Source: an uncultured bacterium
GTDB taxonomy: Bacteria; Acidobacteriota; Thermoanaerobaculia; Multivoradales; JAHZIX01
Assembly: GCA_965368975.1 (NCBI GenBank)
Contig: CBDUPA010000002.1
Span: 160,001 to 224,000, forward strand
DNA: 64,000 nt
Reading direction: 5' to 3'
The number at the start of each line of letters is the position of its first letter. Within the stretch, counting starts at the first letter, position 1. This document shows positions 1-64,000 of the stretch, piece by piece. The notes below the pieces were generated by a model. That model was not told the DNA's origin, made no database searches, and saw nothing but the letters and a program-made list of their open reading frames with translations. Position numbers and translations under genes: made by a program.

Positions 1-594
1 CCTGCTGCATGCCGATGACGGAGGCGAAGCGCAGACCGTAGGTCTCGCGCAGGCCCGGCAGGCCGTCCGGACGCTCGTTGAACTCGTAGCCAAAGGCCGC
101 TCTCAGCTCGGGCGCGATGGCCGCCAGATCCGAAATCGAGCGCAGGCCGTGCTCTTCGGCCAGGGCCCGCGGCACGGCAATCTCGTAGGCGTTCTCGAAG
201 CCCAGAGGTGCCAACCACACGAGCTCGTAGCGGCGCAGGAACTCCCGCCGGACCGAACGTAGTGTTTCGACGGCACTGCCAGCCTTGCCGGGGGCGCCGG
301 GCTCTTCACCGAGGATCGACACCCAACCAGTGCCGGTGTACTCGGGGTAGACGTCCGCGGCGCCGGTGCACACCGCTTCGAAGCACACCTGGGTGCCAGC
401 AAGGCCCAAGCGTCGTTCGACGTCGAGGTCTGTGCGCGCTTCGATCAGCTGCGCGAACATCTCGCCCAACAGACGGTTTTCCGGAAAGTTCTTGGACGCC
501 ACCACGACCGAGTTCCGTGCCGTTGCTGAGGCGGCTGCCGAGACGCACAGCCCGACCGTCAGGAACAGCAGCAACACGAGGCTCCGAACCTGCC

Positions 595-598
<4 letters not shown>
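1..598 (-). CDS. Glycine betaine/osmoprotectant ABC transporter substrate-binding protein (3' end outside window)
   Basis: Manual translation from GTG at 598, overlapping the upstream TGA: signal peptide, then VVVASKNFPENRLLGEM...DVYPEYTGTG, typical of the OpuAC/OsmF family. Absent from the ORF track because it runs off the window. Confidence 0.85.
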
Positions 599-1380
<782 letters not shown>

Positions 1381-1457
1381 GGCGTCAGTGTATCGCGGTC
1401 TACAATCGGCTCAGGTCGCGAAACCGTGTCCGCCTTCATCCACTGCAGGGAGGTTCT

Positions 1458-2699
1458 ATGAAAAGCCAGCGCATCACCTTTCTCGGCTCCCAGGGCGAGC
1501 AGCTCGCCGGACGCCTCGAGACGCCATCACACGGGAAGCCGCACGAGTTCGTGCTGTTCGCTCACTGCTTTACCTGCTCCAAGGATCTCAAAGCCGTGGG
1601 ACGCATCAGCAAGGCGCTGGTCGAACGAGGGCTCGGGGTACTGCGCTTCGATTTCACGGGCTTGGGGGAGAGCGAGGGGGACTTTGCAGACACCAACTTC
1701 TCGTCCAACGTCCAGGACCTGATCGCCGCGGCGGACTACTTGCGCGAGCACCACCGGGCACCGGCTTTGCTGGTAGGCCACAGTCTCGGTGGCGCCGCTG
1801 TCTTGGCGGCCGCGGCCGAGGTGCCGGAGGCAACGGCGGTGGCGACGATCGGGGCGCCGGCATCGACGCAGCACTTGCGGGCGAATGTGCTTGCCGGGGT
1901 GGAAGCAAAGATGCAGGAAGGCGTGGCCGAGATCCAGCTGGCGGGGCGACCCTTCCGCATCAAGAAGCAGCTGCTCGACGACCTCGACGAGGGCCATCTC
2001 GACGGGCGGCTGCGCGATCTGGGCAAGGCACTACTGATTCTGCACTCGCCGGTCGACGAAATTGTCGGCATCGACCAGGCCAAAGAGATCTACCAGGCCG
2101 CGCGTCATCCCAAGAGCTTCGTGTCGCTGGACGATTCCGACCATTTGTTGACACGCGAACGGGACGCACGCTATGCCGCGGACGTGCTCGCAGTATGGGC
2201 GGGACGCTATATCGACCTTGGAGAGGCGGAGCCGGGTGCGGTCGACCAGGAGCGCCCGGAGCTGGAGACGGGGCAGGTGCTCGTGATCGGCGGAGCGCAG
2301 GGTTACGCGAACGACGTCTACACGCCGCACCATCACCAGCACGCCGACGAGCCAGTATCCGTAGGAGGCGCGGACACCGGCCCGAATCCTTACGACTTCC
2401 TACTCAGCGCGCTTGGCGCCTGCACCTCCATGACCCTGCGTATGTATGCGGACCGTAAGCAGTGGCCACTGGAGGGTGTGCGCGTCAAGCTGCGCCACGG
2501 CAAGGTGCACGTCCGCGACTGTGAGGACTGCATGAGCGACGACGGCAAGATTGACGAGATTCACCTGGAGCTGGAGATCCTCGGCGATCGTCTGGATACG
2601 GCGCAGCGCGAGCGCATTGCCGAGATCGCCGGACGCTGCCCGGTTCACCGGACGCTGACCACCGAGACCAAGATCCGCACCCATGTGCTGTCGCCCTAG
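1458..2699 (+). CDS. Bifunctional alpha/beta hydrolase - OsmC family protein
   Basis: AHCFTC motif, GHSLGG nucleophile elbow; C-terminal OsmC domain with ADEP..GG.DTGPNPY, LGACT and CPVH; RBS GGAGG. Confidence 0.9.
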   Translation: MKSQRITFLGSQGEQLAGRLETPSHGKPHEFVLFAHCFTCSKDLKAVGRISKALVERGLGVLRFDFTGLGESEGDFADTNFSSNVQDLIAAADYLREHHRAPALLVGHSLGGAAVLAAAAEVPEATAVATIGAPASTQHLRANVLAGVEAKMQEGVAEIQLAGRPFRIKKQLLDDLDEGHLDGRLRDLGKALLILHSPVDEIVGIDQAKEIYQAARHPKSFVSLDDSDHLLTRERDARYAADVLAVWAGRYIDLGEAEPGAVDQERPELETGQVLVIGGAQGYANDVYTPHHHQHADEPVSVGGADTGPNPYDFLLSALGACTSMTLRMYADRKQWPLEGVRVKLRHGKVHVRDCEDCMSDDGKIDEIHLELEILGDRLDTAQRERIAEIAGRCPVHRTLTTETKIRTHVLSP

Positions 2700-2867
2700 C
2701 ACCGGTCGTTCGAAGGACACGAGCGATCCTCGGCACCCGTGGCGCAAATATGGCGTCCTCGCATGAAGACGCCTGCGCGGTCGACTGTCCACAAAAACGT
2801 CCACATTCTGTTCACGCGGCTCGCAGCGTAGCCACTGGAACCCGCTCGTGGCGGCCCAAGCCCAACC

Positions 2868-2883
2868 TGGCACAGTTCCTGCT
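2868..2883 (+). promoter_or_regulatory. Putative sigma54 (-24/-12) promoter
   Basis: TGGCACAGTTCCTGCT has exact GG-N10-GC spacing and is close to consensus TGGCACG-N4-TTGCW. GTCCACA direct repeats lie upstream at 2787-2793 and 2799-2805. Confidence 0.6.
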
Positions 2884-2970
2884 TTAGACAAGACGCGAAG
2901 GATAGACGTCCGAGACAGACGCTACAGAGAACAGACACTGACAATCTCAGCTCCTCCTCAGGTACACCCT

Positions 2971-3126
2971 ATGACGCCCACACCCAGCTCCACTCCTCAG
3001 CACCCGCAAGGGTGGCTTGGTCCTGGGTCGGCGGCGTTACTCGCCGGCGTGCAGCGGTTGCAACCTTGCGCGCCGGCTTTCGTATCGATTTCACAGCCTG
3101 CCTACGGCGGGCTCGAGACCAAATAG
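2971..3126 (+). CDS. Possible 51-aa small protein (or part of an sRNA) downstream of the sigma54 promoter
   Basis: ATG at 2971 to TAG at 3126: MTPTPSSTPQHPQGWLGPGSAALLAGVQRLQPCAPAFVSISQPAYGGLETK; RBS weak. Confidence 0.3.
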   Translation: MTPTPSSTPQHPQGWLGPGSAALLAGVQRLQPCAPAFVSISQPAYGGLETK

Positions 3127-3320
3127 CACAGCTTCTTCCTCCCCCTTCTTCCTCCTCCTCACCCCTTCCTCCTGCCGGGGCAGAACGTTCTACGACGCTC
3201 TGTCCCGGCTCCTGCCTTCTAGGCGACTTCCGCGGGCAGCGAGTACCGACACGCGGTCTTTTACGCTATTCCCACCCAGGAGCGTGCCATGGGCGGTGGT
3301 TGCCCATATAATCCCTTCCT

Positions 3321-4655
3321 GTGAACTCGCACGACGGGGAACCTCGAATCCTGCCCCGCGCCGAACATTCGATCTCTCGGCGCAATATCGCCAAGAACGC
3401 CGTCAAGGTGCTGTACCGGCTACACAATGCCGGCTACAAGGCGTGTCTCGTGGGCGGAAGTGTGCGCGACCTGATGCTGGGCCGGACGCCGAAGGACTTC
3501 GATGCCGGCACGGATGCCAAACCGGCACAGATCAAGAAGCTGTTCCGCAATTCGCGCATCATTGGCAGACGCTTCCGGCTCGTTCACGTCTTCTTCCAGG
3601 GCGAGATCATCGAGGTCTCGACTTTCCGCAGCCCACCGCAGCCGGAGGAACAAGATAGCGCGCCCGACGACTTGCTGATCACCAGCGACAACACTTTCGG
3701 CACCCCCGAACAGGACGCCTTCCGCCGCGACTTCACGATCAACGCGCTGTTCTACAACATCGGCGACTTCTCGGTGATCGACTACGTGGGAGGCATCGAA
3801 GACCTGGAACGGCGGCTAGTCCGCTGCATCGGCGATCCCAACGTGCGCTTCCGCGAGGATCCGGTGCGCATGATGCGTGCCTGTGAGTTCGCGGCACGCC
3901 TGGGCTTCGGCATCGAAGACCGGACGCAAGAGGCCATTCTCAGCCACCGCGAGGAACTGCACAAGGCGTCGTCGGCGCGCCTGACGGAAGAACTCTTGCA
4001 GCTGCTGCGCTGTGGTCACGCGGGCGCGGCGGTGCAATGGATGCTCGACCTCGGCATGGCGGAGATTCTGCTGCCCGAGGTTCACGACATGCTCGGCGCC
4101 CGCCAGCGCGGCCTGGGCGATTTCGCGCGCATCCTGCCGGTGATCGACCGCCTGGCGCTCGCCGGCAAAGACCTGGACGACAGCGTCTTGCTCGGGGCCT
4201 TGCTGGTAGCACGCGTACTGACGGAGCGCGACGAGCGCGAGCAGACGCGAGGCGGGCCGCTGCGGCGGCAAGAAGTCGATGAGCTGACCAAGGAGACGCT
4301 GCAGCCCTTCTTCGATCGCTACCGGCTCTCCAACGCCAAGTGCCACGTGACGGTGCGCGCCCTGACGCTCTTCCAGCGCCTGTGCGAGCCGGGAATGAAG
4401 CCTGGCCTGCAACGACGCCTGACGCAGCGCGCCGGCTTCCAAGATGCCATGCGCTTGTTCGACATCCTGGTGGACGCCAGCGGCGAAGGTCAGGAAGTGC
4501 GAGACCACTGGCAGCGCCTCGCGGCCGAGGTCAAGAGCGCTCCAGGTGGCGGTGCGGAAGAGACAGACGAGAGCAGCAAGCCCAAGCGGCGACGGCGACG
4601 ACGGCGTCGGGGAGGCAAGAAGAGAGGTGGCCCATCGCGGCCAGCGCAGGAGTGA
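3321..4655 (+). CDS. pcnB: Poly(A) polymerase I
   Basis: VGGSVRD, KDFD, poly(A)-polymerase signature IIGRRFRLVHV, RRDFTINA, EDPVRMMR, Arg-rich C-terminal tail. Confidence 0.9.
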   Translation: MNSHDGEPRILPRAEHSISRRNIAKNAVKVLYRLHNAGYKACLVGGSVRDLMLGRTPKDFDAGTDAKPAQIKKLFRNSRIIGRRFRLVHVFFQGEIIEVSTFRSPPQPEEQDSAPDDLLITSDNTFGTPEQDAFRRDFTINALFYNIGDFSVIDYVGGIEDLERRLVRCIGDPNVRFREDPVRMMRACEFAARLGFGIEDRTQEAILSHREELHKASSARLTEELLQLLRCGHAGAAVQWMLDLGMAEILLPEVHDMLGARQRGLGDFARILPVIDRLALAGKDLDDSVLLGALLVARVLTERDEREQTRGGPLRRQEVDELTKETLQPFFDRYRLSNAKCHVTVRALTLFQRLCEPGMKPGLQRRLTQRAGFQDAMRLFDILVDASGEGQEVRDHWQRLAAEVKSAPGGGAEETDESSKPKRRRRRRRRGGKKRGGPSRPAQE

Positions 4656-4800
4656 CGTATCATCGAACTGCACGCTTCGTGACCAGGCGCTGACGCCACC
4701 GCCGGTATCCGCGACGAGGCACGAAGACGCACCGTCTACCCAACGACTACACATCTCCATCAGACGGCCGTCGGCCGCACCCTGACGAGAAAGGCAAGCT

Positions 4801-5487
4801 ATGGCCTGGTTCATAGACGCATATCGATCACCGGTAGCCAAGAAGGCCGTGATGGCTGTCACGGGCCTCATGCTCTTTGGCTTCGTGCTCGGCCACATGG
4901 TCGGTAACCTGAAGCTCTATCTGGGCGAAGCGGCGCTCAACCACTATGCCGAGTGGCTGCGTACCCTCGGTGAGCCGATGATTCCGCACGGCCAGGCGCT
5001 GTGGATCGCCCGCATTGGACTGCTGGCAGCGGTCGTGCTGCACATCTGGTCAGCCTGGCAGGTGAGCGTGCTGAGCCGCAAGGCGCGGCCGCGGCGCTAC
5101 GTCAAGCAGCATTACGTGCAGGCCACCTACGCCTCGCGCACCATGCGCTGGGGCGGTGTCATCGTGCTGGCCTTCATCATCTACCACTTGCTGCACTTGA
5201 CCTTCGGCTCCGTGCATCCCGAGTTCGAGCCCGGTGAGGTCTACCGCAACGTGGTGATCGGCTTCCAGAGCATCTGGGTATCACTGTTCTACATCGTGGC
5301 CAACATCTTCCTGGCGCTGCACCTCTACCATGGCCTGTGGAGCCTGTTCCAGAGCCTCGGCTGGAACCACCCGAGTATCAAGAATCTTCGGCGTCCGATC
5401 GCGGCGGTCTTCGCACTCGTGGTCGCTGCCGGCAACATCTCCTTCCCGCTAGCCGTGCTCTTTGGCGTGGTCACGCTACCCGCCTGA
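4801..5487 (+). CDS. sdhC: Succinate dehydrogenase/fumarate reductase cytochrome b subunit
   Basis: [15 protein letters not shown], several TM helices with heme-ligand His (HLYHG); first gene of sdhCAB. Confidence 0.9.
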
Positions 5488-5513
5488 AGCCGAGACGAAC
5501 CGAAAGGACAACG

Positions 5514-7429
<1,916 letters not shown>

Positions 7430-7430
<1 letters not shown>

Positions 7431-8182
7431 TGAAGGTTACCCTCCATGTCTGGCGCCAGAACGGTCCTGAAGCCGAGGGCCGGATGGAAACCTACACCGT
7501 CGACGGGGTCAACGACGACATGTCGTTCCTGGAAGTCTTGGACACGCTCAACGAGCAGCTGACGCTCGAGGGCAAGGAGCCCGTCGCGTTCGATCACGAC
7601 TGCCGCGAGGGCATCTGCGGTGCCTGCGGCATGGTGATCAACGGCCAGGCTCACGGTCCTCTGGACAGCACCACGACCTGCCAGCTGCACATGCGTCACT
7701 TCAAGGGCGAGACCGAGTTCTACCTCGAACCCTGGCGCGCTCGCGCCTTCCCAGTGGTGCGCGACCTGGTCGTCGATCGCATGGCCTTCGACCGCATCAT
7801 CCAGTCGGGTGGCTACATCTCGGTCAACAGCGGCAGTGCACCGGAGGCCAACCTGACGCCCGTCGAGAAGGACGTCGCCGACCGCGCTTTCGACGCCGCC
7901 ACCTGCATCGGCTGCGGCGCCTGCGTGGCGCAGTGCCCGAACGGCGCGGCACAGCTCTTCACCGCCGCCAAGGTGTCGCACTTGAGCCTGCTGCCGCAAG
8001 GACAGCCGGAACGCTGGCACCGCGTCGAGGCGATGGTGGCACAGATGGAAGACGAAGCCTTCGGTAGCTGCACCAACTTCGCCGAGTGCGAGGCAGTGTG
8101 CCCGAAGGGCATCAGCATCGACTTCATCGCCCGCCTGAACGCGGACTTCCTGAAGGCCAAGGCGCGCAACGCCCAGAGCTGA
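7430..8182 (+). CDS. sdhB: Succinate dehydrogenase/fumarate reductase iron-sulfur subunit
   Basis: [16 protein letters not shown]...[14 protein letters not shown]; ATG overlaps the sdhA TAA (TAATG). Confidence 0.95.
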
Positions 8183-8212
8183 CGTTCAGGTAAGCTGAGA
8201 CTTGGCGATCGG

Positions 8213-8241
8213 AGCAGCTCTGAGGGGTACTCAGAGCTGCT
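8213..8241. terminator. Hairpin between convergent sdhB and hypothetical gene
   Basis: AGCAGCTCTGAG-GGGTA-CTCAGAGCTGCT, 12-bp perfect stem. Confidence 0.6.
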
Positions 8242-9562
8242 TGACGTCATCCAGATCAAGAGCGAAGAGCAACTGGAACGTGTCACGAATGCGCTGCTGC
8301 AGGTCCGGAGCCTGGCGCAGCGGACCTACCAGGGTGTTCGGATCCCGACTCTCACCCTCGATCCACAGGTTGGCGCACAGCACCTGGAGCGGTGGGCTGC
8401 CGGGTTCGAGGATCTGGGGATCGGTATCGTACACGCCGAGGTGTTCCAGCGTCGCGTGAGCAGCCAGGGCGCAGGCGTCGGGCAGGGCGAACAGCGACGG
8501 CTGGCGCTGCCGCAGAGCCATCGCTTGCTCTTGCCAGCGCACCAGGTTCTGCGCCGCCTGGGGATCATGCCGCGGCGCCAGCTCTCGGGCCCGGAAGGCC
8601 ATCCAGCCCGGCTTGGGCCAATTCAGACGGTCGCACACCATCTCGACCAGCTCGGTGCCGTTCGAGCCATCGGCCGAGACCATGATATCGAGTTCGTTGG
8701 CGGCTCGCACGGCTTCCAACAAGCGAGCGCCGGGCAGTAAGTCGCTCGTGCGCTGCACCACCGGTGCCGTGCAATGGTAGCGCCCTACTGGTGCCATCAG
8801 GGCCAGGTCGAGAAGATAGAGCGCGGTCCAGCGGGCCCTGCCGGGATCGTTCGGCAGCAGCGAGCGTAGCGGGTTGAGCGTGTGGCGGGCGGTTGCCGGC
8901 AGATCTCGCGACACCGGGTCTGGCAGGTCTTCGATCTGGGCCAGTTGCGCGGCTGCTTCCAGGATCATGCGCCCGCTGGCGATCACTGCCGGCGCCTGCG
9001 GTGGCGGTGTGTCCAGACGCCGCATCAGTCCTTGCCGCGGCAGACGCCAGCGCGGGCGCGGGCGGTCCTGCTGCAGGAGCAGGATCTCCTGGTACAGCCG
9101 GTTGAACTCGCCCAGGCCTTCGCTCAGGTGAGCGTCCAGGGTCAAGTGTGAGAGCCGCTGGCAGGACTCGTGGAGCTCTAGCGTCGCCTGCAGCATCTGC
9201 GCCACTACAGGATGCGTTTCTTGCTCCGCCCACGGCCTCAAGGGCCAGCCTCGACGACGGCCGTGGCGCAGACCGAAAGAGACGTTGGAGAGGATCGTCG
9301 AGGTCGCGATCTCGGAAATGTCGGTGACGAACTGGCCGAGACTGGTGCCGAGGATCTGCAGGCGGTGCTGTGCCGCGTGCGGGTGGCTCGGTGGCTGATG
9401 CAGGCGCTCCAGCAGGGCCAGCGGCTCCAGGTAGTGGCCCTGCGGGGCCACCAGGAGACAAGTGTTGGCGCGCCGTCCGTACGCTTCAGGGTTGAGGGAA
9501 GTAGCCGGCAATCGTTCGTGCCCGCAGCTCGGGATGGTTGGGCAGTTCCACCTCGACCTCAC
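8231..9562 (-). CDS. Hypothetical protein, possible degenerate zincin-like fold (start uncertain)
   Basis: Long ORF with protein-like composition filling the gap between the VWA gene and sdhB; HAAQH..Q..GT..G segment and a later HLSEG. Confidence 0.65.
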   Translation of the reverse strand: MRSRWNCPTIPSCGHERLPATSLNPEAYGRRANTCLLVAPQGHYLEPLALLERLHQPPSHPHAAQHRLQILGTSLGQFVTDISEIATSTILSNVSFGLRHGRRRGWPLRPWAEQETHPVVAQMLQATLELHESCQRLSHLTLDAHLSEGLGEFNRLYQEILLLQQDRPRPRWRLPRQGLMRRLDTPPPQAPAVIASGRMILEAAAQLAQIEDLPDPVSRDLPATARHTLNPLRSLLPNDPGRARWTALYLLDLALMAPVGRYHCTAPVVQRTSDLLPGARLLEAVRAANELDIMVSADGSNGTELVEMVCDRLNWPKPGWMAFRARELAPRHDPQAAQNLVRWQEQAMALRQRQPSLFALPDACALAAHATLEHLGVYDTDPQILEPGSPPLQVLCANLWIEGESRDPNTLVGPLRQAPDLQQRIRDTFQLLFALDLDDVKQL

Positions 9563-12500
9563 GCCAGCTGTCCTCGTCCCCGGGATCGGCCGGATAGTAC
9601 CCGAGCAGATACTGGCTACGCAGCTCGCGCTCGATCTCTTGATAGATAGCGCCTAGGTTGTTGGTGTTGGGCAGATAGTAGACTCGGCCGCCCGAGGCAT
9701 CGGTCAGGCGGTCGAGACGGCCGGTGAAGTTGCGCATACCGAGGCTCAAGTCATCGCCACGTGCAACACCGGGGTGGAGCACGATCAGGTAGATCGGCAC
9801 CCCGGCCCGCTGCGCCAGCTGGTAGCAGGTACGGAACGGCATCTCTTCTTCTTCAACGGCACCGTCCGAGAACAGCACCAGGGCCTTCTTGCCACGCACC
9901 GCCTGCAGTTCGAGCAGCGAGAACACCACCGCTTCCCACAGGTCGGAATCGCCACTGGCCTCAAGGCTGTCGATACCGGTTACCAGACGCTTGAGATCAC
10001 CGCTCAGTGCGCGCGAAAGCCGAGGGTCGGTGTCGAAGTCGACCAGGAACGCCGCGTCGCGGTCCGACAGCACGGCGCGCACGAAGTCACCGGCCGCTTG
10101 CTGCACCGCTGGCAATTTGACGAACATGCTGGCCGACGAGTCGATCGCCAGACCGAGCGTCAAGGGAAGCGAGCCGGCGTCTTCGAAGGCCTCGACGCTC
10201 TGGCGGCTGCCGTCTTCCTTGACGATGAAGTCCTCGGCCGTCAATCCCTGCACCGGCTTGCCATCAGCGTCCGTGACGACGGTGTACAGCTCGACCAGGC
10301 GAATACTCACCCGTTCGGCGAAATCGGGATCGTCCGGGATCAGCACGTCTTCGGCCATGCGACCATCGTCGAGAAAGGCCGCGGCGCGCAAGAATCCGTC
10401 GGTGCTTGGCAGCACGACGCGTTGGCGTAGCGGTGGGCCGTAGAGCGTGGCCAGCAGCTGGTCGTTCCAAGAAAGCTCGACGCGATCCAGCCGCCGGCCA
10501 ACCGGCACGTTGACGTCGACCGCCACGTCGGTGGGACCAGGCTGCAGCCGCGAGGGCTGGGTCAGGAAGACACGGAAGTTGCCGCCGGCGTCGTTGATCA
10601 GCAGAATGTCGCGTCCGACCTCCTGGCCGGCGGGGCCGTAACCCACGACCCAGAGTGTGCGCCGCTGCGGCAGGTTGCCGAGTCGGATGCGTGCCTCGTA
10701 GGGCGGTGCGTCGACTTCGGCGACCTGCTCACCATCGAGGAAGAAGACAACCCGCTGCACGATGCTGCTCTGCACGCGCGCCTCGAAGGTCACACGGCCG
10801 CGCAGCACTTCCTCGTCTGGAGCCAGCAGGCGGATCGCCCTGGGTCGCGCGAGCAGAGACTCTTCGCGGGCTGGCCGTGCCGTCGACTCGGCGGCCTGCG
10901 CCAGCGCGCTGGTCGCTCCAGCGCCAGACACGGCAGCAACGGTGCCGCCCCAGGTCGACGACTCCAGATCCTCGACCAGCACCACGACACGATCCGCCCC
11001 GGTGGGCAGCTCCAGTTCGCGCTCGACCAGCCAATCCTGCTGCTCCGCCAGGCCGCCGACGTTGCGCACCTCGTGCAGCAGCCGCAGGGTCGACCCGTCG
11101 GCCGCCGCCAACCCGTAGGTGACCCGGATGTTCGTCTGCTGGCGGGCTGGCCGGGCGGAATCGGCCGCGGCGGAGTCGGCTGTGGCGGAATCCGCCAGTG
11201 GCGTCAGGTCCGTGCGAGTCTGCAACAAGCCGCTGCGCACCTCAGGAGCATCCAGAGTGTCAGCACCCCGGTCGGACGCGTCATCGCTCGCCGGATCGAG
11301 CTGCAACGACGACAACATCTCCAGCTGACCGTCTTCGAGTTCACCACGCAGCAAGCGCCGCACCCGAGCGGCAGCAACGGTTTCCGGAGGCGTACGCGAC
11401 ACCCAGGCACGGCTGCGCAGATTCCACTCGTCACCTCGACCATCGGAGGGGCTGTCGACGCGGATCGGCAGTGCACCGTCTGCCGACCGCGGCAAGGGCA
11501 CGCGCAAGGTCCAAGCACGCGCCTGCTGTTCGACGACCGGAATCAGCTGGCGCGGGTCCGCCACTGGCGCACCGCCGGTGATCCGGGCCAAGGTGCGCAT
11601 CGCCGCCTGGGCATCCAGCAACACGGGAGTATCGCTGGCCTGCACTACTTCTTCTTCACCCTGGAGCCGCCGACGCAAGCTCTCCAGCGACACCGAAACC
11701 CAAGGCACAGCCGTGGGCGCGTCGCGCGTCGCAGCTTCGAAGTCGTCGAGGTCGTAGGCGTCCTGCGCTGGTGCCTCTTCGACCTGCAGCGGACCGAAGA
11801 CCACCGGCACTGTCGTCCAACCATAGATCGACAGCGTCCGCGCGAGGTCCAGCACGAGACCGGAAAGATCGGGCACGGCGCCGCTGCGCCGCAGCTGTTC
11901 GGCCTGGTCGACGGGCAGGACATCGAGGTAGAAACGTTCCGGTTCGAGATCGAAGCCGTCGGTGATCCAGAACAGCAGGCGCCGTTCTCCCGGCGCCGGC
12001 AAGGGACGGCGCGCTACCCAGGTCAGTAAGTGGTCGACCTGCCGGCGCAGTAAGGCCTGCTCTTCGGCCATCGCTTCACGCACACGCTCCGCGAGGCTGG
12101 ACGCCGCTGGGCTGCTCAGCACGCTATCGTCGCGCCGCAGCCTCTCGACCTGCTGCAGAAACTGACGTCGACGGGTGCGCAGCTCGTCGCTGCCGCCGTC
12201 TTGGGTGGCCTGGTTGGCCCGAATCGCCCCTTGACTCAGGGAGCTGTCGAGCAGCAGAGGATCCCGGGTCGCGGGCAGGGTAACCCGTGGATCCGGCTGC
12301 GCCCGCACCACTTCGACGGCGCCAACATCGGTGAGCTGGCGTGCCGCTTCGGTGAAGGCGAGCGCGGCGCGGCGCAGAGTGCTGTCACCGGCCAGGCTGT
12401 GGTCGAAGTAGAGCACCACGTCCCACGGCGAATCGAGTCGGCGCAAGGGGCCGGCTAGCGGGCGCTCGACGAACTCGACCGGCACCCGTTGGCCGTCGAC

Positions 12501-12863
12501 CGTCACCGTCAGATCGCCAGCATCGAGGTCGAAGACGGGTTGGTTGCCGCCGTCGAGGGCCAGGAGGCGGAGTTCGATGCTGGCTTCGCCCGCTACCGCG
12601 GCTCCAGGGATCTGGGTACCAGGAGGATTGGCCGTCCGCGTCGCGGCGAGCGGGGCCTGAGCGTGCGTCGCGGGCAACCCTGCCAGCAGCAGTACTGTGA
12701 ACAGCAGTACGGCTGGCAGCAGAGCCGGCAGCCGTGTTGCTCGTGGGTGAGCGATCGGCGCCGGGCGCCGTCGGCGCTGTGCCGTCGAAGGCGGCGCAGC
12801 GGCAAAATGGTAGAAGGAGCGGTCGATCCAGTACATGGTAGAGGCGCCCCGGTCTGCTCGCAA
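9486..12863 (-). CDS. Secreted VWA domain protein (acidobacterial VWFA type) with Ig-like domains (start uncertain)
   Basis: Signal-like hydrophobic stretch; C-terminal VTDADGKPVQGLTAEDF, MIDAS DSSASM, KKALVLFSDG, ELRSQYLLGY; N-terminal degenerate VWA copy. Confidence 0.85.
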   Translation of the reverse strand: MRADRGASTMYWIDRSFYHFAAAPPSTAQRRRRPAPIAHPRATRLPALLPAVLLFTVLLLAGLPATHAQAPLAATRTANPPGTQIPGAAVAGEASIELRLLALDGGNQPVFDLDAGDLTVTVDGQRVPVEFVERPLAGPLRRLDSPWDVVLYFDHSLAGDSTLRRAALAFTEAARQLTDVGAVEVVRAQPDPRVTLPATRDPLLLDSSLSQGAIRANQATQDGGSDELRTRRRQFLQQVERLRRDDSVLSSPAASSLAERVREAMAEEQALLRRQVDHLLTWVARRPLPAPGERRLLFWITDGFDLEPERFYLDVLPVDQAEQLRRSGAVPDLSGLVLDLARTLSIYGWTTVPVVFGPLQVEEAPAQDAYDLDDFEAATRDAPTAVPWVSVSLESLRRRLQGEEEVVQASDTPVLLDAQAAMRTLARITGGAPVADPRQLIPVVEQQARAWTLRVPLPRSADGALPIRVDSPSDGRGDEWNLRSRAWVSRTPPETVAAARVRRLLRGELEDGQLEMLSSLQLDPASDDASDRGADTLDAPEVRSGLLQTRTDLTPLADSATADSAAADSARPARQQTNIRVTYGLAAADGSTLRLLHEVRNVGGLAEQQDWLVERELELPTGADRVVVLVEDLESSTWGGTVAAVSGAGATSALAQAAESTARPAREESLLARPRAIRLLAPDEEVLRGRVTFEARVQSSIVQRVVFFLDGEQVAEVDAPPYEARIRLGNLPQRRTLWVVGYGPAGQEVGRDILLINDAGGNFRVFLTQPSRLQPGPTDVAVDVNVPVGRRLDRVELSWNDQLLATLYGPPLRQRVVLPSTDGFLRAAAFLDDGRMAEDVLIPDDPDFAERVSIRLVELYTVVTDADGKPVQGLTAEDFIVKEDGSRQSVEAFEDAGSLPLTLGLAIDSSASMFVKLPAVQQAAGDFVRAVLSDRDAAFLVDFDTDPRLSRALSGDLKRLVTGIDSLEASGDSDLWEAVVFSLLELQAVRGKKALVLFSDGAVEEEEMPFRTCYQLAQRAGVPIYLIVLHPGVARGDDLSLGMRNFTGRLDRLTDASGGRVYYLPNTNNLGAIYQEIERELRSQYLLGYYPADPGDEDSWREVEVELPNHPELRARTIAGYFPQP

Positions 12864-12918
12864 AGGTGGTGCGGCAACCGGCGACGCCCCTAGAGATTAT
12901 TGGATCGGAGAGGTTAGC

Positions 12919-13716
12919 TCAAGCCGTAGCTTCCAAAAGCATGTCTTCCAATCCCAGAAGGCGAGCCATCTGCGGATCTGGAGCACGCACTTCCAGCGGT
13001 TTCAGGTACAGCGTCGTGGCCGCATTGATCGGCTTTGCCGCCAGTTCTCGCAGTGGCCGACGCTCGATCACCGGATCGCAAACGAGGTAGTGCGCTGCCT
13101 GGTAGATGACGACTTCGTGCTCCGGCGGATAGGTCTGCAGCAGAATGTCGACCAACACCTGCAACCCCTGCTGGTTGTACTCCTGCGACTGAAAGGTCAG
13201 GTCGCCGACGCAGCCCGCCTGCCAGATCACCAGTGCGCTACCGGGATCGAAGCGGCGGTGGGTCAGCAGAAAGTCGGTGGCTTCGAAGCTCTGGCAACCG
13301 ACCGGCCCCGGGTCGATACCGAGGTCCGCGAACAGGCAGTCTTCGGCCGAGATACCGGGCAACATCTGGGCCTCGTAACCCTCCTCGCGTGCGCGCCGTA
13401 CCGCCTCGTGCGACGGATTGACGAAGACCCCGGGATGACCGTAGAAGGCGGCGCAGACGTGCAGACCTTCGCGCACCAACTCGAGCATTCGATCGACCAT
13501 CTGGCCATAGGTCTCGAAGCGCGGCTTGTCGTCGCCGTAGAAACGGAACAGCGACTCCGTGTTGGGGTTGAGCGAATCGAGCCAATCCTGGGCCAGTTGA
13601 TCCGCCATGACGTAGAGAACGCGGTCCGCCCTGCGAATGTGTGCGATCGCTTCTTGGGTGGTGTGAGCACCGACCTGGATGCCGGTGCCGACGATGGTCA
13701 AAGAGCCAGCTTTCAA
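12919..13716 (-). CDS. Borosin-type peptide alpha-N-methyltransferase (tetrapyrrole methylase fold; OphMA/SonM homolog)
   Basis: GSLTIVGTGI, Y-x3-K-x-R-x3-Y (YGDDKPRFETY), AFYGHPGVFVNPSH, PGISAEDCLFADLGIDP, GCQSFEATDFL, WQ; TTG start with AGGAGG RBS. Confidence 0.9.
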   Translation of the reverse strand: MKAGSLTIVGTGIQVGAHTTQEAIAHIRRADRVLYVMADQLAQDWLDSLNPNTESLFRFYGDDKPRFETYGQMVDRMLELVREGLHVCAAFYGHPGVFVNPSHEAVRRAREEGYEAQMLPGISAEDCLFADLGIDPGPVGCQSFEATDFLLTHRRFDPGSALVIWQAGCVGDLTFQSQEYNQQGLQVLVDILLQTYPPEHEVVIYQAAHYLVCDPVIERRPLRELAAKPINAATTLYLKPLEVRAPDPQMARLLGLEDMLLEATA

Positions 13717-13763
13717 GGGTTCGCCTCCTAAAGGCAGTCCATGAGATAGGGAAACTCAACAAA

Positions 13764-13794
13764 CCCCGGCAACCGCGTGAAGCCGTTGCCGGGG
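13764..13794 (-). terminator. Intrinsic terminator/attenuator between precursor and methyltransferase
   Basis: Minus strand CCCCGGCAAC-N11-GTTGCCGGGG followed by TTTGTT. Confidence 0.65.
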
Positions 13795-13821
13795 CGACCG
13801 TGGAGAGGTATGGGGGGAGTG

Positions 13822-14079
13822 TCAGGCCGTGGCCTGGTAGATCTCGCGCGTCTGCACGCCGAGCATGATGATCGGCGAGGGTTGAACATCAGTGGTGAGA
13901 AAGCGCATCTGACTCTCTTCGCGGCGCTGCAGGGCGTCCTGGTGATGAGTGGACAGGCCGCTGGCCTGGAGAAGATCCTGCGGGGAACGGCGGAAATCCA
14001 CCGCCTGCATCGGGTCGCTGACCAGTTGCAAGAGGAACTGCTTCAGGTTGTTCGAGTCGTTGCTGCTCTGATGGATCAT
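13822..14079 (-). CDS. Split-borosin precursor peptide (borosin-binding/LigA-like helical leader plus C-terminal core)
   Basis: LKQFLLQLVSDP...DFRRSPQDLLQASGLSTHHQDAL matches the SonA-type leader pattern; core-like tail PSPIIMLGVQTREIYQATA; RBS GGAGA; directly upstream of the methyltransferase. Confidence 0.85.
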   Translation of the reverse strand: MIHQSSNDSNNLKQFLLQLVSDPMQAVDFRRSPQDLLQASGLSTHHQDALQRREESQMRFLTTDVQPSPIIMLGVQTREIYQATA

Positions 14080-14298
14080 CTGGCAATCTCCAAGTAGATG
14101 AATTCAAGGGGGGAATTCAGGTTACGACGCTTGATGTGATGCAAGAACCTCGATGAGAGTTCGATCGAGGCCAGCTCTGCATGGGAGCTGAAGGCTCCGC
14201 GACAGACCGGCGGGCAACCGCCAGAGCGGCACCCGATCGGGCACCGCTGCCGTGCTTCATGCGTTCATGGGCTCAGACGAACGTCGGGCGAGAAACGT

Positions 14299-14317
14299 GA
14301 ATTTTCTGGAATTTTCT
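14299..14317. promoter_or_regulatory. Direct repeat GAATTTTCT x2 (10-bp period), candidate regulator site
   Basis: Exact 9-mers at 14299-14307 and 14309-14317, AT-rich within a GC-rich context, upstream of the precursor. Confidence 0.35.
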
Positions 14318-14339
14318 CTTGCCGGCGCCGATCGGGCGA

Positions 14340-17300
14340 TCAGCTGGCTTCTTGCGTGAGCTGCTGGAAGGTGGCGGCCACGGGATTGTGAACCCAGAAG
14401 CGGCGCTGTGCCGGTCCGGAAAGGTGGCCCGAGATGCGGCGCAAGAGAATGCCAGCCTTCTCCCGATGGTCGTCCCCAGCGCCGGCTTGATAGAGGACTA
14501 GGTGTAGCTCGGCCCGAAGACTCACAGGCATTCGGTCGTGTGTCTCGACAGTCTGCGGGTCTGCTTCCCCGATCAAAGCCAAGTAGGCCTGCGGCAGGAT
14601 GCCGGGAGTATCCAGGGAATACTCGACCGAGAGATCGGAGGCTTCCATGAGCAAGGGCCTTGCGGAACGGAGGTTCTCTCTCCGAATGAAGAGCCTTGCC
14701 AGCGACATGGCGATTTCCGCCTCAGCACGCTTGGCGCTAAGTTCTTGATGAAATTCGAGAGCGGAGTGATAGAGCCTCTCCGCCTGATCCAGATCGCCCC
14801 GAGCAAACGCCAGATCTCCCAGGTAGAGCGAGAAATAGCCTTCAAGATATATAGCCTCGGTCAACCTTGCTAGTTGCAACCCTTGCTGCAGTACCTCTTC
14901 GGCCTCTTCGAGCTTCCCCTCGTCCAGAGCAAGACGGCCCAGCAATCCAAGGGTCAATCCTTCTCCCTGGCGGAAACCGATCTCCTTGGACAACCGCAGG
15001 CTTTGCCCCAACTCGGAGCGGGCACGCTCGTAGTCTCCCAGATTGCGCAGTGTCAGTCCCAACATGGCACTGATACGCACTCTCAACTCGAGCGAATGCA
15101 CCTGTTCGACGTGATCCATCCCTGCATCAAACTGGCTCAAAGCCGACTCGTATCGTCCCATCCCCAGGAGAGCGCCGCCCACCGCGAGGCGACATGCTGC
15201 CTGCAGGTGAAGATCCTGAAGGTCCTGAGCCAGCTTCAGACGTCGCTCCAGCCACGTCAGCGAGTCCTCGAACTCTCCCAGTTGCAGTGACACACTGCCC
15301 ATGAGACCGAGTACTTCGGCGTGCAAGTCGTCGTCCTCGTGCCTTTCGGCATACTGGAGAGGAGGCTGCAGCGCACTACGCGCCTCCCAGTAGCGTGCTC
15401 GGTTCATCAACAGGCGAGCCTGCGCGACTTCGGCCCAGGCGACGCGTCCGGGATCCTCCGCGCTACGTGCGGCTTCCAGTGCTGCCACGGCCGTCTCGTT
15501 CTCTTCCTCGCGATAACCCATGAGGTCGAGACACTCGGTCTGCCGCAACAGAACATCACAGCGAAGGGCCGGATCAGTGACAACCCTCAGCGCGATCTGG
15601 CTCAGCTCCAACAAGGTCTCGTGCTGGTAGCGACGGGCCAGGAAGTCCAGCGCCCGCAGCAACGTTCGCCCCCCCCTCTCGATGTCGCCGCCGCGCAGGA
15701 AGTGCTCACACAGGAAGACTGCCTCGCGGCCGGAGATCTCCTCGGCCGGCAAGCTGGCCAAGCCTTCGCGCTCTTCGTAAACCTCGGCCAGGCGCCGGTG
15801 CGCCGCCCAGCGCTCGTCCGGTGACAAGCGGGCCGCCAGCATCTCCGGCAGTTGGTGCTGGTCAAATCGATAGTCGGTACCCAGAGCCCACACCACGCCG
15901 CTACGCCGCTCGATCGCCGCCAGCTGATCCAGGACCTGCAGGCGCTTGAGGCCAAGCATGTGTGCCACCAAGTCAGGGTCGAAGTTGTAGCCCTGCAGTG
16001 ACGCGGTTCCGAGCAAGTCGAGCTGTTCGTCGCTCAACGCAGCGAGGCGCGTCTCCAGCAGCTCGCGCACGGAAGCCGGAATCTCGAGCACCGCGAGCTC
16101 GTCGTGCAGGCTGTAGGCACCGCCCGCCGACGGCCGCAGGTTGCCGCGCGAAATCAAGTCGTGGACGATCTCGCTGATGAAGAAGGGATTGCCGTCGGCG
16201 CGCACCGCCAGCCGCGGACCCAACTGCTCGGCGGTGCTGGTCGATGCCAACATTTCGTCGAGCAAGCGTACGACCTGGCGCTCAGATAACCGCGACAGGT
16301 GGATCTTGCGGCAGTGGTCGAGCTGCCGCACGTCTTCGAGCTGGGGCACGCTGGTGCCCGAGCGGCAGGTGCCGATCAACAGGATCGGGTGGCCATCGAC
16401 CTCGCGTGCCAGCGCACGGAAGTAGTTCAGGGTTTCCTGCCCGGCAAACTGCAAATCTTCGACGATCCACAGCACTGGCCGCTCGCTGGCCAGTGCACAG
16501 GCGAGGTAGGACAGCACCGCCTGCAGAGCTTCCTTGGGCAGGGGTTCGACGTCGGCAGGGGGCAGCCGACCGCGCAGCAGGGCAGCGAACGCCGGCACCA
16601 GACGCGTGGTCAGAGACAGGTACCGCTGCAGCTGCGACTCGAGCTGGAACTCGCCGAGATGCTCGTGGACCGCCTGGAACAGTGGATTGACCGATGCCCG
16701 CGGCTGGGCCGCGCCGTAGAGCACGTGCAGGCCTTGGCTCGACTCGGCCAGGCGCTGTAGGAACGCATCGACCAACCGTGTCTTACCGATACCGGCTTCA
16801 CCTTCGAGCAACACGACCCTACCGCGGCCGCGGCTGGAGTCGCGCAGCAGCGCATGCAGGGTCTCCAGCTCGGTAAAGCGACCGACGAACGGCACCGCAC
16901 GCGAAACGTCCAGTCGGCGCAGCTCGTCGTAGCGGTTCTCCTGCCGCAGCTCGTGCTCACGCTGCTGCCACCAGGCCGACTCCTCGCCCTGATCGAGCAC
17001 TTCGATCAACGCCTCCGCCGAGCCGAAACGCTCGCTAGGCTCCTTGAGCATCAGACGCACCACGACTTCTTCCAGCAGCGGTGTGATGCGACTGTTGAGG
17101 TGGCCCATCTTGGGCGGTACGTGCTGCAGGTGACGCTGAATGGTGGCGCGGGTGTTGCGGCCATGGAACGGCTGCACTGTCGTCGCCGCCTCGTACAGAA
17201 TGACGCCAAGAGAATAGAGGTCCGAGGCCGGCGTCACGACCTCGCAGCGGATCTGCTCCGGTGGTGCGTACATCAGAGTGCCGACGAAGCCTCCGTCGCG

Positions 17301-17933
17301 AGTCAGCCGTTCGGTCCCCTGGTTGTCCAGCCACAGGGCTAGGCCAAGATCCATCAACTTGACGCTGTAGTCCGGCGTCATCAGGATGTTGGTCGGCTTG
17401 AGGTCGCGGTGCGTCGCACCGATCGCGTGCAGGGCGCTGAGACCGCGAGCGATCTGCAGTGCCAGTTGACGCAAGAGTGCGTCCGCCAGAGCTCCATGCT
17501 GGCGCATCAAGGCACGCAGGGTGCGCCCCTGCACGTACTCCAGCACCAGGTAGTGGATCGGCACGCCGTCGACGACGAGGTCGCCGGAGTCGTAAGTCCG
17601 GATGATCGCCGGATGATCGATCCGCTGCCCAATTTCCGCCTCGCGATAGAAGCGTTCGAGCAGCGATGGCACGTCGAGGCAGCTGGGGTGCATCACCTTG
17701 ACGGCGACCTGCGAGCCGATCGGCAGGTAGGGAGTCGAGGTGATCAGGCGAGCGCTGTAGACTGTGCTGGTCGCACCGCTGCCCAACTCGTTCTCGAGTT
17801 TGCAGGGACCCAGTCTTTGACCGACGAGGAACTTACCGGCTCGACGCGACGGCGCGATGGCGGCCTCCTCATGGACAGCGCTTCCACTACCGATAGAAGC
17901 GACCTGACGGATGTTCAACTCGCTCGAGCTCAC
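14340..17933 (-). CDS. Ser/Thr protein kinase - STAND/AAA ATPase - TPR protein
   Basis: Kinase motifs GSGATS, VAVK, HRDLKPTN, DLG, GTLMYAPPE; Walker A GEAGIGKT, Walker B WIVED, GNPFF; C-terminal TPR-like helices; no TM segment evident. Confidence 0.9.
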   Translation of the reverse strand: MSSSELNIRQVASIGSGSAVHEEAAIAPSRRAGKFLVGQRLGPCKLENELGSGATSTVYSARLITSTPYLPIGSQVAVKVMHPSCLDVPSLLERFYREAEIGQRIDHPAIIRTYDSGDLVVDGVPIHYLVLEYVQGRTLRALMRQHGALADALLRQLALQIARGLSALHAIGATHRDLKPTNILMTPDYSVKLMDLGLALWLDNQGTERLTRDGGFVGTLMYAPPEQIRCEVVTPASDLYSLGVILYEAATTVQPFHGRNTRATIQRHLQHVPPKMGHLNSRITPLLEEVVVRLMLKEPSERFGSAEALIEVLDQGEESAWWQQREHELRQENRYDELRRLDVSRAVPFVGRFTELETLHALLRDSSRGRGRVVLLEGEAGIGKTRLVDAFLQRLAESSQGLHVLYGAAQPRASVNPLFQAVHEHLGEFQLESQLQRYLSLTTRLVPAFAALLRGRLPPADVEPLPKEALQAVLSYLACALASERPVLWIVEDLQFAGQETLNYFRALAREVDGHPILLIGTCRSGTSVPQLEDVRQLDHCRKIHLSRLSERQVVRLLDEMLASTSTAEQLGPRLAVRADGNPFFISEIVHDLISRGNLRPSAGGAYSLHDELAVLEIPASVRELLETRLAALSDEQLDLLGTASLQGYNFDPDLVAHMLGLKRLQVLDQLAAIERRSGVVWALGTDYRFDQHQLPEMLAARLSPDERWAAHRRLAEVYEEREGLASLPAEEISGREAVFLCEHFLRGGDIERGGRTLLRALDFLARRYQHETLLELSQIALRVVTDPALRCDVLLRQTECLDLMGYREEENETAVAALEAARSAEDPGRVAWAEVAQARLLMNRARYWEARSALQPPLQYAERHEDDDLHAEVLGLMGSVSLQLGEFEDSLTWLERRLKLAQDLQDLHLQAACRLAVGGALLGMGRYESALSQFDAGMDHVEQVHSLELRVRISAMLGLTLRNLGDYERARSELGQSLRLSKEIGFRQGEGLTLGLLGRLALDEGKLEEAEEVLQQGLQLARLTEAIYLEGYFSLYLGDLAFARGDLDQAERLYHSALEFHQELSAKRAEAEIAMSLARLFIRRENLRSARPLLMEASDLSVEYSLDTPGILPQAYLALIGEADPQTVETHDRMPVSLRAELHLVLYQAGAGDDHREKAGILLRRISGHLSGPAQRRFWVHNPVAATFQQLTQEAS

Positions 17934-18060
17934 GGATCCCTCCCAATCTCCCCTCCCCTCGGCTCTGCAACGAGACCGGATGCTTTGACCCAGGTTCCTC
18001 GAACTGAAAGACCGTACCAGCGCTCAGCGGCACTCTAAATCATCGAACGAAAGCGTGATG

Positions 18061-18089
18061 ACGGTAAGGCAAAACGCCATTCTCGTCAA
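18061..18089 (-). promoter_or_regulatory. Putative sigma70 promoter for the kinase gene
   Basis: Minus strand TTGACG-N17-TACCGT. Confidence 0.5.
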
Positions 18090-18103
18090 GGACCTTGGCA
18101 GGG

Positions 18104-18129
18104 AAACGGGACCGCTGCCGGCCCCGTTT
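18104..18129 (-). terminator. Probable pccB terminator
   Basis: Minus strand AAACGGGGCCG-GCAG-CGGTCCCGTTT hairpin just after the pccB stop. Confidence 0.5.
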
Positions 18130-18151
18130 GTGCCCCTCCCAAGAGCGGCAT

Positions 18152-19714
18152 TCAGAGCGGAATATTGCCGTGCCGCTTGGGCGGCATGGTGGCCCGCTTG
18201 CCGTTGAGCTGACGCAGCGCGCGGATGATGCGTGGGCGCGTTTCCTTGGGCTCGATGATGGCGTCGATGTAGCCCCGCTCAGCGGCCACATATGGGTTGG
18301 AGAACTTGTCCCGGTACTCCTGCACCTTCTGTGCCCGCACCTCGGCGGCCTTGTCTCCGGCCTCCTGCAATTCACGCCGGTAGAGGATATTGACGGCCCC
18401 CTCGGGCCCCATGACGGCAATCTCTGCCGTCGGATACGCCAAGTTGACGTCGGTCCGGATGTGCTTGCTGGCCATCACGCAGTAGGCACCACCATAGGCC
18501 TTGCGCGTGATGACGGTGATCTTCGGGACCGTCGCCTCAGCGAAGGCGTAGAGCAGCTTGGCACCATGCTTGATGATGCCACCATGCTCCTGCTGCACGC
18601 CCGGCAGGAAGCCTGGAACATCCTCGAACACCACCAGCGGGATGTTGAAGGCGTCACAGAAGCGAACGAAGCGGGCACCCTTGAGCGAGGACTCGATGTC
18701 GAGCACGCCGGCCAGATAGTTTGGCTGGTTGGCCACGATGCCGACCGAGCGGTTGGCGAAGCGGGCAAAGCCGACCAGGATGTTGCGCGCGTAGTCTTTG
18801 TGCACCTCGACGAACTTGCCATCGTCGACCACCGCCTCGATCACCTTGTGCATGTCGTACGGCTTGTTGGGGTCGGCTGGGATCAGGCTGTTCAGGCTCT
18901 CTTCCTGGCGGTTGGGGTCGTCGTCGCTGTGCCCTGTCGGTGGGTCGTCCATGTTGTTGGACGGCAGGTAAGACAGCAGGTCGCGAATCGACGCCAGGCA
19001 GGCCGCGTCGTTGGCGGCCGTGAAGTGGCAGACACCGCTCTTGGCGCTGTGTGTCGAGGCACCGCCGAGCGCCTCCTTGGTCACCTCCTCGTGGGTCACC
19101 GTCTTGATCACCTCCGGGCCGGTGACGAACATGTAGCTCGTGCCCTCGACCATATAGATGAAGTCGGTGATCGCGGGCGAGTACACTGCGCCGCCGGCGC
19201 AGGGTCCGAGAATGGCGCTGATCTGCGGGATGACACCGCTGGAGAGCGTGTTGCGCAGGAAGATGTCGGCATAGCCACCCAGCGAAGCCACCCCCTCCTG
19301 GATACGCGCACCACCGGAGTCGTTGAGACCGACCAGCGGTGCACCGTTCTCCAGCGCCAAGTCCATGATCTTGCAGATTTTCTGCGCGTTGGTCTCGGAC
19401 AGCGAGCCGCCGAAGACAGTAAAGTCCTGCGCGAAGACGTACACCAGGCGACCGTCAATGGTGCCATAGCCGGTGATCACGCCATCGCCCGGAATCGTCT
19501 TGTCACCCATGCCGAAATCCTGGCAGCGGTGCATCACCAGTGCATCCAGCTCGACGAACGAACCGGTGTCCAGAAGGAGATCGACGCGCTCACGAGCGGT
19601 CAGTTTGCCCGACGCATGCTGCTTCTCGATGCGTGCGGTGCCGCCACCCTGGCGCGATGCTTCGAGCCGTTGCTGCAGATCTTCCAGACGTTCTTCCACG
19701 CTAGTGGCGCTCAT
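18152..19714 (-). CDS. pccB: Acyl-CoA (propionyl-CoA) carboxylase carboxyltransferase beta subunit
   Basis: [47 protein letters not shown]-terminal KRHGNIPL. Confidence 0.92.
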
Positions 19715-19938
19715 GGATCGTGCCTCTCCTCCAGATCGACCGAGCCGCCGGCGGTAGCCTCCCCGCGGCGGTACGGCTCTGCGTTGTCAGAATGACGTTC
19801 TCAGATGTGGTGTTCGCGGACGATACCCGACGCGTTCCGAATCCGCGCACCGAAACGCCCAGCTTGCTTATCACATCCGGCCCAGCCGCTCCAGCATCCA
19901 ACCTCGCTCGGCCCCTGCTTTGCGATGAGTGTGCCAGA

Positions 19939-21261
19939 ATGCCGGCCGTGCCGTTTTCGAGTCTCGACGCCGCCGCCTTCTCCCGTGCCCTCGCGCAAAT
20001 CGCCGAATACCCCGACGACTTGGTGGACGTGTATCTGGAACGGCGTGAAGACGTCGACCTGGCACCTGAAGACGAGGGCCCGGGCCTGCGCGTATGGCGC
20101 GAGGAAGGCCTGGCGGTACGCCTGGTGCGTGACGGCCACACCTGGCTGGCCTCACGCGACACCCTGGATGCGCGCCTGTTCAGCGACGCCCTGCGACAAG
20201 TAGCACGCGCCTTGCCATCCGCCGCCTATCCGGAACCGCGCCTGCAGGTGGCACCGTGGCAGCGCGACCCTGACACCGCCGAGGTCCAGACCTTCCCGTC
20301 GGCCGTCCAGCGCGCGCTGCGCCAGCGTCACGTCGCCTTCCCCCTGCGCCTGTCGGTCCGGCGCCACCGCCGCTGGCTGCAAGTCATCGGACCGCACCTG
20401 GTACCGGCGCAGCAGCAGGAGAGCTTCTACAGCTGCGTCTGCGAGCTACCCTGGTCGCGCTTCGGCACGCTGCTGCCCGAACTCGGTGAGGCTGGCGTCG
20501 AGACCTTCACCGCCCAGCTGCTCGGGTACTTCCGCAGCCGTCAGGCGACGCCGCCGGACACTTGCCGCGGCGTCGTCGTCCTCGATGCCAGCGCCACGGC
20601 TGTCCTGCTGCACGAGGCCGTCGCACATGCGCTGGAAGCCGACACGCTGGCGCTGGGCGGCAAACCGGACGCCGCCATCGGCCTGCGCATCGGCGCCGAG
20701 GGTCTCAACGTGCTCGACGACCCCGCCGCCGCCCCCACAGGCGTGCGCCGTGACACCGACGACGAAGGCGTCCAGGTGAGTCGACGCTGGTTGCTGCGCG
20801 ACGGCATCGTCGAGCAACCGCTGGCCGATGGCGCCTGGGCGAGTGGTTGGGACGGCTTACAGCCCGGCTGCGGCCGCCGCAGTCACCGCCACCTACCGCC
20901 GGTGCCGCGCTCCAGCTACTTGGAGCTACTGCCTGGCGACTGCGACCTCGACGACCTGCTCTACGACGCCGACGGCGGACTCTTCGTCACCGAAGCGTCG
21001 CGCGGCAGCCTCGACCCACTCACAGGTGCTTTCACCCTGCACCTGCCCTACGCTCGACGTATCCGAGGCGGCGAGATCGCCGATGCGGTCGGCCCGTGCA
21101 GCTTGCACGGCAGCGTCAGCGATTTGCTCAGCCTGGTGCGCGGCATCGGCACCGAGACGCGCCCCGCTGGCGCCGGCTGGTGCGCCAAAGGCGGCGTCAA
21201 GGTACCCGTGTGGGCACGCGCCCCCGCCATCCGGCTCGAAGGCGTCGAGGTGACGCCGTGA
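19939..21261 (+). CDS. tldD: TldD/PmbA family metalloprotease, catalytic TldD-like subunit (start 19939 or GTG 19948)
   Basis: LLHEAVAHALEAD (HExxxH), DDEG, C-terminal GWCAKGG Cys ligand. Confidence 0.8.
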   Translation: MPAVPFSSLDAAAFSRALAQIAEYPDDLVDVYLERREDVDLAPEDEGPGLRVWREEGLAVRLVRDGHTWLASRDTLDARLFSDALRQVARALPSAAYPEPRLQVAPWQRDPDTAEVQTFPSAVQRALRQRHVAFPLRLSVRRHRRWLQVIGPHLVPAQQQESFYSCVCELPWSRFGTLLPELGEAGVETFTAQLLGYFRSRQATPPDTCRGVVVLDASATAVLLHEAVAHALEADTLALGGKPDAAIGLRIGAEGLNVLDDPAAAPTGVRRDTDDEGVQVSRRWLLRDGIVEQPLADGAWASGWDGLQPGCGRRSHRHLPPVPRSSYLELLPGDCDLDDLLYDADGGLFVTEASRGSLDPLTGAFTLHLPYARRIRGGEIADAVGPCSLHGSVSDLLSLVRGIGTETRPAGAGWCAKGGVKVPVWARAPAIRLEGVEVTP

Positions 21262-22580
21262 CACGGAGCCTGCCCATCGTCACCGAGACGCTCGAAGCCG
21301 TCGGACAGTTGCAGGAAGGACGCTTCTCCGAAGTCGAGGTCTTCCACAAGCGTGGCCGCTCGCGCCGCCTGGAGCTGAGCGTTGGTGGCCGCCGCTCCCT
21401 GACCACCCACGAAACCGGTTGGGCAGTGCGGGCCGGCGACCGTCGCGGCTCTTTCTTCGCTGCCGGCACCGGCGCCCCCAAGCCTGCTGGCCCCTGGCCC
21501 GAGGCGGACGGTGCACCGATCCGCCTGCCCGAACCTACGAGTGCTCCGAACTGGAGCGCACCCCCCGACCTCGACGCCCCCCTGATCGGTGAGCGCGAAG
21601 GCCTCAATCTGCTGGACAGCATCGCCGCCGCGCTGGCCCGCGAGTTGCCCGGCGCGCGCCTGCTGCAGAGTGCCGTCGAGGACGGTTCGAGCGAAACCTG
21701 GATCGCCAGCAGTCGCGGCATCGACGCCGCCTTCCGCAGCCGCCTAGCGTCCCTCTACCTCGAAGGCGCCGGCCCCGGCCGCCTCGGCCCCACCGCCGCT
21801 TTCTACCTCGCCGAACGGGAGGCCCGGCGCTTCAACCCGCTGGCCCTGGCCCGCCGTCTCGCCGATCGTCTGCAGATGGCCCACGAAGGCGAACCGCGCC
21901 AGCGCGACCGCGGCGAGATGCTGCTCGCACCGCCCGTCATGTGTCGCATCCTCGCCGGGCTGCTGCCCCTGTGGTGCGGGCCGCAAGCCGCTGGCCGTGC
22001 CGAAGCGCTGCAAGACCGCCGCGGCCATCTAGGCAGCGAACACCTGACGCTTCTCGACAACGGCCGCCTGCCCGGCGGAGCGCTCGAGGCACCAGTCGAC
22101 GGCGAAGGTGTACCGACGCGCGAAGTCGTCCTCGTCGATCACGGCGTCTTTCGCCATCCGTTGGTCCCTTGGTGGCAATGCCCCGACGAACCCTGGGCCA
22201 CCGGCTGCAGCCGCCGCCCCGGCTGGCGAGATCTGCCGACGCCTATGCCCACACACCTCTACCTGCGCCCACGCTCGGGCGTCAGCGTCGCCACGCTCCT
22301 GCAGGACATCACCCGCGGCTATTACCTGATCGACGTCACCGCCAGCGGCCACTTCGACCTCGAAGGCGATCGCTTCTCCCTGCCCGTGTGCGGTTTCGAG
22401 ATGCGCAACGGCCGTGCTACCGCCCCCATCGCACGCACCCAGTTGTGCGGTAGTATCTCCGCCCTACTGCGCGGCGTGCAGGCCGTGGCCCGTGACCTCT
22501 CCTTCCAACCCCTACGCGGCATGATCGGCAGCCCGACCGTCCTGGTCAGCGGCCTGGAACTGCGCGGCCAGTCCTCCTGA
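21258..22580 (+). CDS. pmbA: TldD/PmbA family protein, non-catalytic PmbA/TldE-like subunit
   Basis: GTGA overlap with tldD; VDGEGVPT, GDRFSLP, GSPTVLV; lacks HExxxH. Confidence 0.75.
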   Translation: MTRSLPIVTETLEAVGQLQEGRFSEVEVFHKRGRSRRLELSVGGRRSLTTHETGWAVRAGDRRGSFFAAGTGAPKPAGPWPEADGAPIRLPEPTSAPNWSAPPDLDAPLIGEREGLNLLDSIAAALARELPGARLLQSAVEDGSSETWIASSRGIDAAFRSRLASLYLEGAGPGRLGPTAAFYLAEREARRFNPLALARRLADRLQMAHEGEPRQRDRGEMLLAPPVMCRILAGLLPLWCGPQAAGRAEALQDRRGHLGSEHLTLLDNGRLPGGALEAPVDGEGVPTREVVLVDHGVFRHPLVPWWQCPDEPWATGCSRRPGWRDLPTPMPTHLYLRPRSGVSVATLLQDITRGYYLIDVTASGHFDLEGDRFSLPVCGFEMRNGRATAPIARTQLCGSISALLRGVQAVARDLSFQPLRGMIGSPTVLVSGLELRGQSS

Positions 22581-22625
22581 AGGCCAAAGTTTCCTCAGCA
22601 GAGCCCCGCGACACCTGGAGACACC

Positions 22626-23696
22626 ATGCAATTCGGCATCCTCGGCTTCCCCAAGGTCGGCAAGACCACCCTGTTCAACCTGCTCACCGGCACCGAGCAG
22701 GACACCGACAAATTCGCCACCTCCGACAAGGTCAACATCGGCGTCGCCACCGTCACCGACCCGCGCCTGGCCCAGCTGCGTGACCTCTTCCAGCCCAAGA
22801 AGTACGCCCCCGCGACGCTCGAGTTCGTCGACATCCCGGGCATTCGCAAGGGCGAAGGCGCCGAGAGCCTGGACCTGGCCAACCTCAAGAACGTCGACGG
22901 CTTGCTGCACGTCGTGCGCGCCTTCGACGACCCTGAGCTCCTGCACTCCGAAGGCGATGTCGACCCCGCCCGCGATCTGGCCAGCATCGACCTCGAACTC
23001 ATCCTCGCCGACCACGGCCTGGTCGAGCGCCGCCTCGGCAAGCTCAAGCAAGCCGAAAAGCGCGGCCTCAAGCCGGAGGAGAAGGCCGAGCGCGCGTTGC
23101 TCGAAGACACCATCCTGCCGACGCTGGAAAACGAGATCCCTTTGCGCTCCATCGAGCTCAACCCCGACGACGAACGCCGCCTGCGCGGCTTCACACTGCT
23201 GTCCGCCAAGCCCATGATGGCAGTGATCAACGTCGACGACGCCCGCCTGGGCGAGGGCGACGAGATCCTGGCATCGCTCAACCTGCCCGCGGACGTGCCC
23301 GGCGTCGTCATCAGCGCCCCGATCGAAGCCGAAATTTCGCAGCTCGACGAGGAAGAACAGAGAGACTTCCTCGCCGACTACAACCTCACCGAACCCAGCC
23401 TCGACCGGGCCGTGCGCGCCTGCTACAGCCTGCTCGGCTTGATCTCCTTCTTCACCGTCGGCGAAGACGAAGTCAAAGCCTGGACCATCCCGACCGGCAC
23501 CGTCGCCCGCAAAGCCGCCGGCGCCATCCATTCGGACATCGAACGCGGCTTCATCCGCGCCGAAGTCACCCCGTGGGACGCCCTGATCGAGCGCAAGTCG
23601 CTGACCAAGTGCAGGGAGGATGCGGTGCTGAAGCTGGAGGGGAAAGAGTATGTCGTCAAGGACGGGGAAGTGATCCACTTCCGTTTCAACGTGTAG
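22626..23696 (+). CDS. ychF: Redox-regulated ATPase YchF (Obg family)
   Basis: GFPKVGKTT, FVDIPG, FFTVGEDEVKAW, AGAIHSDIERGFIRAE, YVVKDGEVIHFRFNV. Confidence 0.93.
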   Translation: MQFGILGFPKVGKTTLFNLLTGTEQDTDKFATSDKVNIGVATVTDPRLAQLRDLFQPKKYAPATLEFVDIPGIRKGEGAESLDLANLKNVDGLLHVVRAFDDPELLHSEGDVDPARDLASIDLELILADHGLVERRLGKLKQAEKRGLKPEEKAERALLEDTILPTLENEIPLRSIELNPDDERRLRGFTLLSAKPMMAVINVDDARLGEGDEILASLNLPADVPGVVISAPIEAEISQLDEEEQRDFLADYNLTEPSLDRAVRACYSLLGLISFFTVGEDEVKAWTIPTGTVARKAAGAIHSDIERGFIRAEVTPWDALIERKSLTKCREDAVLKLEGKEYVVKDGEVIHFRFNV

Positions 23697-23721
23697 GCGG
23701 TTGCAGCGGTCTTGATTCGCG

Positions 23722-23747
23722 GTAGGGGCGACCCAATGTGGTCGCCC
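23722..23747 (+). repeat. GTAG-family REP-like element
   Basis: GTAG tetranucleotide directly followed by perfect palindrome GGGCGACC-CAATGT-GGTCGCCC; single copy in this window. Confidence 0.6.
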
Positions 23748-23768
23748 TCCGACATCATGCTTGCATAG

Positions 23769-23802
23769 GTGCCATACAGTTGCTATACATACAATATGGC
23801 AC
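23769..23802. promoter_or_regulatory. Putative vapBC operator (inverted repeat over promoter and start codon)
   Basis: GTGCCATA (23769-23776) and TATGGCAC (23795-23802) flank an AT-rich -10-like region. Confidence 0.5.
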
Positions 23803-24050
23803 ATCGAACGACACTCCTCCTCGACGACGACACCCGCCACGCTGCCCGGCAGCTAGCGCTACGCTACGACTGCTCGACCTCCGAGGCGATTCGACGAGCG
23901 GTCATCAGCCAACACGAAGTGACCTTCGGTGTAGTCCCCGAGCGTCGACGGGAACGCGTTCGCAAGCTCGAACACCTCTTCTCATTGTTCGAGGGCCACG
24001 ATGCTGCCGCCGAGATCCAGCGACTGAAGGCAGAAGACGAAGGCTTCTAA
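23796..24050 (+). CDS. Type II antitoxin, ribbon-helix-helix/CopG-like (VapB-type)
   Basis: RTTLLLDDD...STSEAIRRAV RHH pattern; acidic C-terminus; directly upstream of a PIN toxin. Confidence 0.75.
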   Translation: MAHRTTLLLDDDTRHAARQLALRYDCSTSEAIRRAVISQHEVTFGVVPERRRERVRKLEHLFSLFEGHDAAAEIQRLKAEDEGF

Positions 24051-24062
24051 GTCCAGCCCGAG

Positions 24063-24446
24063 ATGAGAGTCCACCTCGACACAGACTTCCTCGTCTATGC
24101 GCTGGCTGAAGCCGGACCAGAGCGCCAACACCTCCTGGAACTGGCTGAATCCGAGGCCGAGATCCAGATCAGCGCCGTGGCCTGGTACGAATTCTCGCGC
24201 GGTCCTCGGACACCGGACCAACTGGCGGTGGCCCGTTCTTTCTTCGGAGATGACGGCGTCGTTCCCCTGTCAGAAGATCTGGCGGCACGGGCCGCCGAAG
24301 TTTTCCGAGTCTTGGGTTCTCCCCGTCGCCGTGCGGCCGATGTCACGATCGGCGTGACCGCAGCGGAGATGCAAGCCCTACTGTTGACGCGGAATCGTCG
24401 AGACTTCGCCGGTATCCCGAACCTTCACACCCGAATCCGCACATAG
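24063..24446 (+). CDS. vapC: Type II toxin, VapC family PIN-domain ribonuclease
   Basis: LDTDFL, SAVAWYEF, D-VTIG, LLTRNRRDF acidic PIN residues; 127 aa. Confidence 0.85.
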   Translation: MRVHLDTDFLVYALAEAGPERQHLLELAESEAEIQISAVAWYEFSRGPRTPDQLAVARSFFGDDGVVPLSEDLAARAAEVFRVLGSPRRRAADVTIGVTAAEMQALLLTRNRRDFAGIPNLHTRIRT

Positions 24447-25579
24447 AACCCCTGCGTCCCCAGGCTCTCCCAATCCGCCCCAAAGGTCGACGGCAACTCC
24501 CGCATCCGCTCCGGCAACGGCGTCTTCTGCGGCAGCAACTCGTAGTCCGTGAAGCCGCAGCTCTCGATCCAGTCTTCGAGCGTCGGGCGGGTGAAGAAGC
24601 GGTAGTGGGTGTAGCAGAGCAGGCCGATGGGTAGGTAATCCCAGCGGCCGGCGATCAGGTCCTCGACGATCGAGTAGTGACCGACGTTGGGCACCGACAG
24701 CAGGATCTGCCCGCCGGGACGCAGCCAGCCGGCGGCGCGGCGTAGGAACTTCTCGTTCTCGGTGAGGTGCTCGAAGAGTTCGAGGGCGAGGACGAGGTCG
24801 AACTCTTCATCCGGCTCGACTTGCTGGATATCGCCCTGGATCACACGATCGAGTTGCTGCTCGGCAACTCTGGCGACCTCGGGGTTCAACTCGACGCCAA
24901 CGACGCGGCAGCCACGCTCTTGCAGCAGGCGGGCGGTGGCACCGCGGGCGCAGCCGATTTCCAGCACACTCTCGACGGTCTCGGGAATCAGCGGCAGCAC
25001 GTCGGCACGAGCTTCGCCGTAATAGTCTATGAAGCGGTGGTAGAGCCCGCGCACAGAGGTGGTTTCGACGGGCTTACGGGCGAGCAGATCCTCGTCGATC
25101 AGCAAGCAAGCCGGGTCCAGGGGCGCACGCCAGGCATCAAAGGCTTCTCGACGCCACAAGGAGATAGGCAGGTGGCTGGCAACTCCAATCCCCCCGGAGG
25201 GCGCATCCTCCTGCTGCTGGTCCAGAAACTGGAGCTCGGCCTGTTCGAAGTCGTACAGGGTGAAGAGATCACAACGGCTGGGCAAGTCGGTCTGCTCCAG
25301 AGCCTGGGGGATGGCGACCGCGTGCTCGCCAAGGGCCTGGAGCATGGCCTCCAGCGACTTCTGGCCGAGCAAAGCGTTGGCACCGCCGAGCAGCAGGACG
25401 TAGGATTCGTCGCCGTCGAGGTCGTCCGCGCGCAGCTGTTCCGGACTCTCGACAGTCACGTCACGCATCGAGCTGAAGGTTCGCTTCGCCTGCACACGCA
25501 TCCAGCCAAGCAGGTACTCGAACTCCGGGGACGCGCGGTCTTCTGAGCGGTGCAGCTTGACCAGCAGGAGCTGGCTCAC
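24425..25579 (-). CDS. Class I SAM-dependent methyltransferase with N-terminal extension (glycan-modifying type)
   Basis: VLEIGCARG, GVE, LFEHL, LRPGG, SVPNVGH...GRWDY...GLL..TH..FFT. Confidence 0.85.
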   Translation of the reverse strand: MSQLLLVKLHRSEDRASPEFEYLLGWMRVQAKRTFSSMRDVTVESPEQLRADDLDGDESYVLLLGGANALLGQKSLEAMLQALGEHAVAIPQALEQTDLPSRCDLFTLYDFEQAELQFLDQQQEDAPSGGIGVASHLPISLWRREAFDAWRAPLDPACLLIDEDLLARKPVETTSVRGLYHRFIDYYGEARADVLPLIPETVESVLEIGCARGATARLLQERGCRVVGVELNPEVARVAEQQLDRVIQGDIQQVEPDEEFDLVLALELFEHLTENEKFLRRAAGWLRPGGQILLSVPNVGHYSIVEDLIAGRWDYLPIGLLCYTHYRFFTRPTLEDWIESCGFTDYELLPQKTPLPERMRELPSTFGADWESLGTQGFYVRIRV

Positions 25580-26733
25580 GGCATTGCCTCGTCCGTGGTG
25601 ATCGAAAAGGCAGGGGCTGTAGCGGAGGGAGAATCGGGCTTGCGGAAGCGGAAACGGGCAACCTCCTGGCCATCGCAGCTGACGGCTTGCAGACGGTAGC
25701 GCCCAGGATCGAGGCGCTGCCAGATTTCTTGCGGCAGCGACCAGAACTGGGCCGGTTTGTCGTCGAGTTGCTGCAGGCGTTCAGCGGCCGCGGGAAAACC
25801 CGTCGAGGCGGGTGAGATCTCGATCCACGCCGGAGCTGGGCGCAGATGGCCGAGGGTGAGGGCCGGGGGCTGGCCCTCGGGAACTAGGTCGGGGACCAGT
25901 TCCGCCACCGGCTGCGACAGGGTCTCGATGCTGCGGACCAGGCGAAAAAACCAGCCACCGTAGGTACGGCGGAAGAAGCGTTCTCGGGCTTCGGCGAACC
26001 AGGCAGCGGCACGCGGTTCGCGAGCGGCGCTGCGGTTGTAGAGGTGGATCGCCTGGGCCGAGGGAACGTAGACGACCGGCAAGCCAGCGCGGCGCAGACG
26101 CTGGAGCCAGTCGGTTTCTTCGAAGTAGAGCTGGTAGCCGGTATCGAAGGGCCCCACGTGCTCCCAGGCAGAGCGATGGAAAGCGATCAGGGCTCCGCTC
26201 AGGTCGTAGGCGGTGATTGGCTCGTGGGCACTCCAGTAGGTGCGGGCGTGCCGCCGCCAGTGGCCACGTGCCACCTTTGCCCAGAAGGGGGCGCGCGGTG
26301 CCAGCGCGGCTCGCAGTTCCCAGCCGTGGTTGCGCGGTTCGGTGGGCGGCAGCAAGATGCTACAGCCTTCGTCCCAGTAGAAGCACGGTCCCGCCGCGGC
26401 CTTGCCGAGGTCGAGTTGTTCGAGAAGCGCTCCCAAGCACCCGGGCTGCACCAGTACATCCGGATTCATCACCACCAACCGCCGGGCCTGAGTACTCTCG
26501 ACGCCGAGGTTGACGCCACCGGCGTATCCGAGATTCTCTCCTTGGTTGAGGTAGCGCAGGCCGAGCGCTTCGAAGTGCTCGCGCGCGCCGGGCTGGCTGC
26601 CATTATCGACTAGCAGCAGCTCCGCGTTGTCCACCGAGAGCCCGCTAGTCGCCAGATCCGCGCGTACTGCCTCGACCGCCGGACCGACGAGTTCCGGCGT
26701 GTGGTAGTGGACGAGAATGACGGCGAGATCCAT
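25576..26733 (-). CDS. Glycosyltransferase family 2 (rhamnosyltransferase-like)
   Basis: VILVHY, VDNGS, NLGYAGGVN, MNPD, LYFEETD. Confidence 0.9.
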   Translation of the reverse strand: MDLAVILVHYHTPELVGPAVEAVRADLATSGLSVDNAELLLVDNGSQPGAREHFEALGLRYLNQGENLGYAGGVNLGVESTQARRLVVMNPDVLVQPGCLGALLEQLDLGKAAAGPCFYWDEGCSILLPPTEPRNHGWELRAALAPRAPFWAKVARGHWRRHARTYWSAHEPITAYDLSGALIAFHRSAWEHVGPFDTGYQLYFEETDWLQRLRRAGLPVVYVPSAQAIHLYNRSAAREPRAAAWFAEARERFFRRTYGGWFFRLVRSIETLSQPVAELVPDLVPEGQPPALTLGHLRPAPAWIEISPASTGFPAAAERLQQLDDKPAQFWSLPQEIWQRLDPGRYRLQAVSCDGQEVARFRFRKPDSPSATAPAFSITTDEAMP

Positions 26734-26862
26734 GATGCTGGGATTGTATGCCTTCAGCGGCGTAGAGGCACCATGGGGTCGTGTCCCAACAGTGGGCTAC
26801 GCCTACACGGTAGGTTTGGAGGCGGGCCGCCCTATTCCAGATTCAGGACAATCTTGCTCGCC

Positions 26863-27939
26863 TCAGAAGAGGTCGCTATCTCCCATCGTGCAATACAGTC
26901 GGCGCAGCAACTCGCCGCTGTGCGGCTCGGTGAACGGCAAGCAGATCATGCTCAGATCGTTGGGTTCTGGTGCGTTCAGCAGGCCGAGACGATCGAGCTC
27001 GGCGCCGAGCCAGGCGGGGCGATCGGGGAACCAGGCTTCGATCCTCGACGCACCCTGGCCAACAGGGCCGTCGACGGCGGTGTGCAGGAGGCGGGCAACT
27101 GCCTCGGGATAGCGCGGATCGAAGAGAGCATCGCCCCACAGCAAGCGTTCACCATCGCGTCGGAAGATGCCCCAAGCGCACAGGCGCCGCCAGTGGAAGA
27201 GGCCGACAACGTGATACTCGAAGCCGGGGCGCTGCAGGTAGCGCCATCGAACATAGCGGGCATCGCGTACGGTGAGGAAGCCGTAGGTGTCGCGCACGCG
27301 GTTAAACAGAGCGTCCCAGCGCTCGTCCGGAAAGTTGGACTGCTCGGTGGTCTCGGTGCGCCCAGTCCAGGCGGCGCTCCAGCCGTTGCGCCAGCCGTGC
27401 GAGACCTGCCGCGCCAAGCGAGCACGCGTCTGCGTATCCAGGTCCAAACGCCGGAAGGGTGCCGGACCGATGAAGTCGGCACTCAGGAAGCGACGATTGA
27501 ACTTCTGGATGTTGCCGACGTTGTAGCCGTAGTTGAACGCTACCTGCCCTTCAGAGAAATGCTCGAAGAAGGTAAAGGCGCTGCGTCCCAGCAGGCTGCG
27601 CGGACCGCGACCGATGTGACGCACGGCGGGCAGAGTCATGGTGTCGCCGATCTGATGAGCCAGCAGCGTGCGACCGGCGCCAGCACCCGGCGAGGAACCG
27701 GCATCGTAGAAGCACTGCAGATACCCCGCGTAGTGGGCCACCAGACGACCATCCGGTGCGGCAGCGACAATGATCCGCGGCTCGGACGAGTAGGGATTGT
27801 CCTGGAACTCCCACTGCCAGTGGTCGAGACCGCGCCGGTGGTGGAAGCAGGTTTCGAAGAGGTCGAGGATCTGGACCTCATCGCCAGCGCGGTAGGGGCG
27901 AACTTCGAAGTCCTCGCGACGCAGGGAACCAAGGTCCAT
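26863..27939 (-). CDS. GNAT family N-acyltransferase (tandem GNAT)
   Basis: VRPY..GDE, WQW.F.DNP, LVAHYA, DTMTLP..R, RDARYVRWRY, C-terminal TMGDSDLF. Confidence 0.75.
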   Translation of the reverse strand: MDLGSLRREDFEVRPYRAGDEVQILDLFETCFHHRRGLDHWQWEFQDNPYSSEPRIIVAAAPDGRLVAHYAGYLQCFYDAGSSPGAGAGRTLLAHQIGDTMTLPAVRHIGRGPRSLLGRSAFTFFEHFSEGQVAFNYGYNVGNIQKFNRRFLSADFIGPAPFRRLDLDTQTRARLARQVSHGWRNGWSAAWTGRTETTEQSNFPDERWDALFNRVRDTYGFLTVRDARYVRWRYLQRPGFEYHVVGLFHWRRLCAWGIFRRDGERLLWGDALFDPRYPEAVARLLHTAVDGPVGQGASRIEAWFPDRPAWLGAELDRLGLLNAPEPNDLSMICLPFTEPHSGELLRRLYCTMGDSDLF

Positions 27940-27989
27940 GCGAATCTAGGCCTCGCGATCGAGGGGGCGAGCGTACAGGTCGCTTCGCC

Positions 27990-28784
27990 TCAGCCGGCGA
28001 TGGCCACAGCACCCGCGGGAGCTGCCAGCACCTGGTTCTGCGCGTCGATGAGTTGGAACAGATCCTGGACGGCGGCGGTGCCGTGCTGAATCAACTCCCA
28101 GTTGGTGGCGATCAGCGAGTGCGACACCTGCTGCTGACTGCGGCCCAGGAGCGCGCCGACCTTGAGCTGGTTGCCCTCGACTTCGTACAGACGCACGATC
28201 TTGCGCTGCAGCTCGGTCATCTGGCTCCAGCGCCACTGCAGCATGTTGACCAGAACTTCGGCCGAGTCGTTGATCGCGCTCTGACCGCTCGACAGGCCGA
28301 AGGAACGCTTGCCGCGCTTGAGCTGCTGCATCTTCTCGTGCGCGGTGTAGAAGGCGGGACCATCGATGACGGCGGCGCGACCACTCTCCAAGCCAGCGGT
28401 GAGCGCATCGTAGGCGACGACGGAGCGGAAACGGACTGGGTGCAGCAACTCGTCGACACGCGCCAGCAGGTGGTACAAAGAGCCAACGCGCCACAAGACG
28501 GTAGCCAGTTGATCTCCACGTGTGATCTCGAGCGGGGCGAACAGGTCGCCGCGGAACTCGTCGTTGATGCACTCGACGCAGTGCTGCAGCTTGCGCGTCA
28601 GTTCGGCCCGATCCGGATGCTGCGACGATTCGATGACGTCGAACAGCAGCGCATAGGCCTTGGTCTCTCGTCCAGCGATGCCGGTGGGCCTTTCGTTGTG
28701 CTGGCTTCCTTCGCTCAGGAGCGAGCTGCTTGGAGTCTTCCTATTTGGGATGTTCGTGGACACGGCTCGGGTACCTCCGATCAA
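27990..28784 (-). CDS. SatD family protein (palm/cyclase-like domain plus C-terminal HTH); start uncertain
   Basis: LLFDVIESS, ITRGDQL, DGPAFYTA, W..MTELQR, NQ..VG..LG.SQQ.VS. Confidence 0.75.
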   Translation of the reverse strand: MIGGTRAVSTNIPNRKTPSSSLLSEGSQHNERPTGIAGRETKAYALLFDVIESSQHPDRAELTRKLQHCVECINDEFRGDLFAPLEITRGDQLATVLWRVGSLYHLLARVDELLHPVRFRSVVAYDALTAGLESGRAAVIDGPAFYTAHEKMQQLKRGKRSFGLSSGQSAINDSAEVLVNMLQWRWSQMTELQRKIVRLYEVEGNQLKVGALLGRSQQQVSHSLIATNWELIQHGTAAVQDLFQLIDAQNQVLAAPAGAVAIAG

Positions 28785-28847
28785 GTGCTGGCAATCAGTT
28801 ACATAGCCTAGCTACTACGGGGAGGCTATGCAAGGCCCGGGCCATTC

Positions 28848-31800
28848 TCAGACTTGTTCTCGACTTGGCTCCTTGCCGGTCTCTTCGCCCGGCTCTTCCG
28901 CTGGCGCTGTAGCTACCTGGTGCCGCTCGGAGAATTGCAGCAGCAAATCGTAGAAGACTGGTACGAGGATCAGCGTCAGGAATGTGGCGAAAACGAGGCC
29001 GAAGATGACCGCCACGCCCATGGTTTGCCACCACTGGCTGCTCTCGCCACCAGTGGCGAAGTGGAAGCTGTGGAAGTCGAACTCGACCCCGGTCGAGAGC
29101 GGGATCAGGCCCAGCACGGTGGTCACCGCTGTCAGCACCACAGGACGCAGGCGTCGCAGTCCGGTGTCAACCACCAGCTGCCGTCGCGGTAGGCCTTTGC
29201 CGCGCTGCTGCTCGGCGTAGTCGAGCAACACGATGGCGTTATTGACCACAATCCCGGCCAGCGAGATGACGCCGAGGCCAGTCATGATGATGCCGAAGGG
29301 CAGACCGGTGACGATCAGGCCGAGCAAGACACCGATCATCGACATACCGACAGAGGTCAAGATGATCATCGGAATGGCCAGTGAGTCGAACTTGGCGACC
29401 ATCAGCGCCAGCACGATCAGCAACGCATAGAGGAAGGCACCACCGAGAAAAGCCTTGGTTTCCTCCTCGTCTTCGCTCTGCCCTCCGAAAACCAGGCTGT
29501 AGCCCTCGGGCAGCAGGTCCGACCGTGCTTCCAGGCGGCGCTGAGCTTCCTTGCGCACCGGGTCGGCCAGCTCGGGCGACGTGACCTGCGCGCTGACGGT
29601 CACCATGCGCTGCTGATTCTTGTGGTTGATAGCGGTCAGTGAGCTGGTGCGTTCGACGCTGGCGAAGATACTCAGCGGCACCTGATCACCATCGTCGTCG
29701 ACCACGGTCAGGCGCTGCAAGGCGTCGAGCGTGCGCGCTTCTTCGCGCAGCCGCACGACGATATCGGCCTCGTCCTTACCGTAGCGGTAGACCGACGCCT
29801 CGGTGCCATTGACCGCTGTTCGCACGGTACGCGCGATGTTGTCCATGGTCAGACCGAGCCGCGAGGCCTGGGTGCGGTCGATGTCTAGACGCAATTCGGG
29901 CCGCGCCAGATCGAAGTCGTCGTCGAGCGACACCATGCCCGGGATGCCCTCGAGCCTGGCCCGGATGCGCGCCGCGATCTCACCCAGCACCACGAAGTCG
30001 GGGCCGCTGATCTCGATCACCAGCGGATCACCGACCGGCGGTCCCTCTGCCTGGCGATCGACGCTGATCGTCACACCAGGCATCGACGCGACTCGTGTGC
30101 GCACTTCGGCCATGGTCAGGAACGAACTCTGAACACGCTCCTGGCGCGGCACCAGGTCCAGTGTGATGCGGGCTTTGGTGGTGTCGCCGCCTTCCGACTG
30201 CCCGACGAACTCGGCCTGGCTGCCGGCACCCACTCCGCTAGCCATCACCCGCAGATCAGGCACATCGGCGAGGCGGGCTTCCAGCTCGCGCGTTACTTCG
30301 TCCGTGCGTTCGAGCCGCGTGCCCGGCGGCATTTCGAGATCGACCCAGATCTGAGGCGGTTCGGTCTCGGGGAAGAACTCGATGCCAGTGTTGAGCGGCC
30401 CACCGTAGAGCCCGACGACCACGACGAAGAGGAGCAACGTTCCGGCGATGAACAGCGCCCGGTGGTCGAGCGCGAACTCGAGTAGCCGACGGTAGGCACC
30501 TTCGGCACGCTCGCCAAGGCGGTGCAGCCAGCCCTTCGCTGGTGCCGTCTCCAGGGACAACTCGGAGGGTGGCTCTGGCTCTATCGGAGTCAGGACGCGC
30601 ATGAAGGCTGCGCACAGCGTCGGGTTGATAGTCAGGGCAACCACCAACGAAGCGAGCAGGACGGCGATCACGGTCAGCGGTAGGTAGACCATGAAGTCAC
30701 CGATCACCCCGGGCCAGAAGACCAGCGGCAGGAAGGCACCGACGGTGGTCAAGGTAGAGGTCAAGATGGCTCCGCCGACCTCCTCCGTGGCTTCCGATGC
30801 CGCCTGCTCACGGGTAGCGCCCTCTTGCATGTGGCGATAGATGTTCTCGATCACCACCACCGCGTTGTCGACCAGCATGCCGACCGCCAACACCAGCGAG
30901 AAGAGCACGATCATGTTGAGCGTGACGCCCGAGGCGTCGATCCACAGGAAGGTGAGCAGCATGGAGAAGGGAATCGCCAGGGCGACGAAGATGGCATTGC
31001 GCAAGCCGAGAGCGAACATCAGCACCAGCACCACCAGCACCAGACCGGAGAGGATGTTGTTCTCCAGGTCCAGGACCATCCTGCGAATCTCGTCGCTCTG
31101 ATCGGCCAGCAGCGTGACCTCGACCCCGGCTGGCCAGTGCTGGCGCTCGCGCGCCACCGTGTCGCGAACCAGATCCGCCACTTCGATGATGTTGGCGCCC
31201 AGGCGCTTCTGCACCGCCAGCGACACCGACTCCTCGCCGTCGATGCGCGCGCTGGAACTGCGATCTTCGAAGCCGAAGCGCACCTCGGCGATATCGCGCA
31301 CGTAGATCGGCGAGCCATCGCGAGTAGCGATCACGAAGTCGCCGACCTCTTCCGGCTCGTCGATCTCACCAGGCACACGAACAGCGTACTTGAGGTCCCC
31401 CAGGTCGAGGTCGCCGCCGGGAATCGCCACGTTCTCGGCCGCCACGGTGTCGACCACGTCTTGCAGAGATAGGTCGTAGAGACGCAGGCGGTCCGGGTCG
31501 ACCAGCACTTGCACCTCGCGCTCGACGCCGCCGAGTAGCTGCGCGCGCAGCACGCCGGGCAAGCTCTCGAGCACATCCTGCAGATCCTCCGCCAGGTTCT
31601 TCAGCACCACCGGCCCGACATCGCCGGACAGGTGCACCTGCACCACCGGGATGTCGGAGAAGTTGATCTCCTGCAGGATCGGCTCCTCGGCCTCGAGCGG
31701 CAGATCCGCCTCGGCACGGTCGGCCCGATCGCGCACCTTCTGCAAGGCATCGTCGATGTCGGTGCCGGAGACGAACTCGACGGTCACCACCGACGCGCTC

Positions 31801-32057
31801 TCCTGGGACACCGAGGTCAACTTCTTGAGCCCTTCCAGCCCCTGCAGCTCGCGCTCCAGCGGCCGGGTCACCTGCGATTCAATGTCTTCCGGAGAGGCCC
31901 CCGGATAGAGGGTGTAGACGATGATCAGCGGAATGTTGACGTCCGGGCTGCTCTCACGCGGCAGCGTGATGTACGACAACGCACCGGTGAGGACCAGCAC
32001 GGCGAGCAGGAAGAGGACGGTCAATCGCTTGCGAATCGCCAGGTCGGTCAGCTTCAT
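28848..32057 (-). CDS. RND efflux transporter permease (AcrB/AcrD/AcrF family)
   Basis: 1069 aa; YPGASPEDIE, GMLVDNAVVVIEN, GIVVNNAIVL, RLRPVVLT. Confidence 0.93.
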   Translation of the reverse strand: MKLTDLAIRKRLTVLFLLAVLVLTGALSYITLPRESSPDVNIPLIIVYTLYPGASPEDIESQVTRPLERELQGLEGLKKLTSVSQESASVVTVEFVSGTDIDDALQKVRDRADRAEADLPLEAEEPILQEINFSDIPVVQVHLSGDVGPVVLKNLAEDLQDVLESLPGVLRAQLLGGVEREVQVLVDPDRLRLYDLSLQDVVDTVAAENVAIPGGDLDLGDLKYAVRVPGEIDEPEEVGDFVIATRDGSPIYVRDIAEVRFGFEDRSSSARIDGEESVSLAVQKRLGANIIEVADLVRDTVARERQHWPAGVEVTLLADQSDEIRRMVLDLENNILSGLVLVVLVLMFALGLRNAIFVALAIPFSMLLTFLWIDASGVTLNMIVLFSLVLAVGMLVDNAVVVIENIYRHMQEGATREQAASEATEEVGGAILTSTLTTVGAFLPLVFWPGVIGDFMVYLPLTVIAVLLASLVVALTINPTLCAAFMRVLTPIEPEPPSELSLETAPAKGWLHRLGERAEGAYRRLLEFALDHRALFIAGTLLLFVVVVGLYGGPLNTGIEFFPETEPPQIWVDLEMPPGTRLERTDEVTRELEARLADVPDLRVMASGVGAGSQAEFVGQSEGGDTTKARITLDLVPRQERVQSSFLTMAEVRTRVASMPGVTISVDRQAEGPPVGDPLVIEISGPDFVVLGEIAARIRARLEGIPGMVSLDDDFDLARPELRLDIDRTQASRLGLTMDNIARTVRTAVNGTEASVYRYGKDEADIVVRLREEARTLDALQRLTVVDDDGDQVPLSIFASVERTSSLTAINHKNQQRMVTVSAQVTSPELADPVRKEAQRRLEARSDLLPEGYSLVFGGQSEDEEETKAFLGGAFLYALLIVLALMVAKFDSLAIPMIILTSVGMSMIGVLLGLIVTGLPFGIIMTGLGVISLAGIVVNNAIVLLDYAEQQRGKGLPRRQLVVDTGLRRLRPVVLTAVTTVLGLIPLSTGVEFDFHSFHFATGGESSQWWQTMGVAVIFGLVFATFLTLILVPVFYDLLLQFSERHQVATAPAEEPGEETGKEPSREQV

Positions 32058-32075
32058 GGGTCTACTCTCTCGCTC

Positions 32076-33179
32076 CTAGGACGCCGGCACGATATGGACC
32101 GCCTCGCCGTCACCCACCTGCTGCTGTCCCTCGACGATCAGCCGTGCTCCGGGCGCCAAGCCTTCCAGTACCACGACCTGTTCGCCCAGCACGGGCCCGA
32201 GTTCGACCTCGCGGCGGCGGGCGATACTCTCCCCTTCCTCGACAGTGCCATCGACGACATACACCGCCTTGGCGGTGCCGAGATCGATCACCGCGTCCAG
32301 GGGGACGAGAACAACGTCTTCGAGCGTCTGCCGTTCGACCTGCAGCCAGGCCAGCATACCGGGACGCAGGCGGCCGTCGGCATTGTCGATTTCCGCCTCG
32401 ACATCGAGCGTACGTGCCTGCGGATCCAGTTCTGCGCCCAGACGAATGATGTTGCCTTCGACCACGTCGTCACCGCTCTTGTGACTCGTGCCCGCCTGCA
32501 CGCGGATCGACACCGTTGCCCCGACCTGCAGGTACAGCACGTCGGTGGCTGGCGCCGGGGCACGGACCTTCAGGCGCGCCGCGTCGAGCAGTTCGAGCAT
32601 CGGCTGACCAGGAACCACGTAGTCCCCCACCTCGATCCGCTTGGCCGCGATCTGCCCAGTCCACGGTGCGTCCAGGCGCGACTTGGACAGCCGCAGGCGG
32701 GCGCTCGCCAAACGGGCTTCGGCAACGTCGCGGTTGGTCACAGCGTCGAGCATCTGCTGCTTGGTGATCGAGCGCCGTTCGAAGAGATTCTCGGCGCGCT
32801 CGAACTGCGCCGCCGCTTGCCGGTGCAGGGCTTCGGCCTCGGCCAAGGCCTGCTGCAGGGCTCGTGTGTCGACTTGTGCCAACACATGGCCCCGGCGTAC
32901 CGCCTGTCCGACCTCGACGTGCAGTGCCTCGACGACGCCGTCGACCTCGGCGGCCAGCACGGCGCGGCGCAGCGGTAGCAGATCCGCGGGCAGGCTGACG
33001 ACGTCGTGCACCGTCTGCGCGGCAAGCGTCCGCACCCGCACCGGCACCGCTTCACGGACCACTTCCGAGCTTCCCTGTTCCGCCGGCTCCGCCCCGGGAG
33101 CCTGCTCCGAACCACAACCAGCCAGGAACGGCACGGCGAGCAGGACGAGACCACCAACTAACCTGATACGTCGTGTCAT
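32076..33179 (-). CDS. RND efflux periplasmic adaptor (membrane fusion) lipoprotein
   Basis: Lipobox LAGC, APWTGQI, LRPGM, GL..G. Confidence 0.9.
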   Translation of the reverse strand: MTRRIRLVGGLVLLAVPFLAGCGSEQAPGAEPAEQGSSEVVREAVPVRVRTLAAQTVHDVVSLPADLLPLRRAVLAAEVDGVVEALHVEVGQAVRRGHVLAQVDTRALQQALAEAEALHRQAAAQFERAENLFERRSITKQQMLDAVTNRDVAEARLASARLRLSKSRLDAPWTGQIAAKRIEVGDYVVPGQPMLELLDAARLKVRAPAPATDVLYLQVGATVSIRVQAGTSHKSGDDVVEGNIIRLGAELDPQARTLDVEAEIDNADGRLRPGMLAWLQVERQTLEDVVLVPLDAVIDLGTAKAVYVVDGTVEEGESIARRREVELGPVLGEQVVVLEGLAPGARLIVEGQQQVGDGEAVHIVPAS

Positions 33180-34708
33180 GAGTTTCCCTCGGGCGCGGTA
33201 GAAGATTCAGCCTGCCGGTTCTCTGCGGGCCAGGCATCGACGGGCAGATGACCTGCAGCCCGGTGCAGTCGCGCCCACGCACTGAGCGCGGAGTAGTAGG
33301 CCTGCACCAGCACCAATTCGGCGTCAGTCTCTTGCTGTTGCGCATCGAGCAGATCGGACTGCAGGGCGACGCCTTCCTGGTAGCTCTCGCGTGCGACGCG
33401 GCGCGCCTCGCGCGCAGCCTGGGCCGAGATCTCGGCCGCCTGCCAGCGAGCACATGCCGCCTGGTAGGCCGCCAGCGCCTGCTCGACCTCGACCCGAAGG
33501 CTCAGCTCCAGGTCGCGCTGCTGCCAAGCGAGTTGCAACCGCTGGCTGTCGAGACGCGCCAGCTGCCCCTTGCGTCGACCACCATCGAACAGGTCCCAAG
33601 ACAGGCCAACGGTCAGCGACCAGTCGCGAAACAGCGGATCGTCCAGGTTCTCGACCAGGCGCGCGCTATGCCCGTACGCTCCGGAGAGTTCCAGGCTCGG
33701 CTTGCCGCCACTGGCGACCACCGTTTTCTGCTGCTCCAGGGCGCGTTGTTGCAGTTCCAGATCGCGCAGTTCCGGCCGCGCTCGGCGGCCCGCGGCGAGA
33801 ACTTCTTCGAGAGCCGGTGGCGTGGGTGGATCGAGGACTGCTTCACGCAGCCGTAGGCGCCCGGTGCCGTCCGGTGCAGAATTCCCGCCGAAGGACGACA
33901 AACCGAGAACTTGCCGCAGCCGGCTCTCGGCCACCAGCACGTCACCACGAATGGTGGCCACTTCCGGTTCGACCTGCGCCAACGACGCCTGGCCGCGCAG
34001 CAGTTCCAGCCGCGTCGCTTCACCAAGGTCGTAGCGCGCCTGGACGACCGCCAGCGATTCTTCGCGTACCTGCCGTTGGCTCTCGACGGTGATCAGCGCC
34101 CGGCGCAGCGCCAGCAACTGGTAGTACGCCTGTGCCGCCACCAGGCCGGTGTCCAGGCGCACGGTACGGATCTGCTCGTCGGTGACGTCGACCAGCGTGC
34201 GCGCCAGACGAATCGCGGTGCCGACACGGCCCCAGGTGTAGAGCGGCTGCGTCACCTCGACCGACACACGGTACAACTCCTGCTCCCGCGGCACGAAGTC
34301 ACCGCCGGGGAACTGATCGACGAAATCCGCGAAGTCGGCGCTGTTGAGCAGCGACGGATTGCGCGAGCGTCCCCAGTCGCTGATCGCGGTCAACTGCGGA
34401 AAGGCCTCGGCCCGGCTTTCACGCACGCCACCAACCACCTCCCAGCGCCGCTCTTCTACGGCCTTCAGCGCCGGATTGTGCGCCAGGGCCAGGGCGACGA
34501 CCTCGGCCAGACCCAGCTCGACCCCCGGATCGGCACGCGGCAACTCGCCGGGCGTGCGCTCCGCCAGCGGTGGCGCCGCGACGTTGCGCTGGTCCAGCAC
34601 CTCACGCCAGAGCTGCGCATCGGCCGCTCCGCTCACCACGATCACCGTGCCGATCAACATCCACAGGAGCGCCCGCACCGTCCCGCCGAGCACTAGCTCT
34701 CTGCTCAT
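33176..34708 (-). CDS. TolC family outer membrane efflux protein
   Basis: Signal peptide, AL..NP, QPLYTWG, RPEL, W.LFDGG, Y..G; ATGA overlap with the TetR stop. Confidence 0.88.
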   Translation of the reverse strand: MSRELVLGGTVRALLWMLIGTVIVVSGAADAQLWREVLDQRNVAAPPLAERTPGELPRADPGVELGLAEVVALALAHNPALKAVEERRWEVVGGVRESRAEAFPQLTAISDWGRSRNPSLLNSADFADFVDQFPGGDFVPREQELYRVSVEVTQPLYTWGRVGTAIRLARTLVDVTDEQIRTVRLDTGLVAAQAYYQLLALRRALITVESQRQVREESLAVVQARYDLGEATRLELLRGQASLAQVEPEVATIRGDVLVAESRLRQVLGLSSFGGNSAPDGTGRLRLREAVLDPPTPPALEEVLAAGRRARPELRDLELQQRALEQQKTVVASGGKPSLELSGAYGHSARLVENLDDPLFRDWSLTVGLSWDLFDGGRRKGQLARLDSQRLQLAWQQRDLELSLRVEVEQALAAYQAACARWQAAEISAQAAREARRVARESYQEGVALQSDLLDAQQQETDAELVLVQAYYSALSAWARLHRAAGHLPVDAWPAENRQAESSTAPEGNS

Positions 34709-35337
34709 TCCGCAATCTCCCCACCTAAACCAAGCCACAGCTGACGCCATAGCGCATCGCGCCGGAGGAACATGCGACTGGTTTCAGGATCGCCGAAGAC
34801 GATATTGATCAGGATGCCGTCGATCAGCGCCCGGAACAGCAGGGAGCGGTCGACGTTGTCGCCCTGCGGTAACTCGCCAGCCGCTACCGCGGCCTCGAAG
34901 AAGGCGATCAGCTGCGCTTCGTGATCTTGCTTCTGACCATCGAGCCACGTCCGGACACGCACACCCAGATCGCCCGTGAGCTGGGTCGCGGCGACGCGCA
35001 GTACCGCCACCTCGTGGGGTCGTTCGCGCGTGAAACACAGCGCCGCGTCCATATGTTGGCGCAGGCGCTCAGCGTAGCCACCGCTCGCATCGTCGAGAGA
35101 CTCGCCACTCGCGTCGCGCCAGGCGATCAGGCTGTCTTCGAGCAACTCCATCAGCAGCTCTTCTTTGGAACCGTAGTAGTTGTAGAGGGCTGCCTTGCTC
35201 AGTCCCAGCTGCTGCGCCAGCGCCGCGATCGACGTCCCTCCGTAGCCGCGCTGGCCGAAGAGCTCCGCGGCGGTCCGCCGGATACGCTGGCGGGTAGAGG
35301 TACCGGTGTCTGAGGTGCCGTTCGATGACGTGTTCAT
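34705..35337 (-). CDS. TetR/AcrR family transcriptional regulator
   Basis: N-terminal HTH LF..RGY.GTS...[19 protein letters not shown]. Confidence 0.92.
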
Positions 35338-35351
35338 GGCGTGCTCGGGTG

Positions 35352-35383
35352 AACGAACGATCGTTGATTACCGATCGTTCGTT
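35352..35383. promoter_or_regulatory. TetR operator (12-bp inverted repeat)
   Basis: AACGAACGATCG-N8-CGATCGTTCGTT just upstream of the TetR start, in a divergent intergenic region. Confidence 0.7.
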
Positions 35384-35512
35384 AATTTAGGCCACTCCAT
35401 GGTACCTGTCAAGGACGTGGCCGATCAGCCCTCTGCGCGAGGCGTCACGGTGGTAGGCTGGACCCGGAAACCCACACGGCACCGGCCCAAGAAGCATCCC
35501 GTGGAGCGACCT

Positions 35513-37783
<2,271 letters not shown>

Positions 37784-37954
37784 AGCCAGCACTCCATCCC
37801 TCTCCTTCTGGATGCAGCCATTTCACCAACCCCACAGTTAGGTACTTGACACAGCGATCGAAGGTCGGCCGGCCCGCTCGTTGATGTGCTCTCGGGGAAA
37901 CCCTCCCCAGAGTGATCCTAGAGCTAGTGACCATTGCTCAGAAAGGAGCACACC

Positions 37955-38101
37955 ATGTCGACTACCCAGACCAACGGATCGAACAAAGTGCTAGACACTA
38001 CACAGACGAGCCCTCTCGTCAACCTGAACGACAAGTCCTACGAGGAAAAAGAGCCCAAGCCCGTGGATGACGAGCCCGATGGCAGCCCGTCCTCCAACTA
38101 A
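37955..38101 (+). CDS. Unannotated 48-aa Ser/Thr-rich, acidic small protein
   Basis: Strong RBS AAAGGAG then ATG at 37955; MSTTQTNGSNKVLDTTQTSPLVNLNDKSYEEKEPKPVDDEPDGSPSSN; followed by a terminator hairpin. Confidence 0.7.
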   Translation: MSTTQTNGSNKVLDTTQTSPLVNLNDKSYEEKEPKPVDDEPDGSPSSN

Positions 38102-38125
38102 GTCGATCCTCTCAACTCTTTCCCC

Positions 38126-38154
38126 AGCCCCCGCGCCAGCGCGGGGGCTCTTCT
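38126..38154 (+). terminator. Intrinsic terminator after the small ORF
   Basis: AGCCCCCGCGC-CA-GCGCGGGGGCT then CTTCT. Confidence 0.65.
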
Positions 38155-38203
38155 CGTGCCGTGATGAGCCGCGCGCCCTGAGTGGCCTTCGTTGCTGATG
38201 CTC

Positions 38204-40642
38204 CTACTCCCAGAGAGCCTCGCAAGACCTGGACTCAGCCCTCTGCCGCCAGTCGCTCGCCTGCGCCTGTCCTAGGCGCGCATAGACTTCCGCCACGCGC
38301 AACGCGCTCTGTTCGACCTGGAAGGTACCCTCCCCCTTTGTGCGGCAGACGGCTCGATAGCCTTGCTGGAATAGAATCGCAGCCGACACATCATCGCCCG
38401 CGGCCGCCGCGAGGTAGCCGCGCAAGGCATCCGCCTCAGTCACAACGTCGGAGGCACCTTCAGGACCGGATTGGAGCACTTCCAGCGCGTTGTTCAAGCT
38501 CTTCCTTCCTTCTAGGAGGCGTCCGCGAAGCAGTAGGAAGGCGGCGAGATCTCGCTCAGCCAGCGCAACCTTCCGGCGAATGTCGAGGTGATCCACATTC
38601 TCCGAGGAGAGCTGTCGCCGCAGTTCCAGGTTGCGTCTCAGCGTCGCCTCGGCCTCGGGACGCCCGAGGTGAGTCTGCACCCGACCCAACAGGCCAGCAA
38701 TGTTGACCCGAACTCCCGGGTCCAGATTCGCGACCTTCGCTGCGACATCCTGGGCTCTTGCGAGTTCCTGCTCGGCCTCCCGCAACTCACCACGGGTAAA
38801 GGCCACTGAGGCCAGGCTGTAGCGAATACGGACGATCTCGGTACTGCTTACCAAACTCCGCTCCTCAGCTAACTCCAGGGCTTGCCTGTAACGCGCCGAA
38901 GCTTCCTCGTAGTACCGTCCCATTCTCAAGGCTGAGCCCCAGTCGACCAGATTCGAGACTCGGTTCGGGTGATCAGGGTCCTGATGGCGCCAAATCACCT
39001 CGAGTTCTTTGAAGTACCGCGCTGCCATGTAATAGTTCCGTGCTGCATAGAAGACATCGCCAGATTCCTTGAGATACCCCATCCATTCCCGGTCAACATC
39101 ACCTTGGCGCGTGCGCTCCGTCTCGAGGACGATCTCGTACATTCCTTCAGCCAGCTTGTCAAAGCCCAGCGTCTGCAGAGACAGCCCAGCAACTCTGGCA
39201 CGTCTCGCTCTCTCCACGGGATGACGCAGGTCGGGTAGATACGCCGACAACTCGAGGAGTTCCGCCTCCGTGAGTGCGGACTCACGAGGGTACAAGAGAG
39301 CATCAGAACTCAACCAACTGAGTAGATTTTCTTCTCTCTCTGCCTGGTCACCAAGCTTGCTTGTCATCCCCAGTAGGATGAGGATACAGATGATCAAAGC
39401 CACCGCCAGCGCCGCTACGAGCTTCTGCCGGCGCACGAACTTACCCACCAGGTACACCAAGGTGCTATGACGCGCACGCACCGGCAATCCTCGCACATGG
39501 TTGCGGATGTCGTCCGCCATCAGTTCGACCGATCCATAGCGATTCCGCGGACTCTTGCGCAGCGCCTTGAGCAGGATGGCATCGAGGTCGCCAGACAGGC
39601 GACGCTGCAGGCGATGCACCGAGGTTTCCCGCAGCCGAGCGATCACCTCCGGGGTCAACGAGCTTCCCTCTTCTCCGACCGGTGCAGCCTGGGCAACGGC
39701 CCGGCTGGGCAGCGTCGGTTTGGTCTCGCAGATGACCTTCGACAGCTGGTAGAGATTCTGGCTGTCAACCTCGTAAGGCGGACGACCGCACAGCAAGTGA
39801 TAGAGCAGGACGCCGAGTGCGTAGACATCGATAGAGGTAGTGACCGGGGCTCCCGATACCTGCTCCGGACTGGCGTAGCGCGGTGTCATCGGACTCGCAC
39901 CGGCGGCGGTCAGCGTGGCTGCATCCGGTTCCAGGTGCTTGGCGATGCCGAAGTCGAGCAGCTTGGGCTCTCCGTCCGAGGTCACCAGAATGTTGCCGGG
40001 CTTCAGGTCTCGGTGCACGATCAGGCTGCGGTGTGCCGCCTCGACGGCGGAGCACACCTTGAGGAAGAGTTCGAGACGCCGACGGATACTCAGCCGGTGC
40101 GTATCGCAGTAAACGTCGATCGGGGCGCCCTCGACGTACTCCATGACGAAATACGGCGTATCGTCCTCGGCTGTGCCGCCGTCGAGCAGATGCGCGATGT
40201 AGGGATGATCCAGGTAGGCGAGCATCTGCCGCTCTAGCTCGAAGCGGGCGTGATGGTCTTCACTGGCGAAGCGGCCCACCTTCGACGGATCGACGAACTT
40301 GATCGCCACCTCCTGCTCGAAGTCCGCCTCGCGAACCGCCCGATACACCTTCCCCATACCGCCGTGCCCGACCTGCTCGAACAAGCGGTACGGGCCGACA
40401 CGCTTCGGCTGTCCGAGATCTCCCTCACTCTCGCGCTCGCGGGGCACGTGCACGGACCACAGAGGTCGTTCCAAGAAACCATCGCGTAGACGGGCTCGGG
40501 AACGCAGAAGAACTTCTGCCTGGCTCTGTAGGTTCAGGTCCCCGTGGCAGTGCCGCTCGAGAACCGTGGTCTGCTCGTCCGCGGGGACCTCCAGGGCCGC
40601 TTCGAGAATCGACTTGAGGCGCTGCCAGCTCGAACTCCTCAC
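38204..40642 (-). CDS. Ser/Thr protein kinase with TM segment and C-terminal TPR region (ECF-associated)
   Basis: GHGGMG, VAIK, HRDLKPGN, DFG, MTPRYASPE, GDLD.I..KAL, hydrophobic LVAALAVALIICILILLG, then TPR-like repeats. Confidence 0.92.
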   Translation of the reverse strand: MRSSSWQRLKSILEAALEVPADEQTTVLERHCHGDLNLQSQAEVLLRSRARLRDGFLERPLWSVHVPRERESEGDLGQPKRVGPYRLFEQVGHGGMGKVYRAVREADFEQEVAIKFVDPSKVGRFASEDHHARFELERQMLAYLDHPYIAHLLDGGTAEDDTPYFVMEYVEGAPIDVYCDTHRLSIRRRLELFLKVCSAVEAAHRSLIVHRDLKPGNILVTSDGEPKLLDFGIAKHLEPDAATLTAAGASPMTPRYASPEQVSGAPVTTSIDVYALGVLLYHLLCGRPPYEVDSQNLYQLSKVICETKPTLPSRAVAQAAPVGEEGSSLTPEVIARLRETSVHRLQRRLSGDLDAILLKALRKSPRNRYGSVELMADDIRNHVRGLPVRARHSTLVYLVGKFVRRQKLVAALAVALIICILILLGMTSKLGDQAEREENLLSWLSSDALLYPRESALTEAELLELSAYLPDLRHPVERARRARVAGLSLQTLGFDKLAEGMYEIVLETERTRQGDVDREWMGYLKESGDVFYAARNYYMAARYFKELEVIWRHQDPDHPNRVSNLVDWGSALRMGRYYEEASARYRQALELAEERSLVSSTEIVRIRYSLASVAFTRGELREAEQELARAQDVAAKVANLDPGVRVNIAGLLGRVQTHLGRPEAEATLRRNLELRRQLSSENVDHLDIRRKVALAERDLAAFLLLRGRLLEGRKSLNNALEVLQSGPEGASDVVTEADALRGYLAAAAGDDVSAAILFQQGYRAVCRTKGEGTFQVEQSALRVAEVYARLGQAQASDWRQRAESRSCEALWE

Positions 40643-40664
40643 GACTTCGACTCCTTGCGGTTGC

Positions 40665-41228
40665 TCAGTCGCCCTTTAGTTCCTGCAGCAAGAAGAGACG
40701 GGCTGTTCCCCAGTCCCGCTTGACGGTCGATACCGAGATTCCTAGTGCCTCGGCGATCTCGCTGTGCGTCAAGCCAACGAAGTAGCGCAGCTCGACGATC
40801 TGACTCTGGCGCCGATCGATCTTGGCCAGGCTCCGCAGGGCATCGTCCAGTGCCAGTAAGTCCGGATCTCGGTGGTCCGGGAGGCGCAGGGTTTCGTCGA
40901 AGGGAAGTGGTCGCTCGCCGCCCCCGCGCTTGCCGGCCTGCCGGTGCCGCGCATGGTCGATCAGGATTCGGCGCATCAGGTTGCCCAAGAAAGCGAAGAA
41001 CTGCGCGCTGCTCTCCCAATTGACCGTGCGACGTTTTTCCAGGCGCAGATACACCTCGTTGATCAGCGCGGTGGCTTGTAGCGTGTGATCTGAACCTTCG
41101 CGCGCCATGAAGCTCCGAGCCAAGCGACGAATGTCCGCAAGGATCCTGGGCAGCAGGTGCTCCAAGGCCCGCGGATCGCCATCGCTCCAGCGCTGGAGCA
41201 GTCGGGTAACCTCCGAATCTGCAGACAT
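40665..41228 (-). CDS. ECF RNA polymerase sigma factor, TIGR02999 family
   Basis: EVTRLL..W..GD, HTLQATALINEVYLRL, MRRILIDHAR, KRGG, VELRYFVGL, STVKRDW..AR. Confidence 0.92.
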   Translation of the reverse strand: MSADSEVTRLLQRWSDGDPRALEHLLPRILADIRRLARSFMAREGSDHTLQATALINEVYLRLEKRRTVNWESSAQFFAFLGNLMRRILIDHARHRQAGKRGGGERPLPFDETLRLPDHRDPDLLALDDALRSLAKIDRRQSQIVELRYFVGLTHSEIAEALGISVSTVKRDWGTARLFLLQELKGD

Positions 41229-41263
41229 CAAAATTGGATTGTACCAGGCTTCGATACATCGCT

Positions 41264-41905
41264 TCACAATTCATGGCTTCGGCACTCGAGACGGGGGACG
41301 TGCAGGACCGCTGCCGGGCCACAGGCGGCCCAGGACATCGTGGCCGCAAGAAGCACAGGCACCATGACCGGTGTCAGTAAGCGTACCGCCCGATCCAGGA
41401 TCTGTTGGTTCCAATGACGGTACTCGGGGTCGGCTTCGGCTTCGGCCTCGTCAGTGGTAGCCGCAATCTCGGCTTCCGGCGCAGCCTCGTCCAGCTGGCG
41501 CAACTTTGCCAGCACCTGCCCGACGGCATCAGCGCTCAGGAACCCCGTGCGGTTTGCCGAGGCCAAGCGGGAAGCCGGTACCGTCGCCGCATGCGCACAG
41601 CGCACAATCAGTGGCCCGACGTCGGCGCTCTGGAAGCTGGCGGATAGAACTACGTCCGCGCGGCCGGCAAGCCAGCCGGTATCCGCCGGTACGATCTGGA
41701 CGACATCCAGACAGCCTCGCTGGTCGGCCACGGCAACGACCAACCATTCCAAACCGCTGTCGGCAGTCTCGGCGATGACGAAGAGATCTCCCACCCTCGG
41801 GTGACTCTCGTCATGAGGCTTGGTTGCCTCCAAAACCGCAGCACGCACCTCGGGCGTCCTGCGAATCTGCGACCAAAGGCGTTCGACCGGTACAGCTTCG
41901 CTCAT
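41264..41905 (-). CDS. Hypothetical protein with PemK/MazF-like (SH3-barrel) pattern and hydrophobic C-terminus
   Basis: ATG at 41905 overlaps the upstream stop (ATGA); GDLFVI...WLVV...VQIVP...LIVRC...TVP..RL...G.L...V...L. Confidence 0.6.
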   Translation of the reverse strand: MSEAVPVERLWSQIRRTPEVRAAVLEATKPHDESHPRVGDLFVIAETADSGLEWLVVAVADQRGCLDVVQIVPADTGWLAGRADVVLSASFQSADVGPLIVRCAHAATVPASRLASANRTGFLSADAVGQVLAKLRQLDEAAPEAEIAATTDEAEAEADPEYRHWNQQILDRAVRLLTPVMVPVLLAATMSWAACGPAAVLHVPRLECRSHEL

Positions 41906-43080
41906 GCTCCCTGGCTCCTGTACGTAGATTCCGAGCTGCGTTCTTCTCCCTCTAGATCGGATATAACGACCGGGTTGTGGAACTGGCGGAAGCAATGGTC
42001 GATTTGTTGCCGAAGGAGCCGATGTAGCGGCGGTAGACGGTCTCGTGGAATCCCGAGTAGCCGCGACAGCTTGCGTTGCGACGGTACTCGAGCCGTAGCA
42101 TCCGTATCGTCCTGGCTCGGCATGGGTATATCGGCTGCGTGGCAGCGATAGAAGGTCCAGAGACGTCGCAGGTAGTCGCGGCTCACGGCGTCCAGGTCGA
42201 GACGGTCCAGCCCAGCAGTGACACCCTGCACGAGCTTCTCGAACTGATCTCGATCCTCCAACGCCTTTCCAGGCCGTCGGCGGCAAGCCATCAGGAACTC
42301 GCGAGCCCCCAAGTCGCTAACGACGATCTGACCTTGTTCGTCCTGCCACGCGGCCTTCCAACGGCTGCGCGCGTCCTTCTTCAGGGAGCTGCACAACGCC
42401 CGGAAGCGGAAGGCCTCGATGCCATGGCACATCGTCAGGTCCCGCAGATGCTGGTGCAACTGAGCAACGACGCGCTTCTGGGACCTTCCAAGTGCTGTCA
42501 CGAGATCTGGCAAGAGGTCGTCGTTCCACCGAACTGTCAGCGCCTCGAGCTTCTCGAGGGCAGGCTGGCTGTCAACATCGACTTTGGCTTCGGGCGTCGC
42601 GGCCGCGGCGTCACGACCCAGTACGGTCGTGCTACCGATATCTGAGCTCCCAGCCAGGACGTGTAGCTCGCCGACCTCGACAGCGGCGCGTACGGCTGAC
42701 CGTAGTAGGTTGAAGACGCGAAAGCCCAGCGGATCGTGCTTCTTCTGCCGATCGTGCAGATAGTTGCGAATATTACGAAAGATCAGGCCATCGATGTCGC
42801 GGCGTACTTCCAGTTGCCCCTTCAGGCTGCGCAGGCGCTGCAGGAATGCCGCCGAGTAGCAGTCGACCAAGAGGTCTTCCAGGGTGCTGGGAGTCCAACG
42901 GGCGGTGCCATAGATCCCTAGGTACCTGGGGGGCGCCTGGTACAGTCCGCGCAGCCGGAGTTCCGCAAGAACCGCGCAGCGCAGTTTCGTCCACATTGGG
43001 GCCAGGTCGTCCGCCGGGATCGCGTCTCCGTGCACGAGAGCGCGCACATGGGCTGTAAAGGTCGCATCCGAGTTCTTCAT
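41902..43080 (-). CDS. Atypical long sigma-70/ECF-like protein (sigma2-like N-terminus, HTH C-terminus)
   Basis: LEDLLVDCY and IFRNIRNYLHDRQKK resemble region 2; PSQRKLSRLLGIPRDRL resembles a region 4 HTH; RBS GGAGG. Confidence 0.6.
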   Translation of the reverse strand: MKNSDATFTAHVRALVHGDAIPADDLAPMWTKLRCAVLAELRLRGLYQAPPRYLGIYGTARWTPSTLEDLLVDCYSAAFLQRLRSLKGQLEVRRDIDGLIFRNIRNYLHDRQKKHDPLGFRVFNLLRSAVRAAVEVGELHVLAGSSDIGSTTVLGRDAAAATPEAKVDVDSQPALEKLEALTVRWNDDLLPDLVTALGRSQKRVVAQLHQHLRDLTMCHGIEAFRFRALCSSLKKDARSRWKAAWQDEQGQIVVSDLGAREFLMACRRRPGKALEDRDQFEKLVQGVTAGLDRLDLDAVSRDYLRRLWTFYRCHAADIPMPSQDDTDATARVPSQRKLSRLLGIPRDRLPPLHRLLRQQIDHCFRQFHNPVVISDLEGEERSSESTYRSQGA

Positions 43081-43364
43081 AACAATCCCTCCAGAGTCGT
43101 GAACAGCTAGCTATCTGCCTAGAGATCTGGGCCTTGCCGCTTCACGTGAGCCCTACCACTGATTCCGAGAGCTCCTGTTACCCACCCACGCGCAGCTCGG
43201 GCTGCAAACGGCTCAAACTTTCTTTTGCCGTTGCCGCGGAACCTGGATGAACGACTGAGCAAGTAGGGTTGCGTGCTAGCATCGACCGTCATGACGCCAT
43301 CGCCGTCAGAGCCAGCATCTGCACCCCCCACACCAGCCACGGCACAGCCTCGCGTCGCCCGACC

Positions 43365-45875
43365 ATGACCCAACGCCGCTCCTCCGGCTCGCGAGGCACG
43401 GGGACTACCCGACGCGGCGGACGACAACCGCCTTCCGTACGCCCACGGACGACGGCACGGAACACGCGCGGCACTGGAACTCGGAGCACGGGCGGAAGCA
43501 CCAAACGCCCGACCATCCGTACCGTGCGCCGGCGCCGGCCGCGCTGGCGGCGCTGGTTGGGACGCGTCTTCCTGGTGCTGTTGCTGGCACTCGGCGGCGC
43601 CCTGGTGTGGTTGCTGTGGCCCCTGTGGGAGATGTCCGCCCGCTTCAATAGTGCTGCGGTGACGCTGCAGCCATCGCGTCTCTACGGCCAGCCATTGCGT
43701 CTCGAGGTCGGCGCCGTGCAAGAGATCGCACACTTGACCGACGAGCTGGACGCCCTCGGCTACCGCGCCGCCACGACGCCAGAGGAACTGAGCGCCGGCC
43801 GTTACCTGCTGGAGTCCGACCGCCTGCGTGTGCACCAACGCTCCTTTCGCACCGTCCGCGGCCCGGTCGGTTCGACAGTCCTGGACGTACGCTTCGGCGC
43901 CAGCCGCGACGGCAATCCCGGCCGCCGCCGCGTGCGCTCGCTGCATTGGGGCAATCGCGCCACGGATCTAGCCTTCTTCGAACCACCGCTCGTGGCGTCC
44001 TACTACGGCCCCGAGTTGCAGGAGCGACGGCCGGTGACGCTGCAGCAGGTGTCAACCGAGCTGACCCGCGCGGTGCTCGCCGCCGAGGACGACAGCTTCT
44101 TCCAGCACTCCGGCCTCTCGCCCACCGGCATCCTGCGCGCCGCCTGGGTCAACCTCGCCGGCGGCGAAGTCAGCCAGGGTGGCAGCACACTGACCCAGCA
44201 GCTGGTCAAGAACCTCTTCCTGACCCCCGAGCGCACCTGGTCCCGCAAGGCGCGCGAGGCAGCACTGGCGGTCTTCGTCGAGGCCCGCTATGACAAGTAC
44301 GCCATCCTCGAGACCTACCTCAACGAGATCTACCTCGGGCGCAGCGGTCCGATCCACTTGCTGGGCGTTGGCGCCGCCAGTTGGGCCTTCTTCGGCAAGC
44401 AGCCGGCCCACCTCGACCTGGCCGAGGCCGCGACGCTGGCTGGTGTTATCCGCTCACCAGCCAACTTCGATCCGCGACGACATCCCGAGACGGCCCGCCA
44501 GCGGCGCAACATCGTGCTCGGACGCCTGGTCGAGCTGGGCTGGGTGACCGAGGACCAGGCAACGGCCGCGCGCGAAGAACCGCTGGTGGTACGCGAGCAG
44601 GCACTGCAGGCCCGGCGGGCGCCGTACTTCGCCGCCTTCATCGAAGCCGAGGCGCAGCGCCGCTTTGGCCTCGACGACTTGACGGACGGTGGCTACACGC
44701 TGTTCACCACCCTCGATCGTCACGCCCAGGAAACGGCAGAGCGGACCGTGCGTGAAGGTCTGCAGCGCCTGGAAGAAGGTCCGGAGAAGCGGCGTCGGGA
44801 CGGCGGCGATGGCCCGCTGCAAGCGGCCCTGGTGTCGGTGGACGTGAGCAGCGGGGCCATTCGCGCCTACGTTGGTGGTCGCGATTTCGCGGGCAGTCAA
44901 TTCGACCGCGCGTCGCAGGCACGGCGCCAAGCCGGCAGTACCTTCAAACCCCTGGTCTACGCCACCGCCTTCGAGGGCCGGGTGGTGTCACCGTCGTCGC
45001 TCGTGCTCGACGAGCCCCTCGAATACAAGGTCGGCGACAAGGTCTGGAGACCCGAAAACGACGACGGCGAGTACAAAGGCCTGATCCCCGCCCGCCTGGC
45101 GGTCGAAGAAAGCCGCAACGTACCGACCGCGCGCCTGGCGCTGGAGGTCGGCCTCGAGCGCATCGTCGCCCTGGCGCGCCAGCTCGGCATCACGACACCG
45201 CTGCGACCGCTGCCCTCACTGGCCCTCGGAGCCTTCGAAGTTGCCCCCGTCGAGCTGGCGGGGGTCTACGCGACGCTGGCCGCCGGAGGTGTACGCCACC
45301 AGGTGCACGGTCTGGAGAAGGTGCTCGACGGCCATGGCCAGCCAGTACCGACCCTCGAAGGCGCCGAGCTGGCCGCGCCGCAGCGCGTGCTGAGCTTGCA
45401 GTCGACGTACCTGATGACCCACGTCCTGCAAGGCGTCTTTGTGCGCGGCACCGCCCGCCGCGTGCGCAGCGAGCTGAGCGGCAGCCTTGCCGGCAAGACC
45501 GGCACCACCAACGGCCGCCGCGACTGCTGGTTCGCTGGCTACTCACCGACGATGGCAACCGTCGTGTGGGTCGGCTACGACGACAACAGCCGCACCCGCC
45601 TGACCGGCTCCACCGGTCCGCTGCCAATCTGGGCCGACTACATGGAATCCGTGCGCAACCCGGCCGGTTTCAGCACCTTCCGCCAACCCTCCGGCATCGT
45701 CACCGCCGCCATCGACCCGCAGACCGGCCAGCTCGCCACCGACCGCTGCCCCGAAGTGATCACGGAAGTCTTCCTAGACGGCGAGCAGCCGGCCGAGCAG
45801 TGCCAGGAGCATTACAGCTGGTGGCGCTCGCGGATGAACCGGCTTTTCGGCAACGATTCCCGACCTCCACCCTAG
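43365..45875 (+). CDS. mrcB: Class A penicillin-binding protein (PBP1B-like)
   Basis: TM anchor, UB2H-like region, transglycosylase motifs AAED..F..H.G, GGSTLTQQLVKN, RKARE; transpeptidase STFK, SRN, KTG. Confidence 0.88.
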   Translation: MTQRRSSGSRGTGTTRRGGRQPPSVRPRTTARNTRGTGTRSTGGSTKRPTIRTVRRRRPRWRRWLGRVFLVLLLALGGALVWLLWPLWEMSARFNSAAVTLQPSRLYGQPLRLEVGAVQEIAHLTDELDALGYRAATTPEELSAGRYLLESDRLRVHQRSFRTVRGPVGSTVLDVRFGASRDGNPGRRRVRSLHWGNRATDLAFFEPPLVASYYGPELQERRPVTLQQVSTELTRAVLAAEDDSFFQHSGLSPTGILRAAWVNLAGGEVSQGGSTLTQQLVKNLFLTPERTWSRKAREAALAVFVEARYDKYAILETYLNEIYLGRSGPIHLLGVGAASWAFFGKQPAHLDLAEAATLAGVIRSPANFDPRRHPETARQRRNIVLGRLVELGWVTEDQATAAREEPLVVREQALQARRAPYFAAFIEAEAQRRFGLDDLTDGGYTLFTTLDRHAQETAERTVREGLQRLEEGPEKRRRDGGDGPLQAALVSVDVSSGAIRAYVGGRDFAGSQFDRASQARRQAGSTFKPLVYATAFEGRVVSPSSLVLDEPLEYKVGDKVWRPENDDGEYKGLIPARLAVEESRNVPTARLALEVGLERIVALARQLGITTPLRPLPSLALGAFEVAPVELAGVYATLAAGGVRHQVHGLEKVLDGHGQPVPTLEGAELAAPQRVLSLQSTYLMTHVLQGVFVRGTARRVRSELSGSLAGKTGTTNGRRDCWFAGYSPTMATVVWVGYDDNSRTRLTGSTGPLPIWADYMESVRNPAGFSTFRQPSGIVTAAIDPQTGQLATDRCPEVITEVFLDGEQPAEQCQEHYSWWRSRMNRLFGNDSRPPP

Positions 45876-45942
45876 AGTCAGCGCCTGCGGTAAGATCCAA
45901 GGTTCCCGTCACGTCGAAGATACGGGTGACGGAAACCACCTC

Positions 45943-48900
45943 ATGTCCCAAAGCAAGAAGACTTCCACTTCCACGGCACCCTCCCCGGCTGCAGGCGAAG
46001 GCCCAGCGACCGAGGCACGCCCCGCGATCGAGGTCAGAAAAGCCGAGACGCACAATCTCAAGGGCATCGACTGCAGCATCCCGCACGGCAAGGTGACGGT
46101 GGTGACGGGACCGTCGGGAGCGGGCAAGTCGTCGCTGGCGTTCGACACGATCTATGCCGAGGGGCAGCGCCGCTTCGTCGAGTCGATGTCGACTTACACG
46201 CGGCAGTTCCTACAGCAGATGGAGCGGCCACCAGTCGAGAGCCTGGACAACATTCTGCCGTCGGTGGCCTTGGAAGCGAAGAACAGCGTGCGCAACGCGC
46301 GCTCGACGGTCGGCACGATCACCGAAGTGCAGGATGTTCTGCGGCTGCTGTTGACGCATCTGGGCGAGGTCGGCTGCCCCGAGGGGCACGGACCGGCTCG
46401 GCGCTTCACCGCCGACGAGGCTGCGCAGCTGCTGGTGGATGGGGAAGTCGGGGAGCGCTTCTTGCTGCTGGTGCGGCTGCCTCGACCGAAGAAGAATGCC
46501 AACCAAGTCCTGCAGGAGCTGATCCGTCAAGGCTTTGGGCGTCGCCTGGCGGATGAGCTGGACGACGGCTTCGACGAGGAGAACAATGCGCAGGCCGTGG
46601 TGCGCATGCCGCCGAGCACGCGCTGGCCCAAGGCACGTGCTGAACTGGTTTTGGTGCTCGGACGCTTCCGAGCGCGCGAAGAAGCGCGGGGCCGCATCGC
46701 TGAGACGCTCGAGCAGGGCTTCGACATGCGCGGCGGCCAGCAGGGAGCGGAGGGTGATACCGCCGGGCCGACGGCAGGGCTCCTGGAAGCAGTAGGTGAG
46801 GCGGCAGGTGAAGACGGTAGGCGTTACTTTTCTCGTCAGCTCGGCTGCGTTCACTGCGGACGCGCGCTGCAGGCGCCGCAGCCAGCCTTGTTCTCCTTCA
46901 ACTCTCCGCTCGGCGCCTGCCCGGAGTGCCAGGGCTTCGGCCGCGTGGTCGGCATCGACCGCCAGCGCGTCGTGCCCAACCCGAAGCTGACGCTCGAAGA
47001 ACGGCCGATCGCGCCGTGGAACACGCCGGCCTACGAGGACCTCTACGAGCCCCTGTTCGCAACCTGCAAAGAGCAAGGCATCCCAATCGACGTACCGTGG
47101 CAAGAGTTGACGGACACGCAACGCGCCTGGGTGTGGAGCGGCACGAAGGCCGGCAAGCGACCGGGGCGGCGCAGCGGCAACCGGCACAGCGGAGAGTTCG
47201 TGAACCTGGACGGCTTTTTCGCCTGGCTGGAGAAGCGTACCTACAAGGTGCACGTGCGCGTGCTGCTGGCCCGCTACCGCTCGTACGAGCCATGCACCGT
47301 GTGCTCCGGTACGCGCCTGCGGCCAGCGGCACGGGCGGTGACACTCAACGGACGCACGATGCCCGAGCTGTGCGATCTGAGTATCGAGAACCTGCGCACC
47401 TGGCTGCAGAAGCAAACCTGGACACCGACGCAGCGGGCACGCGCCGGTCATTTGCTGGAGCAACTCACCGAGCGCGTCGAAGTGCTGTGCCGGGTCGGCC
47501 TCGAATACCTGACGCTCAACCGCCAGGCACGCACGCTCTCCGGCGGCGAGACGCAGCGCATCCACCTGGCGGCGTCGCTCGGCTCCGGCCTCACGAGCAC
47601 CCTCTACGTGCTCGATGAACCAACCATCGGCCTGCACCCCGGCGACAGCCACCGGCTGGTGAGTCTGCTGCGCGAGCTGGCCGAGCGCGGCAACACGGTG
47701 CTGGTGGTGGAGCACGATCGTACGGTGATCGAAGGCGCGGACTATGTGCTCGACTTGGGACCAGCCGCCGGTGAAGGAGGTGGCGAGATCGTGGCCGCCG
47801 GCAGTCCGGACGAGATTCGGACCAACCCAGCCTCGCTCACCGGTCGCTACCTGCACCACCGCGCCCCAACACCGGCACGCAAGCACTTGCAGCGCTTCCG
47901 CCGCGAGCGCGGCCTAGGCTCGCTGGAAGTCGACCTCGAGACACGGCCGCAGATCGAGATCGTCGGTGCCCAAGCGCACAACCTGCGCGGCATCGATGTG
48001 CACTTTCCGAAGGGCACGCTGGTGGCGGTCACGGGCGTCTCGGGCTCGGGCAAGTCGACGCTGATCGAGAACGTGCTTCACGGCACCTACCAGCGCAGCC
48101 GCGGCGTGGTGGACGTGGAACCGGGCGAATGCAAGGCGCTGCACGGCCTCGACGACCTGGCTGACATCACACTCGTCGACCAGCAGCCGATCGGCCGCTC
48201 GACGCGCTCGAATCCGATCACCTACGTCGGTGCCTACGACGAGATCCGCAAGCTCTTCGCCGCCACTGCCGACGCCAAGCGCGGCGGCATCGCCGCCGGC
48301 CATTTCTCCTTCAACACCGATCGCGGCCGCTGCCCCGAGTGCAAGGGCACCGGCGTCACCGAAGTCGACATGCACTTCATGGCCGCGGTGACCGTCTGCT
48401 GCGAGAGATGCCAGGGCCACCGCTTCCGGCCCGAGGTGCTGGCCGTACGCCTCGTGGGCCGCAACATTTCGGAAGTCCTCGACTTGAGCGTCGATGCCGC
48501 GGTCGAACTGTTCAGCGAGCAGAAACGACTGTGCCGACGGCTGCGGCTGCTACAGGATGTCGGCCTCGGCTATTTGCGGCTCGGGCAGCCGACTTCGACG
48601 CTGTCCGGCGGTGAAGGGCAACGACTGAAACTCGCGAGCTTCCTGGACCGTCCAAAGAAGGAACAGCGGCGCCTCTTCTTGTTCGACGAGCCGACCACCG
48701 GTCTGCATCCGTCTGACATCGACCTGCTGTACCGCACCTTGCGCCGGCTGGTCCAAGGAGGTGACACCGTGGTGGTGGTCGAGCATTGCTCCGACCTCAT
48801 CGTGCACGCAGACTGGATCGTCGACCTGGGCCCCGGCGGTGGTATCCACGGAGGCGATCTGCTGTATTGCGGTTCCTTGCACAGCTTCGTCGAGTCCGTC

Positions 48901-48969
48901 GACAGCCCGACCGCCGTCGAACTGCGCCGCTTCCTCGGCGGTCTACCACCCGGCTCGTCAGCCTCCTGA
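45943..48969 (+). CDS. uvrA: Excinuclease ABC subunit A (UvrA family)
   Basis: HNLK, TGPSGAGKSSLAFDT..AEGQRR, FSFNSP.GACP.C.G.G, LSGGE, second cassette TGVSGSGKS, FSFN...GRCPEC. Confidence 0.92.
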   Translation: MSQSKKTSTSTAPSPAAGEGPATEARPAIEVRKAETHNLKGIDCSIPHGKVTVVTGPSGAGKSSLAFDTIYAEGQRRFVESMSTYTRQFLQQMERPPVESLDNILPSVALEAKNSVRNARSTVGTITEVQDVLRLLLTHLGEVGCPEGHGPARRFTADEAAQLLVDGEVGERFLLLVRLPRPKKNANQVLQELIRQGFGRRLADELDDGFDEENNAQAVVRMPPSTRWPKARAELVLVLGRFRAREEARGRIAETLEQGFDMRGGQQGAEGDTAGPTAGLLEAVGEAAGEDGRRYFSRQLGCVHCGRALQAPQPALFSFNSPLGACPECQGFGRVVGIDRQRVVPNPKLTLEERPIAPWNTPAYEDLYEPLFATCKEQGIPIDVPWQELTDTQRAWVWSGTKAGKRPGRRSGNRHSGEFVNLDGFFAWLEKRTYKVHVRVLLARYRSYEPCTVCSGTRLRPAARAVTLNGRTMPELCDLSIENLRTWLQKQTWTPTQRARAGHLLEQLTERVEVLCRVGLEYLTLNRQARTLSGGETQRIHLAASLGSGLTSTLYVLDEPTIGLHPGDSHRLVSLLRELAERGNTVLVVEHDRTVIEGADYVLDLGPAAGEGGGEIVAAGSPDEIRTNPASLTGRYLHHRAPTPARKHLQRFRRERGLGSLEVDLETRPQIEIVGAQAHNLRGIDVHFPKGTLVAVTGVSGSGKSTLIENVLHGTYQRSRGVVDVEPGECKALHGLDDLADITLVDQQPIGRSTRSNPITYVGAYDEIRKLFAATADAKRGGIAAGHFSFNTDRGRCPECKGTGVTEVDMHFMAAVTVCCERCQGHRFRPEVLAVRLVGRNISEVLDLSVDAAVELFSEQKRLCRRLRLLQDVGLGYLRLGQPTSTLSGGEGQRLKLASFLDRPKKEQRRLFLFDEPTTGLHPSDIDLLYRTLRRLVQGGDTVVVVEHCSDLIVHADWIVDLGPGGGIHGGDLLYCGSLHSFVESVDSPTAVELRRFLGGLPPGSSAS

Positions 48970-49037
48970 CACGACCCTGGCCCAGGTCTTGAGGGCATGC
49001 TATTCTTTGCACAACCTCGGAGGTTGCCAATAACGTC

Positions 49038-50558
49038 TTGTCAAGGGAGGACGGTACCATCTCCGGCCCAAAGAAATACTTCCTCGAAGCTAACGGTCGT
49101 CAGCTGGCGCTTCAGGAGGGAGACATCATTGTTGGACGCAGTCGCAACTGCAATCTGGTGCTCAAGGATCCGAGTGCCAGCCGCAATCATGCGCTGCTGA
49201 TCGTGCATCCCGATGGTGTTCGGCTGAAGGATCTCAACTCCACCAACGGTACCTATGTCAACAATCAGCGACTCACCGAAGATCTGCCACTGAGCCCGGG
49301 TGACCGCATCTCGATCGGCCAGACGGAGATGGTGTTCGGGGCGACGGAAGATGTCCTGAGTTCGGCTGCCGAGGTGCCCGCAGCGGTCAAGCCAGCCGCG
49401 GGCCTGCGCCAGGAAGAGACGTCGGACGACAAGGTGCCGACGGCCCTCGGCCCCACGGCAGCGGCCACGGATCTTGGAGCCGGCACTGGGCTAGCTGCTA
49501 CTGGGTTGGCCGACACCGGAGTTGCCGACCTTGGTGCGGCTGGCATTGAGGCGGCCAGCCCTGGCGCCGCGAACACAGGCGAAGGAGCCAGGGTTTCACG
49601 CAGCGCAACGACGTCCGTGCTGTCGCGGAACTCGCGAGAAGCCGAGGCGGCAAGGCGCGCCCATGCGAGCGAGGGCGGCGGCGACGAGGCGGGTAGCCTT
49701 GGTTCCGCGACTCCTGGATCTACGACTCCCGCCGCCGGCGAAGCCGGCACAACGACCGGCAGTGACGAAGCCGTTGACGAGATCTCGGTCCTCGACGCAC
49801 TGGAAGAAGAGTTGCAACCGTCTCTTCCTCAGCCGGATGCGCCCGCTCCACCTGCTGACGACATCCCAGACTCGGGAGAGACGGTACCCGAAGACCCCGC
49901 TGCCGCAGCGGCGCCCCACGCGGTATCCGGTAACGGCAGCGGCAGTGGCGGTAGCGGCGAGTTGCTTCCGTCGCTGGACCTCGACGATTTCGACCAGGAC
50001 CCGGTCTCGACGAGCGGAGACGACCTGCCCAGCTCGAGTGCGGCCGGCTCCGCCATGGCTGCCGAGGCTACAGCTTCTTCGGCGACATCCTCGACAGGTG
50101 GCTACCGGGCCGACAGTGTCGTCTTCTCGTCCGGCCGGCAACGCGCCGCAGCCCGCGGCCCCATGCTCGAGCCGGCCGGCTTCGGCATTCGCCTCGCCGC
50201 GGCGTTGGTCGACTTTCTGTTGCTCGGCCTGCTGGGCGCTGGCGTGTTCTTCGGAGCCGGCGGACCGCAGTCGACCGCCGCCAGCACGCTGAGCAGCCTG
50301 GCAACCTGCGCCGGCGCGCTGCTGATGCTGCTGTTCGGCTGGACCCTGTGGGGCACCACGCCGGGCAAGCGGCTGTTCAAGCTCTACATCCGCCAGGACG
50401 ACGGCGCCGAATTGAGTGCCGGAAAGGCGATTCTGCGTCTACTCGGCTACCTGGCCAGCACCCTCGCCCTTGGACTCGGCTTTCTGATGATCGCGTTCAC
50501 CAAGGGAAAACGAGGACTGCACGACGTCATTGCCGGGACCTATGTGGGCCGCGCCTGA
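49038..50558 (+). CDS. FHA domain - low-complexity linker - RDD family membrane protein
   Basis: VGR...ASRNHA...DLNSTNGTYVN (FHA); AGFGIRLAAALVD...TPGK...RGLHDVIAGT (RDD). Confidence 0.85.
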   Translation: MSREDGTISGPKKYFLEANGRQLALQEGDIIVGRSRNCNLVLKDPSASRNHALLIVHPDGVRLKDLNSTNGTYVNNQRLTEDLPLSPGDRISIGQTEMVFGATEDVLSSAAEVPAAVKPAAGLRQEETSDDKVPTALGPTAAATDLGAGTGLAATGLADTGVADLGAAGIEAASPGAANTGEGARVSRSATTSVLSRNSREAEAARRAHASEGGGDEAGSLGSATPGSTTPAAGEAGTTTGSDEAVDEISVLDALEEELQPSLPQPDAPAPPADDIPDSGETVPEDPAAAAAPHAVSGNGSGSGGSGELLPSLDLDDFDQDPVSTSGDDLPSSSAAGSAMAAEATASSATSSTGGYRADSVVFSSGRQRAAARGPMLEPAGFGIRLAAALVDFLLLGLLGAGVFFGAGGPQSTAASTLSSLATCAGALLMLLFGWTLWGTTPGKRLFKLYIRQDDGAELSAGKAILRLLGYLASTLALGLGFLMIAFTKGKRGLHDVIAGTYVGRA

Positions 50559-51714
50559 CGCGACCCCTCGACGGCTCCTGCTCAAGTTCTCAGGACACTT
50601 GCTGTTTGGTGCCGGCCTGCTGCTGGGAACGAGTTTGGTGCTTGCACCCAGCAGAGCCGTACGAGCCTCTAGCGCGCAGCCCTCTCCACTCCAGCAAGTA
50701 GAGAGCCAAAACCTGGCTGCCGCCCGCGCCGCGGGCACGTATCTTCTGCACCATCAGCGTCCGGACGGCACCTTCCAACGACGCTACGAGCCGCGTCTCG
50801 ACCGCGCCCTCCCCGGCCTCGACCCACGGCGCCAGGCGCTCACCTGCTTTGCCCTCTTTCACCTCTACGGTGCTACCGGTGATCCGCTGTTCTTGGCCGC
50901 CGGTGAGCAGGGACTGCGCCCCCTGCTAGATCACCTGCAGCCAGGGCATCCGGTGCAGCCCGGGTCCGTCGCCGAACCACAGCAGGTACGCTACCTGCAC
51001 GACCTGCCAGGCGTCGCGACAGCAGGCGCCAATGCGGCTCTGCTGCTGGCTCTGGTCGAGCACCACCTGCACACCGATGAGGAACAATGGCGCGCGACGA
51101 TGCAGGCACTGGCCTGGTTCCTGCTCGGCTTGCAGCAGTCCAACGGCGAGCTGCTCGACGCGCTCGAAGTGGAACCAGACAGCCCGCGGCACATCGCCTT
51201 GCCGGGCACCGGCTCCGCTGTGCTGGCACTGGCCCGGCTCGGGCAGATCGACGACGCTGGGCCATGGCGTCTCAGCGCCCGCCGCGCCGCAGTGTGGCAG
51301 ATGGCCATCCACGACCTCGGCCGTAGCGTCGACGACCTGCCGCGCGACGAGTGGCTGGTGTTGGCACTCGCCGAGCTATACCTGGAGGAAGACTGGGGTC
51401 GCCGCTTCTACATCCACGCGCGCCGTATCACCAGCGGTCTGCTGCGCGAGCGCACGCAGTGGCCCACCTGGAACCCTGACTGCCTCAGCGCCGCTCGAAC
51501 CGCGCGCGCCGCCGCCGCAATGGCAGAGATAGCAGCCGTCGGTGGCGACGACCCAGCTCCGTACCAACAAGCCACCGACGAGCTGCGCGCGCGGCTCCTT
51601 GCGTGCCAGCGTCCGGCCGGTGGCGTCGAGCGACGGCCGGAGCAGGGCGAAATCACCCTGCCGGCCGTCTATCACGCCATCTTGGCCTGGCTCGAACCCA
51701 GCCTTACCGAGTGA
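50542..51714 (+). CDS. Hypothetical exported alpha/alpha-toroid-like protein (start uncertain)
   Basis: Hydrophobic N-terminal stretch; repeated Q..DG.F / Q..NG motifs typical of alpha/alpha barrels; fills the gap before the convergent ettA. Confidence 0.6.
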   Translation: MWAAPDATPRRLLLKFSGHLLFGAGLLLGTSLVLAPSRAVRASSAQPSPLQQVESQNLAAARAAGTYLLHHQRPDGTFQRRYEPRLDRALPGLDPRRQALTCFALFHLYGATGDPLFLAAGEQGLRPLLDHLQPGHPVQPGSVAEPQQVRYLHDLPGVATAGANAALLLALVEHHLHTDEEQWRATMQALAWFLLGLQQSNGELLDALEVEPDSPRHIALPGTGSAVLALARLGQIDDAGPWRLSARRAAVWQMAIHDLGRSVDDLPRDEWLVLALAELYLEEDWGRRFYIHARRITSGLLRERTQWPTWNPDCLSAARTARAAAAMAEIAAVGGDDPAPYQQATDELRARLLACQRPAGGVERRPEQGEITLPAVYHAILAWLEPSLTE

Positions 51715-51721
51715 GCTGGCG

Positions 51722-53401
<1,680 letters not shown>

Positions 53402-53543
53402 ACACCCTCCTCGGCGCGCAGGATACCCGATCTGGACCCTAGAAACCGAGCCCCATCGAACCTCGACCCAGAGACGCCAGCCTACAAACCGCGTGCTAAA
53501 GTACGGCGGCGAGCCGAATGACCCGAACCAAGGAGGAACCTCG

Positions 53544-54065
53544 ATGGCTTATCTCTCGACAAAGCGCGCTCTGCCCCTGGTGGTAGCGTTGATCTTGTGC
53601 CTCGGCGCAGCTGTGGCGCCCTCGTCCGTAGTCGCTGCTGCAGTAGACACCCCGGTGGCCGACAACGCGGATACCCCACAACAAGCCACTCCGCACCACG
53701 ACGTCAGCGTCGACGTCGCCGGCGTCACCGTCTTCGTCGACCCGGAGACCGGTCGCCTGCGCCAGCCGACCGCCGACCAGGCCCAGGCTCTGGCCAGCGC
53801 GCTGCGCCGGCACTTCACCGGCATGGACAAGTCGATCACCAGCCCCAAGTTCGAGCGCCGCGGTGACGGTACCCTGATGTATCGCTCGGCCCCCGAGTTC
53901 ATGAACTACACCATCGGTCTGGCATCACCGAATGGCGACACGACCACCACCTGCGCCCCGAACCTGGAGCAGGCGACCGCCGTGCTCGAGAACCCGCAGC
54001 CCGTGCTCGAGGCGGCCCGTGCCGCCGAAGCCGAGAAGCAGGCTCAGCAGCGGGGGGAGATGTAA
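53544..54065 (+). CDS. Secreted hypothetical protein ([11 protein letters not shown] family), possible propeptide-like partner of the downstream peptidase
   Basis: RBS AAGGAGG, signal peptide, [14 protein letters not shown] motif, single Cys. Confidence 0.75.
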
Positions 54066-54068
54066 ACC

Positions 54069-55784
54069 ATGACCACGTGCACTCGAATCCTCCATCTGCT
54101 CGGCCTGTGTCTGCTGCTGACGCTGGCGGCACCCGCCGCCCACGTCTATGCCGGGGCCACCATCATCGTCAACAACGTCGATCCGGACGGTGTCGGCTTC
54201 AACGATCCGACCCCCGCCGATCCGGTGGGCGGCAACCCGGGTACGACGCTCGGCGAGCAGCGCCTGAACATCTTCCAGTTCGCCGCCGACGTCTGGGGCA
54301 GCGTCCTGGACAGCGATGCTGACATCGTGATCCAGGCCACTTTCACGCCGCTGCCCTGCAACGCCGCGGCCGCGGTGCTCGGTTCGGCCGCCACCATCAC
54401 CATCTTCGCCAACTTCCCCAACGCCGCGGTGACGGACGCCTGGCACCATGCGGCCCTGGCCAACGCCATCGCCGGCCAGGACTTGAGCCCCGGCCCACCG
54501 GACCCGGGCCTGCTGGTCGAGCCGTTCAACGACGACATCGTCAGCTTCTTCAACAGCGCCATCGACAACAACCCGGATTGCCTGCCGGGTAACTGGTACT
54601 ACGGCCTGGACCACAACCCGCCAGCCGGTGACACCGACCTGCTCAACGTCGTGATGCACGAGTATGCGCACGGCCTGGGCTTCGCCAACTTCATCAACGA
54701 GAGCAGCGGTGAAGGTGCCCAAGGCATCGGCGACATCTACTCCGCGTTCACCTTCGACACGACGGCCGGCAAGACCTGGAATGAAATGACCCCGGCCGAA
54801 CGGCAGGCCTCCGCCATCAACACCGGCAACGTCGTGTGGAACGGGCCCAGCGTCACGGCCAATGCACCTGCGTTCCTGGCCAATCGCTCGGTGGTCGAGA
54901 TCAACATGCCCGCTGGCATCGCCGGCATCTATGCGGGGCAAGCGGCTTCCTTTGGACCGCCACTGACCGTACAAGGCGTCACCGGCGACGTCATCCTCGC
55001 GGACGACGCCACCGACGAGCGGGCCGACGCTTGCGAACCGCTGGTCAACGACCTCACCGGCGCTCTCGCTCTGGTCGATCGCGGCGCCTGCACTTTCGCG
55101 CAGAAGGTGTTCAACGCCCAGACCGCGGGCGCAATTGGTGTGATCGTGGCCAACAACCAACCCACCGGCCTGCCGCCAATGGGAGGCGAGAGCCCGGACG
55201 TCACCATCCCGTCGATCGGCATCTCGATGACCGACGGTGACCTGATCAAGGCCAACCTGCCCGGTGTCAACGCGACCCTCGGCCAGAGTGCCGACTTGCT
55301 CCTGGGCGCCGACGACAGCGGCCTGGTGCAAATCTACTCGCCGAACCCGGTGCAAGGTGGCTCATCGCTGTCGCACTGGACCACCTCGGCGACCCCCAAC
55401 CTGCTGATGGAGCCCTTCATCAGCGATGACCTGATCTCCAGTCTGACCCAGGATCTGACCCCCTACCTGTTCCAAGACGAGGGCTGGCGCCTGGCCGACG
55501 ACGACGGTGACACGCTCCCGAACATCGAGGACCTGTGTCCGGCCTCGAACGCCAGCGCCACCGTGCAAATCGGTACCTGTGACTCCGGCGTCAGCAACGA
55601 CCAGATCCTCCTGGGCTGCAACCTCGGCGACCTGGTCGACCTGTGTGAACAGCTGAGCAGTACTCCCGGGGACTTCGTCCAGTGCGTGCTACGCCTGGGC
55701 AACGACCTCCGCGAAGAGGGAGCGTTGGACTTCTACAGCCGTGCCCGCCTGCTCAGCTGCGCAGCGCAGGCCAGCAATCCCTGA
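54069..55784 (+). CDS. Secreted zinc metallopeptidase with PA domain
   Basis: Signal peptide, GFNDPTP..PVGGNPGTTLGEQR, HEYAHGLGF, PA domain (ALVDRGACTF..K..NAQ.AGA), GSS.SHW, LMEP; Cys-rich C-terminus. Confidence 0.85.
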   Translation: MTTCTRILHLLGLCLLLTLAAPAAHVYAGATIIVNNVDPDGVGFNDPTPADPVGGNPGTTLGEQRLNIFQFAADVWGSVLDSDADIVIQATFTPLPCNAAAAVLGSAATITIFANFPNAAVTDAWHHAALANAIAGQDLSPGPPDPGLLVEPFNDDIVSFFNSAIDNNPDCLPGNWYYGLDHNPPAGDTDLLNVVMHEYAHGLGFANFINESSGEGAQGIGDIYSAFTFDTTAGKTWNEMTPAERQASAINTGNVVWNGPSVTANAPAFLANRSVVEINMPAGIAGIYAGQAASFGPPLTVQGVTGDVILADDATDERADACEPLVNDLTGALALVDRGACTFAQKVFNAQTAGAIGVIVANNQPTGLPPMGGESPDVTIPSIGISMTDGDLIKANLPGVNATLGQSADLLLGADDSGLVQIYSPNPVQGGSSLSHWTTSATPNLLMEPFISDDLISSLTQDLTPYLFQDEGWRLADDDGDTLPNIEDLCPASNASATVQIGTCDSGVSNDQILLGCNLGDLVDLCEQLSSTPGDFVQCVLRLGNDLREEGALDFYSRARLLSCAAQASNP

Positions 55785-55828
55785 TCCAACCTGAGCCAGC
55801 GCCGAACTCTGTAGAGGCGCACCCAAAG

Positions 55829-55869
55829 ACAAAGGCCGCGACTCCGGACACCCGGATCGCGGCCTTTGT
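55829..55869. terminator. Bidirectional terminator between convergent genes
   Basis: ACAAAGGCCGCGA-c-TCCGG-ACAC-CCGGA-TCGCGGCCTTTGT. Confidence 0.7.
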
Positions 55870-55903
55870 GCGTGTAGCTCGACGCGCGCGGTGTCAGTGA
55901 GCC

Positions 55904-56647
55904 TCAGCCCCCGTAGGCCCGTTGCAGGTGAAACTGCGCCTGCCGCCGCCACCAATGCCAGTCGTGCGACACGTCCTGGCCCCAGATGTCCGTATGGTTG
56001 GAAATCCCCTTGTGGTCGAGCATGGCACCGAGCGCCCGTGTCTCCTCGATGCAGCCTTCCTCCCACTGCCCCTGCCCACACACCAGGACCAGATGGGTCT
56101 GTCGCTGCACACGGTCGAGGTGTTCGCCCTCGAGTTTGGCGACATAGGCCAGCGGGTTATTGAAGTAGACGTCCGTGTTGTCGAAGCCGTCCGTGAATCC
56201 ACGCATCTCATAACGACCGCTGAGACTCAGCGACCAGTGGAAGATCTCCGGAAACTTGAGCACGAAATTGGCGGCGTAGAAGCCGCCCAGGCTGGCCCCC
56301 GTGACGCCGATCCGGATGTGGGGTGACAGACAATCGTGGCGGATCCATGGCACCAGTTCCTCGACCACGTAGCGCTCGAACACCATGTGCCGCTGAATGC
56401 GCCACGCCGGATGGTTCTCACGCCGCGTCCAGGCTTCGGCGACGTTGCTCTCGATGCAATAGAGCTTCAGCTGGCCGCTGTCGATCAGCGGTGCCAGCGC
56501 CTCCACCATGCCCTGCACCTCCCACTCGTGCGCCATGCCGGCGGCAGTCGGGAACACCAGGAGCGGCATGCCCCAATGACCGTAGCACCACAGGTGCATG
56601 CGGCGCTCCATGTGACGACTAGAAAGCATCTCGTGACGACGTTGCAT
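55904..56647 (-). CDS. Putative esterase, alpha/beta hydrolase (COG4947-like)
   Basis: YGHWG.P.LVFPT, GASLGG nucleophile elbow, YFNNP, WG.DV.HDW.WW. Confidence 0.85.
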   Translation of the reverse strand: MQRRHEMLSSRHMERRMHLWCYGHWGMPLLVFPTAAGMAHEWEVQGMVEALAPLIDSGQLKLYCIESNVAEAWTRRENHPAWRIQRHMVFERYVVEELVPWIRHDCLSPHIRIGVTGASLGGFYAANFVLKFPEIFHWSLSLSGRYEMRGFTDGFDNTDVYFNNPLAYVAKLEGEHLDRVQRQTHLVLVCGQGQWEEGCIEETRALGAMLDHKGISNHTDIWGQDVSHDWHWWRRQAQFHLQRAYGG

Positions 56648-56720
56648 ATGGGAAGACCCTTGTCGGCTCAGGCGGTCGCTACCAGCCCGGCTCGGTGATC
56701 AGAAGTGGAAGTACAGAGTT

Positions 56721-57893
56721 TCAAGCGGCAGAGTCGGTGCCCGATCCCGGCGGAGGCGTCATCCAGGTCGGTGACTTGCCGCTACCGGAAGCCGCGCGCG
56801 GCCGGACTCGCTTAGGCTTGTTGTCCAGGCCGAGGATGTCGACCACCTGGGGCTCGTCGAGCAGCAGGGTGCCATCGGTACCTGGAGCTTGCGAAGGATC
56901 GAACTCGTAGTCGCGGATCACGCGTCGGAAGACTTCTTTGAGCGCACGTGCTCCGAGTCGGGGTTGCCGCGCCGCCTCGGCAGCCACGCGACGTACCGCG
57001 GCGGGCGACAGCGCCAGGTGCAAGCCCTGGCTGGCGAAGTAGTCGCGAGCGGCGTGCAGGCTCGAGTCCGGTGCCTCCAAGAAGATACGCACCAGCTGCT
57101 CGGTCTTCAGATCTTCGAGCAACACGATCGAGTCGAAGCGCGACAGAAACTGCGGGCTCATGCCGTAGTCGAACAGGTCCTCGACCTGCAGCCAGTCGCG
57201 CAGCTGGAACTGCGTCTCCTCCCGCACGTCACCACCCTCGACCACCGTCACCGCCTGTAGCGATCCGCGATCCTTGCCGACGGTGATGCGATCGTACACC
57301 GCGTCGTAGAGCCCTTCGAAGGCACCACCGGCAACAAACAACAGCCCGCCCGAATCCAGGCGCAGATGCCCACCACCAGCCCATTCCGGTAGATCGAACG
57401 GCATCGCCTCGTTCTCGATCAGGGTCAGCAGTGCTTCCTGTGCGCGGATGCCCGCGGTGTGCAGGTCGTCGCCGACGTGCGAGCGGATCTTGTCGACCTC
57501 GTCGACGAACACCAGCCCGTGGCGCACGCGTTGCAGCAACTCCGGCAACGGCGCCTCGCGCCCCAGATCCTCGCGTGCCCGCTCCAGCAGCCGTCGCAGC
57601 ACGACTTGGCCCGAGCGCCCTTGCTCGGCTTCTTCCGCCAATACCTTGGCGTGGATGCGCACCACCGTCGAGTGCGCGGCCCGCGCCGCGTCCGCCGCCA
57701 AGTAGTTCTCGACCGCGCGCATCAGCGTCGTCTTGCCGGAGCCGGACGAACCGATCAGCAGAATGTTGCCTGAGCGCACCCCGGCCAGATGCTTCGCCAG
57801 CGCCACCGACATCTCGCGTACCGCTTCTTGCTGGCCGATGACGCGGCTGCCGAGTTCTTCGGCGATCTGGATGGGGGTCGGAGGGGCGGACAT
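56721..57893 (-). CDS. ClpX/HslU-like AAA+ ATPase (atypical)
   Basis: VIGQ..A, NILLIGSSGSGKT, VFVDEVDKI, Q.ALL.LIE, GGAFEGL, YGM.PQFLSRF, LGARAL. Confidence 0.8.
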   Translation of the reverse strand: MSAPPTPIQIAEELGSRVIGQQEAVREMSVALAKHLAGVRSGNILLIGSSGSGKTTLMRAVENYLAADAARAAHSTVVRIHAKVLAEEAEQGRSGQVVLRRLLERAREDLGREAPLPELLQRVRHGLVFVDEVDKIRSHVGDDLHTAGIRAQEALLTLIENEAMPFDLPEWAGGGHLRLDSGGLLFVAGGAFEGLYDAVYDRITVGKDRGSLQAVTVVEGGDVREETQFQLRDWLQVEDLFDYGMSPQFLSRFDSIVLLEDLKTEQLVRIFLEAPDSSLHAARDYFASQGLHLALSPAAVRRVAAEAARQPRLGARALKEVFRRVIRDYEFDPSQAPGTDGTLLLDEPQVVDILGLDNKPKRVRPRAASGSGKSPTWMTPPPGSGTDSAA

Positions 57894-57921
57894 GGGTGCG
57901 AGTGTATCAGCGGCGACCCAC

Positions 57922-59199
57922 TCAGCGGAGCACACCCCGCAGCTTGCGCCGCAGACGAAACGCGAGACTGTCCGGCGGTGTAGCAGTGGCGAGGTGGGCG
58001 GCGAAGTCGTGCTTGGTCGTGTCGCGCCAGGGACGGCGGCAGAAGTCGGCGAGGGGTTCGAGGACGCGGTCCCAGGCGAAGTATTGAGCCAACTCGCGCG
58101 CGCCCTGACGCCGGGCATCGACTTCTTCCGGCTCGGTCAAAATCTGCCGCAGTGCTGACGCCAGCGCCTCCGGATCTTCAGGAGGCACGACCCAGCCGGC
58201 GTGGTGTTCGAGCAGCAAGCTGCTCATCGCACCGCCTTCGCTGGTGACGGCGGGGCAGCCGCAGGCGAGGGCGTCGAGGAATCTCGTGCGCAGGGACAGA
58301 CGGGTCTCGAGGCTAGGCCTGTGCGGAGCCACCATCAGGTCGACGTCGCGCAGCAGGTCGTAGCGACGGGCAGCGGGGAGCCAGTCTTGGGCCAACACCT
58401 TTTCACCCCACCAGCCACGCTTGCGGCACCGGGCCTCGACCTCGGCAAACAGACGCTGCGGCGTCGAACCGGCGTTCGGGTTGCGGATGAAGAGCAGGCG
58501 CCAGCCGCTTGCATCTCCCTCGCCCTTCTCCAGACGTTCGAGCGCCTCAAGCAGGGTGAAGGGATCGTACCAATCGTAGAGCCCCCCGAAGAGCAAGCGC
58601 TTCTCGCCGGCTTCGCGTGGGGGCAGAACGGGCTCGTGAGCGGGCAGGTCGTCGAATCCTGGGACACCGAAGGGGACCGGCGCGATCAGGCGTTGTAGGT
58701 CGGGATCGCGGCGCAGGATCTCGGGGTTGACGCGGCCGACGGCGGTGAGGAAGCCCAGGTAGTAGTTGCGCTGTTCTTCCGACGAGCAGAGGAAGAAATC
58801 TCCGCGCGACATTTGCAGCACCCAGGTGGCGTGATCGTTGCGGTAGGGGCCGAGACCGAGCGTCTCGACATAGTGCATGTTCTCAACCAGCCACGGATCA
58901 TAGAGGTCGATGGCACAGGGTAGCTCCGGCACCTCGACCAGGATGTCGTTGGCTAGCTGCCCCTGAGCGACGGCGCCGTCACAATCCGCTAGCAGGCGGG
59001 CCAGGCCACCGCGCTCAAAGGAGCGTACCTCGACGCCCTCGGGTACCTCCGGTACGTCCGCCGGCTCTCCAGCCGTCACCAGGACGATCTCGGCACTACT
59101 CTGCGCCGGCAACCGGCGCGCCAGCTCCAGGTAACGGATACCGATGCCGGCCATCTGCGCGCGCAGCGGTTCGCTGCACACCAGGGCCACTCGACTCAA
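57922..59199 (-). CDS. Glycosyltransferase family 4
   Basis: MAGIGIR..E.A, GG.YDW.DP, ET..S.RTR.LD.L..G.P; GT-B C-terminus. Confidence 0.85.
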   Translation of the reverse strand: MSRVALVCSEPLRAQMAGIGIRYLELARRLPAQSSAEIVLVTAGEPADVPEVPEGVEVRSFERGGLARLLADCDGAVAQGQLANDILVEVPELPCAIDLYDPWLVENMHYVETLGLGPYRNDHATWVLQMSRGDFFLCSSEEQRNYYLGFLTAVGRVNPEILRRDPDLQRLIAPVPFGVPGFDDLPAHEPVLPPREAGEKRLLFGGLYDWYDPFTLLEALERLEKGEGDASGWRLLFIRNPNAGSTPQRLFAEVEARCRKRGWWGEKVLAQDWLPAARRYDLLRDVDLMVAPHRPSLETRLSLRTRFLDALACGCPAVTSEGGAMSSLLLEHHAGWVVPPEDPEALASALRQILTEPEEVDARRQGARELAQYFAWDRVLEPLADFCRRPWRDTTKHDFAAHLATATPPDSLAFRLRRKLRGVLR

Positions 59200-61364
59200 G
59201 TCGACTCCCCCTTCCGCCGCTGCAGCCAGCTGTGCAGGCGCCAGGCGCGCGTGCCTTCCATGCCCCGAATCAGCGCATTGAGACGCTCGATCTCGGCATA
59301 GGTGCGCGCGAGGTGTTCGCCCTGCTTGGTCACGCCCTGCTGTAGGCGCTCGATCTCAGCGTAGGTACGACCCAGGTGTTCGCCTTGCTCCTGGACCGCC
59401 GTCCGCAGCCGTTCACCCTCGGCGTAGGTGCCGCGCAGTTCTTCAGACAACCGCTCGATCTCGCCAAGGGTACCGCGCAGCTCTTCGGCCAGGCGCCCTT
59501 CTTCGACCTGCAGACGCTCGATCTCGGCCGCGTGCCCGTCGAACGCCTGGCGCAGCTGCTTGTGCTCGCCTTGTAGCGCTTCGTGCTCGCCGTTGAGGCG
59601 CACGTGGCGTTCCTCGAGCTGAAAGTACTCTCGATCGCGGTGATCGAGCGCACCGCGCAATTCGGCGATATCGGTGCGAGCCTCTCGCAGTTCGCGTCCG
59701 CGGGTGCGCGCTTCTTCGCCGCGCTGAACAGCCTCGTTGCGCAATACGTCGACGGCGCGCGCCAGCTGATCGGCCATTTGCTCCGGCGAGCGGCGGGCGG
59801 CGTGCTTGGCCAGCACCCTGGCCTTGACGTCGAGGAAGTCGGCCCGCTCGCGCGGGCTCTCGCCGAAGATGTGGTGACCGCCGCCAGAGAAGTGGCGGTA
59901 CTCGCACGTGACGCGCGCCAGATGCTGGAAGGTCGTGTGCTCGGCCAGGCGCAAGAGCAGCTCCCAATCCTCGAAGAAGGGCAGCTCGGGATCAAAGATC
60001 GGGTCGAGTGCCTGCAGCAGTGCGCGCTCGATGACCAGGGTATTGAAGGGGATGTAGTTGTCCAGCTGCAGCAGGTCGGCGTCGAAGTCGCGACTGTAGG
60101 GCAGGCGTCGCTCGGTGCAGCGCCACGCCACATCGCCATCGCTAGCATCTGGCAACCTGCCGTCCTCTTGCAGCTTGTAGATCGCGACGGCGGCATCGGT
60201 GTAGGCGACACGCACGCCCGCGGCCTGTACCAGCTGGGCCAGGGTCGCCAGGTGCTCGGGGGCGGCCAGGTCGTCATCGTCCAGGAAGGTAACGTAGTCC
60301 CCGGTCGCGGCCTCGACGCCCGCCGCCGCGGCGCCGGCACGCCCGCGATTGGGATCGAGATCGAGACGGCGCAGCGGCAACGGGTAGTCGTCGGGCAGCT
60401 CGGGCGGTGTGCCGCCGTCGTTGACCACCAGCACTTCGGCGTTGCGATAGGTGCTGCGCGCCAGGCTGTCGAGCGCCTCGGCGAGCAGCGCCGGGCGGTT
60501 GTGCGTGCGCACGATGACGGTGATCGAGGGTCCCTCGTGCACCTCGTGCAAGCGTGGAACGCCACCCAGGTGCTCGATCAGCTGCGCCGGGCTGCGGGTG
60601 ACGAAGTCGTCCAGCGTCAGGCGGGCGTAGCCTTCGGCACCCTCGACCTCTGGCCCCAGCGACAGCGCCCGGTAGCGCTGCAGACCAAGGCAGGCGCCGA
60701 GGTAGTCGTGCCGTGCCTGCTGGCTAGCATACAGCTCCATCGCCTGACGCAGCTTGTCCTGCTGGCCACTGACCTCGACCAGCAGATTGGGGTGGAGCGG
60801 ATGGTTGACGTCGTAGGCCAAGATCTCGAGCTTGGCAGCGACTTCGTGCAGCGCGGCCTCCTGTGCCGCCGCCTCTTCCGCCTCGTCGTGTGTGCTCCTC
60901 GACGCGCCAGAACGCGGTCGTAGACCGGCCAGAACCTGGTGCACGGCCGCGAAGGCCGCCTGGTGATCGCCGGTGATTTCGAGCGGCGACGTCACCAGTA
61001 GCAGCTCGGGACGATGTCGTAGCAACGCTTCTCGGATCGCCTGCTGGAGCGCCGGAAGCTGATAGCGCAGCGCTCCATCCGTCAGGTCGAGGTGCTCGAC
61101 GCTGGCGAGCCCCAGCAATTCCGCGACCTGCTCGGCCTCGGTTCGGCGCGTCCGCTGGTAGGTATCGATCTCAGCCAGCGCATCGTCCACGGTCTCGACG
61201 CCACCGCTGCTGTCACTCAGGAAGAGTACGTGCACTTCAGAACCAGCCTCGAGCAGCTTGCACAGCAGTCCGCCACAGCCCAGCACTTCGTCGTCGTAGT
61301 GCGGCGCTAGCACCAGCACGCGCTGGGCTCGAACATCGGTCGTGTGGCCCGGAAGTTCCAGCAT
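59196..61364 (-). CDS. PIG-L family deacetylase - GT2 glycosyltransferase - coiled-coil fusion
   Basis: APHYDDE, DH, SQ (PIG-L); VIVRTHNRP, VNDGG, FLDDDD, FEDW (GT2); long heptad C-terminus. Confidence 0.88.
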   Translation of the reverse strand: MLELPGHTTDVRAQRVLVLAPHYDDEVLGCGGLLCKLLEAGSEVHVLFLSDSSGGVETVDDALAEIDTYQRTRRTEAEQVAELLGLASVEHLDLTDGALRYQLPALQQAIREALLRHRPELLLVTSPLEITGDHQAAFAAVHQVLAGLRPRSGASRSTHDEAEEAAAQEAALHEVAAKLEILAYDVNHPLHPNLLVEVSGQQDKLRQAMELYASQQARHDYLGACLGLQRYRALSLGPEVEGAEGYARLTLDDFVTRSPAQLIEHLGGVPRLHEVHEGPSITVIVRTHNRPALLAEALDSLARSTYRNAEVLVVNDGGTPPELPDDYPLPLRRLDLDPNRGRAGAAAAGVEAATGDYVTFLDDDDLAAPEHLATLAQLVQAAGVRVAYTDAAVAIYKLQEDGRLPDASDGDVAWRCTERRLPYSRDFDADLLQLDNYIPFNTLVIERALLQALDPIFDPELPFFEDWELLLRLAEHTTFQHLARVTCEYRHFSGGGHHIFGESPRERADFLDVKARVLAKHAARRSPEQMADQLARAVDVLRNEAVQRGEEARTRGRELREARTDIAELRGALDHRDREYFQLEERHVRLNGEHEALQGEHKQLRQAFDGHAAEIERLQVEEGRLAEELRGTLGEIERLSEELRGTYAEGERLRTAVQEQGEHLGRTYAEIERLQQGVTKQGEHLARTYAEIERLNALIRGMEGTRAWRLHSWLQRRKGEST
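59280..59530 (-). repeat. Intragenic degenerate tandem repeats (63-bp and 42-bp units) encoding coiled coil
   Basis: QGEHL(G/A)RTYAEIERL x2 at 21-aa spacing and EELRGT..E.ERL x2 at 14-aa spacing. Confidence 0.7.
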
Positions 61365-61386
61365 TACCCCTTCATCCCTCTTGCTT

Positions 61387-63819
61387 TCACTGCACATACC
61401 CTAGCGCAATCAGTCGACGGCGGGTCTCGGGGTTCTCTTCCGCCTGCAGGGCGACGGGCTCCTGCGACAGCCAGACGTAGAGTGTGGGTTGCCGCACCAC
61501 CCCAGGATCCGCGGCGGGCAAGGGCCAGGCCGGGGCGCGGAGCTGGGCGCGCGGCACCGACCCGCCGTCGTAGGGCACACCACCGGCTATCTTGACCTCG
61601 ACGTCCCGCGTCTGCCCATCGGTGGTGGTCAAGGTAACGTCGAGCGCTTCCAGACGGCGAAAGTCACCCTGCACCAGCAGACCGTGTCCCGGCACGGCAG
61701 CACCGGACGGCAGGCTGGCCCGCAAGGCGAAGTCGAGCGCATCACCGTCGCGGCGTACGAGTTCGTCCGGCCCCAGGAAGTAGGCGTTCCAGCTCTCGGC
61801 TGGCCGGTCCAGGCGTAGACGTCCGCGCAGAGTCGAACCCAGGGGCAGGCCGGCCGCCACCAGACGTAGCCCGCCGACCTGACGTTCGAGCTGATGGTGG
61901 ACGACGCGGGCGAGCTGGTCGAGGCGCTCTTCGAGCACCGCCTCCGCGCCAGCCTCGGCGGTCAGCAAGTTCAGCTGCTCGGCCGGGTCGGACTGTAGGT
62001 CGTAGAGTTCGACATCCGCGAAGCGTCGCAGATCCTTCTGCCACAGTAGACCCTGCAACGGATCCGGCGGTTCGAAAGGCGTGCGGCGGTTGAACAGGAA
62101 GAGCTTATGTGCGTCGAGCACCGACATGGCGCGCAGCGGACCGGCACTCATGTGCTGCGCGAAGGCCGGGCGACGCGGCAGCGGGCGCTCACCGCGCAGC
62201 GCTGGCAGCAGGTTCTCGCCCTGCCACTGCGGCTCCGTCTCGGCACCTGCCGCCGCCGCCAGCGTCGGCAGCAGGTCGATCAACTGCACCGGACCTCCTT
62301 CCAGCGTCACCCCGGCAGGCAGTCGACCATCCCAGCGCAGCAGCAGCGGCACGCGGATCTGCTCGTCGTAGAGCGATTGCCCATGCTTCCATCCGCCGTG
62401 ATCGTACAGCTCTTCACCATGGTCGGCGGTCAGGACGATCAGAGTGTTGGCCAGCACTTCCGGCTCCAGCGCGCTCAGCAACTCGCCGATGTGCCGGTCG
62501 ACGTAGTGCACCTCGCTGTCGTAGAGCGCGGACAGGTGCGCGACATCCGCCTGCGGATTCTGCAGCTCGTGGGCTCCGGCGTAGATGCCGTGCACCATCT
62601 CGCCCGTGAAGGGACCCTCGTAGTCCGGATAGAAGGGCGATTTGCCATCGACGATGTCCGGATTCTTGTAAGGATCGTGCGGATCGAGGTACTGCATCCA
62701 GAGAAAGAACGGCTCGTGCTGGTGCGCGCGCAGCCAGGGCAGGGCGCGCTGGTTCAGATCTTCAGCACCGCGGTGGAACCAGGCGAAGTCCATCGGCGGG
62801 AAGGCGTAGGAGTCGAGCCCGCGCGCGAAGCCGTTGCCGGTGAAGATCGCCGGATTGGCGTTGAAACCAGCAGTGGTATAGCCGAGATCCGCAAAAACCT
62901 GGGCCATCGGCCGGGCGTCGCGCGGGATGCCGAAGCTGGCCATCGCTCCACGCAGAATCTCCCCCGGGTAGCGCGAGGTGAAGAAGGACGACACCGATGG
63001 CAGGGTCCAGGGCGCCTGCGCGTACGCTTGCTCGACCCGCACGCCACCGGCTGCCAGCCAGCGGTCGATCTCAGGGGTCGTTGCTCGCTCGTAGCCGTAG
63101 CAGCTGAGCCGGTCGAAGCGTAGGGTGTCAACGACGATCAGCAGCACATTCGGGCGCGCGCGCTCGGCGACCTGATCGAGATCGGCCTGTCCGCGTAGCC
63201 TCACCGACCCCCAGGCGATCTCGAGAGGGTCACTGGCTCGCGCGGGTGTGCGACTCTTCGATCGAGGGCCCTCGGATTGCGGTACCGCGGCCAGTTCCAG
63301 GGTCACATCGTCGCCACCGTAAGCGCTGAGGTCGACTTCCAGGTCCAGCCAGCCGGGTGCGTCCCCGTTGCCGCGACGCTCGCCGTGCGCCACGGCGGCA
63401 ATGTCGGTACGCGAGCCCCGCTGCACACCGACGGTCACCGTCAACAGCGGTGTTTCTTGAACTTCTTCGCCTGCTGCCGGCTCTCCGTCCGCGGCGGCAC
63501 TCTTTGGCACCACCGCGGCACCGACAAAGAGGGTCGCCCGCGCCGGCAATCGTCCGCGCCAGCGCCAGGTTCCCGGCGGCAGCACCACCGCCGGCCGGTG
63601 TACGTGGTCCGCGGTCACCGGCTGTAGGCGCGGTGCGGCGTGGAAGCTGAAGCCCGCCGCGGGATCGACGTTGACCACGAAGCGCCCATCCATCACCGCT
63701 TCGGTCAGCTGCAGCGACTCCGGCTCAGCGCCGCCACAGCCAGCCAGGGAGATGGCCAGTGCCGTCACCAGCAGAGCGACCAGACGGCCGGCAACTGTCG
63801 CCAGGCCCGGGCGGCTCAC
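61387..63819 (-). CDS. Sulfatase-like (alkaline phosphatase superfamily) lipoprotein
   Basis: Lipobox LAGC; PNVLLIVVDTLR, APWTLPS, DPHDPY, TADHGE, KHG.SLY, ELYDL..DPAE, C-terminal L.ALGY. Confidence 0.85.
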   Translation of the reverse strand: MSRPGLATVAGRLVALLVTALAISLAGCGGAEPESLQLTEAVMDGRFVVNVDPAAGFSFHAAPRLQPVTADHVHRPAVVLPPGTWRWRGRLPARATLFVGAAVVPKSAAADGEPAAGEEVQETPLLTVTVGVQRGSRTDIAAVAHGERRGNGDAPGWLDLEVDLSAYGGDDVTLELAAVPQSEGPRSKSRTPARASDPLEIAWGSVRLRGQADLDQVAERARPNVLLIVVDTLRFDRLSCYGYERATTPEIDRWLAAGGVRVEQAYAQAPWTLPSVSSFFTSRYPGEILRGAMASFGIPRDARPMAQVFADLGYTTAGFNANPAIFTGNGFARGLDSYAFPPMDFAWFHRGAEDLNQRALPWLRAHQHEPFFLWMQYLDPHDPYKNPDIVDGKSPFYPDYEGPFTGEMVHGIYAGAHELQNPQADVAHLSALYDSEVHYVDRHIGELLSALEPEVLANTLIVLTADHGEELYDHGGWKHGQSLYDEQIRVPLLLRWDGRLPAGVTLEGGPVQLIDLLPTLAAAAGAETEPQWQGENLLPALRGERPLPRRPAFAQHMSAGPLRAMSVLDAHKLFLFNRRTPFEPPDPLQGLLWQKDLRRFADVELYDLQSDPAEQLNLLTAEAGAEAVLEERLDQLARVVHHQLERQVGGLRLVAAGLPLGSTLRGRLRLDRPAESWNAYFLGPDELVRRDGDALDFALRASLPSGAAVPGHGLLVQGDFRRLEALDVTLTTTDGQTRDVEVKIAGGVPYDGGSVPRAQLRAPAWPLPAADPGVVRQPTLYVWLSQEPVALQAEENPETRRRLIALGYVQ

Positions 63820-64000
63820 TCGCTCTCACCCTGCTTTGGCCCATCTTCGGCACACGGCGGCAGTTGCGGCCGTCGCCGATGGTGCCAGCGTAGTCGCAGC
63901 ACGTCGCGCAGCATGACCGCCGAATCGAAGATCGGGTGCACCGTCGACTCCGGCGAATTCTCCCACACCACACCCACCTCGACCACGCGCCGGCCATAGC
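63816..64000 (-). CDS. Polyprenyl-phosphate glycosyltransferase (GT2, dolichyl-phosphate glucosyltransferase-like), 3' fragment
   Basis: Manual translation YGRRVVEVGVVWENSPESTVHPIFDSAVMLRDVLRLRW; GTGA overlap with the sulfatase start. Confidence 0.7.
   Translation of the reverse strand, partial: YGRRVVEVGVVWENSPESTVHPIFDSAVMLRDVLRLRWHHRRRPQLPPCAEDGPKQGESE

Follow-up and report, generated by a model that had tools for sequence, protein, structure and literature searches.

Two adjacent genes on the minus strand of the window (the whole 64,000-nucleotide stretch analysed here, from an uncultured member of the Acidobacteriota) raise the question of whether an enzyme that general annotation would leave among the tetrapyrrole methylases is a borosin alpha-N-methyltransferase with a separately encoded substrate, and of what such a pair might be doing beside a Ser/Thr protein kinase. 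The sequence-only reading had proposed a split-borosin pair, and both proteins fit that proposal, the enzyme because all 25 of its solved-structure matches are borosin enzymes and the short protein encoded upstream because it is of the SonA type. We consider it very likely that the gene pair is a Type IV split borosin working by the trans-methylation mechanism described below. The features on which this reading draws are the following.

12919..13716, minus strand: borosin alpha-N-methyltransferase gene (265 aa, TTG start; SonM/OphMA-type), assigned from the ORF and homology, without a fused binding domain or core
13724..13729, minus strand: Shine-Dalgarno sequence AGGAGG of the methyltransferase gene, 7 nt ahead of the TTG, read from the sequence
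13750..13794, minus strand: GC-rich hairpin with UUUGUUGAGUUU after it, in the spacer that separates the precursor gene from the enzyme gene, from RNA folds, with a conserved stem
13822..14079, minus strand: SonA-type precursor gene (85 aa, ATG start), assigned from the ORF, SonA matches and predicted fold
13825..13896, minus strand: core/tail of the precursor, residues 62-85, TTDVQPSPIIMLGVQTREIYQATA, disordered in the model
13861-13872, minus strand: predicted methylation zone, I70-L73, from the register with SonA L63/I65 (available text of PMC10549244)
13897..14079, minus strand: leader, the predicted borosin-binding domain, residues 1-61 with five helices, from the AlphaFold2 model and aligned to SonA residues 3-58
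14088..14091, minus strand: Shine-Dalgarno sequence GGAG of the precursor gene, 8 nt ahead of the ATG, read from the sequence
14340..17933, minus strand: Ser/Thr protein kinase-AAA_16 (STAND)-TPR protein, 1197 aa (Pfam Pkinase 6e-42, AAA_16 1e-20, TPR_12/TPR_MalT; TPR region at about residues 780-1197)

Both ORFs of the pair lie on the minus strand where they had been placed before, 105 nt apart, and the precursor gene does have a ribosome-binding site of its own, the GGAG listed above. Third-position GC was 0.76 and 0.81 in the two ORFs, 0.77-0.78 in the flanking genes and 0.65-0.67 in the longer shadow ORFs of the opposite (plus) strand. The TTG start of the enzyme gene is also present in an 82%-identical homologue from a metagenome (locus L035).

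Family databases describe the 265-aa enzyme only broadly. Pfam returned the general TP_methylase family alone (PF00590, 4e-21), while NCBIfam gave a sub-threshold YabN match (38 bits against a cut-off of 525) and CysG/CobA at E values of 0.015-0.08. Public homologues are named 'precorrin-3B methylase', 'YabN...', 'SAM-dependent methyltransferase' or 'hypothetical protein', much as had been foreseen for automated annotation. Matches among solved structures (PDB) are far more specific: all 25 at E <= 0.01 are borosin alpha-N-methyltransferases, comprising two dbOphM(A) sequences (6e-62), 13 of OphMA (3e-61 to 1e-59), six of SonM (about 1e-57, the best at 9e-58) and four of MroMA (7e-51), and the enzyme thus goes with the borosins rather than with CysG-, CobA-, RsmI- or MazG-type methylases.

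The borosin-diagnostic motifs quoted in the sequence-only reading were likewise found as described, YxxxKxRxxxY as Y60-GDD-K64-P-R66-FET-Y70 and the second motif as F91-YGHPGVFVNPSH-103. The enzyme further carries the signature stretches F91-YGHPGVF-98 (YGHP) and E125-DCLFADL-132 (DCLFAD), and YGHP plus DCLFAD is the published detection rule for BorosinMT (Imani et al., Fig. 4 legend, 10.1101/2021.12.24.474128). When the enzyme was aligned with 18 homologues (19 sequences), Y92-G93-H94 and D126-C127-L128 were invariant, and Y60, R66, Y70, F98 and W165 were at least 90% conserved. In the available text of PMC8429565, the functionally tested residues of SonM are R67, Y71 and Y93, plus F99, E146, W166 and Q167; R66, Y70, Y92, F98, E145, W165 and Q166 of the window enzyme share their spacing, including the intervals of 4 and 22 residues that separate R66, Y70 and Y92 as they do SonM R67, Y71 and Y93. 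Y60 aligns with a tyrosine of OphMA; a simple offset instead puts SonM Y58 on F57. The alignment to OphMA covers residues 2-254, beyond which there is no further domain. On the strength of these sequence comparisons we assign the 265-aa ORF as a borosin alpha-N-methyltransferase, predicted to methylate backbone amides.

The 85-aa protein had been called SonA-like, and this view gained support from several directions. Queried alone against solved structures, the protein had seven matches, all of them SonA, with weak E values (0.017-0.094), and Pfam gave no family at E up to 0.1. A precursor profile built from the 85-aa protein and 13 neighbours of related enzymes matched SonA at 1e-14 to 5e-14 in its top seven rows, followed by the binding-domain region of OphMA/dbOphM (residues 321-371, 0.003-0.006). 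Weak rows of the same search, namely TAL effector repeats (with no stretch passing alone) and a gallate dioxygenase (0.0075), were judged irrelevant. The AlphaFold2 model predicts helices at residues 5-21, 23-31, 33-40, 44-51 and 55-61 and a disordered tail of 24 residues (62-85), with a mean pLDDT of 73.8 and values of about 90 over residues 11-50. In a Foldseek search with this model, ranks 1-16 were all SonA chains (probability 0.77-0.99, target-normalised TM 0.57-0.80), with LigA of LigAB ranking next; no match reached E <= 0.001, which is unsurprising given the small size of the domain. Identity as a LigA subunit was considered and rejected, LigA (1b4u) reaching just E 0.7 with the profile and no LigB-like gene lying nearby. 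A SonA-like ORF adjoins the enzyme gene in all 13 related loci examined. The profile, fold model and Foldseek matches to SonA therefore identify the 85-aa ORF, as far as sequence and model can, as a SonA-type precursor, with a predicted binding domain followed by a single C-terminal core.

Residues 65-85 of the precursor form the tail VQPSPIIMLGVQTREIYQATA, which has no basic extension. An ungapped alignment places residues 3-58 of 7LTC chain B on precursor residues 11-66 (offset 8), so that SonA D56 corresponds to D64 and SonA L63-V64-I65 to I71-M72-L73. According to the available text of PMC10549244, SonM methylates L63 and I65 of SonA (core ...QSYLVISHGNGD), and the product, shewanellamide A, is DSSYQSYL(Me)VI(Me)SHGNGD. 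The regiospecificity of SonM is described in the accessible part of PMC11751858 as being set by a bulky residue just preceding the first site and not by distance from the binding domain, and prediction of the sites by register is therefore weak. We regard the IIML stretch as a reasonable but weakly supported putative target of backbone N-methylation.

The tail is nevertheless not an orphan. An exhaustive HMMER search with the precursor against 1.84 billion representatives returned six proteins at E <= 0.001, the query itself among them; a word-index search with the precursor gave no relative beyond the protein itself. One of the HMMER relatives, P0125 (89 aa, 39% identical to the precursor), carries ...LSTPIIIFGVQQDG..., including STPIIIFGVQQ, and the C-terminal ends of others read YVIMLVG, ITIIVVVVIL or AYIIVWPW, the last occurring twice in a protein of two modules. 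On the L035 metagenome contig, the 82%-identical enzyme is preceded by a precursor end (...HQDALQRRDESQLRFLADDTQPAAIIIVGFQSPTYQAYA; ...DDTQPAAIIIVGFQSPTYQAYA). The motif PII(I/M)xG(V/F)Q thus recurs in two distant relatives (L035 and P0125) and is kept even at 39% overall identity, from which it follows that the aliphatic run and the G-x-Q flank are retained while other positions drift. The core had been described as unfamiliar, which is only partly borne out: PIIxxGxQ recurs in relatives, but the Pro-flanked IIML does differ from the YLVI of SonA.

The pair most closely resembles SonM/SonA of Shewanella oneidensis MR-1, the Type IV split borosin whose product is shewanellamide A (7LTC, 7LTE; available text of PMC8429565 and PMC10549244). 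Shared with that system are a discrete enzyme of about 265 aa, a precursor encoded by its own gene, 70-85 aa long, that combines a five-helix binding domain (predicted here) with one C-terminal core, aliphatic residues where the methylated L63 and I65 align, and a cluster without a protease. The window precursor differs from SonA in being only about 20-24% identical to it, in having a longer tail (22 residues past the aligned Asp, compared with 16) and in its Pro-flanked IIML core where SonA has YLVI; the neighbouring gene encodes a Ser/Thr kinase-STAND-TPR protein, whereas the son cluster has a GGDEF protein (Imani et al., 10.1101/2021.12.24.474128), and the host belongs to the Acidobacteriota rather than the Gammaproteobacteria. 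The best sequence matches of the enzyme are to OphMA and dbOphMA, the fungal Type I fused borosins of the omphalotin pathway (PDB 5N0N, 6MJF; 6e-62 to 1e-59 over residues 2-254), with which it shares the YYxxxKxRxxxY and FYGHPGVFVNPSH motifs. In OphMA, however, enzyme, binding domain and core form one fused protein, with methylation taking place within the dimer, whereas the window enzyme stops at residue 265 and its putative substrate is a separate gene.

A stand-alone enzyme of 265 aa and, adjoining it, a short SonA homologue with a predicted five-helix binding domain are thus what the window contains, and the precursor has a single aliphatic C-terminal tail with a conserved motif that is a candidate core for methylation in trans. 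By contrast, the enzymes at two other loci (L006 and L008) carry a C-terminal binding-domain fusion. Type IV, in which a stand-alone enzyme of about 250-300 aa is accompanied by a SonA-like precursor of 50-100 aa, is the commonest borosin type in the published network, with 746 members (78.8%), and over 1,600 putative clusters are reported (Imani et al., 10.1101/2021.12.24.474128); the pair is therefore not a new kind of system; it is an uncharacterised example of one that is already known and widespread.

In the mechanism that we propose, the 85-aa protein would dock onto the 265-aa SAM-dependent methyltransferase through a borosin-binding domain of five helices at its N terminus, and the disordered C-terminal tail of the 85-aa protein would enter the active-site cleft, which is formed by R66, Y70, Y92 and, probably, also Y60. 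Methylation in the N-to-C direction would then modify one or a few of the backbone amide nitrogens within P69-I70-I71-M72-L73-G74-V75, the likeliest sites being I71 and L73 if the SonA register applies. A protease encoded elsewhere would release a linear peptide of roughly 20 residues starting near D64.

The spacer between the two genes may add a layer of regulation. The hairpin within it has a stem of 10 bp (13785-13794 / 13764-13773, CCCCGGCA/TGCCGGGG) and a loop of 11 nt, and the stem is kept in L035, where the loop and flanks have diverged. Similar hairpins with U-rich tails occur 3' of the precursor gene at L022 and L023, the two other loci whose intergenic spacers exceed 200 nt. Taken as a whole, the spacer folds with no unusual stability (z = -1.4), and a consensus promoter and terminator scan of positions 12500-14600 reported nothing; the scan probably missed the hairpin because the 11-nt loop exceeds its 3-8 nt limit. 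We infer that the hairpin is probably an attenuator or partial terminator favouring the precursor transcript, and with it 3' of the precursor gene that transcript would probably be more abundant than the transcript of the enzyme.

Homologues of the enzyme are numerous, with at least 7,055 at E <= 1e-40 in a collection of 5.8 billion proteins (8,000 candidates scored). Among the matches listed, the closest are 96%, 82% and 64% identical and the rest are at or below 59%; two named homologues give Acidobacteriota or Thermoanaerobaculia as their source. Borosin enzyme genes turned up in 11 of 40 related genomes and, at E <= 1e-40, in 11 of 300 others drawn from across the phylum. A pattern scan of the genome contigs picked up only five loci, with 43-50% identity. 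A search of sequencing runs for the locus listed four DNA runs, with small shares of 0.08-0.16, and no RNA run, a result that speaks neither for nor against expression. Within the 40 related species genomes, identity to the window enzyme does not exceed 54%, and for this reason the specificity of the window enzyme may differ from that of SonM. Resolution of the enzyme tree is poor, and the window enzyme has no supported position in it; we therefore make no claim about the origin of this enzyme.

The same genome holds a second borosin pair, on contig C10, in which a 78-aa precursor ending in ...VLPAIFQITTALEDLHAS accompanies an enzyme 54% identical to that of the window; the two precursors share about 26% identity. 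In this pair and in those of four genomes of the same family (together 5 of the 13 loci), the borosin genes are flanked by Reg_prop/Y_Y_Y sensor histidine kinases and by a response-regulator-LpxC fusion.

In the window, the minus-strand order is kinase (14340-17933), precursor, enzyme, a VWA protein (9486-12863) and a 443-aa unknown protein, and one neighbour matches TIGR03436 'acidobact_VWFA' in NCBIfam. Taken with the source names of the two enzyme homologues, this match points to the Acidobacteriota as the phylum of the window. No protease or exporter gene is linked to the pair; the nearest peptidase-like gene, of the PmbA/TldD type, lies 7 kb away (20847-22580). For the VWA protein, the 443-aa protein, a 199-aa unknown protein and a carboxyltransferase, the related loci hold no counterpart; these genes are therefore not counted as parts of the system, and the 443-aa protein is unrelated to the 447-aa unknown protein that adjoins the kinase at locus L032.

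The kinase, by contrast with these genes, recurs. Larger stretches around enzyme genes were annotated at 13 loci, drawn from 11 relatives and from C10, and at eight of them a Pkinase gene lies beside the pair, directly adjacent at six and separated by a single gene at two. Pfam TPR matches are present in seven of these eight kinases (the exception being L029), and the kinase of L032 is a full-length relative of the window kinase-AAA_16-TPR protein (38.5% identity over 1,197 residues). The window kinase has no predicted membrane helix in a hydropathy scan, and five of the kinases at related loci carry one between the kinase and TPR parts. At a further seven loci, from the phylum-wide sample, a kinase gene lies within the stretch analysed in four and is adjacent in three; two of the seven loci are cut by contig ends. 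With 34-90 kinase genes per genome of 5.4-7.1 Mb, chance alone would put one within 4 kb to either side in 4.5-10% of cases. A signalling neighbourhood is already a known theme for this family, since GGDEF signalling genes occur in 56% of split borosin clusters and Type X borosins have TPR-GGDEF fused to the enzyme (Imani et al., 10.1101/2021.12.24.474128). Neither kinases nor Acidobacteria come up in the main text of the Imani 2021 preprint or in that of the RODEO 2024 preprint; the supplementary datasets of both, or Table 1 of Imani et al., may list Pkinase or this pair. We describe the kinase-AAA_16-TPR protein as a possible functional partner of the borosin pair.

Alternative interpretations of the two proteins themselves fare poorly. 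An ordinary tetrapyrrole, YabN or RsmI-type methylase next to an unrelated hypothetical or LigA-like ORF would explain why Pfam recognises only the general TP_methylase family, why YabN is the best NCBIfam match, why public homologues bear precorrin methylase or YabN names and why the precursor profile weakly matches LigA-type dioxygenase domains (gallate dioxygenase 0.0075, LigA 0.7). We give this interpretation almost no credence because the YabN score falls far below its cut-off and the CysG/CobA matches are marginal, tetrapyrrole and rRNA methylases are absent from the 25 PDB matches, SonA is the top match of the small protein by both sequence and fold, and there is no LigB partner and no cobalamin or siroheme gene nearby; the borosin-only PDB matches, together with the invariance of the borosin-specific motifs, effectively refute it. 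It could also be that the 85-aa protein only docks, as a binding-domain protein or decoy, and that the true substrate is encoded elsewhere, such as the C10 precursor. The genome does have two enzymes and two precursors, and in Type V clusters the binding domain is on the enzyme and not on the substrate (Imani et al., 10.1101/2021.12.24.474128), but each precursor directly adjoins its own enzyme, the two precursors are only about 26% identical and the window tail has the conserved aliphatic motif typical of cores; we consider a docking-only role very improbable.

A different kind of alternative accepts the same enzyme-substrate pair and concerns the fate of its product, which instead of being a secreted natural product would be a methylated protein or peptide acting as ligand, regulator or substrate of the adjacent Ser/Thr kinase-STAND-TPR protein. 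Consistent with such a role are the Pkinase(-TPR) gene that accompanies the pair here, at 8 of 13 related loci and at 4 of 7 phylum-wide loci, where chance would place a kinase within 4 kb in 4.5-10% of cases; the sensor histidine kinases and response-regulator-LpxC fusion that flank the remaining 5 of 13; the GGDEF genes present in 56% of the clusters of split borosins, along with the TPR-GGDEF fusions of Type X (Imani et al., 10.1101/2021.12.24.474128); and the lack of a linked protease or exporter. We caution that adjacency is not interaction and that the genomes are related, and hence not independent observations. Moreover, kinase architectures differ among loci (five have the membrane helix that the window kinase lacks), gene orientation is variable, the weakly supported enzyme tree does not join the window enzyme to the other kinase-linked enzymes, and conservation in the core does not extend to its Ser/Thr positions. 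We therefore regard this alternative as possible, though unlikely on balance, and retain the Type IV split borosin with trans-methylation as the preferred reading of the pair.

Backbone N-methylation confers protease resistance and membrane permeability on peptides. A Type IV pair from a little-studied phylum is of practical interest as a compact, clonable enzyme-substrate couple, and its Pro-flanked IIML core offers a different substrate for probing the determinants of regiospecificity. Shewanellamide A is the only bacterial borosin product known, according to the available text of PMC10549244. The most interesting lead at this locus is the recurrent pairing of split borosins with sensor kinases, an adjacency that bears on what split borosins are for and suggests a role in signalling. 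One rather doubtful but informative extension is that the split borosin pairs of Acidobacteriota form the peptide arm of a signalling module, in which the methylated peptide or 85-aa protein would be recognised by the TPR part of the adjacent kinase (a soluble protein here, and a membrane receptor kinase whose TPR domain faces outward in relatives), and in which the second pair, with its histidine kinases and response-regulator-LpxC fusion, would represent a parallel circuit. If this signalling reading is true, backbone N-methylation in these bacteria would mark a signal rather than arm an antibiotic.

The genome that contains the window (G000) carries a second split borosin pair, on contig C10 (locus L022). 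The genes on either side of it encode two Reg_prop/Y_Y_Y sensor histidine kinases and a fusion of a response regulator with LpxC, a setting that is kept in four genomes from the same family. The pair consists of:
L022 8188-8421, + strand: precursor, 78 aa
L022 about 8620-9474, + strand: enzyme, 54% identical to the window's enzyme

Beside the pair in the window lies a Ser/Thr kinase-AAA_16-TPR protein (14340-17933, - strand), whose best NCBIfam match is TIGR03903, 'TOMM system kinase/cyclase fusion protein', at 243 bits, far below the cut-off of 706; the defining feature of that family is a link to a different class of RiPP. On the other side, two genes follow the enzyme, the nearer directly adjoining it at a distance of 55 nt:
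9486-12863, - strand: 1125-aa protein, hydrophobic segment at the N terminus, Ig-like domain, and the acidobacterial VWA domain (TIGR03436, 1e-57)
8231-9562, - strand: 443-aa protein, no family match
Neither of these two proteins is kept beside borosin pairs elsewhere. Short repeats lie between the kinase and precursor genes:
14299-14316, - strand: two copies of GAAAATTC with 10-nt spacing, directly past the kinase stop, with the precursor ATG about 220 nt further downstream
about 14100-14122: GAATTC...GAATTC pair, closer to the precursor start
GAAAATTC occurs nowhere else in the 64-kb window (2 copies versus 0.5 expected), and this count was reached in 7 of 100 shuffles; the repeats upstream of the precursor gene may represent an operator or promoter element.

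Two related precursors bear 90-100 Lys/Ala-rich, histone-H1-like residues N-terminal to the borosin-binding domain:
L031 9669-10124, - strand: extended precursor
L030 7825-8319, - strand: extended precursor
Among proteins matched in the exhaustive HMMER search with the window's precursor, a giant protein of 2878 aa (P0124) contains seven stretches that match the binding-domain region, and P0127 (145 aa) consists of two complete binding-domain-plus-core modules, each with ...IIVWPWR or ...YIVWPWR at its end.

The usual order is precursor then enzyme, from which two relatives (L024 and L028) depart, their precursor and enzyme genes being divergently transcribed with start codons about 60-160 nt apart. 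In several related loci the borosin methyltransferase gene has tandem paralogues, making two or three copies (L025 7947-8681; L026 8679-9422; L030 9290-10096; also L038 and L039, with three enzyme genes each); they are 37-46% identical to the window's enzyme. Further genes adjoining the pairs have no counterpart in the window:
L028 6976-8403, - strand: radical SAM gene, adjoining the enzyme
L025 9917-10846, + strand: Peptidase_C1 (papain-family) gene, adjoining the precursor
L031 10278-11213, + strand: Peptidase_C1 (papain-family) gene, adjoining the precursor
The two Peptidase_C1 genes, both in kinase-linked loci, are candidate leader peptidases.

Follow-up and report, generated by a model that had tools for sequence, protein, structure and literature searches.

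Gene content and expression signals of the locus

Within the window, the whole stretch of 64,000 nucleotides, the locus comprises four genes, all located on the minus strand, in the order kinase, precursor, methyltransferase and secreted VWA protein. P0001 (14340..17933) codes for a kinase of 1197 aa and has a GTG start preceded by a purine-rich ribosome binding site; P0002 (13822..14079) codes for a borosin precursor of 85 aa; P0003 (12919..13716) codes for a stand-alone borosin alpha-N-methyltransferase of 265 aa; and P0004 (9486..12863) codes for a protein of 1125 aa, with a likely ATG start near 12836, a signal-like N-terminal segment, a Big_7 match and a C-terminal VWA domain (TIGR03436, E 1e-57).

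The sequence-only reading made earlier of this DNA had proposed a soluble kinase-STAND-TPR protein, a borosin precursor and a methyltransferase encoded on one strand, and the open reading frames together with the domain and homology matches identified this gene set as real. The limits then given to the unit (promoter, kinase, precursor and methyltransferase only) were wrong: the VWA gene comes next, 55-82 nt past the methyltransferase. The statement that the unit holds no transporter or dedicated protease is correct, neither being found across 9486-19714. A TldD/PmbA pair is located at 19720-22580, on the opposite strand.

The neighbouring genes have housekeeping functions (carboxyl transferase, TldD/PmbA, YchF) and no mobile-element genes occur among the flanking genes scanned. 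The GC3 of the borosin cassette, 0.77-0.82, is equal to that of its neighbours and thus gives no sign of a recent foreign arrival.

A sigma70 promoter had also been proposed by eye at 18061..18089 of the minus strand, composed of TTGACG (18089-18084), a 17-nt spacer and TACCGT (18066-18061). This promoter is weak and was not confirmed: the two boxes match in 5/6 and 3/6 positions (8/12), which is under the scan threshold. The scan of 12500-18500 yielded 0 promoter-like sites, against 0.7 expected in shuffles; the terminator scan of the same region yielded 0 sites and the exact TTGACA-N16-18-TATAAT arrangement was found 0 times in the whole window.

Between the precursor and the methyltransferase, a terminator/attenuator-like hairpin with an 11-bp GC stem is located at 13752..13795 (minus strand), followed by UUUGUUGAGUUU. 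Its fold has a free energy of -31.5 kcal/mol (z -3.45), a stability reached by none of 200 shuffles, and both arms of the stem are conserved in the metagenome contig L073. The terminator scan missed this hairpin, probably because its outer loop exceeds the 3-8 nt limit of the tool. A spacer of 260 nt (14080..14339, minus strand) separates the stop codon of the kinase from the start of the precursor and includes a GC-rich hairpin without a T-run; the fold of this spacer was not significant (z -1.66). The length of the spacer and the strong hairpin downstream suggest a cassette with its own expression signals, and the promoter of the cassette is probably located within the spacer.

The borosin pair and the STAND kinase

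P0002 is composed of a SonA-like borosin-binding domain (about residues 11-60) and a C-terminal core with the stretch PIIMLGV. Alone, P0002 matches only SonA chains, and weakly (E 0.017-0.09); a precursor profile of 19 rows matched SonA with E 3.5e-15 and the binding-domain region of OphMA with E 6e-5. The tail of P0002 is conserved in L073. P0003 matches PF00590 (TP_methylase, E 4e-21) and, over its whole length, dbOphM/OphMA (E 6.4e-62) and SonM (7ltc_A, E 8.8e-58, residues 4-242). The borosin motifs YGHP (FYGHPGVF) and DCLFAD (EDCLFADLG) are present in P0003 and align to dbOphM; the motif names are those used in preprint 10.1101/2021.12.24.474128.

In type IV borosins an adjacent, separate precursor bears the borosin-binding domain and the methyltransferase has none (preprint 10.1101/2024.01.09.574750). 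Here the SonA-like binding domain is found in P0002, and the 265-aa P0003 contains no extra domain. As judged from sequence, the cassette in the window is thus a genuine split borosin of the type-IV-like kind, for which backbone alpha-N-methylation of the core is predicted.

Among the closest known systems is SonM/SonA from Shewanella oneidensis MR-1, a split borosin of type IV (PDB 7LTC and related entries; PMC8429565, PMC10549244). The two methyltransferases share the same stand-alone TP_methylase fold (265 aa in P0003 versus 263 aa, E 9e-58), both precursors combine a binding domain with a short C-terminal core, although the core sequences are unrelated, and in both systems a signalling protein is encoded next door. 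The son cluster, as described in PMC10549244, includes a GGDEF gene and no dedicated protease. Its neighbours are the GGDEF protein and a cation efflux pump, whereas those in the window are the soluble Ser/Thr kinase-STAND-TPR protein and the VWA protein; the window also differs in that the precursor precedes the methyltransferase, with a hairpin between them.

Homologs of P0003 were found in 10 of the 401 genomes of the phylum sample, none closer than 55% identity, and the best methyltransferase in the genomes searched was about 54% identical. Among genome contigs only four loci were obtained (L004-L007), none of them from this phylum or of the borosin type of the window. No kinase was found within 10 kb of them, a point against the signalling role proposed below. 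Metagenome contigs yielded two loci, one of which, L073, is 82% identical; this contig is 1131 bp long and its end aligns with the start region of P0004.

P0001 contains, all on the minus strand, a protein kinase domain at residues 46-309 (17007..17798; Pfam PF00069, E 6.1e-42), an AAA_16 P-loop NTPase at residues 348-520 (16374..16892; Pfam PF13191, E 9.7e-21) with the Walker A motif GEAGIGKT, and a TPR sensor at residues about 780-1106 (14616..15593; TPR_12 and TPR_MalT, the latter with E 1e-16). A P-loop NTPase flanked by an effector domain on one side and a repeat sensor on the other is the STAND layout; the AfsR model also matched (E 5e-12), and the NACHT and nSTAND5 models matched weakly. 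Alignment A4, with 10 rows, shows no variation at the catalytic residues K79, E98, HRD175-177, N182 and D195 or in the Walker A segment G378-K384 (GxxGxGK), and D493 is nearly invariant. P0001 is probably soluble, since no hydrophobic segment was found at Kyte-Doolittle >=1.6.

The same plan, in which an N-terminal effector is followed first by a P-loop NTPase and then by a TPR sensor like that of MalT, is shared by the MalT/AfsR-type STAND regulators and by PknK of Mycobacterium tuberculosis. The effector of MalT/AfsR is a DNA-binding domain, whereas that of P0001 is a kinase. MalT works by ligand-triggered switching. Among solved sequences, the TPR region comes closest to the TPRs with which LGN/Pins (E 4e-9) and RapJ (E 1.4e-4) bind peptides. 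RapJ belongs to the RNPP receptors of Firmicutes (Rap/NprR/PlcR/PrgX), cytosolic TPR proteins which bind small ribosomal signalling peptides; the likeness is generic TPR similarity only. Kinase and NTPase domains are absent from RNPP proteins, and the peptides that these bind carry no modification and enter the cell through Opp. Prediction of a complex between the TPR region (700-1197, A4) and the precursor (alignment A3), run without controls, gave scores of 0.01 and 0.00, the mark being 0.32, a result which counts neither for nor against binding.

The best NCBIfam match of P0001 was TIGR03903, "TOMM system kinase/cyclase fusion protein", a family linked to thiazole/oxazole RiPP clusters; no literature was found for this accession. 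Members are long multidomain proteins headed by a kinase, as P0001 is, and the family takes its name from the vicinity of a RiPP system; a related cyclase-AAA_16-TPR protein occurs near a borosin/LanB locus of the order (see below). However, the score of 243.1 bits is far under the cut-off of 705.75, P0001 gave no Pfam match to the cyclase domain Guanylate_cyc, and the RiPP class is different.

In class III/IV lanthipeptide synthetases the precursor is phosphorylated by a kinase domain. By analogy, P0001 could be a tailoring enzyme acting on Ser, Thr or Tyr of P0002, its TPR region serving as a leader-recognition module, a role that we consider very unlikely. The catalytic motifs are intact and invariant in A4, and S, T and Y residues occur in both leader and core of P0002; those of the core tail had been pointed out correctly before. 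The LanL and LanKC models match the kinase part only, with scores (87.3 bits versus 650 and 42.7 bits versus 575) far under their cut-offs, and P0001, having no lyase or cyclase domain, is not a class III/IV lanthipeptide synthetase by these measures. Moreover, the cores of several relatives contain no S/T/Y at all (e.g. the L038 and L040a tails), the kinase domain of relatives is cytosolic while their TPR region lies past a TM segment, and the kinase family occurs without borosin genes (see below).

Defence systems include STAND NTPases that carry TPR sensors, as well as stand-alone kinases such as PD-T4-6 and mad6, and the kinase domain of P0001 matched the PD-T4-6 and mad6 models of PADLOC 2.0 (E 4e-70 to 1e-57). 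P0001 might then detect an invader and work jointly with the peptide and the VWA protein in immunity or abortive infection, and the diversifying tandem kinase-TPR arrays of relatives would be in line with such a role. This reading seems to us extremely improbable: the PADLOC matches are limited to residues about 40-330, as expected from generic kinase similarity, no PADLOC 2.0 model matched the NTPase-TPR part or P0002, P0003 and P0004, and the flanks are housekeeping genes, with mobile-element genes not seen among those scanned.

Kinase, VWA and borosin genes in related genomes

The VWA gene is located directly after the kinase homolog, with a gap of 48-423 nt, in all four related loci with readable downstream sequence. 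These four closest readable loci (G003, G005, G001 and G002:C27) code for kinases with 38-44% identity to P0001 and have no borosin genes within 10 kb; G003 has the best P0001 homolog (44%), yet no methyltransferase match at all. Homologs of P0004 with 43-58% identity immediately follow the kinase homolog in L058-L061. The open reading frames of relatives were called by a crude GC3-based script and their gene starts are approximate. The occurrence of the pair without borosin genes in four of four readable loci identifies kinase and VWA as a conserved unit, and indicates that the P0001 kinase family works without a borosin. In the window the borosin pair sits inside this conserved unit.

The borosin pair could therefore be a passenger, lodged in the spacer of an older kinase-VWA operon by chance or for co-regulation only, with an N-methylated peptide whose role is unrelated to sensing or catalysis by the kinase. 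We regard this as a realistic alternative, somewhat less probable than the signalling role proposed below. In addition to the borosin-free loci, it is favoured by the rooted tree, in which the kinase of the window groups with the VWA-only copies (84/96), by the cassette having its own spacer and attenuator hairpin, and by the genome of the window, G000, containing a single member of the P0001 kinase family, so that the VWA-linked function of the ancestor is presumably still carried out by this copy. The GC3 of the cassette gives no support to a recent arrival. Furthermore, a second STAND-kinase paralog, G002:C8 from a sister genus, is located 1.5 kb from a borosin pair, the precursor of which is the best match to P0002 among the loci compared. 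The six genomes of the family covered here contain seven STAND-kinase loci, and at two of these (the window and G002:C8) a borosin pair is no more than 1.5 kb away, although each genome has only 0-2 borosin loci; landing beside one gene family by chance would be improbable, yet it would have happened twice among seven loci. The kinase of G002:C8 is followed by a 447-aa protein without a Pfam match, for which BLASTP against the VWA partners gave nothing below E 3.

In the same order, a Pkinase+TPR protein adjoins 13 of the 23 other borosin loci, across six families. Reg_prop His kinases are found within 2.5 kb of five others, and at one borosin/LanB locus (L039) a cyclase-AAA_16-TPR protein lies 2.6 kb away. 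By this tally, 19 of the 23 other loci have a signalling protein of the sensor type no further than about 3 kb away, which speaks against a passenger. Kinases occur at a density of one per 67-159 kb (five genomes), from which roughly 2-4 kinase-adjoining loci would be expected versus the 13 observed, a neighbourhood count among kin and thus not independent; the outer parts of the same borosin loci contained one kinase only. The borosin-kinase linkage looks non-random by these counts. The sequence-only reading had made conservation of the linkage in other genomes its test, and the outcome was divided: the closest kinase homologs are borosin-free, while G002:C8 and the kinase-adjoining loci of the order do show the linkage.

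When placed in a tree against a background of 67 G000 kinase domains, those retained by the filters of the script, the 14 borosin-linked kinases formed one clade (support 97, FastTree). P0001 falls outside this clade and groups with five STAND homologs (support 100). The kinase-linked methyltransferases also form one clade (support 93) and P0003 is outside it, a further point in favour of a passenger. The single clades of borosin-linked kinases and of their methyltransferases indicate that the module was inherited as a unit. In AU tests, a sister relationship of the window and G002:C8 was not rejected for the kinases (p 0.20) or for the methyltransferases (p 0.17); for the two G002 kinases the p value was 0.062.

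The membrane kinase-TPR modules of the order (12 loci) likewise place a Ser/Thr kinase-TPR protein beside a precursor resembling SonA and a methyltransferase resembling SonM. These borosin-linked kinases are 780-1140 aa long, have no AAA_16 and mostly carry one TM segment after the kinase domain (between kinase and TPR in 12 of the 14 clade members), whereas P0001 is of the soluble STAND type and has no such segment. The precursor gene of these modules often lies between those of the kinase and the methyltransferase and is read from the other strand (six loci).

In G059:C93 the kinase-borosin module is triplicated in tandem. The kinase domains of the copies are 91-100% identical, the last ~300 TPR residues only 20-46%, and the precursors and methyltransferases beside them are divergent. 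A conserved kinase with a variable TPR end is the pattern that would be expected of receptor-ligand pairs.

A proposed signalling role of the peptide

We propose, with a confidence just short of even, that the borosin peptide is a self-made signal read by the adjacent STAND kinase. P0003 would bind the helical domain of P0002 and methylate amides in the PIIMLGV stretch, and the peptide, processed or unprocessed, would serve as the signal. Its binding by the TPR sensor of the neighbouring STAND kinase would trigger an assembly that depends on nucleotide and would activate the kinase, and the VWA protein may contribute to the output. The role of sensor falls in most relatives to a membrane kinase whose TPR domain faces outward; since the sensor of P0001 is cytosolic, the peptide of the window would have to act intracellularly or re-enter the cell. 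The sequence-only reading had likewise proposed that the peptide would be an intracellular ligand or substrate, with its methylation state controlling kinase output. GGDEF signalling proteins, reported in 56% of split borosin clusters in preprint 10.1101/2021.12.24.474128, are in line with a signalling role.

A wider generalization, which we hold to be rather doubtful, is that split borosins are self-made peptide signals, each with its own sensor. In Shewanella this would be a GGDEF cyclase; in this order it would be a His kinase with a beta-propeller, a membrane-bound Ser/Thr kinase whose TPR ectodomain is hypervariable, or a STAND protein. Backbone N-methylation would then aid membrane crossing or protease resistance, and the secreted VWA protein would take part in the response. 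On this view, P0001 would be the first receptor kinase for a ribosomal peptide that is both cytosolic and of the STAND type.

PMC10549244 still calls the native role of bacterial borosins elusive. A recurrent, co-diversifying pairing of a peptide-methyltransferase cassette with sensor kinases would favour signalling over antibiosis and would supply testable receptor-ligand pairs. In the searchable borosin literature, protein kinases are not mentioned in borosin clusters (T4 polynucleotide kinase only), although Pkinase may stand in Table 1 of the 2021 preprint, which is an image, or in supplements. As judged by titles and the start of abstracts, none of the publications found that concern both borosins and Acidobacteriota deals with clusters of such kind.

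With the window, a soluble STAND kinase joins the types of borosin neighbour. The kinase-VWA unit, with the cassette in the genome of the window and without it in four relatives, provides a natural comparison set.

The four genes and the borosin pair

Four minus-strand genes lie in succession in the window between a carboxyl-transferase gene (18152-19714; PF01039, E 7e-204) and an unannotated ORF without Pfam match (8231-9562). The first, P0001 (14340-17933; 1197 aa), carries a protein-kinase domain (residues 46-309), an AAA_16 P-loop NTPase domain (STAND class; 348-520) and TPR_12/TPR_MalT repeats to about residue 1106; no hydrophobic segment was found in it. The catalytic Lys, HRD, Asn and Asp of the kinase and the Walker A motif were invariant in an alignment of ten homologs. 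The top NCBIfam match of P0001, scoring far under the cut-off, was the 'TOMM system kinase/cyclase fusion protein', a family presumably linked to a RiPP system.

P0002 (13822-14079; 85 aa) matched only chains of SonA, the borosin precursor of Shewanella, in the PDB search, and weakly (E 0.017-0.09); a profile of 19 small precursors of this order matched SonA (E 3.5e-15) and also the borosin methyltransferase OphMA in its binding-domain region (6e-5). P0003 (12919-13716; 265 aa) aligned end to end with dbOphM/OphMA (E 6e-62) and with SonM, the partner of SonA (E 9e-58). It contains both YGHP and DCLFAD, named as defining motifs of borosin methyltransferases in a preprint (10.1101/2021.12.24.474128). 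P0004 (9486-12863; 1125 aa) has a putative signal peptide and matches the VWA family TIGR03436 (E 1e-57).

The SonA-profile and dbOphM/SonM matches bear out the borosin pair of the sequence-only reading. Judged by its domains, the pair is of a known kind, with a binding domain on the precursor and a stand-alone methyltransferase, called type IV in a preprint (10.1101/2024.01.09.574750). The cassette of P0002, P0003 and the hairpin between them is almost certainly a working split borosin, as far as sequence can tell. The closest methyltransferases in the searched genomes were only ~54% identical to P0003; one on a 1131-bp metagenome contig was 82% identical, and the precursor tail on that contig repeats the pattern around the hydrophobic stretch of P0002.

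A spacer of 260 nt precedes P0002. Folding predicted a strong hairpin with a U-rich tail between P0002 and P0003 (-31.5 kcal/mol, z -3.45), both stem arms of which are kept in one metagenome relative. RiPP operons often have an attenuator between precursor and modifying-enzyme genes. The promoter claimed at 18089-18061 (TTGACG-17-TACCGT) is weak, and the promoter scan did not report it.

On the opposite strand, some 2 kb upstream of P0001, is an adjacent pair of PmbA/TldD-family metallopeptidase genes (19720-22580, +). The E. coli pair TldD/TldE processes microcin B17, which makes these proteins candidate peptide-maturing proteases; PmbA/TldD genes are also common as housekeeping genes.

The conserved partner of the kinase in the family

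P0001-type proteins were present in all six genomes of the family sample, at seven loci; the G004 copy, on a 4.5-kb contig, was left out as uninformative. At four loci (G003:C2, G005:C297, G002:C27 and G001:C39) a homolog aligns over the full length at 38-44% identity, and directly downstream in the same orientation lies a homolog of P0004 (43-58% identical); the kinase-to-VWA gaps are 48, 59 and 423 nt by ORF calls. No methyltransferase or precursor match was found within the 20-kb stretches around these four kinases, nor any methyltransferase match in the whole genome of G003, which has the best P0001 homolog. What the family keeps beside the kinase is the VWA gene rather than the borosin pair.

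Kinase and VWA gene stand 1.48 kb apart in the window, and precursor, hairpin and methyltransferase exactly fill this interval. The unit proposed earlier, which ran from promoter through kinase and precursor to methyltransferase, was therefore wrongly bounded and omitted the VWA gene, and its exact kinase-borosin linkage is missing in the closest relatives. The GC3 of the cassette (0.77-0.82) equals that of the adjoining genes. The cassette could be a passenger whose role is unrelated to sensing or catalysis by P0001, a possibility that we take seriously but consider the less probable side of the question; that P0001 acts on the precursor as a tailoring kinase appears improbable, and that the four genes form a defence system very improbable.

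The seventh locus, G002:C8, bears on the passenger possibility. Here a STAND-kinase paralog and a borosin pair stand 1.5 kb apart in convergent orientation, separated by the gene of one secreted 447-aa protein that belongs to no known family, and the precursor of this pair was the best match to P0002 among the compared loci (E 2e-5). A borosin pair thus adjoins two of six informative STAND-kinase loci, with 0-2 such pairs per genome, and a chance neighbourhood is unlikely. The rooted kinase tree was (G002:C8, (window, G002:C27, (G001, (G003, G005)))), with inner group support of 84/96. By event count, two gains and one early association with later loss are equally parsimonious, and AU tests rejected no alternative.

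Kinases beside borosin pairs in the order and phylum

The methyltransferase occurred in 21 of the 61 order genomes sampled, and 23 loci besides the window were fetched; these and the phylum counts include related, non-independent genomes. At 12 loci the neighbour was a Pkinase+TPR protein of 780-1140 aa without AAA_16, its kinase domain at most 2.4 kb from the methyltransferase, and at one the STAND kinase of G002:C8. Five loci, all of the window's family, had Reg_prop/Y_Y_Y His kinases within 2.5 kb; one had a Cyclase-AAA_16-TPR protein at 2.6 kb, next to LanB-type dehydratase genes; one had a TPR protein truncated at the contig end; and three had none of these, two of them with Rieske oxygenases. 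Pkinase density in five genomes was one per 67-159 kb, so a kinase within 5 kb would be expected at about 2-4 of the 23 loci. The outer flanks of the order's borosin loci held one kinase.

In the wider phylum 10 of 401 genomes yielded the methyltransferase; at six further loci a kinase was within 1.2 kb in two, at 5.6 kb in one and absent in three. At the four methyltransferase loci of other phyla no kinase lay within 10 kb. Shewanella's son cluster contains a GGDEF protein together with an efflux pump. The role of that cluster is termed elusive in PMC10549244, and GGDEF domains are put at 56% of split borosin clusters in 10.1101/2021.12.24.474128. Term searches of PMC10549244, PMC8429565, the main text outside Table 1 of 10.1101/2021.12.24.474128, and 10.1101/2024.01.09.574750 turned up no protein kinase in a borosin cluster.

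The five His-kinase loci include the second split borosin pair of the source genome (G000:C10:83187-84431; L003 9188-10477). Its precursor has 78 aa, its methyltransferase shares 54% identity with P0003, and two large sensor His kinases of the Reg_prop/Y_Y_Y type lie immediately upstream of the pair. This arrangement recurs in the other four methyltransferase-bearing family genomes (L036, L041, L046, L048).

At the cyclase locus (L039, G054:C107, 5230-16710) a 461-aa borosin-type methyltransferase directly follows split LanB-type dehydratase genes (Lant_dehydr_N, Lant_dehydr_C), beside a MacB/FtsX permease and a 1109-aa protein with double zinc ribbon, adenylate/guanylate cyclase, AAA_16 and TPR_MalT; the locus is a candidate hybrid RiPP cluster with a cyclase of STAND type. 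L047 and L057 (G042:C10, G060:C19) have two methyltransferase genes, precursors with a PPGC-plus-hydrophobic tail, Rieske ring-hydroxylating oxygenase fusions and no kinase, with a papain-like protease in L047 and amine-oxidase/DUF7379 proteins in L057; they look more like tailoring chemistry.

Peptide and possible sensor

Against a background of G000 kinases only (67 domains entered), the 14 borosin-linked kinases formed one clade (support 97) that excluded all 67. Their methyltransferases formed one clade with that of G002:C8 (support 93). In 12 of the 14 kinases one TM segment directly follows the kinase domain, and their TPR domain should therefore face outward. At L040 (G059:C93:9000-27670) the kinase-precursor-methyltransferase module stands three times in tandem; the kinase domains are 91-100% identical, the last ~300 TPR residues 20-46%, and the precursors and methyltransferases beside them are divergent. 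This is the pattern expected if TPR end and peptide recognise each other, and it supports signalling in the relatives.

P0001 and P0003 fall outside the relatives' clades, so for the window support for signalling comes by analogy only. We regard some functional coupling between cassette and P0001 as an even chance. By that analogy, the borosin peptide would be bound by the TPR sensor of P0001 and binding would switch the STAND kinase, a reading to which we give slightly less than even weight. Its most specific form, in which split borosins would be self-made signals with their own sensors and P0001 a cytosolic STAND-type receptor kinase, is rather unlikely. The earlier proposal of a peptide signalling system thus stands in part: the pair beside the kinase was confirmed, its boundaries were not, and its interpretation is partly supported.

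P0001 is the only member of its kinase family in G000, whose 7.1 Mb contain 90 Pkinase matches; a further one in the window is at 39515-40390 (-) (G000:C2:199515-200390), in an open frame of 823 aa. In G050 the single methyltransferase match is on C1 and none is on C2, where G050:C2:1260986-1367655 has ~30 Pkinase matches every ~2.7 kb in open frames of 860-1570 aa, mostly ~900-1000 aa, by sequence a very large tandem array of kinase paralogs.

Both the third L040 precursor (16674-17273, -) and the one on L049 close with a long polybasic array of tandem AIKAKTA-like units. At six loci a SonA-like precursor lies opposite in strand to both flanking genes, kinase and methyltransferase, with gaps of tens of bases (L038 3916-4128; L042 10621-10851; L044 10494-10796; L051 10656-10868; L054 9614-9826; the three L040 modules), so that any transcript running through kinase and methyltransferase would be antisense to the mRNA of the precursor.
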